Shown: piece after piece, positions 1-64,000 of the stretch | Layout: each line of letters begins with the position of its first letter | How positions within the stretch are numbered: position 1 is the stretch's first letter | Position numbers and translations under genes: made by a program | Assembly: GCA_965637545.1 (NCBI GenBank) | Contig: OZ281497.1 | Span: 19,964,001 to 20,028,000 of the forward strand | Length of the DNA stretch: 64,000 nucleotides | Origin: Phallusia mammillata | Lineage: Eukaryota | Direction of reading: 5' to 3' | The notes under the pieces: generated by a model | Database searches by the model: none | Told to the model about the DNA's origin: nothing | What the model saw: the letters and a program-made list of their open reading frames with translations, nothing else

Positions 1-312
1 ACTACTAAATTTCAGGCCAGACGGTTCTAAATAACTAAACCGTCATGTCGTAATATTATATGTATCAACTAAGAGGGTCTTAACTATAGTATTATGATAT
101 TATAGTCTTTACAAACTTTACAAACTGTGAATACTGTAATAAAATCACAGTACGCCAGGCCCATTGGCGTCATACCGAATCAGCCGGTCACCAAGCATTC
201 ACCACACTATGAATACTGTAATAAAAAATCGAAATGCATGGAAAAAAACTTTTGGCTCATAAAACACATAAAATACATAAAATACAATTTTAATCAGTGT
301 AGCGGCCCAAAC

Positions 313-3300
313 CTGCATCGGTCAATCTTCTCCTGCATCTTCTGTTCCGCGGCAATCTTGTCTTCCTGGAGGCGGGCGACCAGATCTTCCATCTGCAACC
401 GGGATCGGGATGTCATCTCCCGACTCGTCTTCATCTCTTCCTCCCGCATCTTGTGTGATGCGACTTCGGATTCAAGTCTGCAAAAAAAGTTATTTAAATT
501 TTCTGTTAAAATTTCCTGTAATCAGCAAAACTACTTTTGCACTGTTCTGCACCCATACGTGCTTTAATCTTAATTGCGTGTATTTTTTATTGATCCGATT
601 AAGAATACTGTCTTAAGACGCTTAAACACGAAAAATTAGATCGAATCTGTACTCTTGTTTGGCACCACAATATCGCCCACAACTGCAATTTTTAGGCAGG
701 CTGTGTACTGTATTTAACTACAATATTAAAGTAGGTTGTGTACACTACTAGACACTACTCTGACAGATCTCTAAATTATGTTAAAAATGCACAAACCAAA
801 AACGCAAAACAAGTACATTATATCTTTCGGCTGTAAAGTTAGTCAAAAATGTCCCATTTCAAGCAATTTTAGCAGGTTGCCAAATCCTAAATAAAAATCA
901 AACGCAATTTACCTGGCGTTCGCTGCTTCAGCAGTCTTCAGTCTTTCCTCGAGTTTTTCAATAGTGTTTTTATCGTGTGCACTTATGGTTTCCACAGATT
1001 GTAATCGGTTGTGCGCGTTACTCCCATTCTCACGTGCTTTCTCCAACTCGTTTCTTAAGTCTTCAGCTGCTCTGGTTGATTCCACAAGTCTTGTATCCAA
1101 GTACGAACAACGTTCCTGTAAAGAGAAAAAAGTTTAAGGTTGATAAATCAATAAGTTGTTTCGCAGAAAAAAACTGTTTAGCGATTCCAATGTTGCTACA
1201 GTCTTAACGAAATAGACTTTTTTGAAATGAATCAACAACGCAGTTTGGAGTGGTTCTTGATTGTTGTAATTTTTCACTATCTTTGCGTAATTTTTTTGTA
1301 CAATTCGTAATTTTTGCACATGTTGCATGTTAAGTGGACTTAGCTGCCAATAAACTGAGAACAAAAACGAGATCCGAAAAAAGCAAACTTTTACAGTGTG
1401 TTTCAAGTGGGCATCAGCGCCTCTTTGGGAAATTCGCAATAACAAAAGGAGCGGAGCGTATAAGTAAAATGGGCAATTGGGTGGCATTGGAAAAGAATAC
1501 GCCGCACCTTAAACTGTTGAATTTCGATTTCCATCTTGTTCTTCTCTTCTCGCATTTGTGCCATGGATGGTTCCGTGAAACTCATTCGTTTGTGGGTTTC
1601 AATGTAATCCTGTTGTGCAATAGCAAGTTCCTCTTCCTGTGAACAGGACATGATGGAAAACATGTCTTTTTGACCATTCCAAAAAAACAGTAAAAATAGA
1701 AAAAAATGCACCAATTAATTCTCAACACAGCACTCGGCATTGCAAACAAATTCAAAACATGACTTTTACAGTTTGAAAAATTGAGGCAGTTTGGTTAAAA
1801 CGTATTGTGAAATGTCCGGGTTTTTAGTGGCACGAAACGCATACAACATCGATAAAACGTACTCTTTTATGACATAACAAAATCCACATTTTTTTCATGA
1901 CATCTAGTTGACAAACCTTTTTCAATTTTTCGTCACTGACTCGCTTTATCTCATCGCGCAAGTGCGACACCTGCTGGTCGAGTTGGGCGTTTCGTTTTTC
2001 CAGCTCGATTCGTTCCTTCTGTTGACCTGGTAAGCGACATAGAATTCATTATGAAAACTTTGGATGTTCCGGACCGATTCTCAATAAAACTGGTTATTAG
2101 TGTACACGACCGTAATTCATTTAAAACGTCTGAAAAAAATTCCCTGCTTGATACTGCTCGGAAAAATACAAAAAAACGCAAATCACTAGAAAGATGTACA
2201 CAAAAAGGCCAAGTATTAAAAAGCAACAAAAGTACACTTTTAAACATTGCGTAAAATTGTAACATTAACAACAATATGAACAACACAAAATTACAACGCA
2301 TAATAAGTGTGACTGTATTTTCAAGTCACATTAAATGTTAAACGTTGCACAATAACTTGGGTTGATTGATCGTACAGGGTTTTGTTTCACAACGTAAAAC
2401 AAAGTACTCCGTGAAGACCGAATTAAAAGACACACATGCTGTTGACAGACACTGCCATACTTGCTGCTCCATCGGGAGGGTCGTGACTCAGCATAACAGG
2501 AAATAGCTGAGTCATGTGGTCCGCTAAAAGCTTGTGTGCGTCTTTGACCAAACAAAATGCACCAACTCTTGTTAGCTTTTAAAGTTTTCTTAACCTTCAA
2601 TCTCTTGTTTTTGGTGTTTAAAGCCAAAAACATTTTTCGGGAAGGTAAAAAATTAAAAAAAATAGAAAATCAATTCAAAACATAGAAATCACTTTCATTG
2701 TGACATTTTTTTGTTTCTAAGTTACCTGTGACAATTTCGGAAAGTTGTCCTTGTTGAGCTGTAAGCGTGGAAGTCCCAAAGTTTCTCGCGTCTTCTAATT
2801 CTCGCCTCATTCGCATTTTCTCGCTCTCTTGTTGTGAAACTTCGGCCTGTTGATAACGACATAGTTACCACAAAATAAGGTAAAGCGGAAATACTTGATA
2901 CATGAATCTATCCATGTTAAATCTTAGTGTGTGTTTTCAAGTATCACTCTAATGGAAAAAACAACTCTTATACGCTTTAGCTTGGTAGTTTTTGAAACAC
3001 ATTGTTTAATATTCATAAAATTAAATGGGCCGATAAAAAAATGTGTTTTTTATAATTAAATATTGTATAACGCTCCTATGTTGTATGTATATACAGTAAG
3101 CCTTGGTTAATCCGGACCTTTTTGGACCAAAAATTTTTTCCGGATTAGGCGATGTCGATTAGTTACAGCCGTATCACATTACAAATCATTTGTACCTCAA
3201 GGTTTGTCAGAATTAGGCAAAAATCCGGATTAACCGAATCCTGTTTAACCGAGGTTTACTGCACATTGATACATTTTTGTTTCACAATGAACTTAGGTAA

Positions 3301-6300
3301 CAGAAAATAGGTACATTACCTCTAAAATTTCCACTCTTCCTGACATGCGGACGTTTTCTCTCTGCAGCTCATTCGCCTCCTTCTCACTCCTACTCAATTT
3401 CTCCCTCGCCTCCTCCCGCTCTCTTTGCGCCTGAATGAGGAGCGAGTCTTTGTGAGTGAGAGCTGTGCGGAGGCTGTTCGCTTCTTGCTGGGCGAGGTTG
3501 GTCGAAATTTCGGCGTCCCGGTATTTTTTCTGTCACAAATCGACGTAATTGATCACGCCATCAACGTATAATTTATGTGTAAATGTTTTTTTAGGAAAAC
3601 AAACTTTTCCATAGAAAAATAATAAAATTTGAGCATAATATACAATTTACCTTTTTTATGTAAATTGAGCCACAGCAAACCTACTATAATGCTAAGACCA
3701 AGTATTTTGCCTTATTTTTGGCAAGTCGAAATTGTTGAAAACAAACAACGATTTAAAACTGTCACAAAATTGGAAAAAAATGTTTAAATAAAAAAAGAGA
3801 AGTTAATCCGGTACCTCAGCGTCTTCGCGTTTCTCTTTTTCTTCTTTTACGTTCCTCGCCAACGCTTCGGATTTATCCTCTTCCCTGTAACATTTTCGTT
3901 CCATTTCCCCGATGCGGTCCTTTAGCGACCTCTGCTGGTCGTTCAGTGTTTCCAGGTCATGTTGGGAATCGCTCTTCTGTTTTCGCTCCCTTGTGAATGA
4001 AAAGTTATTAGCTGCTTTAATAAAGGTGACACAGTTTTAAAGTAAAGGCTATTTGTACCGAAGAAATTGTTAAGGCAATCTTGACAAAAAAATACTCAAT
4101 TATAGTCTCGGCAAAATTATAAGACAAAAATTCGGCGCTAAGTTCTTACACCACTTTAATCTCGTATGCCTAAATAATGTCGTACTTAAATTCCCCCAAA
4201 GCATTTAAAATGTACTCGTTTGAAAGTTCCAGCATTTAGGTAATTTAAATCTTTCGAAACCAAAGAAAGTATATGTGTGATAAGTAGAAGTGCATGACAA
4301 AAGTTGCTTATATGTACTTGCGAAGTTCATCAGTTAACATTTCATTTGCTTGCTTCAAGTGATGAAGTTGGAGATTGTATTTTACCGCCGCATGTTCCAA
4401 TGCTTCTCTGCTTTCGCGCCAATTTTGTTCCATCTCCATTACACTGAACAAACATCGACACTAGTAAGTTGTTTCCCAGACATTATAGTAACTTAGAATC
4501 GGCTGTGTTCGGACTAATGTTTGAATAAAACGAGCTTGATTAATGCCCGACATTTTTTTACCAACTTTCCGGCCTACATGGGTCATATGTTACAAAAAGT
4601 TTGGGTAAAGGCCGCGTTTTGTGCTGGTATTTGGATTCAGCCTGGTTTAGGTGGTTGGGACAGAATTTACGGTTCGGGCCCGCTTATTCTCTGTATAGTG
4701 ACTATCGACGACCTCACTTACCGGTCGTTTAACTGACTGTTAATTCTCAGCAAATCGTCGTCCTCATTTGAGCGGGATCGGGCGAGTTCTTCTTTGTATC
4801 TGCATTTGAAAAACTTTAAGTTCATTCTACACTCACAGCACAACAGAACTACAAAGTGCTTGAGAGCAAATCAAGCTATTCTTTCCACTAACTCCTTAGA
4901 AGCACCTGAAGAGCTCCAGGACAGAAGTAATTCTCTACCTGTTGCAAGTGCTTTCCATCGTAGCCAACCCTGCTTTTGCTTTACAAAGTTCGTCGTCTTT
5001 CTCTTGCAGAAGAAGATTCCATGCATCAACTTGCCTGAAGAAAAAACAACTTCAGTATTAATAGTATTAATTAATCGTATTTTTTTACAAACTTACAGAC
5101 CACCAAAGGTGTGCGCCATGCACATACCGAGACAGGAAAGTTTGAGTAAAATAAAGCACGTGGAAGTCCAGCATGAACGCAAAAATTTTGAATTACATTA
5201 TCTACAGAGCTCAAATAATACCTCCAAGATTAATTGGAAGAAATATCGAAATTAATTTAAAGTTTGATCATTTGGTCCGATATTCTCAGCGTGAGGTTAA
5301 ATAAAACCTCCATATCATGGCATAAAACCACAACGTATTTAAGTACCTTTGTATAGTGGAAGTTTGCTCATTCATCTCAGCATCTGATCGCTGCTTGTCG
5401 TTATCAACGTGTTCACGTAGCGCCATCTTGCGGCGCTCTACCGACAGCTCGGTTTGCAATTTATCTCGATCTCTCTCCGCCTGTTACAGCAATGTTCAAG
5501 ATTAAAGCACTGAAAACCAGTAAGGTAGTTTGCAGTGTTCATAAATTATTACCCCAATTGAATTTATGTGAAGACAAACCTAGACAATCATGTTTTCCAT
5601 TAATACGTTTCATTTTGTTGCATAATGACACGACAATTTTTAGTGTTTGAACTTCCTGATTATTAAAAATAAAAATCCAAATATGGCTTAGTTATCCGGT
5701 TTGGGCGACGCGGCCAATTAAAAACAAAAGCTCAAAAATTCAATATTTTTTTCGATCCAACATCAACAACAAAGCCACATTTCAAACGACTGTAAAACAA
5801 AAACAATTTTTTTTACCTCTTTCAGTCTCATCTCGGTGTGTCCGAGTTCGCTTCTCAACTCCACCAGAGCTGATTCCTGCTTCCTCCTCTCACTCGCATC
5901 AATCTCCAACTTCTGTTCGAGACGGTTATGTCGGTCACGTGACGTGTCGACTTCCAGCTGAGCGCTTTGCAATTCCTCTTTCGTCCGGTTCAAATCGAAA
6001 CTGGGACAAGACGAATGCAAATCAAAATGACAAAATCAAACACAGGATACGCAGTGAAAAAATGTTCAAAAACAGGCAAGTGTGTAACCCTGGGAAAGAA
6101 TATTTCTTGTAGTGTCCATAATCGAAAACCGTTTTCAGTGTCATTTAAAGATTTTGGGGTATTTTTACTAATAGAGTCCGTTTATAATGGTTTCAAATTA
6201 AGACTGACTTTTGCATGCCTCCATAAATGTTGTTTTCGAACAAAGCAATAGTTCTTATCCCATACATTAGTTCATATAAAACATGGGTATATGGTTTATA

Positions 6301-9300
6301 TAAAAGTGTACCTTGCTATATTATCAACCGTTTTGGCAATTACTCATGACAATGGCTTGCATGCATAACAATAAGAAAAGTGTTGCTAAACATAAGGTAT
6401 TAAAGATTTTTCTACTTTTAACAGAGCATTTGCTAGTAACAGTAAGATATTCGGTTAAAATCAATATAGGCTGAACTTGATCACTGTCACAATCATATTA
6501 CTTCATCTTTCGCATTCTAGCTTCCAGGTCGTCTCTGATCTTTCCACCTTCCTTCTTATCCACTTTTAGATTCCGAATTTCGTCTCTCAACTTCTCGTTT
6601 TCCCGTTTCGAAATGTCCAGTTGTTCCAGAGCGTCTATTGCTCGATGCTTCTCTCGACTCGCCTCTCTCTCCAGTTCTCCGCGCTCACCCGACCGAAGAA
6701 GTGATTCTACGGACCCGGATAAAGTTAAACATCAAATCACTTAATTTTTTAGTGTGAATTTTTTTGTGACTTTTCAGATTTAAACTTGAAGTTTTTGCAG
6801 TTTTCCATGTCTTGTTTAAAGCTTCTTATTCATATATACAACAAAAATGTACTTTTATTTAGCAGAATAAAGCAAAATCGTATCCTATTTGAACACAGAC
6901 AGATAGAAGACGACCTGTATAGGACGTCGAAACGTAGGAATAAAATTACATTTGCCAGAAGAGCTCTACAAACTTGACCGACAGATCAAGTTTGCAGTTT
7001 AACTCAGGGGTGGGCAACCTGCGGCCCGCGGGCCAAATGCGGCCCTTGAATAAAGGTCGTGCGGCCCGCAGAGGCGTTCGAATTTGAAATGTACTGACAA
7101 ACGAGTCCAACTATTACATATTTTTTAGCAGATTAATGCGCCAGATGCTATATTTCTTCGACCAGGCAATATGTGGCTGGAATCAAATCCAAATTTAACT
7201 TGTAGCTAAGCATATTTGGTAAGTAACGAAGTAAAATGACCTTGTGTTATACCCAGGTGCGGCCCGCGATCCAATTTTGGCTATTGTATTTGGCCCCACA
7301 GTAATTAAGGTTGCCCACCCCTGGTTTAACTGATTCTTTAAAATATTCCTTGTACCTGACAACTGTGATGCTTGGAGCGAAGCGGGAACATCTGCGGGAA
7401 AATCGTCCTCAGTTTCGGTCTCGGTGCCGGTCAAGTTGTCGATATCGATTCCATTGACGCCATGTATGCCGTTTGACTTTTGATTGGGAAAGCTCGGATC
7501 TCGTCGAGTGTACATAGGAGGTAGGGAGACATTGGACTAAAAATTGTACCATAAGTCAACATATACATGCCGCATTATTATTATTGGAGCAATTTTTTGT
7601 ATGTTCCGTGATTTACTATCATGATTTTTAGGTTTACGTACTGCCAAACTTTCATGGTTTGGTCATCGTATGTATAGTAAACTGCAAGTTTAGGTGGTAA
7701 TAAATAATTATAGCCGCACAAACGCCAGGATAAAAATCCCCAAAACCTGGGCTAACAACCGAATAAATACGGTAGTTACATAAAGATAGGTTTAAAGCAA
7801 TGCAGTTACCTCAATAACGCGACAAAAACACAGCAACACAAACATCTAGGTTTTATACCGAAATGAGATTTGTTGGAATTAAACACCGACCGAATACAGC
7901 ACTAAACATAACTTAAAACAGTCCGAAAAAGTTATTTGTCAACTTACTCGAAGGAGTTTGTAAGTAGCCCAATTGGGTTACCAAATAATTAGGAAAAATA
8001 CAATGTATATATGTATAGAGTGTTTAATTCACAGACACACAACTTACATGTTTAAATCCCTCCATCTTTCGCTTGTTGGATCCTTGCACGTTTCCCATGT
8101 GAAAGTCATCAAACTCAGAAATGTCACTTTCACTAGGATTGCCAGCACTAAATCAAATACAATCAATGTTAAATCTAATTCCTAAACACATATGATGTAG
8201 AGAAGGTTAAAAGAATAATTTTACAACCGAGATGCAACTTTAATGGGATTGTTCACAATAAATCTCCATAGAAATAAAAAATTCCAACATGCTGTACATA
8301 TTTTGCCTTTATCTAAATTTTTGACTTCACCAAAAAAAAAGAAAATCTGGTCTTGTCTTTCCTTACGTTATTACAGCCATTTGTGTAAAATATTGTAAAA
8401 ATATAACGCTGCGGTAACGTAGACCAACTCGTTCACAAACTGGCTTTGCGCGTTTTTATAGATCAACTACATCAAAACACAATTAATTTAATTCGTTTTA
8501 ATGCTCTGTGTACACACTATGTTGCTATACACATAATCTCACTACCCCTAACTTAAAAAATCGCAGAAGACAGACAATATTATGTAAGGATTCGAGACGA
8601 TAGGTCACTAGATTAACCGGCTTGCCTTTGTAATTCGATAAAATCTGAACAAACTCCTAGCCAGAGATTCTTTCGGTTTGGGCAAACAATAAGTAAGAAT
8701 GCCGGTAACTTTTATAGTGACTACATACAAACGGCGTTGGGATCAGGTTGCAAATATCCAGTTTAAATCACTGGATACAATAGAATGGCGTCGTGCTAAT
8801 GAGCTCTGGAACGTATGGTGGCAAATACTGCCGAAGATCTGAATGTAAGGCGGGAGAGTCACACTAGAGGCGCAAGAGGTTTGAAGAATTAGTCAACCAA
8901 TGGAACAAGCCTGACCCATATACAGACATAAAAAACCCTGATCGGGATTCGTCCCCGGGAGAGTCCTGGGTTCGAACCCCGTGAAAAAAAAAAAAAAAAA
9001 AAACAAGCAAAACCTTGGTGAGCTAGTCTCAATGCTCAATTGAAATTCAGACAGAAATTGATCGGGATTCGCAAATCTTTAAAACCAATAAAAAGGCCGT
9101 AAACGCAGAAGTGCTGTCAACTGCACAAGGGCAAGAAACAAGATTCAAAGATTTATAGTCCGCCAAAGAGTTAAATCCTTCCCGAAGTTGTTTAAGCTCG
9201 CATGGATATATTTAAACTTGAAACACTAACTTCAATTACCAAGAAAAGTAACTTACCCATCAAGAGCGTTTTGTAGAGCATTTGTCAGTTTCTCTTTCTC

Positions 9301-12300
9301 TGTGGAAGCGAGTAAGCGTCGACGCTGTTCCTCTTCTCGCATCCTCTTGTCTTCTTCATCCCTTTTCCTCTTTTCCTCGTCCAGTCGTCTCTTTTCTTCC
9401 ACTTCTTTTCTTCGCTTGTCTTCAGCATCTTTTCTCTCTTTTCGTAAATTCTCATCAGCTTTGCGTTTCTCTTCAGCTTGCAACCTCAACCTCTCTGCAA
9501 CCTCTTCTTCTTTTCTCTTCCTATCTTCCTCACACTTTCTTTTCTTCTCCATCGCCTCCATGGCAATTTTCATTTGTTTATCTTTCTTCGCTTGTTGTTT
9601 CCGTTTTTCTTCCGCCAACGCGTCCCTCCTTTGTTTTTCCTCTTCCTCTCGGCGCCTCAGCTCTTCCTCCTGTCGTTTTGCTTCCTCTCTTCTCTGCAGC
9701 TCCTCTTTCTCCTCCTGGAGTCTCTGACGTTCTTCTCTCAACCTCTCCTGTTCTTCCTTTTCGCGTTGTTTTCTTTCCTCTTCCAGACGTAGTTCCGCAA
9801 TTTTAGCGTTGTCATGTTTTTTCCTGTTCAACAAAGCGACGTTTATAACGCAATAGATAGGCCAATGATGTAACATGATACGACGTTTGATATGTGACGT
9901 AACATAACACAGCACATTCTTACCTATTTTCTGCTTCCCAGCTACTTTCAGATTCTGTGTCAAATTCGTCATCGTCATCATCTGATGGGGAAAGCACCCC
10001 ATCCACGCTTGTCTGCATAACAACGTCAGTCGTGAAAAAATAGTTTTTGACAATTATATGAAAAACATATCATTCACTTTTTGTGACAAAAATCGGTAAT
10101 GGAAATCCAATCGTTTTTTACCTTTAGTGGCGATGATTGAGGAATACTTGGGCGTTCAACGACATTCTGTAAAACACAGACGCAACAAGTCATAAAACTA
10201 AATTCTACCCAACTAGGTCATATGTTTTATGCTTTTAAAAACTCACACCCGAAATGCATGTCAAACTTCAGAGTGTGTTAGACAAATCTTTGCTTAAGGC
10301 CAATTTCGAATCGTAGCAAGAAGAAAATCTTTTCCTTATATGTGACGTCCTACCTCGGAATCCCACGACGAAGAATCGTCATCAACATTGTCGTCATCAC
10401 GAACTTCATTGGCCTCGATCTGCTGCAGAACACTAGAGGGCGCCGCAGCTCGTTCGATGTCGTCATCCTGATCGCTGATTTCGTCATCGAACTTAAACGC
10501 AGAAGATTCCGCTATAATGTCAGTCAACGCTGAAAAACAATGTGTGTTTTTAAAAAAAATCAAAAATCGTGGACGTAAAAAAAGGTTACAGAAAAATGTA
10601 CATAGCCGTTCTTTTCCCATTTTGCTCCGACTTCCGTGAATTAAGAGATGGTTTTAAAATGCTTTGCACAGAAAACCGTTTCGCAAAAACAACCATAAGT
10701 TTCCTGTTCAGCAAATACAAACAAATTCTCGCCAATTAAATGGCGGTTTTTGAATGCCACGCATAACAAGTTTATGAGCAGTAAAGTAATATAATATTCA
10801 AACCTGGGGTCATAAAGCTTGGATCAAGATTCTAGAAGCTCAAATGACCAACCGATAAAAATTTACAAGAAAACTGAAAGATAAATATACTTAGCAAAAA
10901 CGCAAAATGAGCCTATAAAACGTTTCTACTAGTTACGTTCTCGAAAAGGCTTGTTCTGTTTATGCCTGGTACGATCGAAAACAAACAGCAAAATTTGACG
11001 GGTTTAGTTATCTCCGTGAGGCTTTAAAAATTAAAAAAAACATTCGCCATTGCTGTTTATCATTGAACCACAAAAAGTCCGAAGTGCAATTAAACTCTTT
11101 AAATCGCTGAACAAACACTAGTGGTAGTTTACTTTCGTTACAGCGTATATACTTAACCCACATTGCTACTGTTGCTTGGTAACAACGCCGATATTTCCGG
11201 GGTGCGGATAACACGAAACGAAACAGTTCGCTAAACAATATAATGCCAACTATTTACAATTCTTAAATATTGTGCGAACAATTTCAAGGCCCTTCTTGGC
11301 TTTGAAGTAGTCTTCGCGATTCATGTTGAAACACTTAGGGCTTGTTGAAACCGCATGAACGAGGCTTGTAAGTCCGGACACAAGTCGTGTTTAAACCACA
11401 GGAGTGTTGTTGTGAAAATACTGAAGGCGCGATGTGTTTTGACAACACGAAAGCATTTTAGATTATAACAGCCCCAGCATGGTGAAGTCAATCGCAGATA
11501 ATTTTGGTCACGCCCAGATTATGTAAAACCGCATCTGCAATCTTGCACCGAGTGAACCTTAATTATAATGTTAGGACCAAATTTTGCTGTAATCCCAAAA
11601 GCAGTCGTTCCCACAACTATTTGTTCATCTTTCGCACCACAACTTGCCATTAAAACTTACACTTAAAATAACGTTTCTTATACATTTCGTATTTACATCG
11701 ATTTTTAACTGCCCTTGAATGTAAGGTGTTAAATCGAATGTAGGCTAAAACGCCATCGAATTTAGGCCTAACGTTGTGACATTAGGAAATTATTGTAAAA
11801 ACGTCTACATGCAAACGAAACAGAACGCATATTATGCCAAAACACAGGGCGGTTAAAAACTAGTCATGACATTCAAAAAGTAAGCTGCCCTATATTAAGT
11901 CACGCAAATCGTAGGGTAAAAATAATTAAAATCTAACCTTGCTTATCCCTTGGTCCCTCTTCTATATCGGATTCATCATCCCAGGAGGATGAATTTTCTT
12001 CTTCTGAGTCGGATTGATCAAGTGATAATTTCTTTTTCCTCTGTACCTGACTGTAGATGGGTGTTGAAGGAGTCGGTTTTTCAGGTGACTGACTCCGCAT
12101 TGAACTCATGTCAGATTCATTGTTGTCATATATCTGGTTGATGTCAGCAGCACTAAGTCCAAGTTCATTGATAATGTCTGCAAAAAAAAAATCAAACTTG
12201 CCGCATCATAACAATACCGGTGGTTCTCAACCAGTGGTATACGCACCATTGGTAATACACTAGAGCTTTTTAGGTGATACGTGAGTAGCTATCAATAATT

Positions 12301-15300
12301 GCAATTTAACTGACCCAACTGATCAGCCTTAGTTTCAGGCTAGACAAGAAAAATAGGCCTATCACTTGGTCTAACCATTTGAAGGGTTTTGGTAGTACAC
12401 AGCGATAGAAAAAAGTTGTGATGTGGTATGCGATCAGCATAAGGCTGAAAAGGTTTTCAATACAGTTATTTTCTTTCAATACGTTCTAATGTTATTTTCA
12501 AACTTCTAACATATCTATTAAACTCTGACCTCTGCTTGGTTTTGTATGTCTTGCAGGTGAAGTCACTGCATCATCTTTCATCTGTTCTTGTACATCACCA
12601 TCACTTTCCTCTTCACTGTCCCATGGTGAGTCCTCATCATCATCTTGAGTTCCTCTCTGATGAAGAGCTGGACTTTGCATTCCATTGCTCCTCCCTTTAG
12701 GTAAAGGGGGTTTGGCAGGTGAAACTTGGCCACCTTTCTGGGAATTACTCGCATATCCACGAGATCGCAGAGCAGTGTTTTGAGAAGGTGAGTCTGTTAC
12801 TTCCATGTTATCCTTGGAGGGTGATTTTGCAGAAAAAACGGATTGGGGTTTTGCAGTTATAGGTGATTGGTTGGCAGAAGAGCTTGATGGCTGGTTTTTG
12901 TTTTGTTCTCGTTGCTTTAAAAACTGTGCTACATTTACTTTTGGCGCTCCAGCGTTTGATCCTAGCCTAGATTTCTGTACAACCAAATGAAAAGAATATT
13001 GTAACATGTTTTCATTTTTGCCTTGTTTTGTAATTAATTACTGGATGTATAATTATGTTTGTATCTAACCTAGCTATTTAAACACAAAATAATACAAATC
13101 ATAACAATACCTGAGGTGGTGAACTGTCAGAATCCGAGTTCCAAGAGTCTTTATCGGAAATTCTGCTAACAGTCTGTGATTCATCATCTTGTGAAAGATC
13201 TAAAACATTCACAATTGTTTTAATTACCTTTAAATTTGTCCCCAGCTGAGTTAAACAGTTATGTCTTATTTATGTATGTCTAATTTTGTGCATGTGTCAA
13301 GTAGCAACTTGTTACATGGCATTCAAGTTTGTTCAGTTGTAGTTGGTGTACAGTCAAAGTTTAAGCGATTTTTTACTTTAAATGCATGGAGATGCCAACT
13401 ACTGTATGTGCCTTCTACAATTGTGTTTATGAATCATAGTTAATAATTCCATAATAAGACAAAAAAAGTTTACAGTTTTGATAAAATCTTTTTCCAAGTA
13501 CAGAAAAGAAATATATTTTTGTTCTGCTCCATATGTTTGTGCACAAATTATTTACCTCCAGCATCCATTGCTGGTCCTCCAACTAAAAAGTTTGAAGAAC
13601 TCTCAATAGGTGTTTTCTTGTTTCCAACAGACACCGCAGGAATGTCTTCATACAACCGACTGCCCGAACCGGTGCTGACATTTTGAAGTGACTGTCGCGA
13701 TGGGGTTTTCTTTTGTTTTACCGAGTGCTCCACAATAACATGTGAGATTCTGCAATATAAGCATTAAATATATGAAAAAACACCTTTAAGAAAAAAATAG
13801 TATTTCATTAAAAAACTATGGCAAACTCCAGATAGACATAGAGGACATAATTTTTTAAAACGAACATAAACATTTCCAGCAAACCTGATGCAACATAAAG
13901 TTGTCAAAAGCCCCTTGGTAATATTTTGTAAAAAGCTGATGTAACATAAAATCCTAAAATTAGTGCTTTGTTGCAGAATTGGAAACATAATACTCACGGA
14001 TGATGGCCACTCATGCTAGCATAGTCATCTGCACACCATCCTTTTGCATCTCTAAGTGATGAATCCGCTCCTTGGCTTAGAAGATCTTTTACAACTTCCA
14101 GGTGACCTCTGCTTGCAGCCAGCATCAGCGGAGTCCTAAAAATTGACAAAAATAAAAAGAATTGGTTTATTTATCATAACTATTGAATGCTATATCAACG
14201 AAGTTTTGCATTACAAATTTAAAAAAGACCTTGCATGGATAAAAATAGTTTTTGGGCATAAACTCAATCTGACTTGGTTCATAATGTGGGAAAGATAAAA
14301 CAGTTGCTGAAAATATTAAAAACATACCACAAAATTGTGTCCCCTCACAAAACAGTTACAATCAAAATAGAGCAATCTTTTGTCATAGTAAACTTTTAGC
14401 CGGGGAACAATATACACGAACCTAACAAAAAATTCATTCAGTTATGACACATATGTTTGGGTGCCACACCAAATGCCTGACACACACTTCTTATCAAAAC
14501 AATAGATTCTTTGTTATTATTGTCACAACTCACAAGTGAACACAAAATGAATATGAAACCTGATCTATACTCAGTCATATTATATGTCATATAAGTAAAC
14601 CATTTCTGCTATTTTACCCACTGGACGTAAAATAAACTACGCAAATACCATTCCACTGGGTAGGGAGAAGAAATATAATGTATGTGTGGAATGTAAAATA
14701 TTTTTTAAAGGGCTAAAAGAGGACCTAAGATGTCTGTGGTCTTGTGTGCTACAGCATAGCACTGATGCGCTTAAATATCAACAGAGTACACTTATATATA
14801 ATGCCCAAATATATCCCTCTAATGGTACTGGACTATTCTAAGTAATCTTTTCTGTTTATATCCATGGGTGTATGAAAACAAATGCTAAAAGATTGTGAAT
14901 ATGTGACATAGACATTGTCAGGATGTACCATATGCACAGTTTGTTTACAGAGTAAATATCAGAGTTGGATACAATAATAGTGTGGAATTTACAAGACTGC
15001 TTTCAGATTTAAATGCCATTGGTAGGAAGACCGCTGAAACTTAGAATTTTTATTTATATTTTTCAGTATGCTCAAGTATAAAACCATGTTTTATTAAAAT
15101 CACAATGTACCATTTATTTATATTGCATTCAATCACAGAACAAAACATCAGTTTTTTGAAAAAAGTTGTTTTTGCACCAATAAAAATGCAAACCTACTTT
15201 CCGTTGTTCTCTTTTGCATTAATTTGTGCTCCATCATCCAGCAAGGTTTTTATCACATTTTCTGACTCCGCTGCTGATGATGCCAGATGCAGTGGTGTTG

Positions 15301-17618
15301 AACCATCCTACACAAACAAATAGCAAAACTTAAGCGACAATTCTAAGATCTTCAATGGGCCAATTGCCACCAGTTTAAGAGGAAACTCATCAAAGTGACT
15401 TCCAAGAGTCAAGTGGTAACACTTCAACATTCTTTCATGCTCTTACATTCTAACTCAGTTAATTTGTAGTTATCGAAAAGTGCAAATGGCACAAAGTAAT
15501 GAAACCAATTGAATAGTGATACAACGTTGGTATCACTGTTAATAAATATAAAAGTTACACAATTTGTAGACAATAATATTATTTTGTTAAAATTATATAA
15601 AAAACTTGGTTTAGAACATCTATATATGTCGTTTTTGATAGAAACTTAGAACACAAGAAATTTAATGTAGTTCAGCCTTTTCCTTTTTACATATTCATAT
15701 GCATCTTTACAATGTACCTTATTCTTTGCATGAACATCAGCATGGTAGTCAATCAGAGAAATGCACAAGTCACTGCTGGGAATGCTGGCAGCAAGATGGA
15801 GGGCAGTGTTGCCATTGATGTCCGATAAATTGACATCAGCATCTTTAAATCAAATGTTATGTTCAGGTCAAAGAAATTATAAAATGTATTTTGTGACAAA
15901 ACTGTGCTGTGTTGTACATATTACACAAGAAGGGGCTACTTGCTATTACACATAACTCTAACTGGAAAATATTCTTCTGAAAAACGTATACATATGTGTA
16001 CACTATGAAAACATATATATTCATGTTTCAAAAGCAGGTGAGCATGTGTTTAAATTTAATTGAAATTGAAATGAAGAATTAAGATATAGTTTAGCATCAC
16101 TTTACAATCGCTATTCTGTTCCCATTTGCTTTTCTTAAAGAAGGAATAAAAATTGTGTTTCTAAAAATCTTGCTATACAAGACAGATAGGTTCAGTTTTG
16201 TAAACGTAGAATGCCATCAAAAAAAGATTATGGAAACCAATTTATTTTTATAGTATATATGTGATCCTATCTTGTTTGTCATTTTGTTTTTTCCTGAGAT
16301 ATTTTGAACATATAAATCTAGTTAGAAAAAAGTGAAAACAAAGTTTGGCAAGATCAAAGAAGCAGACAGATAAAGTTTTCATTTATTTAAAGCACTGTGT
16401 TCATTGTAACATACCCAGGATAAACGTGAAATATAAAGGGATAAAAAACACTCCATCTTAAAAATAATGTGTTGGGTATTATTAGTGATGGGACGATACC
16501 AGGTTTTGAAGCGAGTACCGATACCGAGTACGAGTACCACATGTATATACCTTCGATACCGAGTACCAAGTACTTAAGTACAGTGTTGTACTTAGTTGTA
16601 TATCACCTGCTAATTTATCTGCCATGGCCGGCATACAGGCGTGCACACACACATGCAGAAAAAAGTAATCTCCATAAGATAGCAAAAAAATACGTAACCT
16701 GGCGGAACTTTTTCCCAAATTTGTACTGTCCGAGGCACAAAGTTTCCAGTGTTCTTATAGTGTAAATCGGCCTTCGGTACTCGCACGTTGGTATCGAAAA
16801 CTGAGACAAAATATTTCGATACCGAGTACGAGTATCGATACCACTGAAATCGTTCGATACCATCGATACCGAGTACCGGGTACCCGTCCCATCACTAGGT
16901 ATTATTGTTCCTACCTTTCTGTAGGAGAACATTCATGCAGTTGTAAAATTGACACTGAACTAAAATCATGAGTGGGGAGCGTTTGTCATTGTCACACAGA
17001 TTAAGGTTGCAACCATGTTGACCAGCAAGCATGATGATTGCATCTATCTTTCCATTGCTACAAGCAAGATGAAGCGGTGTCCTACATGCATAAAGTAACA
17101 AATACATCATTTTAAATCCTATTGTGATACTTTTTTTAAGAGCTGTAGGTGGGCCAAGCTAAAAAATGCAATCTTGAAACCAAAATTGTGGCCAAAAACC
17201 AAAAGTGCCCGTCTGGAATCATTAATTAGGGCCAAAACCTAAAATTGTAAGTCTGAAACTCAGCCTAAACCAGATCCCAATGGTAGATTTATCAACATAA
17301 AATTCTGAAAAAAACGTAAAGCCGAATGAAGCCTCTTATGTTCATACGTTTTGAACTGCATTGAAAAGTACAACTAAACTAACAGCACTGCTTCTTTTAA
17401 CAAATCAGTTTTACTTGCCTGTTTTCTTTGTCAAGCTGATTAACATCTCCTTTTTTGAGAAGAGATTTCAACTTTGATAAATCTCCTGTGAAAGCAGCTT
17501 TGTGGAGTTTGGTTAATTCCTTTTTAGTTTGAATGTTGTAGCCAGATTCTGATTTGCCACCGCTCGCTAAACTTCCAGTTTCCGAGGCGGATTTCTTCTT
17601 TTTGAAAAACCTCTTCAT
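313..17618 (-). CDS. ANKRD26: ANKRD26/CCDC144-like ankyrin-repeat and coiled-coil protein; multi-exon, 3' end runs off the left edge
   Basis: ATG 17618 (MKRFFKKKK...TKLHKAAFTGDLSKLKSLLKKGDVNQLDKENR) splices to 17081-16915 (TPLHLACSNG..DNDKRSPLM). Further ankyrin exons lie near 15842-15718, 15.3 kb and 14.1 kb, then 13749-13556. Acidic S(P)WDSE motifs recur at 13.1, 12.6, 12.0 and 10.35 kb. An E/K/R-rich exon at 9256-9824 is followed by many coiled-coil exons down to 477-313, whose donor points out of the window. Junctions checked by hand are in phase. Confidence 0.85.
3094..3261. mobile_element. Tc1/mariner-pogo-like MITE (168 bp)
   Basis: Imperfect TIRs CAGTAAGCCTTGGTTAA / CAGTAAACCTCGGTTAA; TA on the left flank only. 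Confidence 0.55.
4485..4693. repeat. Old degenerate MITE-like family (other copies ~17140-17280, ~22860-23077, ~37765-37951, ~49361-49517)
   Basis: Shared terminus variants CCGCTTACAACTCTG / CAGACTTGTAAGCG and GGGCC/CGGGC motifs; no TSD recoverable. Confidence 0.45.
7005..7323. mobile_element. hAT MITE (319 bp)
   Basis: TIR CAGGGGTGGGCAACC at both ends; perfect 8-bp TSD GTTTAACT; GCGGCCC subterminal motifs. Confidence 0.9.
16483..16897. mobile_element. hAT (Ac/Tip100-like) MITE (415 bp)
   Basis: TIR TAGTGATGGGACG at both ends; perfect 8-bp TSD GGTATTAT; repeated (C)GATACCGAGTAC subterminal motifs. Confidence 0.9.
17082..17418 (-). other. GC-AG intron (first coding intron of the ANKRD26-like gene)
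   Basis: AG|GCAAGT at 17419/17418 is the donor that gives DKENR-TPLHLAC in frame with the phase-2 acceptor at 17081. Confidence 0.8.
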
Positions 17619-18255
17619 TTTGACATCGACAATATACAAGAATTATAAAGATACGGTTACAAGCAACACACTACTTCTAAAATCAAATAGAACCTGAAAA
17701 AAGGAAACTGTAAAAAATTGCTGGTGATATTTGATGATTAAGTAACATAACAAACAAATTTCAATTGAATTATAGTGATTACAGCCGTGTAACCAAAACG
17801 ATCCTACAAAATTGCAGGGTAAAATCATAAACTAACAAATACAATTTAAAAATAATTTATGCAACCTTATATCATATTAACTGTGGTATGTCTTAAAAAC
17901 ATGATTAGCTTTTTAAATTATTGATAACACTGCTACATAATTAGGCAAATTTGACCTATCGCAGGAAGCAACATTTAATACATTAAATCTTTATCTCTAG
18001 GATTTAACATGTTAGAAACAAATATGGTACCCCATAGGTTCTAAAATCAAAATGTTGGGTTTACAATCATGCATCTGTAAATATACATTCAAAAGATTTG
18101 CTTACACAAGCTGTGATTCCCTAATATCTTGATTTTTTTGTTTTTTAACAAACACATAAAAATAGCTACTTTAGATTGGTGATTATACATTGAGCAACAA
18201 AGCACAATGAGTGTCAAAAGTCACCAATTCAGGAATGAAAGAAGGCAATCTAAAC

Positions 18256-18750
18256 CAGGGGTTCCCAACCTGCGGTACGCAAACCACTAGTGGTGCGCGA
18301 AGGTTTTTCAGGTGGTACGCAAGTAGCTTCCGTATTTTTTCTCACAAAGACCTACACAAGGAATGTTCTAATAAACTACAGGCTCAGTATGGCCTCTTCA
18401 TATTCAATGCTAGCTTCCCGTGCTGTTCCACAGCTACTGATTTTCCCTTCCACGTGGGAATGCGAGCAGGGATTTTCAGTCATGATAAACATTAAATCAA
18501 AAAATCGAAACCGACTGGGCGCGCCCGGAAATGACTTTCGGTGCGCTGTTGGCAAATAAACACCGCACATCGACTAATTAGTGGACAGTAAACAAAAATC
18601 TCATGAAATTTAGTTGTGGTGCTTTAGTGTTATTTTAGTAGGCCAATATTAAAATATGATTCGTTTATAAGTCGTTCTGCAAGAAGTGGTACATGTGGCA
18701 GTACCGAGCGTCCAAGTGGTGCGAGATCGTAAAAAGGTTGGGAACCCCTG
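18256..18750 (+). mobile_element. Internally deleted hAT (Charlie/Buster-type) element retaining the transposase C-terminus (495 bp)
   Basis: TIR CAGGGGTTCCCAACC; TSD ATCTAAAC/GTCTAAAC; encodes LLIFPSTWECEQGFSVMINIKSKNRNRL...DFRCAV (hAT dimerization domain), then stops. Confidence 0.85.
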
Positions 18751-21487
18751 GTCTAAACAAAGCACACTGGAAGCAAAATTGAAACACAAGCAGTAGCAAA
18801 GGAGCAGCTGGATTTTTTTGATTTTTACAGGAGACATAAGGTCTCGATTTTTTCTCTGTTTCTTGAGGATCTTAAACAAAATATATTAAAAAAAAATGTA
18901 CAACAAGTCATAATCATTGACATTTCTGTGAACATTGACTGGTGGTCTAATCTAAACTAAAGCCAATGTTTATAAATTTTGTTGCAGAAAAAGGTAATTA
19001 ACACAAAGTAGTAATTACTACTAGGGACTTTGGTATCATGCATATTCAACACCACTTTCCAAACTACTGGCAGCTTTTTTCAAAGGGGAACTGTGGTGGA
19101 AAAAAATCTAAGAAATGTAAACAAACAAACCAACCTTAAATTAATATGGTTGGTCCAAAAAAAAATTACTGGAAAAACTTTGCATAGACAACACTAAGAA
19201 ATGCTTATCTGATATGCTACACTAAATACTGTAAGTAATAAAAAAGGAAAACAATCAACACAATAAAACTTCGTTGGACGTTTATCGACAAAACGTCTTA
19301 ACTAATTTAAAATACTTTATCTGCACTTCTGCATAGTACAAACATCGATCTTATTGCTCGACAACATGTTAAGAAGTTAAAGGAAACTTCCTAAAGACTG
19401 CAGCTCACAAAATCCACAAAACAAACATAAGAGACGCCCACTGTCCACTTCAAACCATTTCAAGAATTTAAATGACTCTCAGAAGAAAACTATTTTAAAA
19501 TCCTCTACCAGAGAATATTTAGAAAAAATATAAACAACTTTTGAGCATAATTATTGATTATCACGACATAAAAAAATAATACTAAATTTTTATGCAATTA
19601 ATTTAAATACCTATTTGTTCTAATTTTAAAAGATAACGATTTCATACACCAAAAAACACTCCACTAGTTTGGATTATCTGAAAAGAACGTTTGGTCCAAA
19701 AGGGGAATTACCCCATAAGCCTTTCGCAGTTCACAAAATATGCTGGTGAAAGTTTGTTCGTCTGGAAACAAAGACAATTGTCTCATTTTAGTGAAACTAC
19801 TGTCAGACAAAAACAAAACTCATCATGAGAATTTGCGCATGTTCCGCTTTGTTTTCATATAAAATCGTCTTGCGTCTGACCTGGGCTGCTGGACAAAAAT
19901 ATAGGCTATCATTGGCGCAACAATAACCTGTGACTTCCAACTTGCATGAAATCTTTGTAGGCTACCATGAGCACTTTGTTGTTTGTTCGAAAATCCGTTT
20001 TAATACTGAAAGTAGACGAAGCCAGCAGAAAACGTCAACAGTCAACATTTCCGACAGCGAACAATAGGAGAGTCGTAAATTTACGAAAACACAGTTTACA
20101 CAAAGACTGGACAAGTTCACTTGACAAAAACTTGGGACATCGAACCATTGGAAGTAAGAAAAGTGACAAAAATCCATTGTTTTGCACCGACGACATAAGC
20201 CTTTAGTAGGCTATATGTTTGTTAGGGATGAAATCATTTAAAAATCACACATAGAATGTTGGTTTACCATTAAAATATAATCGGAACTTATTGAATACCA
20301 AGATAGTGTTTTAAAAATTAAAAAGGCACCGTGTATGGAGTTGTCTTTTTCCAAGTGTCGGCTATTGCATGAAAACATAGTTAACCAGCTTATTTGCATA
20401 AAACAACGGGCACAAAGCAAGACAACGAAGAGCATAGAACAAACACAAAGAAGACAACACGACAAAAGTACAAGAAAGAATTCGCAGCAAATCGCGCAAA
20501 TGTTTGGTGATTTTGAACATAGCGATTTAATCTGTAACATAAAATCACCGTAAAAAGACACGTTTATTTAGGCGACAAAGGTTTAAACTTCTTCCAGATC
20601 TAACCGTGCGCCATGCTTGGACCATGTGCCGTAGAAAAACTCAATTTGTTTGAAAATTATGTAGAAGCGCAACGAAAAACAGAAAATGTTCCTATTGTAT
20701 GGGTGAAAATGTCAATTGACTTAATAAAGTAAAAGGTTGTTTAGGAAGACAACCCAGAAACGACGTTTTTGATTGCGAAACCCGTTGAAGTGCCACAGTG
20801 CAGGCCATGATGAGTTTAAAAGTGAAAAATTACTTGTACAAAATTGCAGTAACGTGCACATTACAATGGAATAAGTGACCTCAAGTCGCGCCAAAGGCTG
20901 TCAGTTCATTTTCAACTCAAAATAAACCCCTGGTACGGATCAACGTGCAAATTCTGAGATGAACATAGAGGAGTAAGAAAAGATCATAACATTAGCCGTT
21001 GCTTAACAAAAATAAAACCAGGTAACTTAGAGGATCGTTTTCAAATGGTATGCGTTTGAGCATAGCTTGCAGACCTATACTAGAAACGGCAAAAGTTTTT
21101 TTAATAGCGCTATTCGACCTATACTGACCTACGAAACATCGAGCGCACAACACTCATGTGCAGAAGAATTCAACTAAAAAAGGGTCCGACAAAGTGCAGC
21201 GCATCGTAACGTGCATTAAACTGCACAGACACAAAAAGCATTTGCCAAGAAAATGCTCCGTAGCGAACCCTAGCGGCTAAAAGAGATGAACAGGATGCAT
21301 TCAAAATAAATTTGACATAAATCAGGGCGCCCACGTTGCAATTTCGGCATGTAGCAACACGAAACGTTGTAAACAAATGCTTTTGACGCGCAAACAAAAC
21401 AGGCGGCGACGCAAAAAAAGAAACATTAACAAAGCACATGTATAGTATAGTTATTGAATTTCATTGGCATTACGAAAAGTTAATGCA

Positions 21488-24400
21488 TCAGTGCGACCCC
21501 GAGAACGACGGCCCGGCTGCGAGAGTAATTGACGGTTGCTCGTTTATTTCATCCAACGATTCAACGACGGCTTTGCAGTAGAAGCACTCTTTGCTGGTCA
21601 TCATTTGTTGTTTAATGCACGTTCTGCAGCGAAGAGCATAAATTACAGTTTTTTCTTTGAAGATATTTTAGAAAACTTTACCCCAAAGGCAGCATTATTT
21701 CAACGCCACTTCCGCTTCCAATAAGGTTTCAAATAATTGTTTGTTGAGTTAGGCTATACACAAATAAAGCAAACCGGGCGTGAAGGATAAAACGTATATG
21801 AAAAGCGTTTCTATAAATTACAGAATCTTTCGTTAATTAAAAAAATCGGAAATAGTAGTTCATGTCCATATTAGATTTACAAAAAATGCGATTGTCAATG
21901 ATCATGTTGCCTGTTGGATATCTAATTGCGAACACTTACAAAAAGGTAGAAGTTCATAAAACTACTGTTGTGCTGTAAGACAGACCCACTTTAAAAACCA
22001 CTGTTCTAAAAAGTTAAAATGTATCTATAAGCACTCACTTGCAGGATGTGTGTTGACAGGGATTAAACACAACTGAGACAAGGTTAGCGTAGCAGATCGT
22101 ACACAGGTTGTCTTCGTCCATTGGCTCCTGCAAATCACGGGACGTTTAAGGAAGCCGCATCCATTACAGGTAAATGCATCCCAGCAACTAAAGCCTAGTC
22201 TATAAGTACTGTTGGTCGCGGTACACGCCACGTTAAATAAGTTTGCTGTTTTGGGCAACAGGAAATTCATAGTGCAACATTATCGAGTGAAGGGTACCAC
22301 ATCAAATGTGTATTTGTAATAGTTTTGAGTGTACAGACAAGTTATTTTCGCGCTAGTATGACTTTATCGTAACAATGGCCTGTGGTGCCAGATTGCGCCA
22401 AATCACTTACAAACCAACGGAGAAGAAAGTGCTCAGAAAATGTAAAAACAAAACAAATGTTTGACATTCAAAGCAAAGGGGTAATGAGTAAAGGTTAGTT
22501 GGTTGGTAAACATAGTTAAAAGCCAACTTACCTCAACGGTGGTCACTGCGTTCTTTTTCTCTCGGCGTAAAAAGCGTATGGCGTCACGGAGCAAGTTGAT
22601 TTCGTCATCCATCACTTCTTCGTCTGAAACAATGCATTTTCACGTTAAAACAGTAAGTGCTATTTGCACACGGAATAATATCTTTGTTAAGTTACAAAAA
22701 TATACTTTATTAAAAGTTAACAAACAAGACGAGCTTATTGAGAGCGAGACACTTAAACACGGTCTTTGTTCTATGGGTTAGTGGTTTATGCTCTGATGAT
22801 TCGGAATATAGGTAACTGCAGTTATAAATTGCGTGTTCAAAGCAGTTCACCACTACGTTAAATGTTGTAAGACGGGCCTTTTCGGTTGGTATTCCGGGTT
22901 CGAGTTTCAATAAAATTTGGGCCTGTCTTCACACTGGGAGTCATTTTACCTATTAGCACCAAGTTTCTGGCCTAATTCCAGCTTTGATTAAAAACCTGGT
23001 TTGGGTGGCGTAAGGGGTTTGTACTTTAGGGTTTGGGCCGGACTCGGGCAACATTTTCAGGCCGGCTTACACCTCTGGTTTGAAGGCTGATATTGCGTTT
23101 GTTACAACCTTCCTTTCTCACTGCTTGCTTTATGTTGTTATAATTAGCTTCAGCACAAACTTGAGTTTGTTGTGCAGTTGTGTGTTTAGTTTTTTTAACA
23201 AATCATTATTTACTTACATTCTTGTAGGGAGACAAATTTCTTTTCTTTTGATCTTGTGTAAGGGATGGTGACTCCTCTTGGCACCACGCAACTGTCATCC
23301 TTCTCTTCCTCCTGCATGTTGAGAAGGAAACCGACAGATTCCATGCTAAAGCTGGCATCAGCCAGAAGCTTTTTCACGGTACGATCAGCCCTGGTAAAAA
23401 ATACAAGTTTAGTGCACAAGGTTTCAGTGTTGTTGGACTTTCAATTTCAAACGGCTACTCTAGTTTGTGTTGTCGTGACCAAAAAGAGTAAACAAATCAA
23501 GTGAAATTGTACAGTGCAACAATCCATTGTTAACCAAAGAGTTTTTATAGAACGATCTGCTGACATGTTGTTTCGTGGGGCAAACCAAAGTAAGCACTAA
23601 AACAACAATAATAGGAGTCTAATATTTTACCTAAATCGTAACAAATACAAAATTTCACACTATAGACCTAAACCGTGCGAAAATTAAATATTATGGAAAA
23701 GGCACGCCGTCTACTTTTCAAACTTCTATCGAAAACAACAGCTAAACGACTGCATGGGCAATAAATAATTAAATTCGGACATGAAACGCGACGCATATAA
23801 TTCCCCGGCTCAGATCATTTGTAACAAAAAATGAACTCTGAAAAAAAAAGTATTTTTAGACCTAAAATATAAAGAGTTATTATTGTTTGAAGCAAAAAAG
23901 TTCAAAATTCAGTATTATTATTAAAAGATACAAGTCATAGGAATTGGAAAACACTAGAAGCTTCTGGAAGCATTCTACATGAACGTAACCAAACTACCGT
24001 CAACACCTGCTGCGAGAGTTACTTATTTCAGTGTGATGTTACACTTCATGACTTCAAAAAGTCAGCGCGTGCTGGGGATCACGCAAAACTAAAAGTCACC
24101 GACCAAGCATCTCAAAATGCCGCAAAACAAATAACCTCAATCGAGAAACGCACAAAGTACTAAGGCTGGATATTTTAAGCTGCATCAAGACTTCTTTACG
24201 TGTGGAACATTGTACGGCTGGCCGGTGTGAGCAGCATGGATTTCCGTGTTAATTGGGCTTATGATTGGCGTTGTTACCACTTATTTTGACGTGCTAGGCA
24301 TGCAGGCATTAAAATTTGATGGAGGGACGTTTCTCATGCATCGCGCAGACGGTTCGCATTTTTGTGAGATAAAGCTAGGGTAGTTGACTGGCTTCGTATG

Positions 24401-27400
24401 TATTGGAATTGCAGCAGATATAGGTATGTCGCGGTGTACATAAAAAACGCAAACTTGAAAAGCAGTTTGTTTTCTTTTTTGTGGCTGATTTTGGTAGACG
24501 TTAAAATGGCTGCAGGGTAGTGTGTGGTTGGAAATAAAATCTGAAGTCTCAACCGCACTTGACTGCACCGTATTCGCATAATGCATACATTACAGGGTGC
24601 CTAGTTTCAAAGATAACAGTCACGAAGGCGCAAGGCAGTTATTAAAACTATAGATTTGCGTAAAACTGTGCCATGTATGTAGTTTGTTCAATATACAGGC
24701 AAATAACCAAATTACGTTTAAGCATGTAATTCACATAGTTTCATGGTAGTAATTTGTATACGACCACAGATTTAGCACTGTCGGTATTTGTACAAAAAGT
24801 TGTTTTTACATCTGCTATATAACTGTGTCAGACATTATCGGGTAGCTTTGACATGCAAGCAATCAACGAAAGGTGACAGGTGTGATGGATAGTGGAAGAA
24901 CTAAAGCAGGTAGCATAACTGTGAAGTCGACAAGCGCCAATAAATATTCATGGCAAATTGATCTGCGATGTCAGATAACTCGATGGTTCGTTACATTTTG
25001 ATCAGTTCTGATATTTGGCAGGCAGTGAGTCAAGGGGAAATGTGATACTCTATGATTTTGGCCAACTGGGTCGAAAATCAGACTATTTTTACGAGCAAAT
25101 ACACCAGTAGGCTTGTTTGTGCCCCCAAGAGGGTAGTTACCGTGACAGCACGTGATTTGAGCCTAATTATTGCGCGGTGGTACAGAAAATCTATAAAGAT
25201 AAGGGCCAATTGATGTTTTGCAGCGCTGCGAGGTTAACAAGCTAATTTACTTTCCACAGATGGAACTATAGGTAACTTACTATACGCTGCATGAGATGCA
25301 CATCTGATTGGATTAAGCACAGACAGAGTTAAAGAGCAAATGTCGACCACAATTGAAGCACCTCTTCGATTGTAAGTATAATGTGGATTTTTTTTACTTC
25401 TCATTGGCAGAATTTAAAACTAATTTATAACCAACGGCACTTTGGCATTATGCATCGAAGTGTAGCAAATAATAACCCAAATTACTCTTTTTGAAATGGC
25501 AAGTAAAAGGCAGAATTCAAACAGAAGTATATCAGGCCAATACAGAATTACTTCAAACTATTGATTTTTGCGACTTCCTCAGACGGCTGTGAAATAGAAT
25601 GTTTTGACTCTGTTACGTAAGACCTAAGCTGAGATATGAATTATGCCAGCTCGTCACTAATAAGTTATTTCACTGAACAGGGCCAATCTCACCGCAAACA
25701 CCAACTCATCATCACAAGTTCAAGGATTTCATCCTGGGTTCACGACTCTCATATCATGTGGCCTGCTCGTGGTCATTCTCGTGATTTACATGTGGTTCGA
25801 GCCCAAACTCACGAAGTGCTTCGCCAAAAAGGAACGTGTACAGTTCGACCCCGAACCTTCAACACATGAAAACCGAACAGTCGATCCGAAAAACCGAATG
25901 CGATACGTTTGGACAAGTCCAAGATGCGCGGAGCCGGCTTCGGCGCACAACAAACACGAGTTATGGACGCCTGATCGGGCATTAGTACGAGAAGGCGGTG
26001 CGGTGGTAAGAGTAAACGATTACACTTCGATAGTGGAGTCCCGCCACACAACCCCGCTTGTGTTAGTGACACCACCGGTTGGAGGAAATTAGTTCTGCAA
26101 ATTCCGACAACGCAGATATACGCAACGCCTGACGTTTGAACTTTTGAACAATAACAGCTCTTGTTTTTTTATGTATTTCTGTCGCAGTGAAGCCGAGGTA
26201 TTGTGTAAATGCTCAAAATAAACGTACTTTAGAGTGTTAGGAAACTGGGGTAAAAGCATGTTAAAAACTGTGCAAAGCGTCAGGTTGTTGATTGTAACGC
26301 TTGGCTTGGCGTAAAGTGAACCGTAAACGCAATTACACGGATCACTCGCTACACGAAGCGTATTCAGGAAATCACGAGATCAAAGATCGAAAGTTTTGCT
26401 CAAGGCAAAGTTGCTTGTTCGATACGATGATTCAGAAAAACTTGTACACAGAGAAAATAATTTCAAAGATTTAGGCATACACTGCCGAAAGTAGATAGTA
26501 ATATGTATAAGTAACCAAACACTCATGAAAGTAGCAACTAACATGCAGTTTGTTCGATTAGCAGTTACAGAACACTGCCTTGACAGTTTTACAGCCGAAA
26601 AAAGGCCATAAACCGTGTTCTCTTTCCATCAAGAGTTGATTGAAAATTTTGAACTTGGAATCTAATTGTTATCAGACTCCAGTGCACTGATCCAACAAAA
26701 CGAATTCATCACCAGTCACCGATGAAACCAACAACTTGAACACAAAAAAATATTAATGCGATAGAAAATGCAATACGGGCCAGAGTCTTACACAACGACA
26801 ATATTGCTACCTTCAACTGCATTTACGGTGTTTGACTAATTCAATTAGCCACGCGCAAGTGATTCTTGTACATAATTTATTACGACAATGTGAAAACAGC
26901 AATGTAGTAAGCTTGTTAATAATTTATGAGAATTAGAGTTCACCGGAAATACAGGCATAGTTGGGCTGGTTTCAATTAAATTACAATAACAAGTGCTGCA
27001 TTTCTTTCAGGTTAGCATGTGGGGTGAGAATTTCGGGCTAATTTTTGTTTCAAACATTTTGTACAGTTAAAAGACAATGAAACAGTAGGTGTTAACAGCT
27101 GTTTTTTTACTATGAACTTTGAAACTCTATATAGAAGTCAAATTGTAAACAATTGAAGACCCATGTATTTTGCAATTATTTGTAATACAGCGACCTTATA
27201 ACAAATTAAAGCAAACAGCAAAGAAAGATACAAATCAGCAAACTTGAGATGTTACGGACGATAAGAAATAACCAGGTTAAGTAGGAGATTAAGAAAGGGC
27301 ACAAAGAGTGCGAACTGCCATTGAAGCGCTGACCAAGAATCCTAACACAAATCCAACACCCCTTGACGGTTGAGGAAACGCACCAATGAAAGCGATCGAA

Positions 27401-30400
27401 TGCCAAACACGTGACCAGAAAAATATCTGCACATAAAAACCGATGTAAGGTGTCCAAAAGAGTGAAATACATACATTAGTTTGTAAAATTTTTATTCAAT
27501 GATTTTCATACACTGGCATTTTTTGCTTTATGATTTATGGCATGGAAACCCAGGCTTGAAAAAAGCTCAAACCTTTGCACGCAATTTTATGGACAATTAC
27601 ACAATGCTTAGCCTACAGACAAATACAAACCTTAAAATGCCAAAGTGCAGTAGACGCATCAGGTCCAGTAGAAAGATACAAAAGTCCCAGCAGAACGAAG
27701 GGAACAACATTTTCCAGATCGTTTAAATGCGCGCGCCTTGCTCGCTCAACATCATCGTTTGGCCGAAGCAATTCCTTTTGTTTTTCCTTGTCGTTTGGCG
27801 CCACCACGCGGGCATCCTCGGGTGAGGATAAGGACGAAGTTTTGACGCGAAAATAGCTGGTGACCAGAGACATTGCCATTGTTTTGCATACAACGAGCGT
27901 GGCGTATCGCACAAAGCCCGCAAAAGCTTCGTTGTCAAGTGTAAAGAAAGACATACTACTGACTTAAGTGATGCTATGCAATGCTAACTCTGCAATATTA
28001 AAGCACAAAATATTGAAAAAGTAGATCTCCTTGAAAGCAGAAAATTAGAACTCGGATTCTGTCGCCTCAAAAGTGCCTTCGGCGGACAAGAGTCCAGTAT
28101 TTATAGCCTAAACCTAAGACAAGTCCACGTTAGCATGACAACGCAAAAAAATGCGTGTCAATAATTGCGCCATTCGTTGAAATTTTTGCTTCAGCCCAAT
28201 AACCTCAACAGGTTTCATCATGCACAAACTTCAAACAATTGCAAGAGTTTCACATCACGTTAAAGATAGCAGAAAATACAAGACAAACAGAACAGCTTAC
28301 CACGTCGCTTACTACACGGTTCGGCAAACAACCAATCCGCAAGGTTTTCTCGTGAAGAGAGCTTACCTATATTGACACAAATGAATCTACCGGCGCAAAA
28401 GCCGACACGGTGAATGATCTACAACGGGAGCTGTTTGGTCACGTGAAACACGCACCCACCGTGACTATGCATATTTGTGAGCTGATGCCCTCCACGCGTC
28501 AGTGATGACGAAACGAGAGCTCTTGTCATTTTGGATGACGCAACCCGATACAATTTTCGTAAAGTTGGTTGAAATGTTCGGTAATTACGCAATGTATGGA
28601 AATTCTCAAATCAAATTCACCTTTTTATTTTTAAGTGTAATCTTCTTGCAGACAATTTTGACAAGAATTAACTCCCCCACAAAAACAAGCACTTTTAAAA
28701 GACGCGCCAATTTTATTTGTCAACCAAGCATCGGCAACGAAAAGCCAGAAATGTTTACAGTAACAACAGAAGGAAGCGTAGCATCACGGTCGGCGGCGTT
28801 TGTTAAGAATTCATGTCGCTTTGACCAGATTAATACAACGCCATAAGAATGTGAAGCAGCATGGACACGTTGATACCAAAGCCGGAAGCAAAGCCGAGCA
28901 ATCGAATGGGTTGCGGCAAAGCATAGATGTACGCAATTGTGTGAATGACTCGAGCGCCAAGGAAGATCTGCAAACAACAGACAATATATTACCCAACACA
29001 AAATAACTATGAATAACTTACAAAAAACACCTTCCTACTGGATGTACATAAGTACGATTTTTAACCTTTAGTGAACTTACGACTTATATGCTTTGTGTTG
29101 CATCAAATATTTAACAGTTTAAACCAATTTCAACGAGCATTTATTAGTTTGAATGTTACGAAGTACTGACAGTGCCTTAGGTTTCGTAGTTGGCAGTCAT
29201 GTGAAAGAATATGATGCCTTTGCCTACCTGGAAATGGAAGACAGCGCCTGAAAACTCCGGACCGGTTGCAACATACAACAATGCAATCAGAACAAAAGGT
29301 AAAACGTTCTCCAAGTCGTTAAGATGGCTTCTTCGTATCTACACAAAGCAAAGTGCATTAGAGTTTGGGGTACTAAAAATTCAAACAGAATGGACAAGGA
29401 CCTGACCCACTTACTCTTTCAATGACTGCATTGGATTGAAGCATCACTTTGTGTTTTTCCTTGCTTTTCTCCATAAATACTGCATCTTCAGGAGTTGGAA
29501 TTGACTTGAGTGTAACACGATAGTACACAGTGATGATAGACATCAATACGGTTTTGGCAAGCGCCAAGGCACTATACCACACATACTCCTTAAACAACTT
29601 GTTTTCCATCGAAAGTGTCGACATCTTGGTTTTGACAGTCAAGAAGGTTGCCTATACCCACTGCAGAGATAATGCTTTTAATAGCTTGCGACAATTGACT
29701 GATTTAATTACCCGTCTGGCCCTTAGCTACGTAGTTAAACTACAATCAATTTGGTGTCAGCGTTCTCTTAACTTTTGAATGAGGGAAGACTATTGGCAAC
29801 CCGAATATATTACACTTACGTCTGTTCTGACGTTTATAACATGACACGCTTTTACTTTTTGCAAAATAATTCTGATTGCAGTTTTTTTCTACTTTTTAAA
29901 AACCACGCCAAATTCAGTACTTGAATTTCGACATTACGCACAATCTATGGCCTACTTTCATAAATTCACATCACAAATCATGGAGTCATGATTTCCATCA
30001 ACTCAATAACGCCAAAATCCTAGTCACGAATATCTAATTTCAACGCAGTTTGGACTTTGCTATGTGCAAGGCTGTTTCTGTACAAGCGTCTCACAGCACA
30101 AAGCCTCGATACCCGATACGGTCTGTCAATCTCGAGTCATTTCCCGTAGAAATCGCTGAATGTAGGCTGGAGAGGCCTTAAGCTGCGTTGTAGTGTTTAA
30201 GGCATAATGACCAAGCAGTTTTCTGATTGGTTGTAGGAAAAAAAGCTGTATTAAGTGGCTACTGCCAACTGAAGTCGGACAAGAGTTTTTATGCCGACGC
30301 ATTGAAAGTTTCATACCAAGACTAAAATGCAACAAACTGAACAATATCAGACCCTCCAACAGACAGCATGGTCATTGACCCTCACTGTTACTGTAACAGA

Positions 30401-33400
30401 ATCAGTCAATGCATTTACATGGAATAAACATATATTTCGCCTAATTGACATCTTTAATTCCTTATTCAAATAGAACAAAACTTTAGAAAAAGTATTACAC
30501 ATGCATATGTAGGAGAGTTATACTTGTATTTACACCATATACAGCATCAATTAAAACCAACAAAGTACTTGCACATTGGTCTATTTAGAGAACAGAAGTC
30601 ATAATACAAAATGCCATGTAGCAGCATACACCATAGCCAGCCATAAAAGTAATTGACCTTGCCGGTTGTGGAACAGCATTCAGATACACAATGGTGTGCA
30701 AGATACGACTCACTGAAAAGACCTGAAACAAATTTTACATTAATTCACTACTGAAAGCACAACTTGTACACATACAACACACCCGAAAAAGCAGCAATGC
30801 AGTTCCATAACTAGGGTTGGTTCCAATGTACAGAAGTGCCATTAATAGAAAAACATATATGTTTTCCATATCGTTCAGATGACATCGACGAACCTAAAGC
30901 ATATTAGGTTAATTAAATCGAGATAATTTATGAATCAATTATATGTTTGTAGGTACTAACGCAAGTTGCAGCAAATACTTCAAATAAATTGAAGTTAAGT
31001 TATAAACATGTCTTTTCGGTGAAGAGGTCAAATAAGACATAAGTTTTAGTAAGTAGTTTAACTTATCGGTGTGTGCGTAACCTAATTGTTTCAAGTCAAC
31101 TTAACATCTCAGCACAATTATGTTGCATGTAATGCTTTGGTGCAATTTCTAATGCATTTACAACAAAGTTCTCACCCTCTCCACGTTTTCATTTGCCACC
31201 AGCGCTTCTTTCCTTGATTCACGGTCCTTATTCAAAACGTCCTCCGACGACACAAACGAATTGTTGGCAAATCTTTTTGTCGTCGTATACAGTGCTAATG
31301 CCATCATCTTGACCAACACAATACACCCATGCAACATTAACGCTGCAAAAGTGTCATTTTCCAACGAGTACGGACTGCCAGCCATTCTGTATGATTATAC
31401 TCCACTTTCTGATCGACCACAATACAAAACCGCGAGGTCAAACCAAACGTACAGCGCTGGTAGGTATATCTCAGCTGAAAAAAATGCCCCAGGCTTATAA
31501 GTTACGTCACTCCGGCATGTTCCGGTAAAAAACGAGATTTGAAGCATAACGTTTTATGTCTCACGAACTAAGTCACCGACATAAGACTCGCCCCAACATT
31601 CCATTCAAACACGGGAAATTTGCCAAAAAAGAGTGTTGGCAAACAAACGAAAAGTTTTGTTTCAAAATTGTTTGTCAATAATATTTTTCTATGAAAAAGA
31701 GCATCAAAAGCCTACGACACCCGGTATTCCCAGGCGGTCACCCATCCAAGTACTGACCGGGCCCGACGTTGCTTAACTTCCCAGATCGGACGAGATGGGG
31801 TGTTCTCAACGTGGTATGGTCGTAGGCGATTGCTCGCGCGCAATGATGCTTTTTGTAGGGCAAACAATCTTATCTAGTCTCACACAATTTGATCACCGAA
31901 AATTCGTTTATTTGCGGAAAAACAAACGTCGATGCATGACCATTTTAGAACTGAAATTATATACATTTTTGAATATAATCCTAACTTCTACGTTGCAATT
32001 AAGCATAGACTGGTCCCGAAATGTTTTATTGTAAAAGGGATCTCAGAATCGAAAATGCCATGTAACCACACACTCCAAATCCGGCCATGAAACACAGACC
32101 TCTTGCCGGTTGTGGAACTGCATTAACGTACACTATGGTGTGCAAGATACGACTCACAGTGAAGATCTGAAACATAATTGTTGTTAAACAGTAACGATAG
32201 TTTATTGTTTATTTCAAATAGCAACACAAGTTCAATGCGAAATAGTCCATTATAGTCAAACAGCTACTGTATAATGTCTTGAAGAACATGTTGCAAGTAG
32301 AAATCTTACTGAGTTTGAGTTAAACATTCACTTAAACCACACGGTAAACTCTTATCTGTGGTTAAGTTTACCAGCAGCCAAGCAACGCACCCGGAAAAGA
32401 AGCAATGCAGTTTCATAGGCAGGGTTGGTTCCAATGTACAGAAGTGACATTAACACAAAAAGATAAACGTTTTCCATATCATTCAGGTGACATCGCCGTA
32501 CCTAAAACAAATAAGACTTATCGAATCGAGATCATAACTGTTAAGTCACTGCAAACCACACCATTTTAAACCAAAAAGTAACCCTTGGGAGAGTGTTTTT
32601 GTAGAATAAGGTAGAATATTATCTTTAGTGTGATCTAGCAACTAACTAAGCAAATCGGTGAAATGCTAATCAGACATTATAATTTAGAAGTTTTTGTCAA
32701 ATTACCTTTAACCCAAACAAACCGTTCATGCTACGTTTTTGCTGTAACTTATACTTTACATTAACATCTTACCCTTTCCACATTCTCATTTGGCACGAGT
32801 GCTCGTTTTCGTACTTCAGGATCGGAAGAAATGCCTGCAACATCCTCTGACGACAAAAACGTTTTGCTCCCTATTCTTTTTACAGTCGTTAATAAGACCA
32901 CTGCCATCATCTTGACCAATACAATGCACCCGTACAGCAAAAATGCCGAGAAAGTGTCATTTTCTAACGAGTAAGGACTACCTGCCATCTTGTACGCTTG
33001 CTTTCACGTTCTGAATGAGTATTCGACGAAACCGCTTAGTTAAACCGAACGTTTGCTACTTGGTTACTTATTAACACCAGCTGAAAGCTCGGCTTGAGTA
33101 TGACTAGGTGTTTTGCCGGCGTGTTCCGGTTCAAATAGTGTAGCCTACAGCGGGCGAAACCTCACAAAGGAACCGTGAAGCACAACATAGGCTACACCTG
33201 ACTCATCCACGCGAGACGCCATTCCATGTGAGGAAAATTCACGGAAAAAAGAAGCGGCAGAACAGAACAGGTCGTACCTTTCACGCTACCTGTTTAGACA
33301 ACTTCCCATTATCCATGTACCTTTGTTTAGAATTCCACCAATTGTGTTGTAAAGACGATGGGCATGGATTGGGCCACTGGAGCAAAATGTCCAGCTCGCC

Positions 33401-36400
33401 CTCGATTTGAACGCGAAATGTACAGTTTGTTTAAATGTGCGCATTACCACGTCAGAATTCGGTTGCAGGTAGAGTTATTCAAATGCCAATTGACTGAAAC
33501 CGATTCACTGGTTCAAAAGGTCAAACAGTGGTGTTTAATAATGCAAATACCACTTTCAAAACTTTTGTGGAAATGCTTTGCTGGGTCTGAGCTTGTAAAT
33601 CAGTCAAGGTAAACAAAAAACAACGGTTCTGTTTCCAAAAGTAAAAGCCTACGACACCCGGTATTCCCAGGCGGTCACCCATCCAAGTACTGACCGGGCC
33701 CGACGTTGCTTAACTTCCCAGATCGGACGAGATGGGGTGTTCTCAACGTGGTATGGTCGTAGGCAACTGCTCGCGCGCAATTACGCTTTATATGGGGCGA
33801 GATTTACCAACGGCACTACTAATATAATGAAAAAACAGAAACAGTGCTTTCACAAACGAATTTAGACTGGAGTAGTTTTATTTGTTGAACGAATAAACAA
33901 TTATGTGTTCCCATTGATTGAATTGTAATCTTGTGCAACTTTAATGAAGACAAGTAATGTTCTAATGTTGCAATTGGACGCAATTTCACGACATTTTCGT
34001 TCAAAGTAGAGTTTTGAAAATTGAAAATGCCATGTAGCCGCACACCCCGAAACCGGCAATAAAGCACAGACCCCTTGCTGGTTGTGGAACTGCATTAACA
34101 TAGACTACGGTGTGCAAAATACGGCTCACAGTGAAGATCTGAAAAAAACACATATATTTATTGCACTTTTTCACCGCACAAAAGACAAGTGCATTTTATA
34201 CCACATTACATACCCTGAAAAGCAGCAATGCAGTCGCATAGGTAGGGTTTGTACCGATGTACAGGATTGACATAAGCACGAAAAGGTAAACGTTCTCCAT
34301 ATCGTTACGGTGACATCGGCGCACCTAAGAAGCGTTGAAAACATAGAGTTAGAAATAAAAACCAATAAATACCTCTCAGAGCCTTAACCTACCCTCTCAA
34401 CATTCTCATTAGGCACCAAAGCGCGTTTCCGTTTCTCAGGGTCTTTTACATCTTCTGATGAGATAACTGCCTTGTTCTCTTTTAATTGTTGTTAAAGGAA
34501 CGACTACCATCATCTTGACCAACACAATGCAACAATACAGCAGGAACGCTTTGAAGGTGTCATTTTCTAGCGAGTACGGACTGCCTTCCATCTTGCCTGC
34601 TGAGTTTGCTTTGCCTAAACTTAATGTAAATGTGCAGAAACTACCCAACGCTACGCTTAGTACACTAGCTCGACATTTAGTCACTGATTAATATCCATCG
34701 CAACTAGTAGGTGGAAGGTTGTTTCTCACAGACAGTTTTCACTGATCTAGCTTTTTCTGCGCTCGAGGTTACCAAATCAGAACACAGTACAATGGCACAG
34801 TAAACTGAAATCAGCCCATACATAAACAGATCTGTGCAAAAAATAATGCACGCTATTTTATCTACGACTGTTTTAAATCCATGGACAACCTAGTCTCTAT
34901 TAGATATCTGTTATAAGTTGTTAGGTAGCCTACAAACTTAGATACATACATACCAACTACAGGTAAAGCAGGACTTACCCGTTCGACGTTCTCGTTGGGC
35001 AAAAATGCCTTTCTGCGTTCCTCAGGGTCTGGGCCAATACGATACAAATCCTCTTTGGAACTGACCGACTTGTTTTTAAAACGCTTTATAGTAGTGAGTG
35101 TTGTCATCAACATGGTCTTGACCAGTAATATGGCACCGTAGAGCAGAAAGGCGGCAAAAGTTTCGTTTTCTAAACTATAAGGTTTCATGGCGCTTGTCCT
35201 ACTTGCAACTAACTGAACACGCTATTAATGTGAGAATGTTTTGGGTTCCTCACTTACACATGTTCAATCGTCCAAAGGGCATTTTTTTCGTGTGCAAATA
35301 TTGACATTTACGCTGCCTTGCTGGGTGAAAACGCCATTCTTACATCATTTTTAAGCAGCTCCAAGCACGTGACAGGAACATAAAATACGTTCACAAGATC
35401 CAAAAACTTGTCCAACAAAATAGACCGTGAGGCAGTTTGAAAAAAAGCAAAAGCCTACGACACCCGGTATTCCCAGGCGGTCACCCATCCAAGTACTGAC
35501 CGGGCCCGACGTTGCTTAACTTCCCAGATCGGACGAGATGGGGTGTTCTCAACGTGGTATGGTCGTAGGCGATTGCTCGCGCGTAATGACGCTTCTTATA
35601 GGGACGTAACAACGAGATATTGCATTTTAGGTTTCATACCCCTTTTGAATACTCTGTAGTCTGTACAAGTGCTACTGCCCACAATTAAAAAGGACAACAG
35701 AATGCGAAAGCAGGCCTAAAACATCTGCTTGAAACACCAAGCAGTCTTTTTAGTCAATATGTAAATGTAGACATAAAAGTGATCAATATTCTTTTGTTTC
35801 AATGCCTTTTGACAAAAGGTCAATGAGCCAATTTCACAAACGAACCAAACTCAGGACAAACAATTCAGACTAGGTTCTTTTGGTCACGACAACACAAAGT
35901 ATGGGTATCAAAGTAAAAATATTGGACCTGATCATAAAGACACTCACCACACTTTGTTTTCTTGCTTCACAAGCTTCAGAATAATCCCAGCTATGGACGT
36001 CATCAGTGGGTAATGCTGAACGCTGCTTAGTCCTGCAAGACATTAACCTCAGATAGTAAAATAGTTCAGTAACCTCCCACTGTTATTAATGTGGCAATGG
36101 CGTTCAATTTCTCATCAAATCTTAGCCTTGGTTACATTCACTTGATCCAGAGGTTTAAAATCAGGGAAAAGTATCTCAAAAACAGTAACTTTGACCCACC
36201 TTAAGTCCAAAATAGTTATACAGTTATACATTGTGACACTGAAAACAAGGCCTACAACATAGAACGTATATCTGTAGACTTTGTTTTTCAATAGTTTTTT
36301 TATGTTTTTTTATGAAAAGAAATGCATAGCGATGAATTTTATCGTCGAGGAGGGGTAAACCGAAACTAAAAAAGGTTAAAAGTTTTTATTACTGGTCAAC

Positions 36401-39400
36401 ATTACCTGGTTGCTTTCCAGAAACCACTTTGTCAAATAAGCTTCCTTTGTTTGTGACTCGGCTCAAAATTTGGTTCACGCACTGCGAAAGGAAAAATCAA
36501 GATATGATTACTTTATTTCCACTAGAATGTGTCCGAGTCGTCAGGTGCATTTTACGTGCATTACTGACATCTTTTAAACACTAAAAAAATCAGTGACATA
36601 AATCGCAGTTCAGTTTATAAGGTACACGTGTGATTTTCCTTTTGTCAAACGCATTTAGTTTTTTTCAGGATGGTGCTTTTCATCAGGCCTCTCTTATATC
36701 TGTCCTACATTATAACCCAATAGTAAAACAAGAATCTCTGGTGTTACGTATATGCAGTGCAGTTCTACAAAACTCATAACTGATGAAATATGGCAGGTGG
36801 AAGTATCCTGTTTAAGTTCAAGCCCCAACACACCCATTAACGATTATAGCAGCGGTTCTCAAACTGGGGTTCGCGGTCCTTTATGCCGTCGAGGGGTCCG
36901 TGAGGCAATTTTGGGGGGACTTCGAAAAGGCTGAAGTACTTATATAATCTTATTTGGCGTCAGTTTATGCCACTTGATCGGTTCAAATCAAAGTAAAATT
37001 GACAATAGACTGTCTCCATTGCCAAACAAAAGCATTTATTGCGTGACAATGACAATTCACAAAAAGGCAGTTGTTCTCGCACAATCGTAATGTGTTCGTC
37101 TTGTCTGTGATGTCACAGCCAGTCTATGGAGCATTGTTATGCGATTTTTTGCATAACTAGCTAAAATCCTGCAATTAACTTCCGTTTTTTTCTGAAATAC
37201 ACATTTAGGCGTAAGGACCGCGAGCCGTCGAAATAATGACAAAGGGACCGTTTTGAAAAAGATCTGAAAAAGTTGAGAACCACTGGATTATAGCAACGCC
37301 ATATTGAACAATTAAATCACCTGAATTAGACTTGTTGAAAGAATCTCTGAGTCGCCGTTGTTGGTCCAGTCCATGAAGACGTCAGGAGCAACAGCTAGAG
37401 TTAGTTCGAGTACTCGCAAGAGGGAAACAGAGAGCTCGAACAACATGTCAACAATGCGGAGTTGACGTAAGGCCTGTGCATCGAGTGAGGCCAACAATCC
37501 AGTCGCCCCTTTCCATCCACGCAAGTTTTGCTGGTGGACCTAATGCAAACAAAGTGGAAACTTAGAGTAGGTCATACGTTCTCAACCAGGGTATTTTTAA
37601 CACGCCTTGTTGACTATAACACCTTGGCAATTAGCACCTCCAACTTTGACAGGTTCTACAAAAAAGCATCTTTGTACATAAATCCGTAGGTTAAAAGTCA
37701 GTTAAAGTCGTTGATTGCGTTTGCTTGCGCCTCATACACCCATATAGCGCAAATGAACTTTTTTAGTCGGGTTCGGGCTTAACTTTGAATAAAATTGACT
37801 TGATTCCATCCGGACTTTACACTGGGCCAAATTTGCGTCGTGTTTTTGCATAGTAAATCTTAATCGCCGAATATTTTATGTAAAACTCCTGGTTTTGCTG
37901 TTTTCTGGTTAGTACTTTCAGGTCCCAACTTCAAACCCGCTTACAACTCTGTGAAATGTTATAACACCTGACAGTCAACGCAACAAAGCAATAAAGTAGA
38001 GGGTTTATCCGCATAGAGTTTGCACATATATTTTTCGAATAGAAGCAATAACAAAATATTTAGCAAAACATGTAATAAATGTCCTGATTGTAATGGAATA
38101 AAGGATTAGACTAAACAAGTGAAAAGCAAAAGCCTACGACACCCGGTATTCCCAGGCGGTCACCCATCCAAGTACTGACCGGGCCCGACGTTGCTTAACT
38201 TCCCAGATCGGACGAGATGGGGTGTTCTCAACGTGGTATGGTCGTAGGCAATTGCTCGCGTGCAATAACCTGTCTTATAGTGACGTTACAAACGCCTAGC
38301 AGCCCATAATAAAACTACATTCGTTTCGGTGGAATATTTTTGTCCATTTTTAACCCTTATGAGGTCAAATTAAGCTCTGTACAGTTACTACACACATTAA
38401 AACCTTTTTAGCCATACTTAGTGTGGTTTTAGCCATACGAAGCAAAATTTTAAAACGGAATATCTATTCTTTACATGCCACGTAGAAGAGGGCCGTATAG
38501 TTGTGTATGTAGTTTACAAAGTTGTTGTACCTCTTGTAATTGACCGATGAACTCGGAGAAACTCCAATGTAAATGTTCCAGTATACTGTGCACGAATTTC
38601 CCAGCTAAAGTTGGTTCAGTCATGAGAAGTTCACGAACACAGTCGAGCAGTTTGCGTGGCACGTATGGGTCTGTACAATGCAAAAGTATGTTTTAAGGCA
38701 ATGTTCCCTTACAAAATCCGTTTAATTGATTTGTGTATGTCAGGGGTGGCCAACCGGTCAAAGCCTAAGAGCCATATTTTTTATTGTGTTACCACAAAGA
38801 GCCACATTATACGCATAAGCAGATATGTTCAATGCCTTGTCCCTTCCTCACACACAGAGACATGTGCTTAGCCAGATCTATTCTAAATGTCGCCAACATA
38901 ATAACATAATAACGACACAATTTGACTTGTACAGACCACGGGCCAGTCATTTTCAACTATAAATGGTCAGTGCAAACACCGTCTCTCACACAAAACCCTC
39001 ATTTCAACGAATCCATCAAACAAAAACATATAAATTTAAATCCCCCTTTTTTTCTCATTCTATAAATAACGTGCGGTGAGATTCATTTCTGGTGAATTGC
39101 TAAAATCTTTTTTCACTGCCAATTTGAAGGCTAACTTGACAAAAATTGTTTATTTAAAAGATTTTCCCTGCTGAAAAAACTCTTGGTATTTTCATCTAAC
39201 GCGCATTGTGCGCCAAGTGCAAAGTGGCGAAACTAATTCATTGCGACGTCATTAATGCATTCACCACCAACAATCGTTCAATTCAAACCCAAGACAAACT
39301 GCCGATAAAATATAACGTTCGTCATAACCCGAAAAACAACGGATTGAAGCATTATTTACTTTGGAACACATTTGTTGCAAATATTGCTGTTGCTTTGTGT

Positions 39401-42400
39401 CTCATTCGCATTGTACGCAACAATGAGCAATCATTCATTGTTCACAATTGAATATATGCCATCATAATCAAGCCATTTGCCACATACAGTTGCAGTTTTA
39501 AGGCAAGGTTTGTGGCCATACCAATAATAAGTGTGTTCAAAAGCAAAATTGTTGAAGCTTTACTTTAAATTTAACGATTTTTATACCAGATCGCCACATG
39601 CTAACCCAAATATACACAATGGCCCCAAACTTCGACAACAACTTAAGAGCCGCATAAAACCAGGCGAAGAGCCGCATGCGGCTCGCGAGCCGCGGGTTGG
39701 CCACCCCTGGTGTATGTCATATAACGGTAGTATCTCTACAGTCCGACACATTACCAGTGATTGATGTCAGTGTTAAAATGATTGCAATTTACTACGAACA
39801 CAGTGTAGTGTTGTAAAGTATTGTAAAAATTGAGCAGAGCAAGTTTTGGCAACATATTTTTTCTCGTGCGTTTGAGAACATTGGTCTCTAAATATTCAGG
39901 CCAAAAAATATTTATTTATATTGGTTCATGTTTGTAAATCGACAAAAAATGATTCGTTCACCATGTTCTCTGTTGAGGAGCTTTTTCACTTTGGCGACGT
40001 ATGGTGGATGATCATAACGCATTGCAAATCCACTTCCCTGGAACAACAAAAAGTTTAAACATTTTCCCTTACTTAACAAATTTATCACCCGCTTTTTCAC
40101 GTGAAGCGCCATACTCCCATTAAGAAGTAACCATTTAAATGCAAAAAAGGTTCAATATGCCAAAAATGTTTTGCTTACCCGCCATAGCGTTGCTAAGATA
40201 CGATGACCGACACTAGTCCATGGTTTGTCCTCGTCATAAGCGTACAACATGTTACGTACAAATGCTCTGAGGCTGCGAACAAAACCATGTTGTTACATAT
40301 GTAGCAAAGACCCACAAATATTTAGGACTTTTTATTTCAATGTTGGACATAGAATTAGATGCAAGGTGTAAATTACACTCTTAAAGTGCTTCAGCCCTTT
40401 TCAGATATATTACAACAGAAGTACTTACTCTTCCATGGGCATAGTTTCGACAGCTTTTAACTGTAGAGGATAGGTGATGAAAGTAGTAATGGTATTGGCT
40501 AGCATTGTCTTCATGTCTACAACAGTAATGTAAATTGCTTTAAAACTGCAACGAAAAAAAAACATCCTGGAAGTTCTAAGTTAAAGTTTTGTATGTACGT
40601 TATCTGAGAGAATCTAAATCGAAGTGTTTCTCACCGTTGTTAACAACGCGCGAATCGCAGTGAAAAGTGCTGAGGAATCGGATAAACGAGCGCAAGGTGG
40701 CGTCGTGCTGTGGAAGTTTCTCGAAGGGCTGGGACGGGGCAAAATATTCGCGAAGACATTTGTACAATCTAAAAATTGAGTTTAAAATTTATTCATAAAC
40801 TTTGCTAAAATCCAATTTACACAAGCTTTTGTTGAATTACCTTGTGCCAGCTGTCAGATAAAATTCAGGCATAAAAGTGAAAAGTGCACCCTTCTCCGCA
40901 GCTTTGTGGGCGGTTCGTATGCAAAGTTGAAGCAGCCACCACAAGTTGCGTTGTGACTCCTGTAAAGAAGGAGAAACATGTTTTGCCAAGAAATAACGAG
41001 TGGAAAAGGTCCAGTCACTTTCCAAGAAAACTGCAAAAGCCTACGACACCCGGTATTCCCAGGCGGTCACCCATCCAAGTACTGACCGGGCCCGACGTTG
41101 CTTAACTTCCCAGATCGGACGAGATGGGGTGTTCTCAACGTGGTATGGTCGTAGGCGATTGCTCGCGCGCGAAAACGCTTCTTATAGTTACAAACAGTGC
41201 AAAACCTCTTCATTTATTAAATTGCCCATTTTTTTCTTTCTAAAACGCACATACCCTTAAAATCGTATTTTTTTGTGTGGGTAATGCTTACCGGGTCATA
41301 AACTGATGCTTTTAACCAGGCGATGGCACGACAGAGTTCAGTCATGTGACGCAGCAAGACGCCATGTGATTGGGTAAGGCTGTCACGGATGTCTGTCAAC
41401 TGCGTCGAAAATACTTGATTTTAGAAACATCGCCATTTTGTCACAAACAAGCGGTTTTTATACTCACATTCGGTGCAGTGCATTTCTTCAGTTTAATTTC
41501 GATCTCGTTAAGAGCGGTGGCATATTCCACAATCTTGGTACGAGTTGTGTGAATCTGAAGACAAAAAATAAAAGAAGGCTTTTCATATCAGGGTACAGGA
41601 AGCAATAGCTAAAAAGTGTATTTTTAAAAATGACACAGTATACAAGTGGGGCATATGTCTGCTTTGACTAGAAAGGTGGCTTTTCTTTGCATTGCCCATT
41701 TTAAATTTTGATTTTATAAGCGTACAAAAAAATTTCATTTTGATTTTAAAAGTGTACAAAAATTTACAATGGGTAAAAAGACTAAAGCTTAAGAGTTAAA
41801 AAAAAACACTATTTACAACAGCAGGGAACAGGGGAAAAAGCTTAAACGTGTATTTTTACAAGTACTGCAAATGTCTGCTTAAAATACAGCGTCAGTCATA
41901 ACAACCCGGTGTACTGTGACGTAATAAGAATGGCGGGATGTTACGTAACAGGATGTTCGAATGGACGTTATAAAGTTTGTGTACAACGCAACGTTTGCAT
42001 TAGTTTAAATTGTCAGCACGTCATTTAACCAAAACAAAATAACAAGCGATTTTAGGTACACTTTCATAGTATTTCTAACTGGTAAAACCTTTGATATTTT
42101 GAAACTAAAGTTAGTTTGCAAGGTGCAATATTTTCAGCAAAATTAAAATCACTAGTTCTGATTTTCATTAATTGTTCACCAAAAGATAAAAGTTGTTCCA
42201 CCTTATCCATGTGTTGATGCATAACGTTGCTGTAGAGGAGCAGACAGCCATCAGTTAATTCGATCAGGTGAGCTTTGGTTGGTGATTTTTCCAGATCCCC
42301 GTCTTCACTGGATGATCTCTTCCGACTAACAGTGATACTGCGATCCCGCCCAGTCATCTTATTGCTCTGGTTCAGCAAAGCACGCGCAAGTCGCAGAACA

Positions 42401-45400
42401 GGGTTGAACGTATCAAGGTCCGCATCTGTAGAAAGTGGATGTTGTATAAGAAGATCAGTATAGAACAAGTTAAGATATAATTGTATTTAAAGGTATAGGT
42501 TTTATTTGACTTAAAACTTTCTAACTTTACTTTAAGTTTAGGGCAACGACCGTGTGATAGAAACTTCTAATGAATTTATCCCAAATGCTGATATAGTAAC
42601 AACAACTAAGACAACACAAGGAGCGCTTATGCTTCTAGAAAACACCATCAACAATTCTACAGACCATATTTAACGCCGCGAATGAACAAGATTCATGTCA
42701 TGTCAACAAAGTATGCTAAGTTTACATCGCTTTGCTGTTTTACCACAACGGTGTAACAAGAAAACAAGCACATGGTACTGCTCTATATACCAGCGACATT
42801 ATACGAAAACACTTAGACGATGTTGTAGAGTTCAACACAATCACAACTGACCATCGTCTGCTCTGGTGAGAGTGGACAGCGATGGACCGGCCGCTTCATC
42901 TTCAAACAGCTGCAAGATGGCACTGTGTTCGTTCCAGGGACTGTCCTCATTGGTGGGTCGTCTACCCCCTCTACCCCTCGCTACTGATACACCTTCCTTC
43001 GCCAGTTCGTCTGAACAAAATACGTTTGTGCGATATTAACAACAGTAGGATATGGCATTACACTTAAACCAGTCATTCTTAGCTGGGCGTAAGTACAAAA
43101 ACAGGATGTATGAGATACAGTAAGAATACCAAATAACCAACGGCGGTTTAAGCTTTTATATAGAAAGTTTTAGTAAGGAATATTTCTTTGCTGGAATTAA
43201 ATATTTCTGTCTGTTATTGTAGATATGCATTGGAAAGTTTATTTACACTTTACACCCAATTAAGATTGTAGGTCTAATTTTACTTCATTCATGCGAGAGC
43301 CTTCTTGAATATAAAGCTAAGTGTTGAATTTGGGTTACAAAAAAACGGCAATATGCTTGTGGCAAAGTAAAGACCGTTGTGGGACTCGAACCTTCGACCT
43401 TACGAGTGGCCGAGATAAAAACCATTTATTACACACATGAGTAGCAAACCAAGGCACGCTACACTAATACACAGAAACAACTCTGACTTCTTAATCTAAT
43501 TCTAATGGCACACATTGGTCATAACAGCATAATCGCCGACATAACAGGCGTCTCATAAAACCCAGTGGGGTCGTGATCCCTGATAAACATGTCATAATCA
43601 TCTATAGCAGCCTCTGTATCTAACTGTAAGTCTATCTCTCGGGAACACTATTCGACTTATACGTAAGTTTGTGGCAACGAAAATGGCAATTGAAGGGTTG
43701 TGACCTGACTTGATACACAGCAGAAGACGAAGTACAATGCTACAGACGTCAATACACATGGCAGTTAAGGTCTTTGATTCCGTCGTTGCACACGAGTGCT
43801 GACGTTTAAAGCCAATTATATAGCAATATGAGTAAGAGTGGTTTCACACAATGCTGCCGTAGCTGTTGACAGATACGAGTTTAAGCCAAAGATTTCCCAT
43901 TTGGATTGCGACTAAGTGTGTATTAAATAGATTGAACAGTTTTGTATTTTGCTGTAAACACGTATTTAGGGCATTGGTAGGCATTGGTAAGCAACAAATC
44001 AGTAATATTTCCCCGAAACAAACTAAAAAGATAAAGCGAAACCCTTAACATGGCCGCAAAGTCAATACTGGTGTTGTCCAACTTATTGCATCATAAGATG
44101 TGACCAAAAAAAAACACTTCTATGCCGCAATGATGCAATATCTTGACCCCTTGACCCCTAAAGTGATTGAATTTCATCACAGATTACACCAACCTTTATG
44201 TTCGTTCAATAGGTGTGATTTCAGACCACCGACCCGCTGCAGATCGAAATAATCGATTGAATCCGTGTAGAAAGATTCCGTGGGAACGTAACCGTCTGCA
44301 ACAATTATGTAAAATCAATTAAATAAAAGATAAGACAGTAAACATGATTTCATTAAAACAGTGGCAGAAACCCAGTATATAGAGTAGTGTGCGTGTGACT
44401 TTACAAGCATAAAACGTCAATTAGATTCGGGTAAATATAACAGTGACACAAATCAATCTACGCATTAAGTGTCGTCATATAAAATGAGTAAAAAAATACA
44501 GTACAGAACGTTTCTTTACACGAAAATTCATGTAAAAAGAGCATCAAAAGCCTACGACACCCGGTATTCCCAGGCGGTCACCCATCCAAGTACTGACCGG
44601 GCCCGACGTTGCTTAACTTCCCAGATCGGACGAGATGGGGTGTTCTCAACGTGGTATGGTCGTAGGCGATTGCTCGCGCGTAACAATCCTTCTTATAGTT
44701 ACCAAACCATGCAGACTTCAATTTTTACTTTTCAACAATAGTTTGTATTTCGCTTGATGTCTTTCGTTCATTGTAGCAACTGTTTCTTTCACTAAGCAAC
44801 TTTTGCATTTACAGTTGGGCGAACGTAAAGGTATTTTTAGGCGGAAGAATTGAACATAATTTATAGTTTACCTGCAGCTTTCACATAGCCAGGTTTGGTG
44901 GTGGCCGATTTATCCCACAAGTCACGAACAACATCAACAAGACGCTGCATGAAAGAGTGAAGAACTATCGGTGGAGTGACCACGGTGTGTTCCGACTGCA
45001 AGAGAAAACGACAGACAATCAGTGACTTAATACGTTGGTTGCATTAGATTAGAAAATGGTATCCAAAGTTGACATTTTAAGCAAAATAGCTTTAATTGGA
45101 CTAAATTAATCATTTTTTTTGCTTTTTATACTTGTGTAATGTGTTTTTATAAGATCCAACCCATCATCTAGATTTTCATACTTTTACATTGAGAGCTGCA
45201 GATCATATTGTTCTCATACAATTAAACAGCAAAACGTACCCGATGTACAGACACGACGTTTTCCAAGTATTTGCGAAAATATTTCACAAACGCTCCGCTC
45301 ACCATTCCCTGTGATTAATACAAAATATATCAAATTCCTGCTGAAATTAAACATTGTTTTTTTTTCGTGAGCCAGGTCGTTTAAGTGACCAAGAAATACA

Positions 45401-48400
45401 ATCACTGCTACAAAACTCGGGTAAGTTCTGATTCCAATTTGGACCACCTTGTAAATACTGGATTAATATAACCTAGATTAACATGTTACTGTAGCAAACT
45501 TTGTTCTTACCGGGACTTGTCCATCTAAGACCATAAGCCGCATGATTTCGCGTTGAAGCTTTTTCACGGCTGCAAATAAGACACAGAATGAAATTATAGT
45601 AAATGTTGTATTGTTTACAAATCGACAAGGTTAGTTTATCGGGCCAATATGATAGTAAGGTATAAGCTAAGTAGCTGCATTATATGAAGCATAATGTAAT
45701 TCACAGTTATCTACTGAAGTTGTGTACTTGAATAAAAGGCAAATTACAACACCAAGTTAAAATTTTGCACAGATTTGAGGGACTTATTTTGGACAAATAA
45801 TAAAATGACCGGTGATTATCAGAAAAAGCCTGTTTTGGAGAAAGTGGAAAACACTTACTGTCCATTTTTTCTTTCAGCTTCTCATAGCCGCGTTCGTAGG
45901 TCGCTTTGGGGTCGCAATCCTATAAAACACGTGTAAACATTTGTTTATACACAACCGAACACTATTCTACTGGGTCAGTACTAAGGCCAATAAAGTTCAA
46001 CCAGTTTTTCTAATTTTCTTCTTTACACTTTGAAAATCCCAATATAACTGAAATGGCGGAACATTCAACTCACGTTCGGTCGAGGTTGTTACGTTTGCAA
46101 AAATACCTATTTTAAAGAAGGTTCAGTGCGCACACCATGAAACTTACCCTTCCCCACACCATTGGAATAAGTTTACTCAACCCTGCTTCTCTGTGCTTCG
46201 ACACTTGTTTGATGTGAAACAAGGACGGAATCTCCGAATGACGGTCGAATGTGCGAATTTTGAGTTAAGAAACAAAGGCGTTTTAAATACTTTAAAAACA
46301 AATAATAACAAAAAGTTAAAACACCTCAATAAAATCAAAGGGACAAATCCATGCTGAAAAATAAGATCAAAATTTTGTGAAATAAGTTTCGAAAGAAAAT
46401 TGCCACGCTTTACAGTTCCAAAGTTAAGCGTTGGTTTAATCTTAAGACTGTTAATTAATCGTAAAAAACAATCGTTAGTTACAGCGCTTATTATTATCTT
46501 TTACATTGCAAAAAATGGCACCAACCGTTTTGCGAGGCATTGTAACTCAGCTTTTTTACTTGACATTGATTGTAACATTTTGAAACATAAAGGATATGAG
46601 CAATGTAATGCGAGGTTGCGTCTGGTCTGTTTGTGCTTGAACAATCCCAACATGAAGGACAAATTACGAGTCTGATCGTGAAAGTCGACATGCACGGGTG
46701 ATGAACGGTATCTCCTCAATACACAGCCGAACACCAGGTTGATGCAGTCACGTGCTTCGCGACCCTGCTTGACAACAGGAACGAAATTTAAAACTTGCCT
46801 TGATTCAGCGGTTTTACCGTTTCATAATTGTTATCCTTTAGAGAGGAATTTGATTATAATCTATTCACCCCCGTTTACAAAAAAACTAACCCATCCAAAA
46901 AGGTGGCGTCATGAAACGTGATACCTCAATTACCCCCTAAAAATGTCAATATACCCCTTTTGGGGGTATTTACCCACAAGGTGACCACCTCACCTCAGCT
47001 TTTTAAACCATAACCATATTTACTTTCCTTTTCCTTGGCCACATTCCACGTTTTTTTTATTTCTATTCAGGGGTACTACTGCCAAACACTAATTAAACGA
47101 CTCATTTTAGACCAGCGGTTCCCAACCTGTGGGCCGCGACCTCAACTGGGGTGGCCTGACAATTTACCTGGGGTCACCTAAGGCAGTGTTTCCCAACCTA
47201 CGGGTCGCGACCCAAAGTTGGGTCGCCTGAACATTCTGTTGGGTCGCTTGTTTTAGTGACAATAAGAACATCTACTTTTTGATTTCGCCTTGTAGCGTTA
47301 TTTTATATATTTCCCAAGGCTTTAAATTGTTGCCCAACAATAATTTCATCACAACTTGTCGTGATAATGGTTAAAATGTTTATGACGTCATAAAGTAATG
47401 TGTTAGCTCACAGTTAAGCGTTGTCTGGCTAATAATTCTTCGATTCAGCTCTAAGTCCTGGTTAAATGGAAATGTTTGGTCGAAAACAACAACACTATTT
47501 GTTCGTTATAAGGTTATTGATTTGCTAAACTTGCGTAGTAATTTTTAAAAAGCTTTCCGAATTTACAGACAAAAATTCAACTAAAATAACATGTCCATGG
47601 GTCGCGAGAAACCACTAAACAAAATTTTGGTAAGTATTTAGGTCGCGTCTAAAAAAGGTTGGGAACCACTGACCTAAGGCATGGTTCCCAACTTGTTTAG
47701 GCCAAGGACCACTAGCCCCTATAAAATAAACTAATAGACCATCTTGCTGTTGAGAAAAAATACAGTCAATTTAAGTTCAGAGACTACTAATTTTATCCTT
47801 GGGGTCACTGCAGCTTGACAAATGTCATCAAGGGGTCACGGCACCACAAAGGTTGGAAACCGCTGTTTTAGACTAAAGATGGGCTTACTTTTGATTTTTC
47901 GCAAGGGTTCAAACTTACACGATTCTGTACGAATGTTAAACGGCCGGCTCTATTAGGCAAGCGCTTGCCACAATTTTCTTACAACGACACTTACATCTGC
48001 ATATTGCCACAAGCAGCCAAGAATCGTATGAAGATCGTAGTAGGGGTCAGCACTGCTCGCAAAATCACACAAAGAGTAGAGGAACGGGAGAAGATGCGAC
48101 TCGACGTTATAAGGAGTTTTCTGCAGAAAGGGTTAGAAAAGTTTAAGTCCAAGTACAGTGAATTACAAAGATCAAGTTAGTAAAATGTCTCTTACCATCA
48201 ATGGACCGAGCAGTTGCACGATATGAGCAAGAATCACTTGACGACTGACGTTATCCAACTGACGGTCCAGCTCCTGAAGAAGCAAATCTTTTTGTTAGTT
48301 TTGTTTCAGCCTTAGACTTTGGCAAAACACATTTTAATATACTAGGCCTGCCACGCGAGGTAGTTTTTCGTGGCACACCAAATGGTTTTTTTTAATTTGT

Positions 48401-51400
48401 ATTTAAAGACAGTTTGATAGAATTAAAACTATTATATCGCTTATTCTCAGTTTGTTGCGATTTAAAATCCTAAAATGTAGCCTACAGATGCAAATTTGCC
48501 TGTTTTCTGAATGTTTGTCAAACCAACTGGCACATAAACTCAAAACTAATTGGCACACAAGGTCAATCATCAACAATAGCAAATATAGAAGTAAACTGAC
48601 ACGAGGAAATTTGATATGACAACTAAATTGGCAAGCGGAGTTTAAAAGGTTGCGGACGTCCTGTAATAAGGCTTCTTTAAACCAGTAAACATCTTGCGGT
48701 AGTGGATAAGAATTTATACGACCGCGCGTATCTATATGATAATGTATGTACTGTTTGCTGTGCGTTCATAAAAACTCTTTTTTGGTGAAAAATTTTGGTA
48801 CAAAATTAGCCTACAAAGAAACACAGATTTTTTTTTATTACAAGGCAAGTTTACGAAGTCTTCCAGCTGCTAGACTTATTATTCAAGCTCAGTGGTTACT
48901 GGTTGTACTGAGCCGCATTTTGTGGAAAAAGAACTAGGAAGCGGACGTCAATAGATGCAAGATGGTCCGTCCTATATCACAAACCCATATTCTATTCTTA
49001 CACATTAGGCTCATGACCTTTTCCGCGAACTTGGAGTTCTGAATTTGATGACATGTTTTGCCACCACAAACATCATATGTACGTGCAAGCGATCATGCGC
49101 CAAAGTGAATCCACATTCACAGCACAAAACTCACCGGCTTGCGACGTGACAATCTATGCAGGGATTCCAGGCAGCCGATAAGATACTTGGCCTCTTCAGC
49201 GTCCGCTGGTGGATCCTTAAAAGTGTGCAGCCATTAGTACAGTAACGAAATTATACCATTGTCAATTATTATAATTTCATTTAAACGTAAAAAAAATAAT
49301 TAGTGATGTAGAATTTATGTAAATTCCTTTTATTTGTAGAGCCAAAAAGACTTTCAGATGCAGACTTGTAAGCGCACCAGAAATTTGGGCCTGAACCAGA
49401 AAATGCAAGCCCGAAATCTGTCCAAAAGGCCCGAAAGTTGGAAATTAGGCCCAATCAAGCTCCTTTAAAAACTAAGGCCCGAACACAAAGCGAAAAGCCA
49501 AGCCCGAATTACAATTCTATTATATATATGAGTGAATCAGAAACGTAACTGCCGTTTATTACATTATGATCACAATTAAGTGGCAAAAATATGACATACG
49601 CCGAGAAACTTTCGCAGTTATGTTTACGTTTAAGCCATCTCATTTGTAGTGCATTTAAAAATGTGACGTCAAAAACAAGAATTTGCAGCACACACGCGCC
49701 TGACTTTGGAAATACGCACACCGACTAGCCTTACATCAATGTTTATAGTGCTGCTTATTATATTATATTATACAGCTATACAGTTTCCAAATTGATATCT
49801 GAAAACAGGGATAAGGATGGCAGAATACGATGACAGAGAAATAACTTAAAGTAACCAGTACTATTTACACGAATTTGGTCAGTATTGTGGGGTGACAGAT
49901 GATTCTAAAAGCATACAATTGTAAGCAGTTATCAAGCATCTAAAAGCCCACATTCAGCCCATAAGGATGCAACTAGAAAAAAAGCGATCGATAAATTCAA
50001 CCGTTTATCGCTGGTGCAATTTATTCCGGCTAAAATACAACACCTTACAAGCATATCAGTACCTGTATCGGCCTATACCCTGGTACTGGGTGCTTCATTG
50101 GTTTTAGGCCGAAGTTGCAGTAAGCAATCTCCTTGTAGGCGAGGCTGAGCACGGGAAAGTATGCCAGTCCTGGTCCTGTGGGAATATCGTCGAACGCCAC
50201 ACCAAGATCACGACCATTTCTGCACAAAACAGCAAGTTGACAGAGCAGGGGATTCTGTGTACGGTCTAAACATCTTCTCTGTTGCTTTTTATGGGGATCT
50301 TTATTGAATAAGTGACTGACGTAACCTGTATGCTCGCAGTAATATATGCATTTGTTTCGCATCAGGACCTATGAGGCCACAGATTCGCTGTTCAATAGTT
50401 TAAAGTTACATAATTTTACAAGTTTTCAAGCGAATCTACATAATTGGCTTCAATTGAGAATGATGATGCCTATATTTAAAAGCAAAATATTTGTTTGAAT
50501 AGGAATAAGACAATGGTTCGATAAAAATGCAAAGAAAAACTTCTGTCAAATGAAGTACAAAACTGAACCATTGCGTCCGGCTGCCATGTTAGTTGCACCA
50601 TTTAGCACGTCTATCATTACGTCATAACTATTTTGACGTTAGTTACACCATTTAACACATAATCAAATACAACTTAGTAGGAGTGGACCAATGCGGTAAA
50701 AGAGTTCTGTTTGTCCCAGCATGCGTTAATCTCATGTTAATGATCGGTGCCCGGCTCAGTGCGCTCGGTCTATTATGATGTCGAATAGTTATGACGTAAT
50801 CATAAATAACCTTTTTTTATTTTTGAAACTGACTACTTAAAAGGGTAAAAAAACGCTTAAAACTTACAAAAGAAACGAAGTTGTCCGATTGTCCAAGTCA
50901 AGTAGACACGTGACTATGTCGTCAGCTTCCCAAGCCTAAAAAATGATGAGTCATGTTTACACAGGGAAATAGTTTGACAACAAAATTTTACAGCATGACA
51001 GTGCATGTATACAACACAAAGAAAAACTTATAGTGTCTGGTTTTTACGATTTCTGTTTAAACAAACATCAAAGATGCGTTGGCGGCCGTAAAGTGACACT
51101 TTCAATGAACTTGTCACAAAGTTTTACGCCCAAGAATAAATGTTTAGTTGCTAAGCCAAAAAATTAACAAGCCATTAGGTACAAGTAAATTAGGCATTGA
51201 TAGCTATAGTCAGTTTACCGGAGAGCCAAATAAAACAGTTCTGGACCAATCATAGCAACGTTCTATTTTTACAGACACAACTTCAACATTTTTCAGCGTT
51301 GCTTAGTGGCGTGCAGAAATATATAAATATTAAATAAACTAAATTGTTTGCATAAAAAGCATTTACCCTATCATGTATTGTAAAGACATTCTAGTTTGGT

Positions 51401-53971
51401 AGCGCAATAGCTCATAGCCAAACCGCACTGTCTAATACTTCACAATATTTGCGCGTTTACGACTGACGGCAGCACGTTTGGGAGATCAAATTACGCCTCT
51501 CAAACTAATCACAGCGCCAACTTGCACGAGCATAACACCAATTGAAAGGTGGCTATATTTAACTTCGACGTGTTTCTCAATCGTACACGGTTGTCAATGG
51601 TTGTGTTTTGAACGTTTCAAAGTTGCTTAAACCGTTTCGAGTGGTAGTGGTAGATATTATAGGGACTTCTGTGGTTCATTCGTAAGGGTGAAAAGGAATG
51701 ACTTGAACTAGCCATCGAAAAACATTTTGTTTAGTTCATGGCATGAAAAAGAACAAAAACAACTTGAAAATGAGCAATTGAAACTGTGCTAAATGTTTTT
51801 GACCATAACATAAGCATTTCTTTTACAGTTTTTTAGCTTTGCCTACCATTTGAATAATTAAAAATTCCAAAATGTAGTTTGTTTATTTAGCCTTGTTACC
51901 ATCTAAATAATTAAAAAATTAAAATGTTTATTGTGTATGTAGCTTCACTTGCTGGCTAAATATTCAAACGCTTTACAAATCTGAAAATTGCAAACAACTT
52001 GAGCATTTAACATGCATTGAATTTCGGTACATTCAGGCCATGTTAGGTGTCCCAAGGGGACATGGAACCTTTGATTAAAAAACCACAGTCAGGCATTTGC
52101 AGACCAAAAAAACCTTTCTTGCCTTCTGATATTCATGCATCTGTGAAATGGGTCGTAAAAATTGGCAGCAGTATTTATTCAAACAAGATCAAAAATAGTG
52201 ATCAAATTTACTGTTCTGCAAGCACTAACAGGGATATGTATGAAAAATCAATTGTTACATATTCATGTAATCTAATATAAATTACAGATTTGATATTTAT
52301 TTTGAGAACATACATTATAGGAAAAACACACATTATAGCTGGACAGTTCATTCTGATGTTCAAACAAAAATTGCATTAACCATTTTGAACAAAATTATAA
52401 CTTTACACTTGAAACTACTCTGGCTTTTTGTAGAACAATTAAGACAAAAACCACTTACTTCACCATACTTGGTGTTACATCTTGACGTCCACTTTGCCTC
52501 CCTGTAGCCATCATATGCATAAGAGTGCTTAGTGTCACCTGCACCTTCATCTCGGTTAAACTTACAAGTTGAAGTACACCAGCCAATCTGCATAAGACCA
52601 GATGTTCCTATCTGGACCTCATACATCCACTTGCCTGAAAAATGTCAACTGTTTGTTTGGGAAGAAGGATTGCAACAAACATGACAATTAACAAGTTAAA
52701 ATCAGTTTTACTAATTCATGATAAAATGTGTAAGGGGTTTTAGATATTTTACTTTAAATTTAAGGTCATTTAACTTTAAATTTAAGCATTTGTTGTATGA
52801 TCTCAAAATAATACATGCCCTAAACCAAAGTGTTTTTTAAATCTTTTAAACATATTGATATTACTAATACAAAATACCACACAGTTAAGGTTTAAGGCCA
52901 GTGAACTAATAGCTGTATAGGAAAGCAATGTAAGTTGAGGAAAATCTACAAGCTACAGTTTGTTTAAAAGGACAAGCCACTCATGTACATACCTTTGTAA
53001 ACACAATGAGATGCCTTTACCGAATGAAAATTGGAGTTTCCGATCACGGCCAGACTGTCACCAGGCACAGTGTCAAGTGGATGGCCTTGTAGACTCACAT
53101 CATTTCCAGTTCCCAATCTGCCATCACTTGTTACTGTAAAAGACTTGTTTTTCAGTAAAGGCAAAAGGTTGTTTTTAGGCATGCTGAGAGAGTAGGTTGT
53201 TAGCTTTTTGTAAAGCACATACTGCTACAGTAAGACTACCTTGAAAGCCATTTTTGTCCACAATATACAGAGAATGGGGCATAGCATTTTTTGTGTTTTG
53301 TGGTTATGTAAAATGTTATGGTAACAATAAGCAAAATCTATGGTTTAAAACATTGGCAGAAAAAAGTTGTTCAGCCAAATTCTAATTGTTCTTACCATCT
53401 GGGGCAATCTGGTGGGGAACATACTTTTGCTTCTTTTCCCAAAAGTAGCCACCCTTTCGTCCAGAGCTGCTTGGAGAAGACTTTGAACCTGATAAAACCA
53501 ATAAAGTTTAAGTTTAAACTGTAAAGCTGTAAAATTAGGCCGTTTGCATAGAAAACAACATCATAACACAGTGGCAAACAAGTACAAAGAAAAGTATGTT
53601 TAATGTTTATACTTTTGTAAACTTGTGTAGCACTTTTTCAGCACAAGCAAAAATTGAAAGTTTCAACGGTTTACTATTTACACACATATAAACAAAAAAA
53701 TATTAGATTTCATAAAACAGGTGACTTACTGTGAGCAACTGCAGCACTGCTTTGGGCCACAGTAGGGGAGATGCCACCCAAAGCAGTATTAATATGATTT
53801 TCAAGATTGGAAAATCCCAGCATTGGATTCCTACAGTTAAAGGGGTTTAATGTAAATCAAATATTTAAAGGTAACTTATAGGGCAGGACAGCACTTACTT
53901 GCTATCCAGAGGTAAGCTCTTTTTGCTTGAAAAGACAATGCGGAGAATCTCATCAAGGCCACTGGCTGAAC
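21488..53971 (-). CDS. RNF123: E3 ubiquitin ligase RNF123/KPC1 (SPRY domain and C-terminal RING); start-codon exon not pinned, probably ~54-55.3 kb
   Basis: Exons 53971-53899, 53830-53730, 53133-52993 (VIGNSNFHSVKASHCVYKG), 52634-52459 (YEVQIGTSGLMQIGWCT), 50935-50868 (WEADDIVTCLLDLD), 50219-50063 (YFPVLSL..NFG..PVPGYRPIQ), 49215-49135, 48273-48196, 48120-47995, 46764-46598, 46250-46148, further exons, 36032-35948 (QHYPLMTSIAGII), 23390-23218, 22623-22532, 22127-22039 (LCTICYANLVSVVFNPCQHTSC), 21623-21488 (KTCIKQQMMTSKECFYCKAVV, TGA). Order and motifs match vertebrate RNF123 as recalled. Confidence 0.93.
24236..25339 (+). pseudogene. Decayed AMIGO-type ectodomain (LRRNT, LRRs, LRRCT, Ig) with stops and frameshifts
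   Basis: Colinear fragments: AADI...CT (LRRNT-like, ~24410), LKWLQGSVW (~24500), IKTIDLR (~24660), catggcaaattgatctgcgatgtcagataactcgatggttc at 24949-24989 (HG[NP]LICDCQITRWF after restoring a 3-nt and a 1-nt deletion), and F*SVLIF. One frame from 25052 reads RLVC...RWY...STDGTI...*DA...TTIEAPLRL with three stops. Confidence 0.55.
25340..26092 (+). CDS. AMIGO: AMIGO-like single-pass membrane protein, ~147 aa, lacking an intact LRR/Ig ectodomain; antisense within an RNF123 intron
   Basis: Exon 25340-25371 (MSTTIEAPLR, donor GTAAGT at 25372) joins in phase 2 to exon 25681-26092 (acceptor ...gaacAG). Product: ...LANLTANTNSSSQVQGFHPGFTTLISCGLLVVILVIYMWFEPK...KERVQFDPEP...SIVESRHTTPLVLV. This resembles recalled AMIGO motifs: FNTGFTTLLGC...VLVLLY (TM), KRVVFLEP, and C-terminal SVFSDTPIVV. 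Confidence 0.7.
27289..27954 (-). CDS. MGST1: Microsomal glutathione S-transferase 1/PTGES-type MAPEG protein, copy A (153 aa, 2 exons)
   Basis: Exon 27954-27631 (PED...VERARRAHLNDLENVVPF) and exon 27426-27289 (SRVWHSIAF..PQPSR, TAA); GT-AG, phase 0. Confidence 0.92.
28098..28145 (-). promoter_or_regulatory. Candidate TATA box and antioxidant-response-element-like motif upstream of MAPEG copy A
   Basis: TATAAATA (minus, 28105-28098) and ATGACAACGCA (28135-28145, fits RTGAYnnnGCR), ~150-190 bp upstream of ATG 27954. Confidence 0.35.
28830..29624 (-). CDS. MGST1: MGST1/PTGES-type MAPEG protein, copy B (152 aa, 3 exons)
   Basis: Exons 29624-29415, 29338-29228 (IRRSHLNDLEN), 28967-28830 (ARVIHTIAY..PQPIR). 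The real ATG is 29624; the ORF track starts at a TTG. Confidence 0.92.
30585..31385 (-). CDS. MGST1: MGST1/PTGES-type MAPEG protein, copy C (152 aa, 3 exons)
   Basis: Exons 31385-31176, 30893-30783 (VRRCHLNDMEN), 30722-30585 (SRILHTIVY..PQPARS); all phase 0, GT-AG. Confidence 0.92.
31708..31827 (-). rRNA. 5S: 5S rRNA gene, copy 1
   Basis: GCCTACGACCATACCACGTTGAGAACACCCCATCTCGTCCGATCTGGGAAGTTAAGC...AGTACTTGGATGGGTGACCGCCTGGGAATACCGGGTGTCGTAGGCTT followed by oligo-T terminators. Confidence 0.97.
32026..32988 (-). CDS. MGST1: MGST1/PTGES-type MAPEG protein, copy D (155 aa, 3 exons)
   Basis: Exons 32988-32773, 32501-32391, 32166-32026; all phase 0, GT-AG. Confidence 0.92.
33645..33764 (-). rRNA. 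5S: 5S rRNA gene, copy 2
   Basis: Identical to copy 1 by eye; TTTTACTTTT terminator. Confidence 0.97.
34001..35188 (-). CDS. MGST1: MGST1/PTGES-type MAPEG protein, copy E: predicted exon 1a (35188-34979), exon 2 (34324-34214), exon 3 (34138-34001), 152 aa
   Basis: Exon 1a is intact (70 codons, ends VER|GTAAGT) but has no exon 2/3 of its own. It is phase-0 compatible with the intact downstream exons (VRRCHRNDMEN; SRILHTVVY..PQPAR, TGA). The splice is inferred. Confidence 0.7.
34393..34591 (-). pseudogene. Frameshifted MAPEG first exon (exon 1b of copy E)
   Basis: 199 nt from ATG to donor, not a multiple of 3. Reads MEGSPYSLEN...TTIKR, shifts frame near 34477, and the paralog-like NKAVISSEDVKDPEKRKRALVPNENVER continues in another frame. 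The original frame stops at TGA 34438-34436. Confidence 0.75.
35451..35570 (-). rRNA. 5S: 5S rRNA gene, copy 3
   Basis: Identical to copy 1; TTTTGCTTTTTTT terminator; upstream TATAAG near -30. Confidence 0.97.
36850..37285. mobile_element. hAT MITE (436 bp)
   Basis: TIR CAG(C/T)GGTTCTCAA; perfect TSD GATTATAG. Confidence 0.9.
38130..38249 (-). rRNA. 5S: 5S rRNA gene, copy 4 (RNF123 intron)
   Basis: Identical to copy 1; TTTTGCTTTT terminator. Confidence 0.97.
38741..39709. mobile_element. Non-autonomous hAT element (969 bp)
   Basis: TIR CAGGGGTGGCCAACC at both ends; perfect TSD GTGTATGT. Confidence 0.9.
41037..41156 (-). rRNA. 5S: 5S rRNA gene, copy 5 (RNF123 intron)
   Basis: Identical to copy 1; TTTTGCAGTTTT terminator. 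Confidence 0.97.
44548..44667 (-). rRNA. 5S: 5S rRNA gene, copy 6 (RNF123 intron)
   Basis: Identical to copy 1; its 3' flank TTTTGATGCTCTTTTT is shared with copy 1. Confidence 0.97.
46251..46597 (-). other. U12-type (minor spliceosome) AT-AC intron in RNF123, 347 bp
   Basis: 5' site ATATCCTTT (46597-46589), branch site TTTCTTAAC (46272-46264), 3' AC at 46252-46251. The phase-2 join gives ..LHCS-FDRHSEIP. Confidence 0.9.
47113..47865. mobile_element. Outer hAT MITE of a nested pair
   Basis: TIR CAGCGGTT(C/T)CCAACC; perfect TSD TTTTAGAC. Confidence 0.88.
47184..47671. mobile_element. Inner hAT MITE (488 bp) inserted in the outer element
   Basis: TIR CAGTG(T/G)TTCCCAACC; perfect TSD ACCTAAGG; GGGTCGCG motifs. 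Confidence 0.9.
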
Positions 53972-56486
53972 CTGCATTTAAAAGTAAATTGAGGTGTTAG
54001 CTGATAAAAGCATTCAAACACATTACTATATAAATGACAGTACTGTTCATGAAATCATTTTATTAAACACCCAACTATTTATGATTTAAAGCAAAAAAGT
54101 GTTACTTAAAACAATTAATTTTTATTGAAAAATATGTTTTTTTTTCAATTTTTTTGTTTCTGAAAGTCATAACTAACAGAAGTTGTGTTAAGAAATCAGT
54201 ATATGCCATACTAACATCGGGTGTGAACAACAAACAGTTAACATTGGTTTCAACACCGCATCAGTTTCAATTGCGAGTCACACAATTTGAATCATAACTG
54301 TATATGAGTCGGTCACTTAGATCATTTTACATATGCCACTTTGCAACATGACTAACAAGCCAAATGTTCATGCAACATACATTTTTGTTTCCTTGATTCC
54401 AGTTTTTGCTTCATGAAAGTTGTACGAGTTGGAGAAACCAAACTACTGGAAGCCATTTTAACAGTTTCCAACAACCCTAATGATAATTTCAAAACTATAT
54501 AATTTACCACTTGTGGTCAGAATATGCCGACCAACAAATAAACAAACACCTTAATGCAAAAAGCAACCAATTAAAACCATACTCAGAAGTATATGGCTGC
54601 AGTTTTTTTGTATAATGTTACCAATTGAATTATTGTTTGTTTATTTTGCTTTTTACACAAAACTGTTACAAGTAATGTTAAAATCAACTGTCATTATCAA
54701 GTCAACTGTTTTCAATCAAATATCCTTTTACCCTGCATTTGTTTGCATATGTTTTAGAATTTAGAGTAATGAGTACTACTGCAAACTATGCACAACAGAT
54801 TTACTTATATAATCATCAACAACCAAAACCAAACAAAAAAACTTTTCTTCAGAAGCAAAAACAAGCATCTGAAGTCAAAAGCAAAATGTCATCAGCTTGC
54901 TTTAATACAACAATCCTTTTTCTCTCCTCAAGCCATAATTAAAAACCTGACTTACTGTTAAAATATTGCAGCCATTGTTGAAAAAATCCTACAAGTTAAT
55001 CTGTTGGTAATTGTGTAGCTCCTCAAAGAATACAAACACGTCAACCTGCATTGATATTCGACGGGCATAAACAAAAAAAAACTGTCATTGTTTGCATTAC
55101 TGTGACAACTGACAACCGATACCGATCTGCGTCTTTTGTAACACACTAAACGTTCGAAAAACACATACAAACAGGTCGTATAAACTAAAAAACAAACTAT
55201 TTTAGAAATTGATTTAGATTTGCTTTAACATCCTGCATTCTTTCGGTGTTGGTAGTTCCTGCAAAAACGGGAAACCCGGTTTTTCATTATTAAACCGAAA
55301 GTGTACATAGACACAGTCACTAGACGACGCTCTTCACAATGGATGTCAATCAAAACTTTTCACCAGCTGACAGAGGCTAACATAGATATCACCGACAAAC
55401 AAATTATCTTAACTAAAAAGTTTTTTTTATACAAAGCAGAGACCTTATATGTATATTAAACGTTTTAAAAAATAAATAGCACAAAGTTCTGAAATAAAAT
55501 TGACGATAGACTCTTGTGACATCCGTAGATTTACATTTCCTCTTTTTCGAGCGATTAGCCTACACTTCTTTGTGTAAAAAGTGTTTAAATCTTTGCTTTG
55601 TGTTAAAAACTTTTTTTATTTAGAAGTGATGATACTTTTTTTGTTCGATGCGGGCTAATGGTCACAGTCCATATTAACACCTTCTCTTTAACTAAAACGT
55701 AACCTGTTTAAGGTACCAACCTTCTGGCATTGAAAATCTTGCGTATTAAGTTTAAAACCTTTCTTAAAATAAAGCTAGACCATGACTAGTTTTTTTAATG
55801 AATAACTAGTTTTTAATGGAAAATAGCTTTACAAGCTTGGAATTTTATCGTTTAAAATTCAAAACTGAACAAACTGATTTACAAACATCAACAAACAGCT
55901 CCTTTAAGTGCATAGAAAAGTACGTGTTTATTGTGAGCAAGGGCAAAAAAACACAAACAACTCCAACCATAAAACCGTGCCAAAAGGTAACACAGAAGGA
56001 TCGCAAAAAATGAAACTTTTTTCATTACAATTAAGTTATAACATCGGTTCGAGCATAAGATACCTGTTCAAATAAATTAAAGCAATTAAAAGAAGTCGAA
56101 AAATGTCAATGAAGAGAGTAAGGACCAATAACATACGCACGGCATAGCCACAAATGGTTACAGTAACTTGCTTTGGCAAATATGTTGGAAAAACATTTTT
56201 AGTCAGAAATATTTGGACAAGACATGAGTTGCTTGTGGCATGTGGTAAGACATTAGAAAGCCGAGTTTGTGTTGAAATTTCATGATGAGAGAAAAGATGG
56301 CAGATATTACAACTTGCATTCCTGCAATCCTCAGGAGGGAAAAATGACAGCGTCAAATTGTTGACAACTTATAAAAAATAAAATTATTCGACATCGCGAT
56401 ACACCAGAGATGAAAATAATGAAAATTGTGGTACAGTGAACAGCGCTAGAAAAGAAACAACAAGAAACTGCGAGGCCCGTCGCTAG

Positions 56487-59400
56487 CTACTTGTGTGCAT
56501 AAGCTGGCGGCGGTGGTCGCACTGGTTCTTCAGCAGTGTGTGCCACGTGATTCAACGGAATCGTTTCGCCGTCGACCCTATTGCTCCCGTTCTGTGCCTG
56601 CGTAAAGGTACTGGTGCGCTGAAGAAGCGGAGCCCCGGCACTATCCCCGTTTGTTTCACCGTCGAACACGATCGGGGTTCCTGGTTTGAAGTGTAGACTG
56701 GAATCGCCGAAGACACCGCCGTTGCCTTGACGATAGGGCGAGCTCGGTGAAACAACAGCGGCAGTTGCGGCGGCACTTTGCAATCGCTTTTTGTCTTCGC
56801 GTTTCCGCTGAGCGGCGCTGTTGGTGCGGCATTTGAACACGGCGACTGCGATGAGCACCACGATGCAGGCCAACACAACAGCTATGATGATGATACTTGT
56901 GGAACCGTCGCCTCCCGCCACTTGCAACTTGTCGTCGTCAGTTGATGAAGTTGGACTGATGGTGGATGTGCTTGCCGGTACAACTTTTGGGACGCGTGAC
57001 TTTGCTAATGTTGTCGGAGTAGTTGTCGAAGTCGTAGTCAAAACGCACGAATTTTTTGGCATCAATCCAATTGATGAAACTGAAAACCCAGCATTGCTGA
57101 ACCTGAGCAAAACAAAAGGCAACATCAACACACCGTCCCAGCGTGGAGAAAATTCTACTAACACCATACCTTACGGCAAGCACCTATTTAGCTAAATTTC
57201 GATAAGTGGCGCGAAGAGCACTAATACCTATTTAAAACGCTATATCTCCAAACATGCTGACGCTTAGGGCTAGTAGGGTTTGGGTAAGGTATTATCATTA
57301 AAAATTTAATAAACAAACTTCCTAACGTAAAATTTTCAAAATCTAGGTTCCTGACCCCTTTGGCTGCGAAATAAATAATTCAGCTTTTTGCGCCACCTAT
57401 CAAAATTTAACTAAATGTGGGTCTGCCGTGAGGTATGGTGTTAGTAGCTCTACCGCCCGCGTATAGTCAAAGTACCGCCAGCCAGAACAGCAAAGCTATA
57501 ACGTTAAGCGCAGTCGTTAAGAAGTCAACGTCCTGATCACAAACCAAGTTGAAGGAATTTATTACACACTAAACCGCAGTTCACTTTGCTTTATGGCCGC
57601 TTTCCCGGAGAACGCCAAGTGGTTTATTGGAAAACGCCAGGGTTATGACTTTGTATGTGGCAGGTAAAAGTGGCAATCTCCTTTGAAGTTACAATGTTAA
57701 CAACGATTTATCGAAACTATAAGTTCATAAAAACCATATCCGGCTTTGAATGGTTTAACTATAAACACGTAAATGAACAAACCATTAGAACTCTATTTAA
57801 CAGGTTTGCAAAATGTCCGTTTCTAAAAAGTTATGATTCGTTTAATCGGGACGTCGATAAAAATTACATAAGGGCTAATACAGTCGGTAATGTGTAATTT
57901 GGTTATATGTTGCCAAACTGAATGGAGCTTGATATCGCCAAGCCCGGTCATTGTGGGAAGTCTTTCACGGACAGTTGTTTGCCTTGGAACATTTACAAAC
58001 TTGCGGCGAAACGACAATTGTGTGACTCGAAAGCGCAAAAGATTGCGGCTTTTGTCGTTTATTGAAAACAGTAAACTTGTGAAAGGGAGTTATATAGCGG
58101 TCGGGGTGAATGGAAAAGTGATAAAGTTTACGCAGCTTGGAACTTTTTTACTGTTTTGAATTAAAGTTACTTTTAAATGTTGTAGCTGGTTTTAAATGCG
58201 TCGACAAAAACGCAAAACTATGACACAGAAACAAAAGGTGTTTAGTCCTGAAATACTTCACACTCATACAAAGCAAAGGTCTTAGTTCTTGTTTACTAAC
58301 AGTTCCGAAATGATAACTTATATCTGTTTCAGATGCTTAATCTCTATTTTATTTGTTTTACACGATTTTTGGTGTAAAACAGCAACTATTGACGATGTAT
58401 GTTTAGTTTAGCAATGAATACCAAATTATACTACATCTATGGTCACAAGCACCTGCTGTTTAAACTAAACCAAACCCAACAACAATATAGAAAACTTACT
58501 TTTCGTTTAGCTGAGGTCTGTACTCTTCTAGCATGCGCCCAAGTGATTGAATCTCGTCGAAGGGACAATACATCTCGGATGCTAGTGACGTGTTGTACCA
58601 CGTGACGTATACTGAGCCCGCTTGAAGAGGAAGTACAAAAAAGTTGCTGGAATCAGAGTCACCCATCGTTGTCCAAATCACCTCCAGGAATCGAGAAGTT
58701 TCCACTGACGTAAAGTTCTGCAAAATAGAAAAGGAACATTTACATGTTAGCTAAGAATAAAATGGTTAAATATAGCTTAAATCGTGAATATCGTGTAATT
58801 TTGACTTGCCAACCAAATTATTGTCATCGTCAGATTGTAGTACTGTAACCCATTGTAAATCTGAGTCTTACAAGGGTACACATACTGAGTTGTTATGTTT
58901 AAAATATTTAAATATTTAACCCACCTCCAAGACGTAGTTTTCAATTTTAGCGACAAAGGCGTGATTTGCTTTCTTTTGCATGCCGACTTCTTGCGCTGGA
59001 ACCAAAACATAAACCTTGACTTTCATGCGATCCGAAAATGCCCCGTCTTCCTTGTTCACTGCAACAAGTCCGCCGTTCCAAATCCGATGAGTGGAATTAA
59101 ATTCATCCAGCGGCAAAATATCTACGTTGGTCGGCAACACAACCAGTGAAGATGAATTCGGGTCAACTGAAACCCAAAGTGGTAGTTCATCACCCCATGC
59201 TTGTAGAATGTAACGGGTGGACTCTGGTGATGCGACATTAAATTTTGATTTAGGAATTTGGACCCGGCTCTCTTTTCCCACCGATGCGGGGATTTTTAAC
59301 TCAAAGTCCCGATCAAGTAGTAATGGTCTGCGAACGATTGGAACAGCGGCTTTCGTTGTTGTTGGTTTCGTTGTTGTTGTTGCAGTTGTGGGCTTGGTTG

Positions 59401-61887
59401 TAGGGATGGTTGTGGGAACAGTTGGTTTGGTTGTGATTTTCGGCAGAGGTTTAATTGTAATAGGTGGGGGACTGGGTAGCTTTGTCTTTTCTATTGTCGT
59501 GGGTTCGATAGGCTTACTAGTCGTCGACGCAGTCGTTGACTTAGCTGGGGTGATTTTAGGTGGCGGTGGAGTAATAATCGGGGGAGACATGCTTGCGATG
59601 TTTGGCTTTTCGGTTGGGGGAGGGGGTTCGCACGGCCCGAAAAGCGAAACTTTCACCGATTTCAACACAAAATTCGGCGCCATGTGAAGTTTGAACTCAT
59701 CAGTGGCCTTTGACCTTTGACTGGCCTCGTCGGTCAGGTGGTCTCCCGTTATTGAAAACCACATTTGATCTAGTGCGTCGCGTTCGCATTTCCTGCGGTT
59801 GCCGAGATCGTTTCTAAACCAGGTAACAGTCAACTCTGCACCCTCCGTTTCTGCTTTCACAATGGTAAAGTGACCCGGGGGAACCACGTCGTTAAAATTG
59901 GCACCCAGACCTTTAGTTAGGCTTCGAGCAAATACAGAGGGAATGGCTAATTCGATATATGAGTCCGTGTAGGAAGAGAAATACATAGTAAATCGATGGT
60001 TGGTCGGACGCAGTCGGTTCGCAAGATTCACTACGAACTTGGTGAGTCCAGATTGCTGAGAGCTGTCCTCCGCCATGATATTAAAGCTTGGGTCGTCTTT
60101 CTGTTAAAACAAATCACTGAATAAATGTTTGTAGATTTATTGTTGCAAAATATATTAAGCTGCATAGGTTTTTGACAAAGGCGTATCACCTTTACCCAAC
60201 AAAAGTGATTTTCAACTGGTGGATTGTCTCCAAGGATTATCTAAATATTTAACTATTTTACATTTCCCCAATTTTTGCTTTGAAGAAATACAATTCAAGC
60301 CCAAATGCTTGTTGTAAAATTACTTTAACCTATCTTGCAAAAAGGAAATAATCCACCATATTCGTTTAATTGGACTGGTGGTTTACGACATGAAACAAGT
60401 TTATAACCACTGCCTTGAAACTTGATAAAAGTCGTATGTTTTAAATCTAAAATCAAACTTGAAAATCAAGTTTGTAAGGGAAGTGGAAACGTCAAATATT
60501 TAACATAAAAACTGCTGGAAGAGCAATACTCGTTGATACATTATGTCTGGCAGCATTAGCTTATTCATTGAAAACCAAGTTTAAATCAACCTATCCCAGA
60601 ATAAAAGTTCAACAAGTATTTTTCTTACTTCTGAGGAGCGGGGTGGGACACCGTACAAGGTCTGTGTGTCAATATCAAGCAGCATCCAGGAGTCGGTTCC
60701 CAGTTGATTGTTAAAGGGATCGAACGACGCCAAGTCGACCAGGCTCAGATGCAGTGCTCTTGTATTCCCATCTTCCTTGTCATAGAAGGTGTCTGCCGGG
60801 ATCTGGTACTCAAAGTAGTTGCCTCGGGGTACACGAAGATTTCTCAGTTCTGACGTTACTTGTGGACTGGAATCCCGACCCCTTAAACGTACATCGAGAT
60901 CGTCGAAGCCGGGTGTTGAAGGCACCATGGCGCTTGCGATACCGGGTGTGGAATCCACTTGCCGTTTTAGTCGTAAACGAGGCTTTTTGGTGTCTTCCGA
61001 TTGCGCCTTCCGCTCACCTTGGCGGGAGCTCACCCTGTAGTTAACACAGAATTGTAAATGACTTGTGTCAAAGCCGAACACAATCACGGAGACGTTTTTC
61101 AAGGCAAATGTGTTTATAGTTTACGCGTAAAATGTTAGGTCATGGTTAAACTATATATAATTGTATTGTTCTTGAATTAAGCTCTGAATTAGAGTCGTGT
61201 TTATGTGGACATGCGGTGTTTTCTAATACAAACCAACCTTGTGTTTCTTAGCTGTTGTAGAGGCACAATTTTAACAGCCGCCGGTTTTCGATTTTCGACT
61301 CTCCACTCAACGACGTCATAGCCCAGATCACGTGACAGCTGGCCACTGGCGGCATTCTTCTCTACCTCTTCCAAACTGGGAAGTTGCGACGCGTCTCCAC
61401 CACAGGCAATCGGCCACGACAAGTAAACTCCAGGGCGCTTGGATGGCAAGCTAGCTGCGTTACCCCGGCCAGACATGAAAGCCACTGTACCAGCCTGGGG
61501 ACGCGTTTCTATGGTTACGGTTCGCAGGTTGGCTACTTCGGGGCGGGACAGTGCACTGCACAGGTTTTGAATTAATGTTATTCGGCTCATTGGCGTAATT
61601 TGATTTACAGAAGCCTGCAGTGTTATAACCATGGTAACTACAGGTTCCGTGGGCAGGCAGCGAACCGGTCGATCCTCCTGGCTCCAGAGTAGTTTCCCAT
61701 CTGTATTTGGCTGCATGTTTTCGACAACATGGATTGAACAGGGCACAGTAAGGGCAACTTCGTCGTGGTGCAGTAGCGTTGCCACAATATGATGGCCGCG
61801 CCCCTCATGTACTGGTAAAGGGACTCCTTGAAGTGAGGATTCGTCCAACATGATCCAGTCACGAGTTTCAGGTGTTAAAATCTGGAC
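56487..61887 (-). CDS. DAG1: Dystroglycan; signal-peptide/first coding exon not identified (upstream of 61887)
   Basis: In-phase exons 61887-61238 (N-terminal Ig/S6-like: RCLPTEPVVTM..FMSGRGNA..LSWPIAC..LGYDVVEWRVENRKP), 61034-60629 (furin RLKR; YQIPADTFYDKED), 60100-58925 (SEA-like, P/T mucin, second CADG), 58717-58500 (AG|SVYVTWYNTS), 57102-56487 (TM IIIIAVVLACIVVLIAVAVF; KPGTPIVFDGE; PPPPAY; TAG). Confidence 0.9.
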
Positions 61888-64000
61888 CTGGAAAGGAAAA
61901 ATACGGAATCCATATCTTGCTTAGGGCTATTCAGAACCATGCACATAAACACATAAAACAGAAATATATTTTAGGTTTGTATACCAAAATTGTATAGGGT
62001 TGTACACCATATAGGTAATATACTGCAGTCACTTTTGCTTTCCTATTGGAAGGGTCATAAACTCTATTTGCCCTCTACGTAAAAGTGTTGCTTGTCAGTG
62101 TACATACATTAATGGGCGTACATCGCGTTCCAAAATGGTGCCTGCTTCAATTATTAAATAACAAAAACGTATCCCCCGACCACATATTGTTACAGCCCCA
62201 CTGTGATGTAATGAATTTTTAACGAAGGTCAATTACTACAGTGATCTTTTCAATACCAAACAACGTGGTAATTTGAATGCTCATACACAATGGAAAAGAC
62301 TACGCACTGTTGATTTTTGCCATTAAGGCACCCACAATATACACGCTTTCTTGAAACTAACAAAGCATTGCTGAATTTTTTTGGAAATAAATAACCACAG
62401 TCGTGTTATACATCAGTCTCAGCTGGAGGTGGGTGTTAGTTTTCAGGAGGAACATTTCTCAAAAAGCCAAAAAACATGTCGGCCCCAAAGGGAACAAATC
62501 ATTGAAGTGTCGTTAGCGGCCCGCTTTGAAAATTGCGACAGGACTTGGGTTAAGTGACTTTACATGACGAAAGTGAAACCGATCGCCGTCTCCCCGCCCA
62601 GACCCGGTCCCTGCGCTGCTTTGAAGCAAAGCATTGTCGTGGTGTAATGTTTCGGAATGCGACCAAACGAAACGACGCATAACAACCGTCCACCAACCCA
62701 AAATACTTTGCACGTGTCAGCGAGAACTAAACCTATACAGGTGTAAACTTTATTAATGTAAAACCTACGGTAACGTGCAGTGTTTGTGCGAAGCTCTAGC
62801 TTTTTCGTGCGTTTTGTGATTTTTATTTTCACAGAATCAAGCCTAAAATGGACAAAGGTTAGCTACCAATTAATATGTCTTAAAATATTCTACAAAATGT
62901 CGGATTAAATTGTTGCATTATAGGAAAGAACCGCGCGATTAAATCTTTTTTGTGTTGGACCGGGACGTTTCAAATGTATTAAAAACATCGATGTTCTGGT
63001 TTCTGAAATCGGTGCCGAAGCAACAATGAAATCAATTGAAACGGATCAGTAGACATTCGACCAACCAGACAGTCCTGAGGTTTGGGAATCACTTTCTGTC
63101 AATACAATATCGTCACCTGGGGGCGATCAAGCGCAACGTTTATCAACATTGAGCCCAGCAACGGTCACTGAATAGACATTACCTCATGCCAAACAAGAAG
63201 CATCAAATGGGTAAGAACAGATTGTAGTATTTCAACAAATGTAGTACTTTAACACGTTTTGTCTATATTTGGGTTTTTGACAAATTTAGGTTCGTTTTAC
63301 TCCGAAGTGTTTGGAAAACAAACAAACACTTACTCCTTACATTATTGTGAGGTTTAGCTTGGAAAGAATGGTACATTCTCCCACAACAGCCCACGCGTTC
63401 ACGGCAAATCAACATAAGGGCCAAAGCGTTACAGACAACACAAAAAGATAACGAAAAAAAAGTATTTGGTTTGGCTAAAATGCCACTGTAGATAAACTGT
63501 CTTTACGTATACGCGTATGAGAGTCGATGGCTCATTGATATTGACAAGAAAAGAGAGAGGCAACAAACAGTTTCTAATGCTAACGTCATGGTAAAACGCT
63601 ATTAAAACTTCGCTTATTCGTTAGCGGACGTGCCAGAAGTCACGTGGACAACCACGGATCTAGCAACGATATACGATCGTGGCTTCAGTGCAAACGATGC
63701 GCTAATCGTTAGCTGGATAATCGATATATTGGCGTTTGATGATTTTGTCGTGATTATGCGCTCATACAGCGGTACATAAATCCTATATACTGGACGTCGC
63801 ATGACGATAGATATTGCCCGGATCAAGGTCTATTGATCGCGACGCGTACATCATTCCGGAGGGAGGGTTGGCTGCGAGCCGAGTAACTCCCATCGGTATA
63901 ATGCGAAATAAATATAGAGGCGCTCTGAAGACGGAGCTCCACTTAACAAGAGTGTGCAGGAGTGAGACCGCAAAGCTTCCAATATCAGAGGGTCGCTGAC

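What the first reader, a model, noticed from the sequence alone, without database searches (positions are those of the whole stretch)
24236..26092. AMIGO-like gene with a decayed LRR/Ig ectodomain but an intact TM and cytoplasmic exon
Exon 25681-26092 is open for 136 codons. It keeps AMIGO-like hallmarks: an NxT sequon, F-x-x-GFTTL-x-x-C...V...Y, RVQFDPEP (vs KRVVFLEP; also an RVxF PP1-docking-like motif) and a terminal TPLV. Upstream, colinear remnants of LRRNT, LRRs, LRRCT (HG[NP]LICDCQITRWF) and Ig carry many stops and indels. An in-frame ATG at 25340, in the last Ig strand, would yield a ~147-aa ectodomain-less protein. The asymmetric decay suggests selection kept a truncated AMIGO. Vertebrate AMIGOs also act as Kv2 channel auxiliary subunits, so a non-adhesive role is conceivable (inference).
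Basis: partly seen in the sequence, partly recalled or inferred. Interest (0 to 1): 0.85.

Follow-up and report, generated by a model that had tools for sequence, protein, structure and literature searches.

The report
Small membrane-protein gene nested in RNF123
A real, expressed two-exon gene for a 147-residue single-pass membrane protein lies antisense in an RNF123 intron of a sea-squirt genome, at the place where vertebrates keep AMIGO3; the "decayed AMIGO ectodomain" said to lie upstream of it is not detectable.

Summary
RNA contigs from four runs (three studies) show the predicted GT..AG junction 25371>25681. One contig carries the 16-nt ascidian spliced leader joined at 25260. The mature mRNA is therefore leader + 25260-25371 + 25681 to about 26223. 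An in-frame stop at 25292 forces translation to start at ATG 25340, giving 147 aa.

The product has a short N-terminus with two glycosylation sequons, one confident helix, and a disordered tail. A second ascidian has an open 195-codon exon at the same place, between the last MAPEG gene and the same RNF123 exon, antisense, with the same acceptor phase. Only the HPG[FI]TTL[IV]SC...LVIY helix and a basic R-x-x-F stretch are conserved (tblastn E 4e-7).

The decayed LRR/Ig ectodomain is not supported:
- 26 upstream reading-frame pieces gave no LRR, LRRNT, LRRCT or Ig match in Pfam.
- LRR-motif count is zero.
- There is no RNA coverage at 23500-25099.
- Nothing upstream is conserved, and the second species has no ectodomain either.

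No search found a significant AMIGO match. AMIGO descent remains plausible (about 45%) because vertebrate AMIGO3 is nested antisense in RNF123, here confirmed as host, and because of motif likeness that is mostly recalled from memory. Moderately interesting. The scan's other notes on this place cover this same window's DNA, not other DNA.

The parts
23392..25259 (+). Non-coding DNA upstream of the gene, presumably promoter plus outron.
   Evidence: No RNA depth at 23500-25099. No LRR or Ig Pfam match in 26 pieces. Zero LRR motifs. Single copy in the genome. No similarity to the other species' upstream DNA.
25258..25259 (+). AG acceptor for spliced-leader trans-splicing.
   Evidence: The run X3 contig continues 5' of 25258 with TACGGG + ATTCTATTTGAATA(AG). 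This is the published 16-nt Ciona leader. Leader+GT occurs 3179 times in this genome against 0 for the control.
25260..25371 (+). Exon 1. It carries an 80-nt leader region with three short upstream ORFs, an in-frame TGA at 25292-25294, the start codon at 25340, and the first 10 2/3 codons.
   Evidence: RNA contigs of X1 and X3 cover 25251/25258-25371. ORF listing of the modelled mRNA.
25372..25680 (+). Cis-spliced intron, GT..AG, lying after the second base of a codon.
   Evidence: Joint 25371>25681 in four runs from three studies. The other species has an acceptor in the same phase.
25681..26092 (+). Exon 2 coding part: 136 codons plus the stop. It encodes the glycosylation sequons, the transmembrane helix and the cytoplasmic tail.
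   Evidence: Translation. Codon-usage score +0.166 bit per codon, best of six frames and within the range of true exons of the window. Ortholog found by tblastn at E 4e-7.
25733..25798 (+). Transmembrane helix, the only strongly conserved segment.
   Evidence: AlphaFold helix at residues 18-39 of the exon-2 translation, pLDDT 84-89. Kyte-Doolittle maximum 2.33. tblastx E 3.6e-5 to the second species. Nucleotide differences by codon position are 9/4/14.
26093..26223 (+). 3' UTR as far as the contigs reach. AATAAA lies at 26217-26222.
   Evidence: Contigs end at 26158-26223. Sequence read.
23218..23391 (-). First RNF123 exon downstream of the host intron, in the host gene's direction.
   Evidence: CT..AC joints and contigs. 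The spliced 3' exons encode a C-terminal RING finger. The orthologous exon lies at L016:18964-19140.
35947..36042 (-). Open frame holding the last RNF123 exon before the host intron. The intron spans about 23392-35947 and also holds about six MAPEG genes and three 5S rRNA genes.
   Evidence: Its ortholog lies at L013:7313-7399. TPR_RNF123 Pfam matches on 37315-37539 and 38474-38692. MAPEG match. 5S rRNA matches.

Best explanation
This is a genuine protein-coding gene of an ascidian (sea squirt). It lies on the strand opposite to RNF123, inside a 12.5-kb intron near that gene's 3' end.

Shown:
- The primary transcript loses its 5' part by spliced-leader trans-splicing at 25259/25260.
- One internal intron (25372-25680) is removed.
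- The mature mRNA is about 670 nt.

Inferred:
- Ribosomes pass three very short upstream ORFs and start at AUG 25340.
- They make a 147-residue protein that inserts with its N-terminus outside and C-terminus inside. There is no signal peptide, the helix acts as a signal anchor, and the net positive charge lies on the C-terminal flank.
- The protein has a 30-residue extracellular stub with two N-glycosylation sequons, one helix, and a roughly 95-residue disordered tail.

Selection acts mainly on the helix (polar face T-T..S-C, then LVIY) and on the basic R-[VM]-x-F stretch just inside the membrane. The rest of the tail is free to change. The likeliest mode of action is therefore association within the membrane with a partner protein, as a small auxiliary subunit, with short linear motifs in the tail.

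The DNA upstream is ordinary non-coding sequence, not a decaying ectodomain. By position the gene may descend from an ancestral AMIGO gene nested in RNF123 that lost its LRR-Ig ectodomain before these two ascidian lineages split. I put that step at about 45%. It is inferred, not shown.
For: Transcript:
- GT..AG joint 25371>25681 in four runs from three studies; no depth at 23500-25099.
- Leader letters on the X3 contig equal the published Ciona leader (PMC1488885).
- The leader is encoded thousands of times in this genome, including 553-bp tandem arrays.

Coding:
- 142 open codons. Chance is about 2e-4 per reading-frame start at the local stop-codon frequency.
- Codon score is the best of six frames and lies in the range of true exons.
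- The in-frame stop at 25292 fixes the start at 25340.

Conservation, on contig ena:ERZ21736675:ctg13961l, walked over loci L010-L016:
- RNF123 exons are colinear, followed by four MAPEG genes. An antisense open exon of 195 codons (chance about 9e-6) lies before the exon orthologous to 23218-23391.
- tblastn E 4e-7 over residues 28-66. Same acceptor phase. An NLT sequon is kept.
- The helix is the only tblastx match in about 3 kb against 6.7 kb.
- Differences by codon position are 9/4/14.

Fold: one confident helix, the rest below pLDDT 50.

Host and position:
- SPRY domain, TPR_RNF123 at 38.5 bits, C-terminal RING.
- RNF123/AMIGO3 is a listed opposite-strand nested pair in vertebrates (PMC3933685).
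- In AMIGOs the transmembrane region is among the most conserved parts (PMC2173769).
Against: - There is no proof of translation.
- Three upstream AUGs precede the start, the first in a strong context.
- The spliced leader is seen in one contig of one run only. The X1 contig runs 9 nt past the acceptor, so an untrimmed form also exists.
- The runs are labelled RNA only by guess, although their spliced contigs show that they are RNA.
- Only one other species could be compared, and its exon 1 and start codon were not found.
- No homolog was found in any protein library.
- AMIGO genes of vertebrates have no intron in the coding part (my own knowledge), whereas this gene has one.
- The same intron hosts many other genes, so it is a general 'nest'. 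This weakens the argument from position.
Confidence: 0.8

Rival explanations
1. First reader's model. This is a recently truncated AMIGO gene whose LRRNT-LRR-LRRCT-Ig coding sequence still lies, pseudogenised but recognisable and colinear, in 24236-25340, while selection kept the transmembrane and cytoplasmic exon.
For: The position is antisense in RNF123, like AMIGO3. One LRRCT-like string appears if two frames are joined. GC is slightly raised at 24000-24400.
Against: No LRR or Ig Pfam match at E<=10 in any of 26 pieces. Zero LxxLxLxxNxL motifs, which is below background. No RNA there. The distant second species has the same gene without an ectodomain and no LRR signal in 5.8 kb upstream. 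Any loss is therefore old, and neutral remains would be erased. Nothing upstream is conserved.
Confidence: 0.04
2. A tunicate-specific small membrane-protein gene unrelated to AMIGO. Its place in RNF123 is a coincidence, in an intron that collects genes.
For: No significant similarity to anything in 1.84 billion representatives, Pfam, PDB or the Atlas. There is no LRR, Ig or signal peptide. An intron lies in the coding part. The same intron holds about six MAPEG genes and three 5S genes. The RVQFDPEP likeness to AMIGO2's RVVFLEPLKD shrinks to R-M-R-F in the second species. By my rough estimate, a 5-of-8 match among roughly 80,000 possible window pairs is expected by chance.
Against: The strand, the host gene and the 3'-proximal position are the same as for AMIGO3. 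The topology is single-pass with a sequon before the helix. The residues kept between the two ascidians (TTL[IV]SC...LVIY, S-x-x-TTP) resemble what I recall of the AMIGO1 helix (YTTLVGC...LIYLYL) and its C-terminal SDTPIVV. That rests on memory and is untested.
Confidence: 0.42
3. A spliced non-coding RNA, for example a by-product of an intronic antisense promoter, whose 147-codon ORF is fortuitous.
For: Three upstream AUGs. Modest contig depth. No protein homologs.
Against: The open frame is kept in two distant species, at 142 and 195 codons, with the same phase. Conservation is at the protein level and only in the helix, with a codon-position pattern of 9/4/14. Codon usage is coding-like in that frame alone.
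Confidence: 0.07

Closest known systems
Vertebrate AMIGO3 (AMIGO family, LRR-Ig adhesion proteins and Kv2 auxiliary subunits)
   Same: It is nested on the opposite strand inside RNF123 (PMC3933685). It is a single-pass membrane protein with a glycosylation sequon just outside the helix and a tail without known domains. The helix is the best conserved part, as reported for AMIGOs (PMC2173769). One species has an RV.F..EP string resembling AMIGO2 RVVFLEPLKD (PMC4639856).
   Different: It has no signal peptide, no LRRNT, no six LRRs, no LRRCT and no Ig domain. It is 147 aa against about 500. An intron lies in the coding part. The mRNA is trans-spliced. There is no statistically significant sequence match. 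The RV.F motif lies about 12 residues after the helix rather than about 45, and it is not kept in the second ascidian.
Small single-pass auxiliary subunits of channels and pumps (KCNE, FXYD, small integral membrane proteins)
   Same: Similar size, one helix, a short glycosylated N-terminus outside the membrane, conservation concentrated in the helix, and a disordered tail.
   Different: There is no sequence or Pfam relation to any of them. No partner is known. This is an analogy of form only.
Spliced-leader trans-spliced mRNAs of ascidians
   Same: The same 16-nt leader as Ciona (PMC1488885), joined at an AG acceptor. Leader genes are abundant in the genome.
   Different: Nothing unusual, except that the acceptor is directly followed by an AUG that opens only a 3-codon ORF.

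Membership tests
AMIGO family (definition of Kuja-Panula et al. 2003, PMC2173769) | N-terminal signal sequence (type I topology) | tested here: not met
   The N-terminus is MSTTIEAPLRLANLT..., which is not hydrophobic. The only hydrophobic stretch is the helix at residues 30-48.
AMIGO family (definition of Kuja-Panula et al. 2003, PMC2173769) | LRRNT, six LRRs (LX2LXLX2NX(L/I)...) and LRRCT in the ectodomain | tested here: not met
   They are absent from the mRNA. The upstream DNA gives no Pfam LRR, LRRNT or LRRCT match at E<=10 and has zero motif hits. The second species also lacks them.
AMIGO family (definition of Kuja-Panula et al. 2003, PMC2173769) | One Ig domain next to the membrane | tested here: not met
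   No Ig-family Pfam match in any upstream piece or in exon 1.
AMIGO family (definition of Kuja-Panula et al. 2003, PMC2173769) | Single transmembrane helix followed by a cytosolic tail without known domains | tested here: met
   One helix with pLDDT 84-89, and a tail below 50. No Pfam domain.
AMIGO family (definition of Kuja-Panula et al. 2003, PMC2173769) | Sequence similarity of helix and tail to AMIGO1-3 | tested here: inconclusive
   No hit at E<=0.001 in 1.84 billion representatives and none at E<=10 in PDB. These thresholds are too strict for about 40 conserved residues. No AMIGO sequence could be fetched for a direct comparison. The likeness of the helix rests on memory only (one search found no such chain in the PDB).
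AMIGO family (definition of Kuja-Panula et al. 2003, PMC2173769) | Conserved tail motif RVVFLEPLKD (binds the PDK1 PH domain; PMC4639856) | tested here: inconclusive
   The window has RVQFDPEP. The second ascidian has only RMRFSRG. The distance from the helix differs from that in AMIGO2.
AMIGO3 by genomic position | Nested on the opposite strand within RNF123 | tested here: met
   The host carries SPRY, TPR_RNF123 and a C-terminal RING. Host joints are CT..AC and the small gene's joint is GT..AG. The vertebrate pair is listed in PMC3933685. Whether it is the homologous intron was not testable.
Spliced-leader trans-spliced mRNA (ascidian) | Genome-encoded 16-nt leader at the 5' end of the mRNA, joined at an AG acceptor and absent from the local DNA | tested here: met
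   Loose letters on the X3 contig. They are not in the window. Leader+GT occurs 3179 times in the genome against 0 for the control. The leader is published for Ciona. Only one contig shows it.

The most novel reading that the evidence does not exclude
The gene is the ascidian descendant of the single pre-vertebrate AMIGO gene, already nested antisense in RNF123 in the common ancestor of tunicates and vertebrates. It has shed the whole LRR-Ig adhesion ectodomain and kept only the helix and juxtamembrane core. That would show that this core has a function of its own that does not depend on adhesion, for example as a Kv2/Shab-type channel auxiliary subunit. It would also date the RNF123-AMIGO nesting to more than 500 million years.
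Probability: 0.4. Interest if true: 0.6.

Novelty: new variant of a known kind. Interest (0 to 1): 0.42.

Why it matters
If the AMIGO link holds, this is a natural deletion experiment. An adhesion molecule has been reduced to its membrane helix and a short tail, and kept that way across ascidians. That points to the helix as carrier of an adhesion-independent function, such as the channel-subunit role known for AMIGO1. It would also show that a host-and-nested gene pair can outlast the loss of most of the nested gene.

If the link fails, it is one more unannotated, lineage-restricted small membrane protein. That is useful for annotation but not surprising.

In either case the result corrects the reading of the upstream DNA and gives an experimentally backed gene model, with leader acceptor, intron, start codon and stop.

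Tried and rejected
Searches with the exon-2 protein, all blank or only generic:
- Pfam and PDB.
- ESM Atlas: only generic single-pass proteins, at or below 0.85.
- phmmer against 1.84 billion representatives: 0 hits.
- Word-indexed search of 5.8 billion proteins at E<=10: 0 hits.
- Own genome, six frames: only itself.

Searches with the two-species profile:
- PDB: nothing relevant.
- JGI metagenome contigs: 196 pattern matches, none confirmed.

Dead ends in the related species:
- The closer relative seen in JGI contigs (84% identity in one RNF123 exon) could not be used. Its contigs end 8 kb short of the locus.
- A 511-aa antisense ORF in the second species looked AMIGO-sized but is a translated minisatellite.
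- A 142-aa antisense ORF at L015:11298-11726 is unrelated.
- I looked for exon 1 in the second species (ATG plus a donor in the right phase) and found no good candidate.

Confirming RNF123 by Atlas or PDB gave only generic SPRY or helical-repeat hits. The family-specific Pfam model settled it.

No AMIGO protein sequence could be obtained:
- A text search for part of it found no paper.
- No frameshift-aware AMIGO-to-genome alignment and no direct AMIGO comparison could therefore be run.

No paper on AMIGO in tunicates or amphioxus was found. The upstream DNA is not a repeat. Rfam finds nothing in 23.4-26.3 kb.


Full report
**What is in the sequence.** The frame 25664-26089 is open for 142 codons and ends at a TAG at 26090-26092. 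From the AG acceptor at 25679-25680 it reads ANLTANTNSSSQVQGFHPGFTTLISCGLLVVILVIYMWFEPKLTKCFAKKERVQFDPEP...HTTPLVLVTPPVGGN. The exception is that TPLV is not terminal; nine residues follow it. ATG 25340 opens MSTTIEAPLR and is followed by a GTAAGT donor after 25371.

**The transcript.**
- I laid the assembled contigs of four runs from three studies on 20700-26699.
- All four runs show a joint 25371>25681 with GT..AG ends. This proves a spliced plus-strand RNA.
- The same contigs show the host gene's exons on the minus strand: up to 21623, 22039-22126, 22531-22623 and 23218-23391, with CT..AC joints.
- No contig covers 23500-25099, which is most of the supposed decayed ectodomain.
- Upstream of the joint the exon reaches 25258 (X3) or 25251 (X1).
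- The X3 contig then continues with 20 letters that are not in the window: TACGGG followed by ATTCTATTTGAATA, running into the genomic AG.
- ATTCTATTTGAATAAG is the published spliced leader of Ciona intestinalis (PMC1488885).
- Leader plus GT occurs 3179 times in this 240-Mb genome, against 0 for the reversed control. The copies include arrays with a 553-bp period.
- TACGGG is, from my own knowledge, the end of a template-switch cDNA oligo.
- The organism is therefore an ascidian. The mature mRNA is leader + 25260-25371 + 25681 to at least 26223, with AATAAA at 26217-26222, about 670 nt in all.
- The leader is seen in one contig only. X1 reads 9 nt past the acceptor, so untrimmed RNA also exists.

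**The reading frame.** In the frame fixed by exon 2, a TGA at 25292-25294 closes the frame inside exon 1. No upstream exon can therefore add protein. Translation must start at ATG 25340 (A at -3), giving 147 residues. Three short upstream ORFs of 3, 13 and 3 codons precede it, the first in a strong context. This is a caveat for translation.

**Evidence that the frame is coding.**
- Codon usage, scored against confident exons of the window, is +0.166 bit per codon in this frame. It is zero or negative in the other five frames. True exons here score 0.05-0.40.
- At the local stop frequency of 0.058, a 142-codon open frame has a chance of 2e-4 per start.

**The protein.**
- There is one hydrophobic stretch, GFTTLISCGLLVVILVIYM at residues 30-48, with Kyte-Doolittle mean 2.33.
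- Sequons NLT and NSS lie before it, and a positively charged flank (KLTKCFAKKER) lies after it.
- There is no N-terminal signal peptide. I infer an N-out/C-in signal-anchor topology.
- AlphaFold gives one helix with pLDDT 84-89 and nothing else above 50.

**The surroundings.**
- The host gene is RNF123. It has a SPRY domain at 52363-52644. TPR_RNF123 (PF25576) matches 37315-37539 at 38.5 bits and 38474-38692. The spliced last exons encode a C-terminal RING finger.
- Upstream of the host lies dystroglycan (a_DG1_N2).
- The host intron, about 23392-35947, also holds about six MAPEG genes on the host's strand and three of the six 5S rRNA genes found in RNF123 introns.
- In vertebrates RNF123/AMIGO3 is a listed opposite-strand nested pair, present in human and in coelacanth and/or zebrafish (PMC3933685).

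**Test of the decayed ectodomain.**
- I cut the three plus-strand frames of 23891-25427 into their 26 stop-free pieces of 21 residues or more and scanned each against Pfam at E<=10. No LRR, LRRNT, LRRCT, I-set or other Ig model appeared. The only hits were three unrelated ones at E 0.03-0.3.
- The AMIGO LRR core LX2LXLX2NX(L/I) (PMC2173769) occurs zero times on the plus strand of 24236-25371. The window-wide mean is 0.31 (strict) or 1.7 (loose) per equal length.
- The 'LRRCT' string needs two frames joined over an assumed deletion.
- The region is single-copy and has no Rfam match.

**A second species.**
- A 140-residue RNF123 exon piece found two unnamed exon-level ORFs in public assemblies.
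- One lies on a 483-kb contig, ena:ERZ21736675:ctg13961l. I walked along it in six steps.
- RNF123 exons are colinear with the window at 57-88% amino-acid identity. One of them carries a weak TPR_RNF123 hit on record.
- After the exon orthologous to 35947-36042 come four MAPEG genes.
- Before the exon orthologous to 23218-23391 (L016:18964-19140) there is an antisense match to the small protein: L016:13101-12991, residues 28-66, tblastn E 4e-7.
- It lies in a frame open for 195 codons, with a chance of about 9e-6.
- That frame begins at an acceptor (...tttgactttacag|G) in the same phase as the window's.
- It reads ...AVNLTTVHNHYEGMVHPGITTLVSCLIIALMLVIYLSMGSITSFIRRQRMRF....

**What is conserved between the two species.**
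- Shared features are an NLT sequon, HPG[FI]TTL[IV]SC, LVIY, a basic stretch with R-[VM]-x-F and, in the MAFFT alignment, S-x-x-TTP. The rest of the tail does not align.
- Between about 3 kb of the window and 6.7 kb of the other contig, the helix is the only tblastx match (E 3.6e-5). blastn finds nothing else.
- Over the 24-codon helix block, 12 residues are identical. Nucleotide differences fall 9/4/14 on codon positions 1/2/3. That is the pattern of a coding sequence under constraint.
- The 5.8 kb upstream in the second species holds no LRR or Ig-like ORF, LRR motifs only at background rate, and debris of a hAT-like transposon.
- Both species thus have the short form. If an ectodomain ever existed it was lost before they diverged. 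Their neutral DNA is unalignable, so no remnant should be readable today.

**Is it AMIGO?** No search gave a significant match. These tests have little power, however, for about 40 conserved residues.

Points in favour:
- The position and strand inside RNF123.
- The topology.
- The reported high conservation of the AMIGO helix (PMC2173769).
- RVQFDPEP against AMIGO2's PDK1-binding RVVFLEPLKD (PMC4639856).
- From my memory only, the AMIGO1 helix YTTLVGC...LIYLYL and its C-terminal SDTPIVV, which resemble the residues kept between the two ascidians.

Points against:
- Every ectodomain feature is missing, and there is an intron in the coding part.
- The RV.F..EP string is not kept in the second species and lies at a different distance from the helix.
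- By my rough estimate, a 5-of-8 match somewhere between tails is expected by chance.
- The intron is a general gene nest.

I could not bring any AMIGO sequence into the session, so the direct comparison remains undone. I put AMIGO descent at about 45%.

**Verdict.**
- It is wrong on the point that made it striking, the visible decaying ectodomain.

The feature is a previously unannotated, conserved ascidian small membrane-protein gene. It is possibly a radically reduced AMIGO.

Noticed in passing
window 27613-35188, minus strand: About six tandem MAPEG (MGST1-like) genes lie inside the same RNF123 intron, on the host's strand. First exons begin M..SPYSLENDTF; the Pfam MAPEG match has E 2.8e-13. 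The second ascidian has four at the same place, so the nested cluster is old.
   Followed up: partly
window 31709-31827, 33646-33764, 35452-35570, 38131-38249, 41038-41156, 44549-44667, minus strand: Six full-length 5S rRNA genes with identical scores (115.9 bits each) are scattered singly through RNF123 introns. All lie on the host's strand.
   Followed up: partly
window 56490-62000, minus strand: A dystroglycan gene (a_DG1_N2, E 4.8e-17, with a mucin-like and transmembrane exon) lies directly upstream of RNF123. From memory, DAG1 and RNF123 are also near each other on human 3p21.31, which would be old microsynteny.
   Followed up: no
own genome, G000:C3:11108338-11147465 and onward: Long tandem arrays with a 553-bp period each carry the spliced-leader sequence followed by GT. 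They are presumably the SL RNA gene arrays. There are 3179 copies genome-wide, many of them dispersed singly.
   Followed up: no
window 25260-25271: The trans-splice acceptor is followed at once by ATGGAACTATAG, a 3-codon ORF in a strong start context. Two further short upstream ORFs precede the main start. This may regulate translation.
   Followed up: no
L010:17220-18755, minus strand (equals L011:10615-12150): A 511-codon open frame in an RNF123 intron of the second ascidian is a translated minisatellite with a unit of about 36 residues (MGSYDLLHCFPTWDRTICCIVSRHGIVRFVALFPD). It gives spurious Pfam hits.
   Followed up: yes
window 1-17700, minus strand: A large gene with ankyrin repeats (13997-17642) and a long coiled-coil, glutamate/lysine-rich part (about 300-13000) lies downstream of RNF123. 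It was not identified further.
   Followed up: no
L016:15283-15495, minus strand, and L011:6738-7565: Transposon debris lies in the second species' RNF123 introns: a hAT-like ...YYSHCAMHCLNLS... fragment and a DDE_Tnp_4 ORF. An RVT_1 fragment lies at L012:2589-2966.
   Followed up: no

What the first reader, a model, noticed from the sequence alone, without database searches (positions are those of the whole stretch)
23391..35947. An entire multigene cluster nested in one 12.56-kb RNF123 intron
Exon 36032-35948 (..KQENKV-TG|) joins in phase 2 to exon 23390 (G-ADRTVKKLLADASF), and the RING exons follow at 22.1-21.5 kb, so RNF123 spans the interval. Inside are five same-strand MAPEG genes with their own GT-AG exons, three 5S genes and one antisense gene. 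Same-strand nested protein genes are uncommon, because the host pre-mRNA must skip about 15 strong internal exons and read through several internal poly(A) sites. This implies active exon-skipping or anti-termination control, or stress-dependent truncation of RNF123 before its RING domain.
Basis: partly seen in the sequence, partly recalled or inferred. Interest (0 to 1): 0.8.

Follow-up and report, generated by a model that had tools for sequence, protein, structure and literature searches.

The report
Gene cluster nested in RNF123 intron
In a sea-squirt genome (Phallusia mammillata or a very close relative), one 12.6-kb intron of the ubiquitin-ligase gene RNF123 really does hold five detoxification-enzyme genes, three 5S rRNA genes and an antisense gene; RNA data show the host gene splicing cleanly across them, and the arrangement is shared by the other ascidians examined.

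Summary
RNF123 lies on the minus strand (54456-21488; 35 coding exons). Its intron 31 (35947-23391; 12,557 nt, against at most 1,523 nt for the other 33) contains five intact same-strand MGST1-like (MAPEG) genes, three 5S rRNA genes and one spliced antisense gene. Spliced transcript contigs from three runs in two studies join 23390 to 35948 exactly. The public Phallusia mammillata RNF123 protein matches the spliced C-terminus exactly.

The nest is old. The homologous intron holds 3 MAPEG genes in Ciona, about 6 in Clavelina and at least 7 in Styela, each with an antisense gene. A mollusc RNF123 has no nested genes called. The 5S genes are seen only in the window.

Two new facts bear on it. A perfect 21-nt inverted repeat sits 50 nt after the donor and 73 nt before the acceptor, and is seen in none of the other 33 introns nor in the three other species. 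A Styela RefSeq model joins the same donor to the leader of the first nested MAPEG gene, predicting a RING-less protein.

This is a well-supported new member of a known kind (nested genes). No earlier scan note records it on other DNA.

The parts
35948..36032 (-). RNF123 coding exon 31 (donor side of the nest intron); ends in phase 2 with TG, then GTGAGT
   Evidence: Sequence. 100% match to P. mammillata RNF123 residues 1127-1155. The RNA loose end matches 35949-35978.
23391..35947 (-). RNF123 intron 31 of 34; 12,557 nt; holds the whole nest
   Evidence: GT..AG boundaries with 0 mismatches to P0072 across the junction. RNA junction. The next largest intron is 1,523 nt.
23218..23390 (-). RNF123 coding exon 32 (acceptor side)
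   Evidence: RNA contig piece 23218-23391 in X1, X2 and X3.
22532..22623 (-). RNF123 coding exon 33
   Evidence: RNA joints and intron model.
22039..22127 (-). RNF123 coding exon 34, first half of the RING finger (CTICY...CQHTSC)
   Evidence: RNA contig and translation.
21488..21623 (-). RNF123 last coding exon, second half of the RING finger and the stop codon
   Evidence: The loose end before 22039 matches 21594-21623. Weak Pfam zf-C3HC4_3 hit, E 0.017, 15.4 bits, below the 27-bit cut-off. Orthologues carry PF13920.
34001..35188 (-). MGST1-like gene E, 152 aa; exons 35188-34979, 34324-34214, 34138-34001
   Evidence: Spliced model. E 2e-49 to Clavelina MGST1-like. Poly(A) hexamers 55 and 118 nt after the stop.
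34439..34591 (-). Dead duplicate of an MGST first exon inside intron 1 of gene E
   Evidence: The ORF begins MEGSPYSLENDTF but diverges. Models that use it give only a truncated 121-aa product.
32026..32988 (-). MGST1-like gene D, 155 aa, 3 exons
30585..31385 (-). MGST1-like gene C, 152 aa, 3 exons
28830..29624 (-). MGST1-like gene B, 152 aa, 3 exons
26863..27993 (-). MGST1-like gene A, 153 aa, 2 coding exons (CDS 27954-27631 and 27426-27289); the coordinates given are the extent of the mRNA contig
   Evidence: Pfam MAPEG, E 3.1e-13. RNA contigs with joint 27426/27631 in three runs. AATAAA at 26881.
35452..35570 (-). 5S rRNA gene
   Evidence: RF00001, 115.9 bits. TATA-like box upstream and TTTT after the gene.
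33646..33764 (-). 5S rRNA gene
31709..31827 (-). 5S rRNA gene
25251..26223 (+). Antisense two-exon gene (exons at least 25251-25371 and 25681-26223; CDS 25340-26092). It encodes a single-pass membrane protein of about 147 aa.
   Evidence: RNA contigs with a GT..AG joint 25371/25681 in three runs. Translation. No Pfam domain and no homologue found.
35878..35901 (-). 5' arm of the intron-end inverted repeat (perfect 21 nt at 35898-35878, which is +50 to +70 from the donor)
23461..23484 (-). 3' arm of the inverted repeat (perfect 21 nt at 23484-23464; it ends 73 nt before the acceptor)

Best explanation
This is a real and ancient nested-gene locus of ascidians. In or before the common ancestor of the sampled ascidian orders, a tandem array of MGST1-type microsomal glutathione transferase genes came to lie, in the sense orientation, in the fourth-from-last intron of RNF123. 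That intron also carries an antisense membrane-protein gene. The array has since expanded and contracted in place: 3 genes in Ciona, 5 here, about 6 in Clavelina and at least 7 in Styela. In the Phallusia lineage, solo 5S rRNA genes were added here and in three other RNF123 introns.

Shown: RNF123 mRNA joins 35948 to 23390 and keeps its RING exons. MGST-A and the antisense gene give their own spliced RNAs.

Inferred mechanism:
- The nested genes are autonomous units with their own 5' ends, introns and AATAAA or ATTAAA signals.
- When RNF123 is transcribed, polymerase II reads through them.
- The host donor normally pairs with the distant acceptor because first exons of nested genes offer no acceptor.
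- Any use of the nine internal acceptors puts a stop 0-41 codons downstream. The result is a RING-less, probably unstable product that assembled contigs would not show.
- In this species, a perfect 21-bp RNA helix between the two intron ends may additionally hold donor and acceptor together.

No dedicated anti-termination or stress switch is needed to explain the data, and none was seen.
For: - Junction in RNA from two studies.
- The C-terminus is identical to the public P. mammillata RNF123 protein CAB3265624.1 (P0072), with 0 mismatches across 30 of the 34 junction-anchored segments.
- The same intron position, after the codon split TG|G (AT|G in Ciona), hosts MAPEG genes on the same strand plus one antisense gene in Ciona (9,468 nt), Clavelina (about 17.4 kb) and Styela (27,547 nt).
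- Public gene models span the nest in all three species: 1321 aa in Ciona, 1323 aa in Clavelina, 1281 aa in Styela.
- A mollusc RNF123 has no nested genes called.
- All five MGST models are full length, with E 1e-44 to 1e-67 against annotated MGST1-like proteins.
- Both motif types (RRAHLNDLEN and RRCHxNDMEN) occur in Ciona, Clavelina and the window.
- Poly(A) hexamers follow every stop codon.
- Every hypothetical mis-splice ends in an early stop.
Against: - Expression was seen only for MGST-A and the antisense gene. Genes B to E were outside the one stretch that could be laid.
- Logan contigs cannot show rare chimeric or truncated forms, transcript starts or expression levels.
- Whether the nested genes have their own promoters is untested. 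All three MGST-A contigs stop at 27983-27993, at a strong AG acceptor (27990), which would also fit a spliced leader or an upstream exon.
- Physical contiguity of the 12.6 kb was not verified with DNA reads. It rests on synteny in three other species.
Confidence: 0.8

Rival explanations
1. RNA bridge. The 21-24 nt complementary boxes at +47 to +70 and -96 to -73 of intron 31 base-pair in the pre-mRNA. This loops out the 12.4-kb nest, brings donor and acceptor within about 120 nt, and so enforces skipping of nested exons. It might also rescue the host transcript from cleavage at nested poly(A) sites, as hypothesised for human long-range pairs.
For: - A perfect 21-nt complement, where shuffles reach at most 12.
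- Only two copies in the 64 kb even with 3 mismatches allowed; expected 0.01.
- It extends to 24 nt at 96% complementarity.
- The other 33 RNF123 introns have 4-10 nt of terminal complement.
- The best partner of the 5' arm anywhere in the intron is the 3' arm. The arm duplex is -33 kcal/mol.
- Precedent: looped-out exons are included less often, and a folding/splicing rescue from intronic polyadenylation has been proposed (PMC8052449).
Against: - Ciona, Clavelina and Styela keep the nest and splice across it without any such pair in the terminal 400 nt. A bridge is therefore not required.
- Random 40-mers of the intron find partners of -29.6 +/- 4.5 kcal/mol somewhere in the intron, the best at -44. 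The energy advantage is modest.
- There is no covariation test and no structure probing.
Confidence: 0.3
2. The inverted repeat is a transposon relic without a function. It would represent terminal inverted repeats of a DNA element (TA stands next to both arms), or two fragments of one repeat family, that happen to lie near the intron ends.
For: - Both arms are preceded on their outer side by TA, then one mismatch, then 21 identical bases.
- The repeat is lineage-specific.
- Perfect identity suggests recent origin rather than long selection.
Against: - The nest itself is far older than a perfect repeat could be, so the arms cannot mark its insertion.
- There are no further copies in the 64 kb, and no similarity beyond 24 nt.
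- The symmetric placement just inside both splice sites of the one giant intron is hard to get by chance.
Confidence: 0.3
3. Operon-like expression. The nested MGST mRNAs are cut out of the RNF123 primary transcript by spliced-leader trans-splicing at a leader acceptor and by polyadenylation, rather than coming from their own promoters.
For: - Ascidians are known to trans-splice many mRNAs and to have operons (established knowledge for Ciona; not tested here).
- Every MGST gene has a pyrimidine-rich CAG within 25-90 nt upstream of its ATG.
- All MGST-A contigs end at such an acceptor.
- In Styela the leader acceptor of the first nested MAPEG gene is used in cis by the RNF123 donor in a RefSeq model.
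Against: - No leader sequence was seen on any contig. The X1 contig is colinear with the genome through the acceptor.
- The spacers of hundreds of bases differ from the very short spacers typical of Ciona operons (from memory).
- 5S genes lie between the units.
Confidence: 0.15
4. Regulated truncation. Splicing or polyadenylation inside the nest is used on purpose, for example under xenobiotic stress, to make RING-less RNF123.
For: - Styela RefSeq isoform X2 (XP_039260455.1, 1131 aa) equals residues 1-1128 plus LAI and a stop. It uses a unique acceptor about 50 nt before the first nested MAPEG start codon.
- Intron retention or any mis-splice in the window also stops at or just after the W codon.
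Against: - That isoform is a computed model whose RNA support I could not inspect.
- No such form appears in the Phallusia contigs, and no condition-dependent data are available.
- Early stops ahead of further exon junctions would usually lead to mRNA decay.
Confidence: 0.1
5. Artefact. The block is misassembled into the intron, or the RING exons belong to another RNF123 copy.
For: DNA reads did not confirm contiguity. The DNA run gave only one short contig on the laid stretch.
Against: - RNA joins the flanking exons exactly.
- The same order (DAG1-like, RNF123 with MAPEG genes and an antisense gene inside, then an ankyrin/CCDC144-like gene) is seen in Clavelina, and the same nest in Ciona and Styela assemblies.
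Confidence: 0.02

Closest known systems
Vertebrate RNF123 / AMIGO3 host-nested pair
   Same: The host gene is the same, and a membrane-protein gene lies on the opposite strand inside RNF123. [quoted passage not shown]
   Different: Vertebrates have no MGST genes there (human MGST1 lies on another chromosome; from memory). The ascidian antisense product has no detectable LRR or Ig domain and no detectable homologue. Orthology to AMIGO is therefore unproven.
Mammalian host/nested gene pairs (genome-wide survey)
   Same: A complete gene lies inside a long intron of a host. Same and opposite orientation are described as broadly similar in frequency (PMC11694760).
   Different: Here five same-strand protein-coding genes plus polymerase III genes share a single intron. 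The arrangement is kept across the ascidian species sampled. In mammals, nested genes tend to lie in the most 5' introns, whereas this nest is in the fourth-last intron.
Long-range complementary regions (PCCRs) that loop out exons, and the ATE1 ultra-long-range structure
   Same: Complementary boxes lie far apart within one intron, close to the splice sites. The proposed effects are on exon skipping and on premature polyadenylation (PMC8052449; PMC7797038).
   Different: Those pairs are defined by conservation. This pair is perfect, lineage-specific and untested, and it would loop out whole genes rather than single exons.
MGST1 (MAPEG family) tandem clusters
   Same: Products are 152-155 aa with the ERxRRxHxNDxEN motif. 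Three-exon structure with phase-0 introns. Pfam MAPEG hit.
   Different: The genes are located inside another gene. Two motif subtypes are present (RRAH or RRSH in A and B; RRCH in C, D and E). Enzyme activity is untested.
Ciona operons resolved by spliced-leader trans-splicing
   Same: Same-strand genes that could be co-transcribed, with leader-type acceptors upstream of the start codons.
   Different: No leader and no polycistronic RNA were seen. The spacers are long, and the 'upstream gene' continues after the nested ones.

Membership tests
RNF123 / KPC1 E3 ligase | SPRY domain, RNF123-type TPR region and C-terminal RING in one colinear gene | tested here: met
   35 exons are colinear with P. 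mammillata RNF123 (P0072, which carries PF00622, PF25576 and PF13920) at 0-1 mismatches per junction segment for 33 of 34 junctions. The RING cysteines are present in the spliced translation.
Nested (intron-contained) gene | The whole nested gene lies between two exons that are joined in the host mRNA | tested here: met
   Host junction 35948/23390 in RNA contigs. All nested models lie within 23391-35947.
MAPEG / MGST1 | Significant match to the MAPEG profile and full-length similarity to MGST1 | tested here: met
   PF01124, E 3.1e-13, for gene A. All five genes align end to end with annotated MGST1-like proteins, E 1e-44 to 1e-67.
MAPEG / MGST1 | Glutathione transferase or peroxidase activity | not testable with these tools
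   Only the conserved ERxRRxHxNDxEN motif was seen.
5S rRNA (RF00001) | Score above the gathering threshold over the full model, plus a polymerase III terminator | tested here: met
   115.9 bits against 38, model positions 1-120. The coding sequence is identical in all six copies, followed by TTTT, with a conserved TATA-like box about 30 nt upstream.
AMIGO family (for the antisense gene) | LRR repeats, an Ig domain, a transmembrane segment and a conserved tail | tested here: not met
   No Pfam hit on the ORF or on upstream plus-strand ORFs. No homologue. Atlas hits are below a useful score. Only a short motif next to the transmembrane segment is shared with the Ciona and Clavelina counterparts at the same position.
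Spliced-leader operon | Polycistronic precursor and a leader on the downstream mRNAs | tested here: inconclusive
   No leader letters on the MGST-A contigs. Contigs are poor evidence for this, and no raw reads were available.
Functional long-range RNA structure | Complementarity beyond chance, plus conservation or covariation, or an experimental effect | tested here: inconclusive
   Complementarity far beyond chance. Absent from the three other species. No covariation data.

The most novel reading that the evidence does not exclude
In this species, a perfect 21-bp intramolecular RNA helix between the first 70 and the last 96 nucleotides of the intron loops out an entire 12.4-kb block of nine genes. 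This would let RNF123 splice across five expressed same-strand genes and their poly(A) sites. It would be a natural case of gene-scale 'loop-out' by long-range base pairing, and could be tested by compensatory mutation.
Probability: 0.3. Interest if true: 0.65.

Novelty: new member of a known kind. Interest (0 to 1): 0.45.

Why it matters
The locus gives a clean natural system for asking how a host gene is spliced and elongated across several active same-strand genes. The nest has been kept in one intron through the divergence of three ascidian orders while its gene number changed from 3 to at least 7. One lineage added polymerase III genes and a perfect intron-end complementary pair. Another has an annotated host-to-nested chimeric isoform.

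Ciona and Phallusia are electroporation-friendly models (from memory), so minigene tests of the bridge, of poly(A) read-through and of chimeric splicing should be practical.

For annotation, the locus explains why one Clavelina gene set splits RNF123 into three genes (449, 657 and 194 aa).

Tried and rejected
- **Exon search for orthologues.** The HMMER search of one 140-aa exon gave only 5 hits. It did lead, through cluster members, to full-length orthologues.
- **Solved structures.** The PDB has no RNF123 relative by sequence.
- **Antisense gene.** No homologues, no Pfam domain, and the Atlas search was uninformative. The AMIGO reading could not be supported.
- **5S genes in the other species.** None found in the Ciona, Clavelina or Styela loci.
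- **Styela protein P0076.** Not on record as a gene. Its cluster member P0082 worked.
- **A Logan MGST transcript of unknown species (L006-L008).** It has a 270-nt leader with no RNF123 part and no obvious spliced leader, so it is uninformative.
- **Duplex energies of 150-nt intron ends.** Not discriminating, because shuffles already reach about -45 kcal/mol.
- **Direct lay of both junction sides.** Not possible under the 6-kb limit. I did not submit a synthetic junction, because the tool asks for letters copied exactly from the window.
- **Literature.** No paper describing an ascidian RNF123/MGST nest was found.


Full report
**What the window is.** The window has 38-40% G+C and no N runs. 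Its minus strand carries an RNF123 gene. The exons match the public Phallusia mammillata RNF123 protein (CAB3265624.1 / A0A6F9DQA7, P0072, 1317 aa) at 96-100% per exon. Across 30 of 34 junction-anchored segments there are no mismatches. The window is therefore P. mammillata or something very close to it. The gene runs from 54456 to 21488, with 35 coding exons and 34 introns. A dystroglycan-like gene lies upstream (about 56.5-62 kb). A long ankyrin/coiled-coil gene lies downstream (about 0.3-17.6 kb). The same neighbours flank RNF123 in Clavelina lepadiformis.

**Checking the observation.** The exon at 36032-35948 ends with AAA GTG TG followed by GTGAGT. The exon at 23390 starts with G GCT GAT CGT after a pyrimidine tract and CAG. 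In Clavelina RNF123 (P0067) the two exons align to residues 1128-1156 and 1159-1221. In the Phallusia protein they align to 1127-1155 and 1156-1217. No coding exon is missing between them. The spliced reading frame continues ...KQENKVW|ADRTVKK... through the RING exons to a stop, and is identical to the C-terminus of P0072.

**Direct RNA evidence.** Eighteen runs of one coded organism hold parts of 21400-29400. Sixteen of them hold only 5-29% of the sampled words, as expected for RNA. I laid three of these (X1 and X2 from study P1, X3 from study P2) and one DNA run on 22000-27999.
- In all three RNA runs, one contig (3481, 3513 and 782 nt) carries 23218-23391 and 22531-23623's neighbour 22531-22623, joined with GT..AG ends on the minus strand. 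The X1 and X2 contigs also carry 22039-22126.
- Each contig then runs off the stretch at 23391 into 30 letters that occur once in the window, at + strand 35949-35978. The base at 23391/35948 is the same letter, so the join is exactly 23390|35948.
- On the other side, the loose end at 22039 matches 21594-21623, the last exon.
- Because these contigs lack the introns, they come from spliced RNA, although the run records only guess at 'RNA'.

**Contents of the intron (35947-23391; 12,557 nt).**
- *Five MGST1-like genes.* A small spliced-model search against Clavelina and Ciona MGST1-like proteins gives five complete minus-strand genes:
  - E: 35188-34001, 152 aa.
  - D: 32988-32026, 155 aa.
  - C: 31385-30585, 152 aa.
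  - B: 29624-28830, 152 aa.
  - A: 27954-27289, 153 aa. Gene A has lost the first intron.
- All introns are GT-AG and phase 0. Each product aligns end to end with annotated MGST1-like proteins at E 1e-44 to 1e-67. Gene A hits Pfam MAPEG at E 3.1e-13.
- C, D and E are 64-75% identical to each other and carry RRCHxNDMEN. A and B are 49% identical and carry RRAH or RRSH followed by LNDLEN.
- A dead duplicate first exon lies at 34591-34439.
- Each stop codon is followed by AATAAA or ATTAAA within 55-407 nt.
- *Three 5S rRNA genes* (31709, 33646, 35452; minus strand; 115.9 bits) alternate with genes C, D and E.
- *One plus-strand gene* is expressed and spliced (joint 25371/25681, GT..AG). It encodes a single-pass membrane protein of about 147 aa.
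- MGST-A is expressed and spliced in all three RNA runs. Its contigs run from 26863-26888 (next to AATAAA at 26881; 26774 in X3) to 27983-27993.

**Age of the arrangement.**
- *Clavelina lepadiformis.* One gene set splits RNF123 into three genes of 449, 657 and 194 aa. The 657-aa piece ends at the very W of the junction. The RefSeq model of 1323 aa joins them. Between the pieces, about 17.4 kb apart, lie about six MAPEG genes, some fragments and one antisense gene.
- *Ciona intestinalis.* The 1321-aa gene model spans three same-strand MAPEG genes and an antisense gene in the homologous 9,468-nt intron.
- *Styela clava.* The homologous intron is 27,547 nt, with at least seven MAPEG units and an antisense membrane-protein gene.
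- These species represent Phlebobranchia, Aplousobranchia and Stolidobranchia. The nest therefore predates their divergence.
- Both MGST motif types are present in Ciona, Clavelina and the window. The array was already at least two genes before phlebobranchs and aplousobranchs split.
- A mollusc RNF123 (Gigantopelta) has no called nested gene.
- None of the three ascidian loci has a 5S gene. The 5S genes are a Phallusia-lineage addition.
- In vertebrates, RNF123 hosts AMIGO3 on the opposite strand (PMC3933685). Another note of this scan reads the ascidian antisense gene as AMIGO-like. I found no LRR, Ig or any homologue. Only a short motif beside the transmembrane segment is shared among the ascidian counterparts at that position. 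That link stays open.

**How it probably works.** What is shown is that the host mRNA skips everything in the intron, and that at least two nested units give their own spliced RNAs. The rest is inference.
- The host donor can only mis-pair with acceptors. First exons have none, which leaves nine internal acceptors, plus possible leader acceptors.
- The host exon ends in phase 2 and all MGST introns are phase 0. Every such join gives a stop after 0-41 codons, and simple intron retention stops right after the W codon.
- Such products would lack the RING and would mostly be candidates for decay, so they could exist at low level without appearing in contigs.
- Same-orientation nesting is common enough in mammals (PMC11694760) that no special machinery has to be assumed. 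Suppression of intronic poly(A) sites by U1 (telescripting, as discussed in PMC8052449) is the generic candidate.

*First, a complementary pair at the intron ends.*
- The two ends of this intron carry a perfect 21-nt complementary pair: 35898-35878 (positions +50 to +70 after the donor) and 23484-23464 (ending 73 nt before the acceptor). It extends to 24 nt at 96%.
- Shuffled ends reach at most 12 nt. The 21-mer has only these two copies in 64 kb even with three mismatches allowed, against 0.01 expected.
- The other 33 RNF123 introns show 4-10 nt.
- The 3' arm is the best partner of the 5' arm anywhere in the intron. The arm duplex is -33 kcal/mol.
- Such a helix would reduce the effective donor-acceptor distance to about 120 nt and loop out the whole nest. 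This is the kind of effect described for human long-range pairs, where a rescue from intronic polyadenylation has also been proposed (PMC8052449).
- Against a necessary role, Ciona, Clavelina and Styela have no such pair.
- Random 40-mers of the intron also find partners of about -30 kcal/mol somewhere in the intron.
- TA stands next to both arms, which also fits a transposon relic.
- I rate a functional bridge at about 0.3.

*Second, a chimeric isoform annotated in Styela.*
- RefSeq isoform X2 (XP_039260455.1, 1131 aa) is identical in layout to the full protein up to the junction W, then ends with LAI and a stop.
- The only place in the 62-kb locus that encodes this after an AG is at L005 31187, about 50 nt upstream of the start codon of the first nested MAPEG gene. 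My estimate of the chance expectation is about 0.01.
- That model is therefore a host-to-nested chimeric transcript predicting a RING-less RNF123.
- In the window, every MGST gene has a pyrimidine-rich CAG 25-90 nt before its ATG, and the MGST-A contigs all end at such a site. This would fit leader acceptors, whether for a spliced leader or an upstream exon. No leader letters were seen.

**Limits.**
- Only one lay of 6 kb was allowed, and it used assembled contigs. Levels, starts, ends and rare isoforms are therefore unknown, and genes B to E and the 5S genes were not examined for expression.
- The DNA run gave only one short high-depth contig (22952-23162). Contiguity rests on cross-species synteny.

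**Verdict.** The nest is an ancient ascidian feature that already sits in public gene models, although no paper describing it was found. The claim that it implies a special control mechanism is not established, but a concrete and testable candidate (the intron-end helix) and an annotated chimeric isoform make it worth a bench test. It is a new member of a known kind, of moderate interest.

Noticed in passing
window 38131-38249, 41038-41156, 44549-44667 (minus strand): Three more 5S rRNA genes sit in RNF123 introns 28 (991 nt), 22 (only 332 nt) and 17 (576 nt). All six copies have an identical coding sequence, a conserved upstream stretch of about 40 nt with a TATA-like box, and a TTTT terminator. 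Their further flanks are unrelated. There are none in the Ciona, Clavelina or Styela loci.
   Followed up: partly
L005 31187 (Styela clava), protein P0083: RefSeq isoform X2 of Styela RNF123 joins the nest-intron donor to an acceptor about 50 nt upstream of the first nested MAPEG start codon. It ends after three codons without the RING.
   Followed up: partly
window 27983-27993 and upstream of each MGST ATG: The MGST-A RNA contigs of all three runs end at a strong AG acceptor (27990). Every nested MGST gene has a pyrimidine-rich CAG 25-90 nt before its ATG. These may be leader or trans-splice acceptors.
   Followed up: no
window 34439-34591 (minus strand): A decayed duplicate of an MGST first exon lies inside the first intron of gene E.
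   Followed up: partly
window 22952-23162: The only DNA-run contig laid on the stretch is a 211-nt piece with word depth of about 358, inside RNF123 intron 32. It is probably a high-copy repeat.
   Followed up: no
window 56490-61920 (minus strand) and 297-17642 (minus strand): A dystroglycan-like gene lies upstream of RNF123 and an ankyrin-repeat/coiled-coil (CCDC144/ANKRD26-like) gene lies downstream. Clavelina has the same order. DAG1-RNF123 linkage also exists on human 3p21 (from memory).
   Followed up: partly
L001/L002 (Clavelina GCA_961645235.1): In this assembly's gene set, RNF123 is split into three separate genes (449, 657 and 194 aa) at the nest intron and at one other place. The RefSeq set of the other assembly joins them.
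   Followed up: yes
window 26855, 27126, 27733: Single-base differences appear in MGST-A transcript contigs: G>A in X3 at 26855 and 27733, and T>G in X2 at 27126. They are probably alleles, and 27733 lies in coding exon 1.
   Followed up: no

What the first reader, a model, noticed from the sequence alone, without database searches (positions are those of the whole stretch)
31708..44667. Six identical solo 5S rRNA genes dispersed through RNF123 introns
The copies are not a tandem array. They are spaced 1.8-3.5 kb apart, separated by unrelated exons, all sense to the host, all full length with oligo-T terminators and identical in sequence, while their flanks diverge within ~15-40 nt. This implies strong selection or gene conversion acting on isolated copies, and an intron-hosted 5S locus with Pol II/Pol III co-occupancy.
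Basis: partly seen in the sequence, partly recalled or inferred. Interest (0 to 1): 0.75.

Follow-up and report, generated by a model that had tools for sequence, protein, structure and literature searches.

The report
Six 5S genes inside RNF123 introns
Six sequence-identical, complete 5S ribosomal RNA genes, each with its own small promoter and terminator, sit in four introns of one sea-squirt ubiquitin-ligase gene (RNF123), an arrangement missing from four related tunicate loci and unusual but not unprecedented for 5S genes.

Summary
Six full-length 5S rRNA genes (RF00001, 115.9 bits each) lie on the minus strand at 31709-44667. Their 119-nt bodies are 100% identical. Each has a conserved upstream block of about 32-45 nt (a TATA-like box and a near-palindromic proximal element) and a double T-run terminator. 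The flanks are otherwise unrelated.

A collinear exon map against the annotated Ciona RNF123 locus places all six in RNF123 introns, in sense orientation. Copies 6, 5 and 4 lie in introns of 576, 332 and 991 nt. Copies 3, 2 and 1 lie in a 12,557-nt intron that also hosts five nested MAPEG/MGST genes. Copies 1 and 2 were duplicated together with MAPEG units, because their spacers keep residual homology.

The host architecture is shared with Ciona and other relatives. None of four relatives' loci carries a 5S gene at the orthologous sites they cover, so the cluster is most simply lineage-specific.

There are no poly-A tails, target-site duplications or truncations, so these are not retrocopies. 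The promoters differ by 13.5% from their consensus while the bodies show 0 differences in 714 nt. Promoter and trailer variants are mosaic among copies. Together this points to purifying selection plus gene conversion.

Expression and a genome-wide census could not be tested. This is a new variant of the known dispersed-5S organisation, of moderate interest.

The parts
44533..44699 (-). 5S unit c6: promoter (-32..-1), 119-nt 5S gene 44549-44667, double T-run. It lies in RNF123 intron a/b, 204 nt from the donor and 253 nt from the acceptor.
41022..41188 (-). 5S unit c5: 5S gene 41038-41156. It lies in the 332-nt RNF123 intron f/g, 135 nt from the donor and 78 nt from the acceptor.
38115..38281 (-). 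5S unit c4: 5S gene 38131-38249. It lies in the 991-nt RNF123 intron l/m.
35436..35602 (-). 5S unit c3: 5S gene 35452-35570. It is 377 nt into the 12,557-nt intron o/p and 264 nt upstream of the ATG of MAPEG M5.
33630..33796 (-). 5S unit c2: 5S gene 33646-33764. It lies between MAPEG M5 (239 nt after its stop) and M4 (658 nt before its ATG).
31693..31859 (-). 5S unit c1: 5S gene 31709-31827. It lies between MAPEG M4 (201 nt after its stop) and M3 (324 nt before its ATG).
44296..44871 (-). RNF123 intron a/b (576 nt, GT..AG), host of c6.
40960..41291 (-). RNF123 intron f/g (332 nt, GT..AG), host of c5.
37540..38530 (-). RNF123 intron l/m (991 nt, GT..AG), host of c4. It is flanked by TPR_RNF123 exons.
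23391..35947 (-). RNF123 intron o/p (12,557 nt). It hosts c3, c2 and c1, five nested same-strand MAPEG genes, and an antisense small gene noted earlier by the scan.
27295..35188 (-). Tandem cluster of five MAPEG/MGST1-like genes. M5 has exons 34976-35188, 34211-34321 and 34004-34144. M4 has 32770-32988, 32388-32498 and 32029-32172. M3 has 31173-31385, 30780-30890 and 30588-30728. M2 spans about 28833-29642 and M1 about 27295-27954.
21509..53224 (-). Host gene RNF123 as far as mapped here. It runs from the SPRY exons (50048-53224), through the TPR_RNF123 exons (37315-38671), to a RING-like last exon (21509-21625).

Best explanation
These are six autonomous RNA polymerase III genes for 5S rRNA, most likely functional. 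They form a loose, lineage-specific cluster embedded in sense orientation in four introns of the Pol II gene RNF123 of an ascidian. Each unit is about 170-180 bp. It has a TATA-like box near -30, a near-palindromic proximal element (ATTGC-GCGCGA-GCAAT) abutting the start site, a canonical 5S body whose internal-promoter region fits the family consensus, and a T4 terminator followed by a back-up T-run. The following steps are inferred. A promoter-plus-gene unit entered the locus at the DNA level after the split from the sampled relatives. It was copied with tandem MAPEG-gene duplications (copies 1 and 2, probably 3), and was separately seeded into three short introns (copies 4-6). Since then the bodies have been kept identical by purifying selection together with short-tract gene conversion among the copies, while everything outside the unit has drifted to saturation.
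For: All six copies are full-length 115.9-bit RF00001 matches with a canonical fold, and the bodies are identical. The upstream block is conserved in all six, and each has a double terminator. Intron placement is shown by the collinear 19-exon map to annotated Ciona RNF123, by GT..AG sites, and by a relative's cDNA that joins exons o and p. The spacers on both sides of c1 and c2 retain residual homology (z = 6.4 and 7.1, 0/300 shuffles; a shared AATAAA 3'UTR end and a shared promoter palindrome), so these copies co-duplicated with MAPEG units. The MAPEG paralogues show only 0.51-0.78 third-codon identity. The 5S promoters differ by 13.5% from consensus (22.7% pairwise), against 0/714 differences in the bodies. 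The variant pattern is mosaic: c1 and c6, the outermost copies, share a 15-nt trailer, whereas c6's promoter is closest to c3's. There is no poly-A, no target-site duplication and no truncation. No 5S is present at the orthologous sites covered in Ciona, two ENA contigs and the closest relative, by local blastn and by Rfam on 84.1 kb.
Against: There is no expression or Pol III occupancy evidence. No genome-wide census was possible, so a large tandem array elsewhere could be the real supplier of 5S rRNA. Selection and conversion cannot be separated with six copies. Orthologous introns are too diverged to define insertion boundaries, so gain versus repeated loss rests on parsimony. Perfect identity could in principle be inflated by assembly polishing.
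Confidence: 0.7

Rival explanations
1. The six copies are transcriptionally silent or marginal orphons. The organism's 5S rRNA comes from a conventional tandem array elsewhere, which may not be assembled. The intronic copies stay identical only because they are repeatedly converted from that array.
For: Tandem arrays are the norm in animals, and a review describes dispersed 5S genes as occurring only very occasionally (PMC10946416). No expression data were obtainable. rDNA arrays are often missing from assemblies.
Against: The upstream promoter block and the double terminators are conserved in every copy although the neighbouring sequence is saturated. That is expected for used genes, not for passive conversion targets. 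Published counts in ascidian assemblies are low (7-35 loci; PMC5006418, PMC6562748). The scan's notes on 710 windows of this genome report no other 5S gene locus, though this is weak evidence.
Confidence: 0.13
2. The copies are recent mobile or retroposed 5S-derived elements (SINE-like or retro-pseudogenes). On this view they are identical simply because they are young, and the flanks differ because the insertion sites differ.
For: The flanks of copies 4-6 share nothing with one another. Another window of this genome carries a noted tRNA-5S-like chimeric element (s1-411010; unverified).
Against: All copies carry sequence upstream of the transcription start, which a Pol III retrocopy would lack. 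There is no A-tail, no target-site duplication, no truncation and no LINE-like tail. The promoters have diverged 22.7% pairwise. Copies 1 and 2 sit inside an old MAPEG duplication with 51-78% third-codon identity. The copies are therefore not young.
Confidence: 0.05
3. The perfect identity of the bodies is an assembly or polishing artefact, in which reads were cross-mapped among the 119-nt repeats.
For: Repeats shorter than the read length can be homogenised by short-read polishing. I could not lay independent reads.
Against: Copy-specific differences begin immediately at -1/-3 and at +124, so the copies were resolved individually. Five DNA-like runs from at least three studies hold 59-69% of the words of the 35400-41399 stretch.
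Confidence: 0.05
4. The 5S RNAs are released from the RNF123 pre-mRNA introns in the manner of intronic snoRNAs, which would explain why all six are sense to the host.
For: All six copies (6/6) are sense to the host. Three of them sit in short introns of 332-991 nt.
Against: Each copy keeps its own TATA-like and proximal promoter and a Pol III terminator exactly at the 5S 3' end. Copies 1-3 lie between nested genes, downstream of MAPEG poly-A signals. The shared orientation is also explained by local duplication.
Confidence: 0.03

Closest known systems
Dispersed 5S RNA genes of Neurospora crassa (Selker et al. 1981, Cell 24:819, cited in PMC5555474) and other fungi and protists (Drouin and de Sa 1995, cited in PMC10946416)
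   Same: Both have solo 5S genes whose flanks are unrelated apart from a short conserved upstream block with a TATA-like box near -30. The genes are kept alike although they are not in a tandem array. The detail of the Neurospora promoter is from my own knowledge.
   Different: Here the genes are in an animal. They are confined, as far as seen, to 13 kb, all in one orientation, and all inside introns of one Pol II gene. Three of them are interleaved with a tandem protein-gene family.
Tunicate 5S organisation: Oikopleura dioica 5S-SL RNA gene pairs (PMC8008620); Ciona 5S sites (PMC6562748 Fig. S3; PMC5006418)
   Same: Both show low-copy 5S genes that are not in a long array. [quoted passage not shown] Ciona has 35 annotated sites on four chromosomes, or 7-10 loci in an older count.
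   Different: There is no SL RNA gene partner here. The only SL-like 16-mer (30461-30476) lacks a GT donor and an Sm site. An intronic location and linkage to MAPEG genes were not reported in those papers. The orthologous Ciona locus has no 5S.
5S genes linked to other multigene families (histone, SL RNA, snRNA repeats; reviewed in PMC10946416)
   Same: Copies 1-3 alternate with members of a tandemly duplicated gene family and were duplicated with them.
   Different: The partner is a small, diverged protein-coding MAPEG family of three to five genes, not a homogeneous high-copy repeat. The spacers are saturated rather than homogenised.
Pol III genes (tRNA genes, SINE-type units) inside Pol II introns
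   Same: Both are independent Pol III units inside introns of an expressed Pol II gene. This comparison rests on general knowledge.
   Different: Here several 5S rRNA genes, possibly a large share of the genome's complement, are concentrated in one host gene. One of them fills more than half of a 332-nt intron.

Membership tests
5S rRNA gene (Rfam RF00001) | Full-length match to the covariance model above the gathering score | tested here: met
   Six matches at 115.9 bits against a gathering score of 38, covering model positions 1-120, E = 7e-25.
5S rRNA gene (Rfam RF00001) | Three-way-junction secondary structure | tested here: met
   The cmscan structure line shows all helices paired. The MFE fold is -50.8 kcal/mol with a closing helix and two arms.
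Functional Pol III type-1 gene | Terminator of at least four T directly after the gene | tested here: met
   All six copies end in TTTT, and each has a second T-run within about 15 nt.
Functional Pol III type-1 gene | Internal control region (boxes A, IE, C) intact | tested here: inconclusive
   The region aligned to model positions about 45-100 follows the Rfam consensus closely. The boxes themselves were not scored, and TFIIIA binding is untested.
Functional Pol III type-1 gene | Transcribed and occupied by Pol III / TFIIIA | not testable with these tools
The runs are stored as contigs only.
Tandem 5S rDNA array | Head-to-tail repeats with a homogeneous spacer | tested here: not met
   Only a 170-nt unit is shared. 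The spacers of 1.8-3.5 kb hold unrelated exons and genes.
5S retro-pseudogene or 5S-derived SINE | No upstream promoter carried along; A-rich tail; target-site duplication; truncation or a LINE-derived tail | tested here: not met
   The conserved upstream block is present in all six. There is no A-tail, and the longest word shared between the two flanks is 8 nt or less.
Dispersed (Neurospora-type) 5S genes | Solo genes with unrelated flanks and a short conserved upstream element | tested here: met
Dispersed (Neurospora-type) 5S genes | Copies scattered genome-wide | not testable with these tools
   Only this window is readable. The scan's notes give no other 5S gene locus.
Intronic snoRNA-like (host-processed) RNA | No promoter or terminator of its own | tested here: not met
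   Each copy has its own TATA-like box, proximal element and T-run terminators.

The most novel reading that the evidence does not exclude
This 13-kb stretch is the principal 5S rRNA locus of the species. It was born in this lineage when a minimal promoter-gene-terminator unit of about 180 bp was seeded at the DNA level into pre-existing introns of an expressed Pol II gene, with no transposon hallmarks. It then spread partly by riding on MAPEG gene duplications, and it is kept uniform by gene conversion within the locus. The uniform sense orientation is selected because it keeps Pol II and Pol III moving in the same direction.
Probability: 0.2. Interest if true: 0.65.

Novelty: new variant of a known kind. 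Interest (0 to 1): 0.45.

Why it matters
In animals, 5S genes are usually studied as long tandem arrays, where concerted evolution is attributed to unequal crossing-over. Here there are six resolvable copies with unique flanks, datable in part by the protein genes duplicated with them, and they are still identical. That allows selection and short-tract gene conversion to be measured copy by copy. Unique flanks also allow Pol III occupancy to be assigned to individual 5S genes, which is impossible in arrays. The locus is also a natural test bed for Pol II / Pol III traffic on one template, with one 5S unit occupying more than half of a 332-nt intron. The comparison with relatives shows that the host architecture (RNF123 with nested MAPEG genes) is old while the 5S genes are not seen in the relatives. 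That bears on how Pol III genes colonise new sites without transposon machinery.

Tried and rejected
The 5S body was used only inside local scripts, against loci already fetched. Rfam was run on relatives' loci only after local blastn had shown they contain no 5S.

2. Depth-based copy counting was impossible, because all 24 runs are stored as contigs.

3. A scan of JGI metagenome contigs with the upstream promoter motif alone (TATAAGAAG-N8-CGCGCGAGCAAT, wholly outside the 5S body) gave 0 hits. Looser motifs would drown in chance matches, so the second scan was not used.

4. Aligning the orthologous introns of four relatives around copies 4 and 5, to define insertion boundaries, gave no significant similarity.

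5. I looked for 5S relics beside MAPEG M1 and M2 and found none at E<=1.

6. I tested for an SL RNA gene partner, as in Oikopleura. The one 15/16 SL-like site lacks a donor and an Sm motif.

7. The big representative search returned no same-species RNF123. Its closest full-length hit (P0018) was a metatranscriptome cDNA.

8. L002, an ENA contig with a weak MAPEG fragment, turned out not to be the orthologous locus.

9. RNF123 was searched exon by exon, by reference only.
Full report
OBSERVATION

An Rfam scan of the whole window finds exactly six 5S rRNA genes (RF00001). All are on the minus strand, full length and score 115.9 bits. They lie at 31709-31827, 33646-33764, 35452-35570, 38131-38249, 41038-41156 and 44549-44667. 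A permissive scan (E<=1) of 20000-56000 adds nothing, so there are no decayed copies nearby.

The six 119-nt bodies are identical. Repeat finding returns one six-copy family of 170 nt with spacings of 1937, 1806, 2679, 2907 and 3511 nt. The predicted fold is the canonical three-arm 5S structure.

ANATOMY OF THE UNIT

- Upstream: conservation runs to about -32, and more weakly to -45. It comprises a TATA-like box (consensus CTATAAGAAG, about -31 to -22) and a proximal element, ATTGCGCGCGAGCAAT, that abuts the start site and is a near-palindrome.
- Downstream: every copy ends in TTTT and has a second T-run within about 15 nt.
- Beyond these limits the flanks of copies 4-6 share nothing with any other copy. 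The flanks of copies 1-3 share only MAPEG exons.
- There is no A-tail, no target-site duplication (the longest word shared between the two flanks is 8 nt or less) and no truncation.

HOST GENES

Minus-strand ORFs between copies 1-3 are MAPEG/MGST1-like exons (PF01124). From 37.3 kb upward they are TPR_RNF123 exons (PF25576), and further up there is a SPRY exon.

The nearest MAPEG relatives are Ciona savignyi and C. intestinalis MGST1-like proteins at 60-63% identity, so the window is from a non-Ciona ascidian. An earlier scan note also calls it a sea squirt.

The C. intestinalis locus (L001) is annotated with a 1321-aa RNF123 (SPRY, TPR_RNF123, RING). That gene spans three same-strand nested MAPEG genes and one antisense small gene.

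Exon-by-exon local tblastn of window ORFs against L001 gives a strictly collinear map of 19 RNF123 exons, with the MAPEG cluster at the same position in both genomes. An intron-less metatranscriptome cDNA of a relative (L003) has the exon matching 36033-35947 abutting the exon matching 23386-23219. This confirms that 35947-23391 is one intron.

All splice sites are canonical:

| Intron | Coordinates | Length | 5S copies |
|---|---|---|---|
| a/b | 44871-44296 | 576 nt | copy 6 |
| f/g | 41291-40960 | 332 nt | copy 5 (135 nt from the donor, 78 nt from the acceptor) |
| l/m | 38530-37540 | 991 nt | copy 4 |
| o/p | 35947-23391 | 12,557 nt | copies 3, 2, 1 |

Exons were handled one at a time, by reference.

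COPIES 1-3 AND THE MAPEG CLUSTER

Five MAPEG genes (M1-M5) lie in tandem, all on the minus strand.

- Copy 3 is 264 nt upstream of the M5 ATG.
- Copy 2 is 239 nt after the M5 stop and 658 nt before the M4 ATG.
- Copy 1 is 201 nt after the M4 stop and 324 nt before the M3 ATG.

The spacers on both sides of copies 1 and 2 keep weak but significant homology. The M5 and M4 3'UTRs align up to a shared AATAAA (z = 6.4). The M4 and M3 promoter-proximal regions share an ACCGGAACAYGCCGG palindrome (z = 7.1). Both gave 0/300 shuffles. Copies 1 and 2 therefore arose by tandem duplication of a MAPEG-plus-5S unit. Copy 3's flanks show no such homology.

The duplication is old. Third-codon identity among M3, M4 and M5 is only 0.51-0.78.

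WHY THE IDENTITY IS NOT TRIVIAL

In the promoter (-32..-1) the six copies carry 26 differences in 192 positions. That is 13.5% from consensus and 22.7% mean pairwise divergence. The bodies carry 0 differences in 714 positions. The copies are therefore not young, and the bodies are being held constant.

The variant pattern is mosaic. Copies 1 and 6, the two outermost and 12.8 kb apart, share an identical 15-nt trailer (19/26 matches against 7-15 for other pairs). Copy 6's promoter is closest to copy 3's (34/45), and copy 1's spacers are homologous to copy 2's. This is what short-tract gene conversion among copies would produce. With six copies it is suggestive, not proof, and purifying selection surely contributes.

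RELATIVES

Five further genomic loci of RNF123 relatives were fetched through exon-sized proteins.

- L004, L006 and L007 (with the short L008) come from JGI samples and represent the closest relative, at 70-94% exon identity. L004 ends just upstream of the copy-6 intron and covers none of the six sites.
- L005 and L009 come from ENA assemblies.

All are collinear with the window's exons. L005 and L009 also carry MAPEG genes after exon o.

- L001 and L009 cover all six orthologous sites.
- L005 covers exon b through the MAPEG genes.
- L006 and L007 cover introns f/g and l/m.

None contains a 5S gene, by local blastn or by Rfam on 84.1 kb. The nested architecture is therefore shared among these tunicates, while the 5S genes are most simply a gain in the window's lineage. 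Orthologous introns are too diverged to align, so the insertion boundaries, and a strict distinction between gain and loss, cannot be established.

CONTEXT IN THE LITERATURE

- A 2024 review states that 5S genes are usually in arrays, are less often linked to other multigene families, and only very occasionally are dispersed (PMC10946416).
- Tunicates appear to be at the low-copy, dispersed end. Oikopleura has 27 copies across its chromosomal scaffolds, mostly paired with the SL RNA gene (PMC8008620). Ciona has 35 annotated sites on four chromosomes (PMC6562748).
- An older survey gives 7-10 loci in Ciona and Botryllus assemblies and about 24 in Didemnum (PMC5006418).
- My paper searches found no report of a 5S cluster inside the introns of one protein-coding gene or interleaved with MAPEG genes. 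The library is incomplete, so this does not show that no such report exists.

WHAT COULD NOT BE DONE

All the runs are stored as contigs. There is therefore no evidence on expression, on polymorphism, or on genome-wide copy number.

From that point no letters of the 5S body were sent to any search tool. The body was compared only inside local scripts with loci already held. The one collection scan used the upstream promoter motif alone and found nothing.

The scan's own notes list no other 5S gene locus in 710 annotated windows of this genome. They list only an unverified tRNA-5S-like chimeric element.

VERDICT

Three refinements apply:

- Three of the copies share one large intron with a nested MAPEG cluster.
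- Two of those copies were duplicated together with MAPEG units.
- The cluster is absent from four relatives' loci.

The best explanation is a lineage-specific loose cluster of autonomous, probably functional Pol III 5S genes, kept uniform by selection plus gene conversion. This is a new variant of the known dispersed-5S organisation. It is of moderate interest, mainly as a tractable system for copy-resolved concerted evolution and for Pol II / Pol III interplay.

Noticed in passing
window 30461-30476 (minus strand): GTTCTATTTGAATAAG is a 15/16 match to the Ciona spliced leader (PMC7986045). It lies about 110 nt downstream of the MAPEG M3 stop. It is followed by GAATTAAAGATG, with no GT donor and no AGCTTTGG Sm motif, so it is not an SL RNA gene. 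It may be a retro-copied 5' end of a trans-spliced mRNA, or a chance match.
   Followed up: partly
window 34439-34687 (minus strand): A decayed duplicate of MAPEG exon 1 (MEGSPYSLENDTF..., losing similarity after about 45 residues) lies between exon 1 and exon 2 of M5. It is either a relic of a further duplication or an alternative first exon.
   Followed up: no
window 33005-33135 and 31403-31531 (minus strand): The regions upstream of the M4 and M3 start codons share an ACCGGAACAYGCCGG palindrome and several other blocks, although the surrounding spacer is saturated. These are candidate MAPEG promoter elements.
   Followed up: partly
window 56490-61920 (minus strand): A dystroglycan-like gene (Pfam a_DG1_N2, E = 4.8e-17; a mucin-like Pro/Thr-rich stretch; a C-terminal PPPAY motif) lies directly upstream of RNF123. 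From memory, DAG1 and RNF123 are also neighbours on human 3p21.31, which would suggest old microsynteny.
   Followed up: partly
L001 (Ciona intestinalis AP043571.1:3094761-3115448); L005; L009: The nesting of a same-strand MAPEG gene cluster in the RNF123 intron after exon o is shared by Ciona and two further relatives. Ciona also has an antisense small gene in that intron. The MAPEG copy number differs: 3 in Ciona, of which two are near-identical, against 5 here. This implies independent duplications in each lineage.
   Followed up: partly
window 297-17642 (minus strand): A large gene with N-terminal ankyrin repeats (Pfam Ank_2, Ank), followed by Ser/Asp-rich and long Glu/Lys/Arg-rich coiled-coil-like exons, lies downstream of RNF123.
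   Followed up: no
window 31829-31844, 33766-33781, 35572-35587, 38251-38266, 41158-41173, 44669-44684: The proximal 5S promoter element (consensus ATTGCGCGCGAGCAAT) is a near-palindrome. It therefore scores on both strands in three copies, which suggests a dimeric binding factor.
   Followed up: partly
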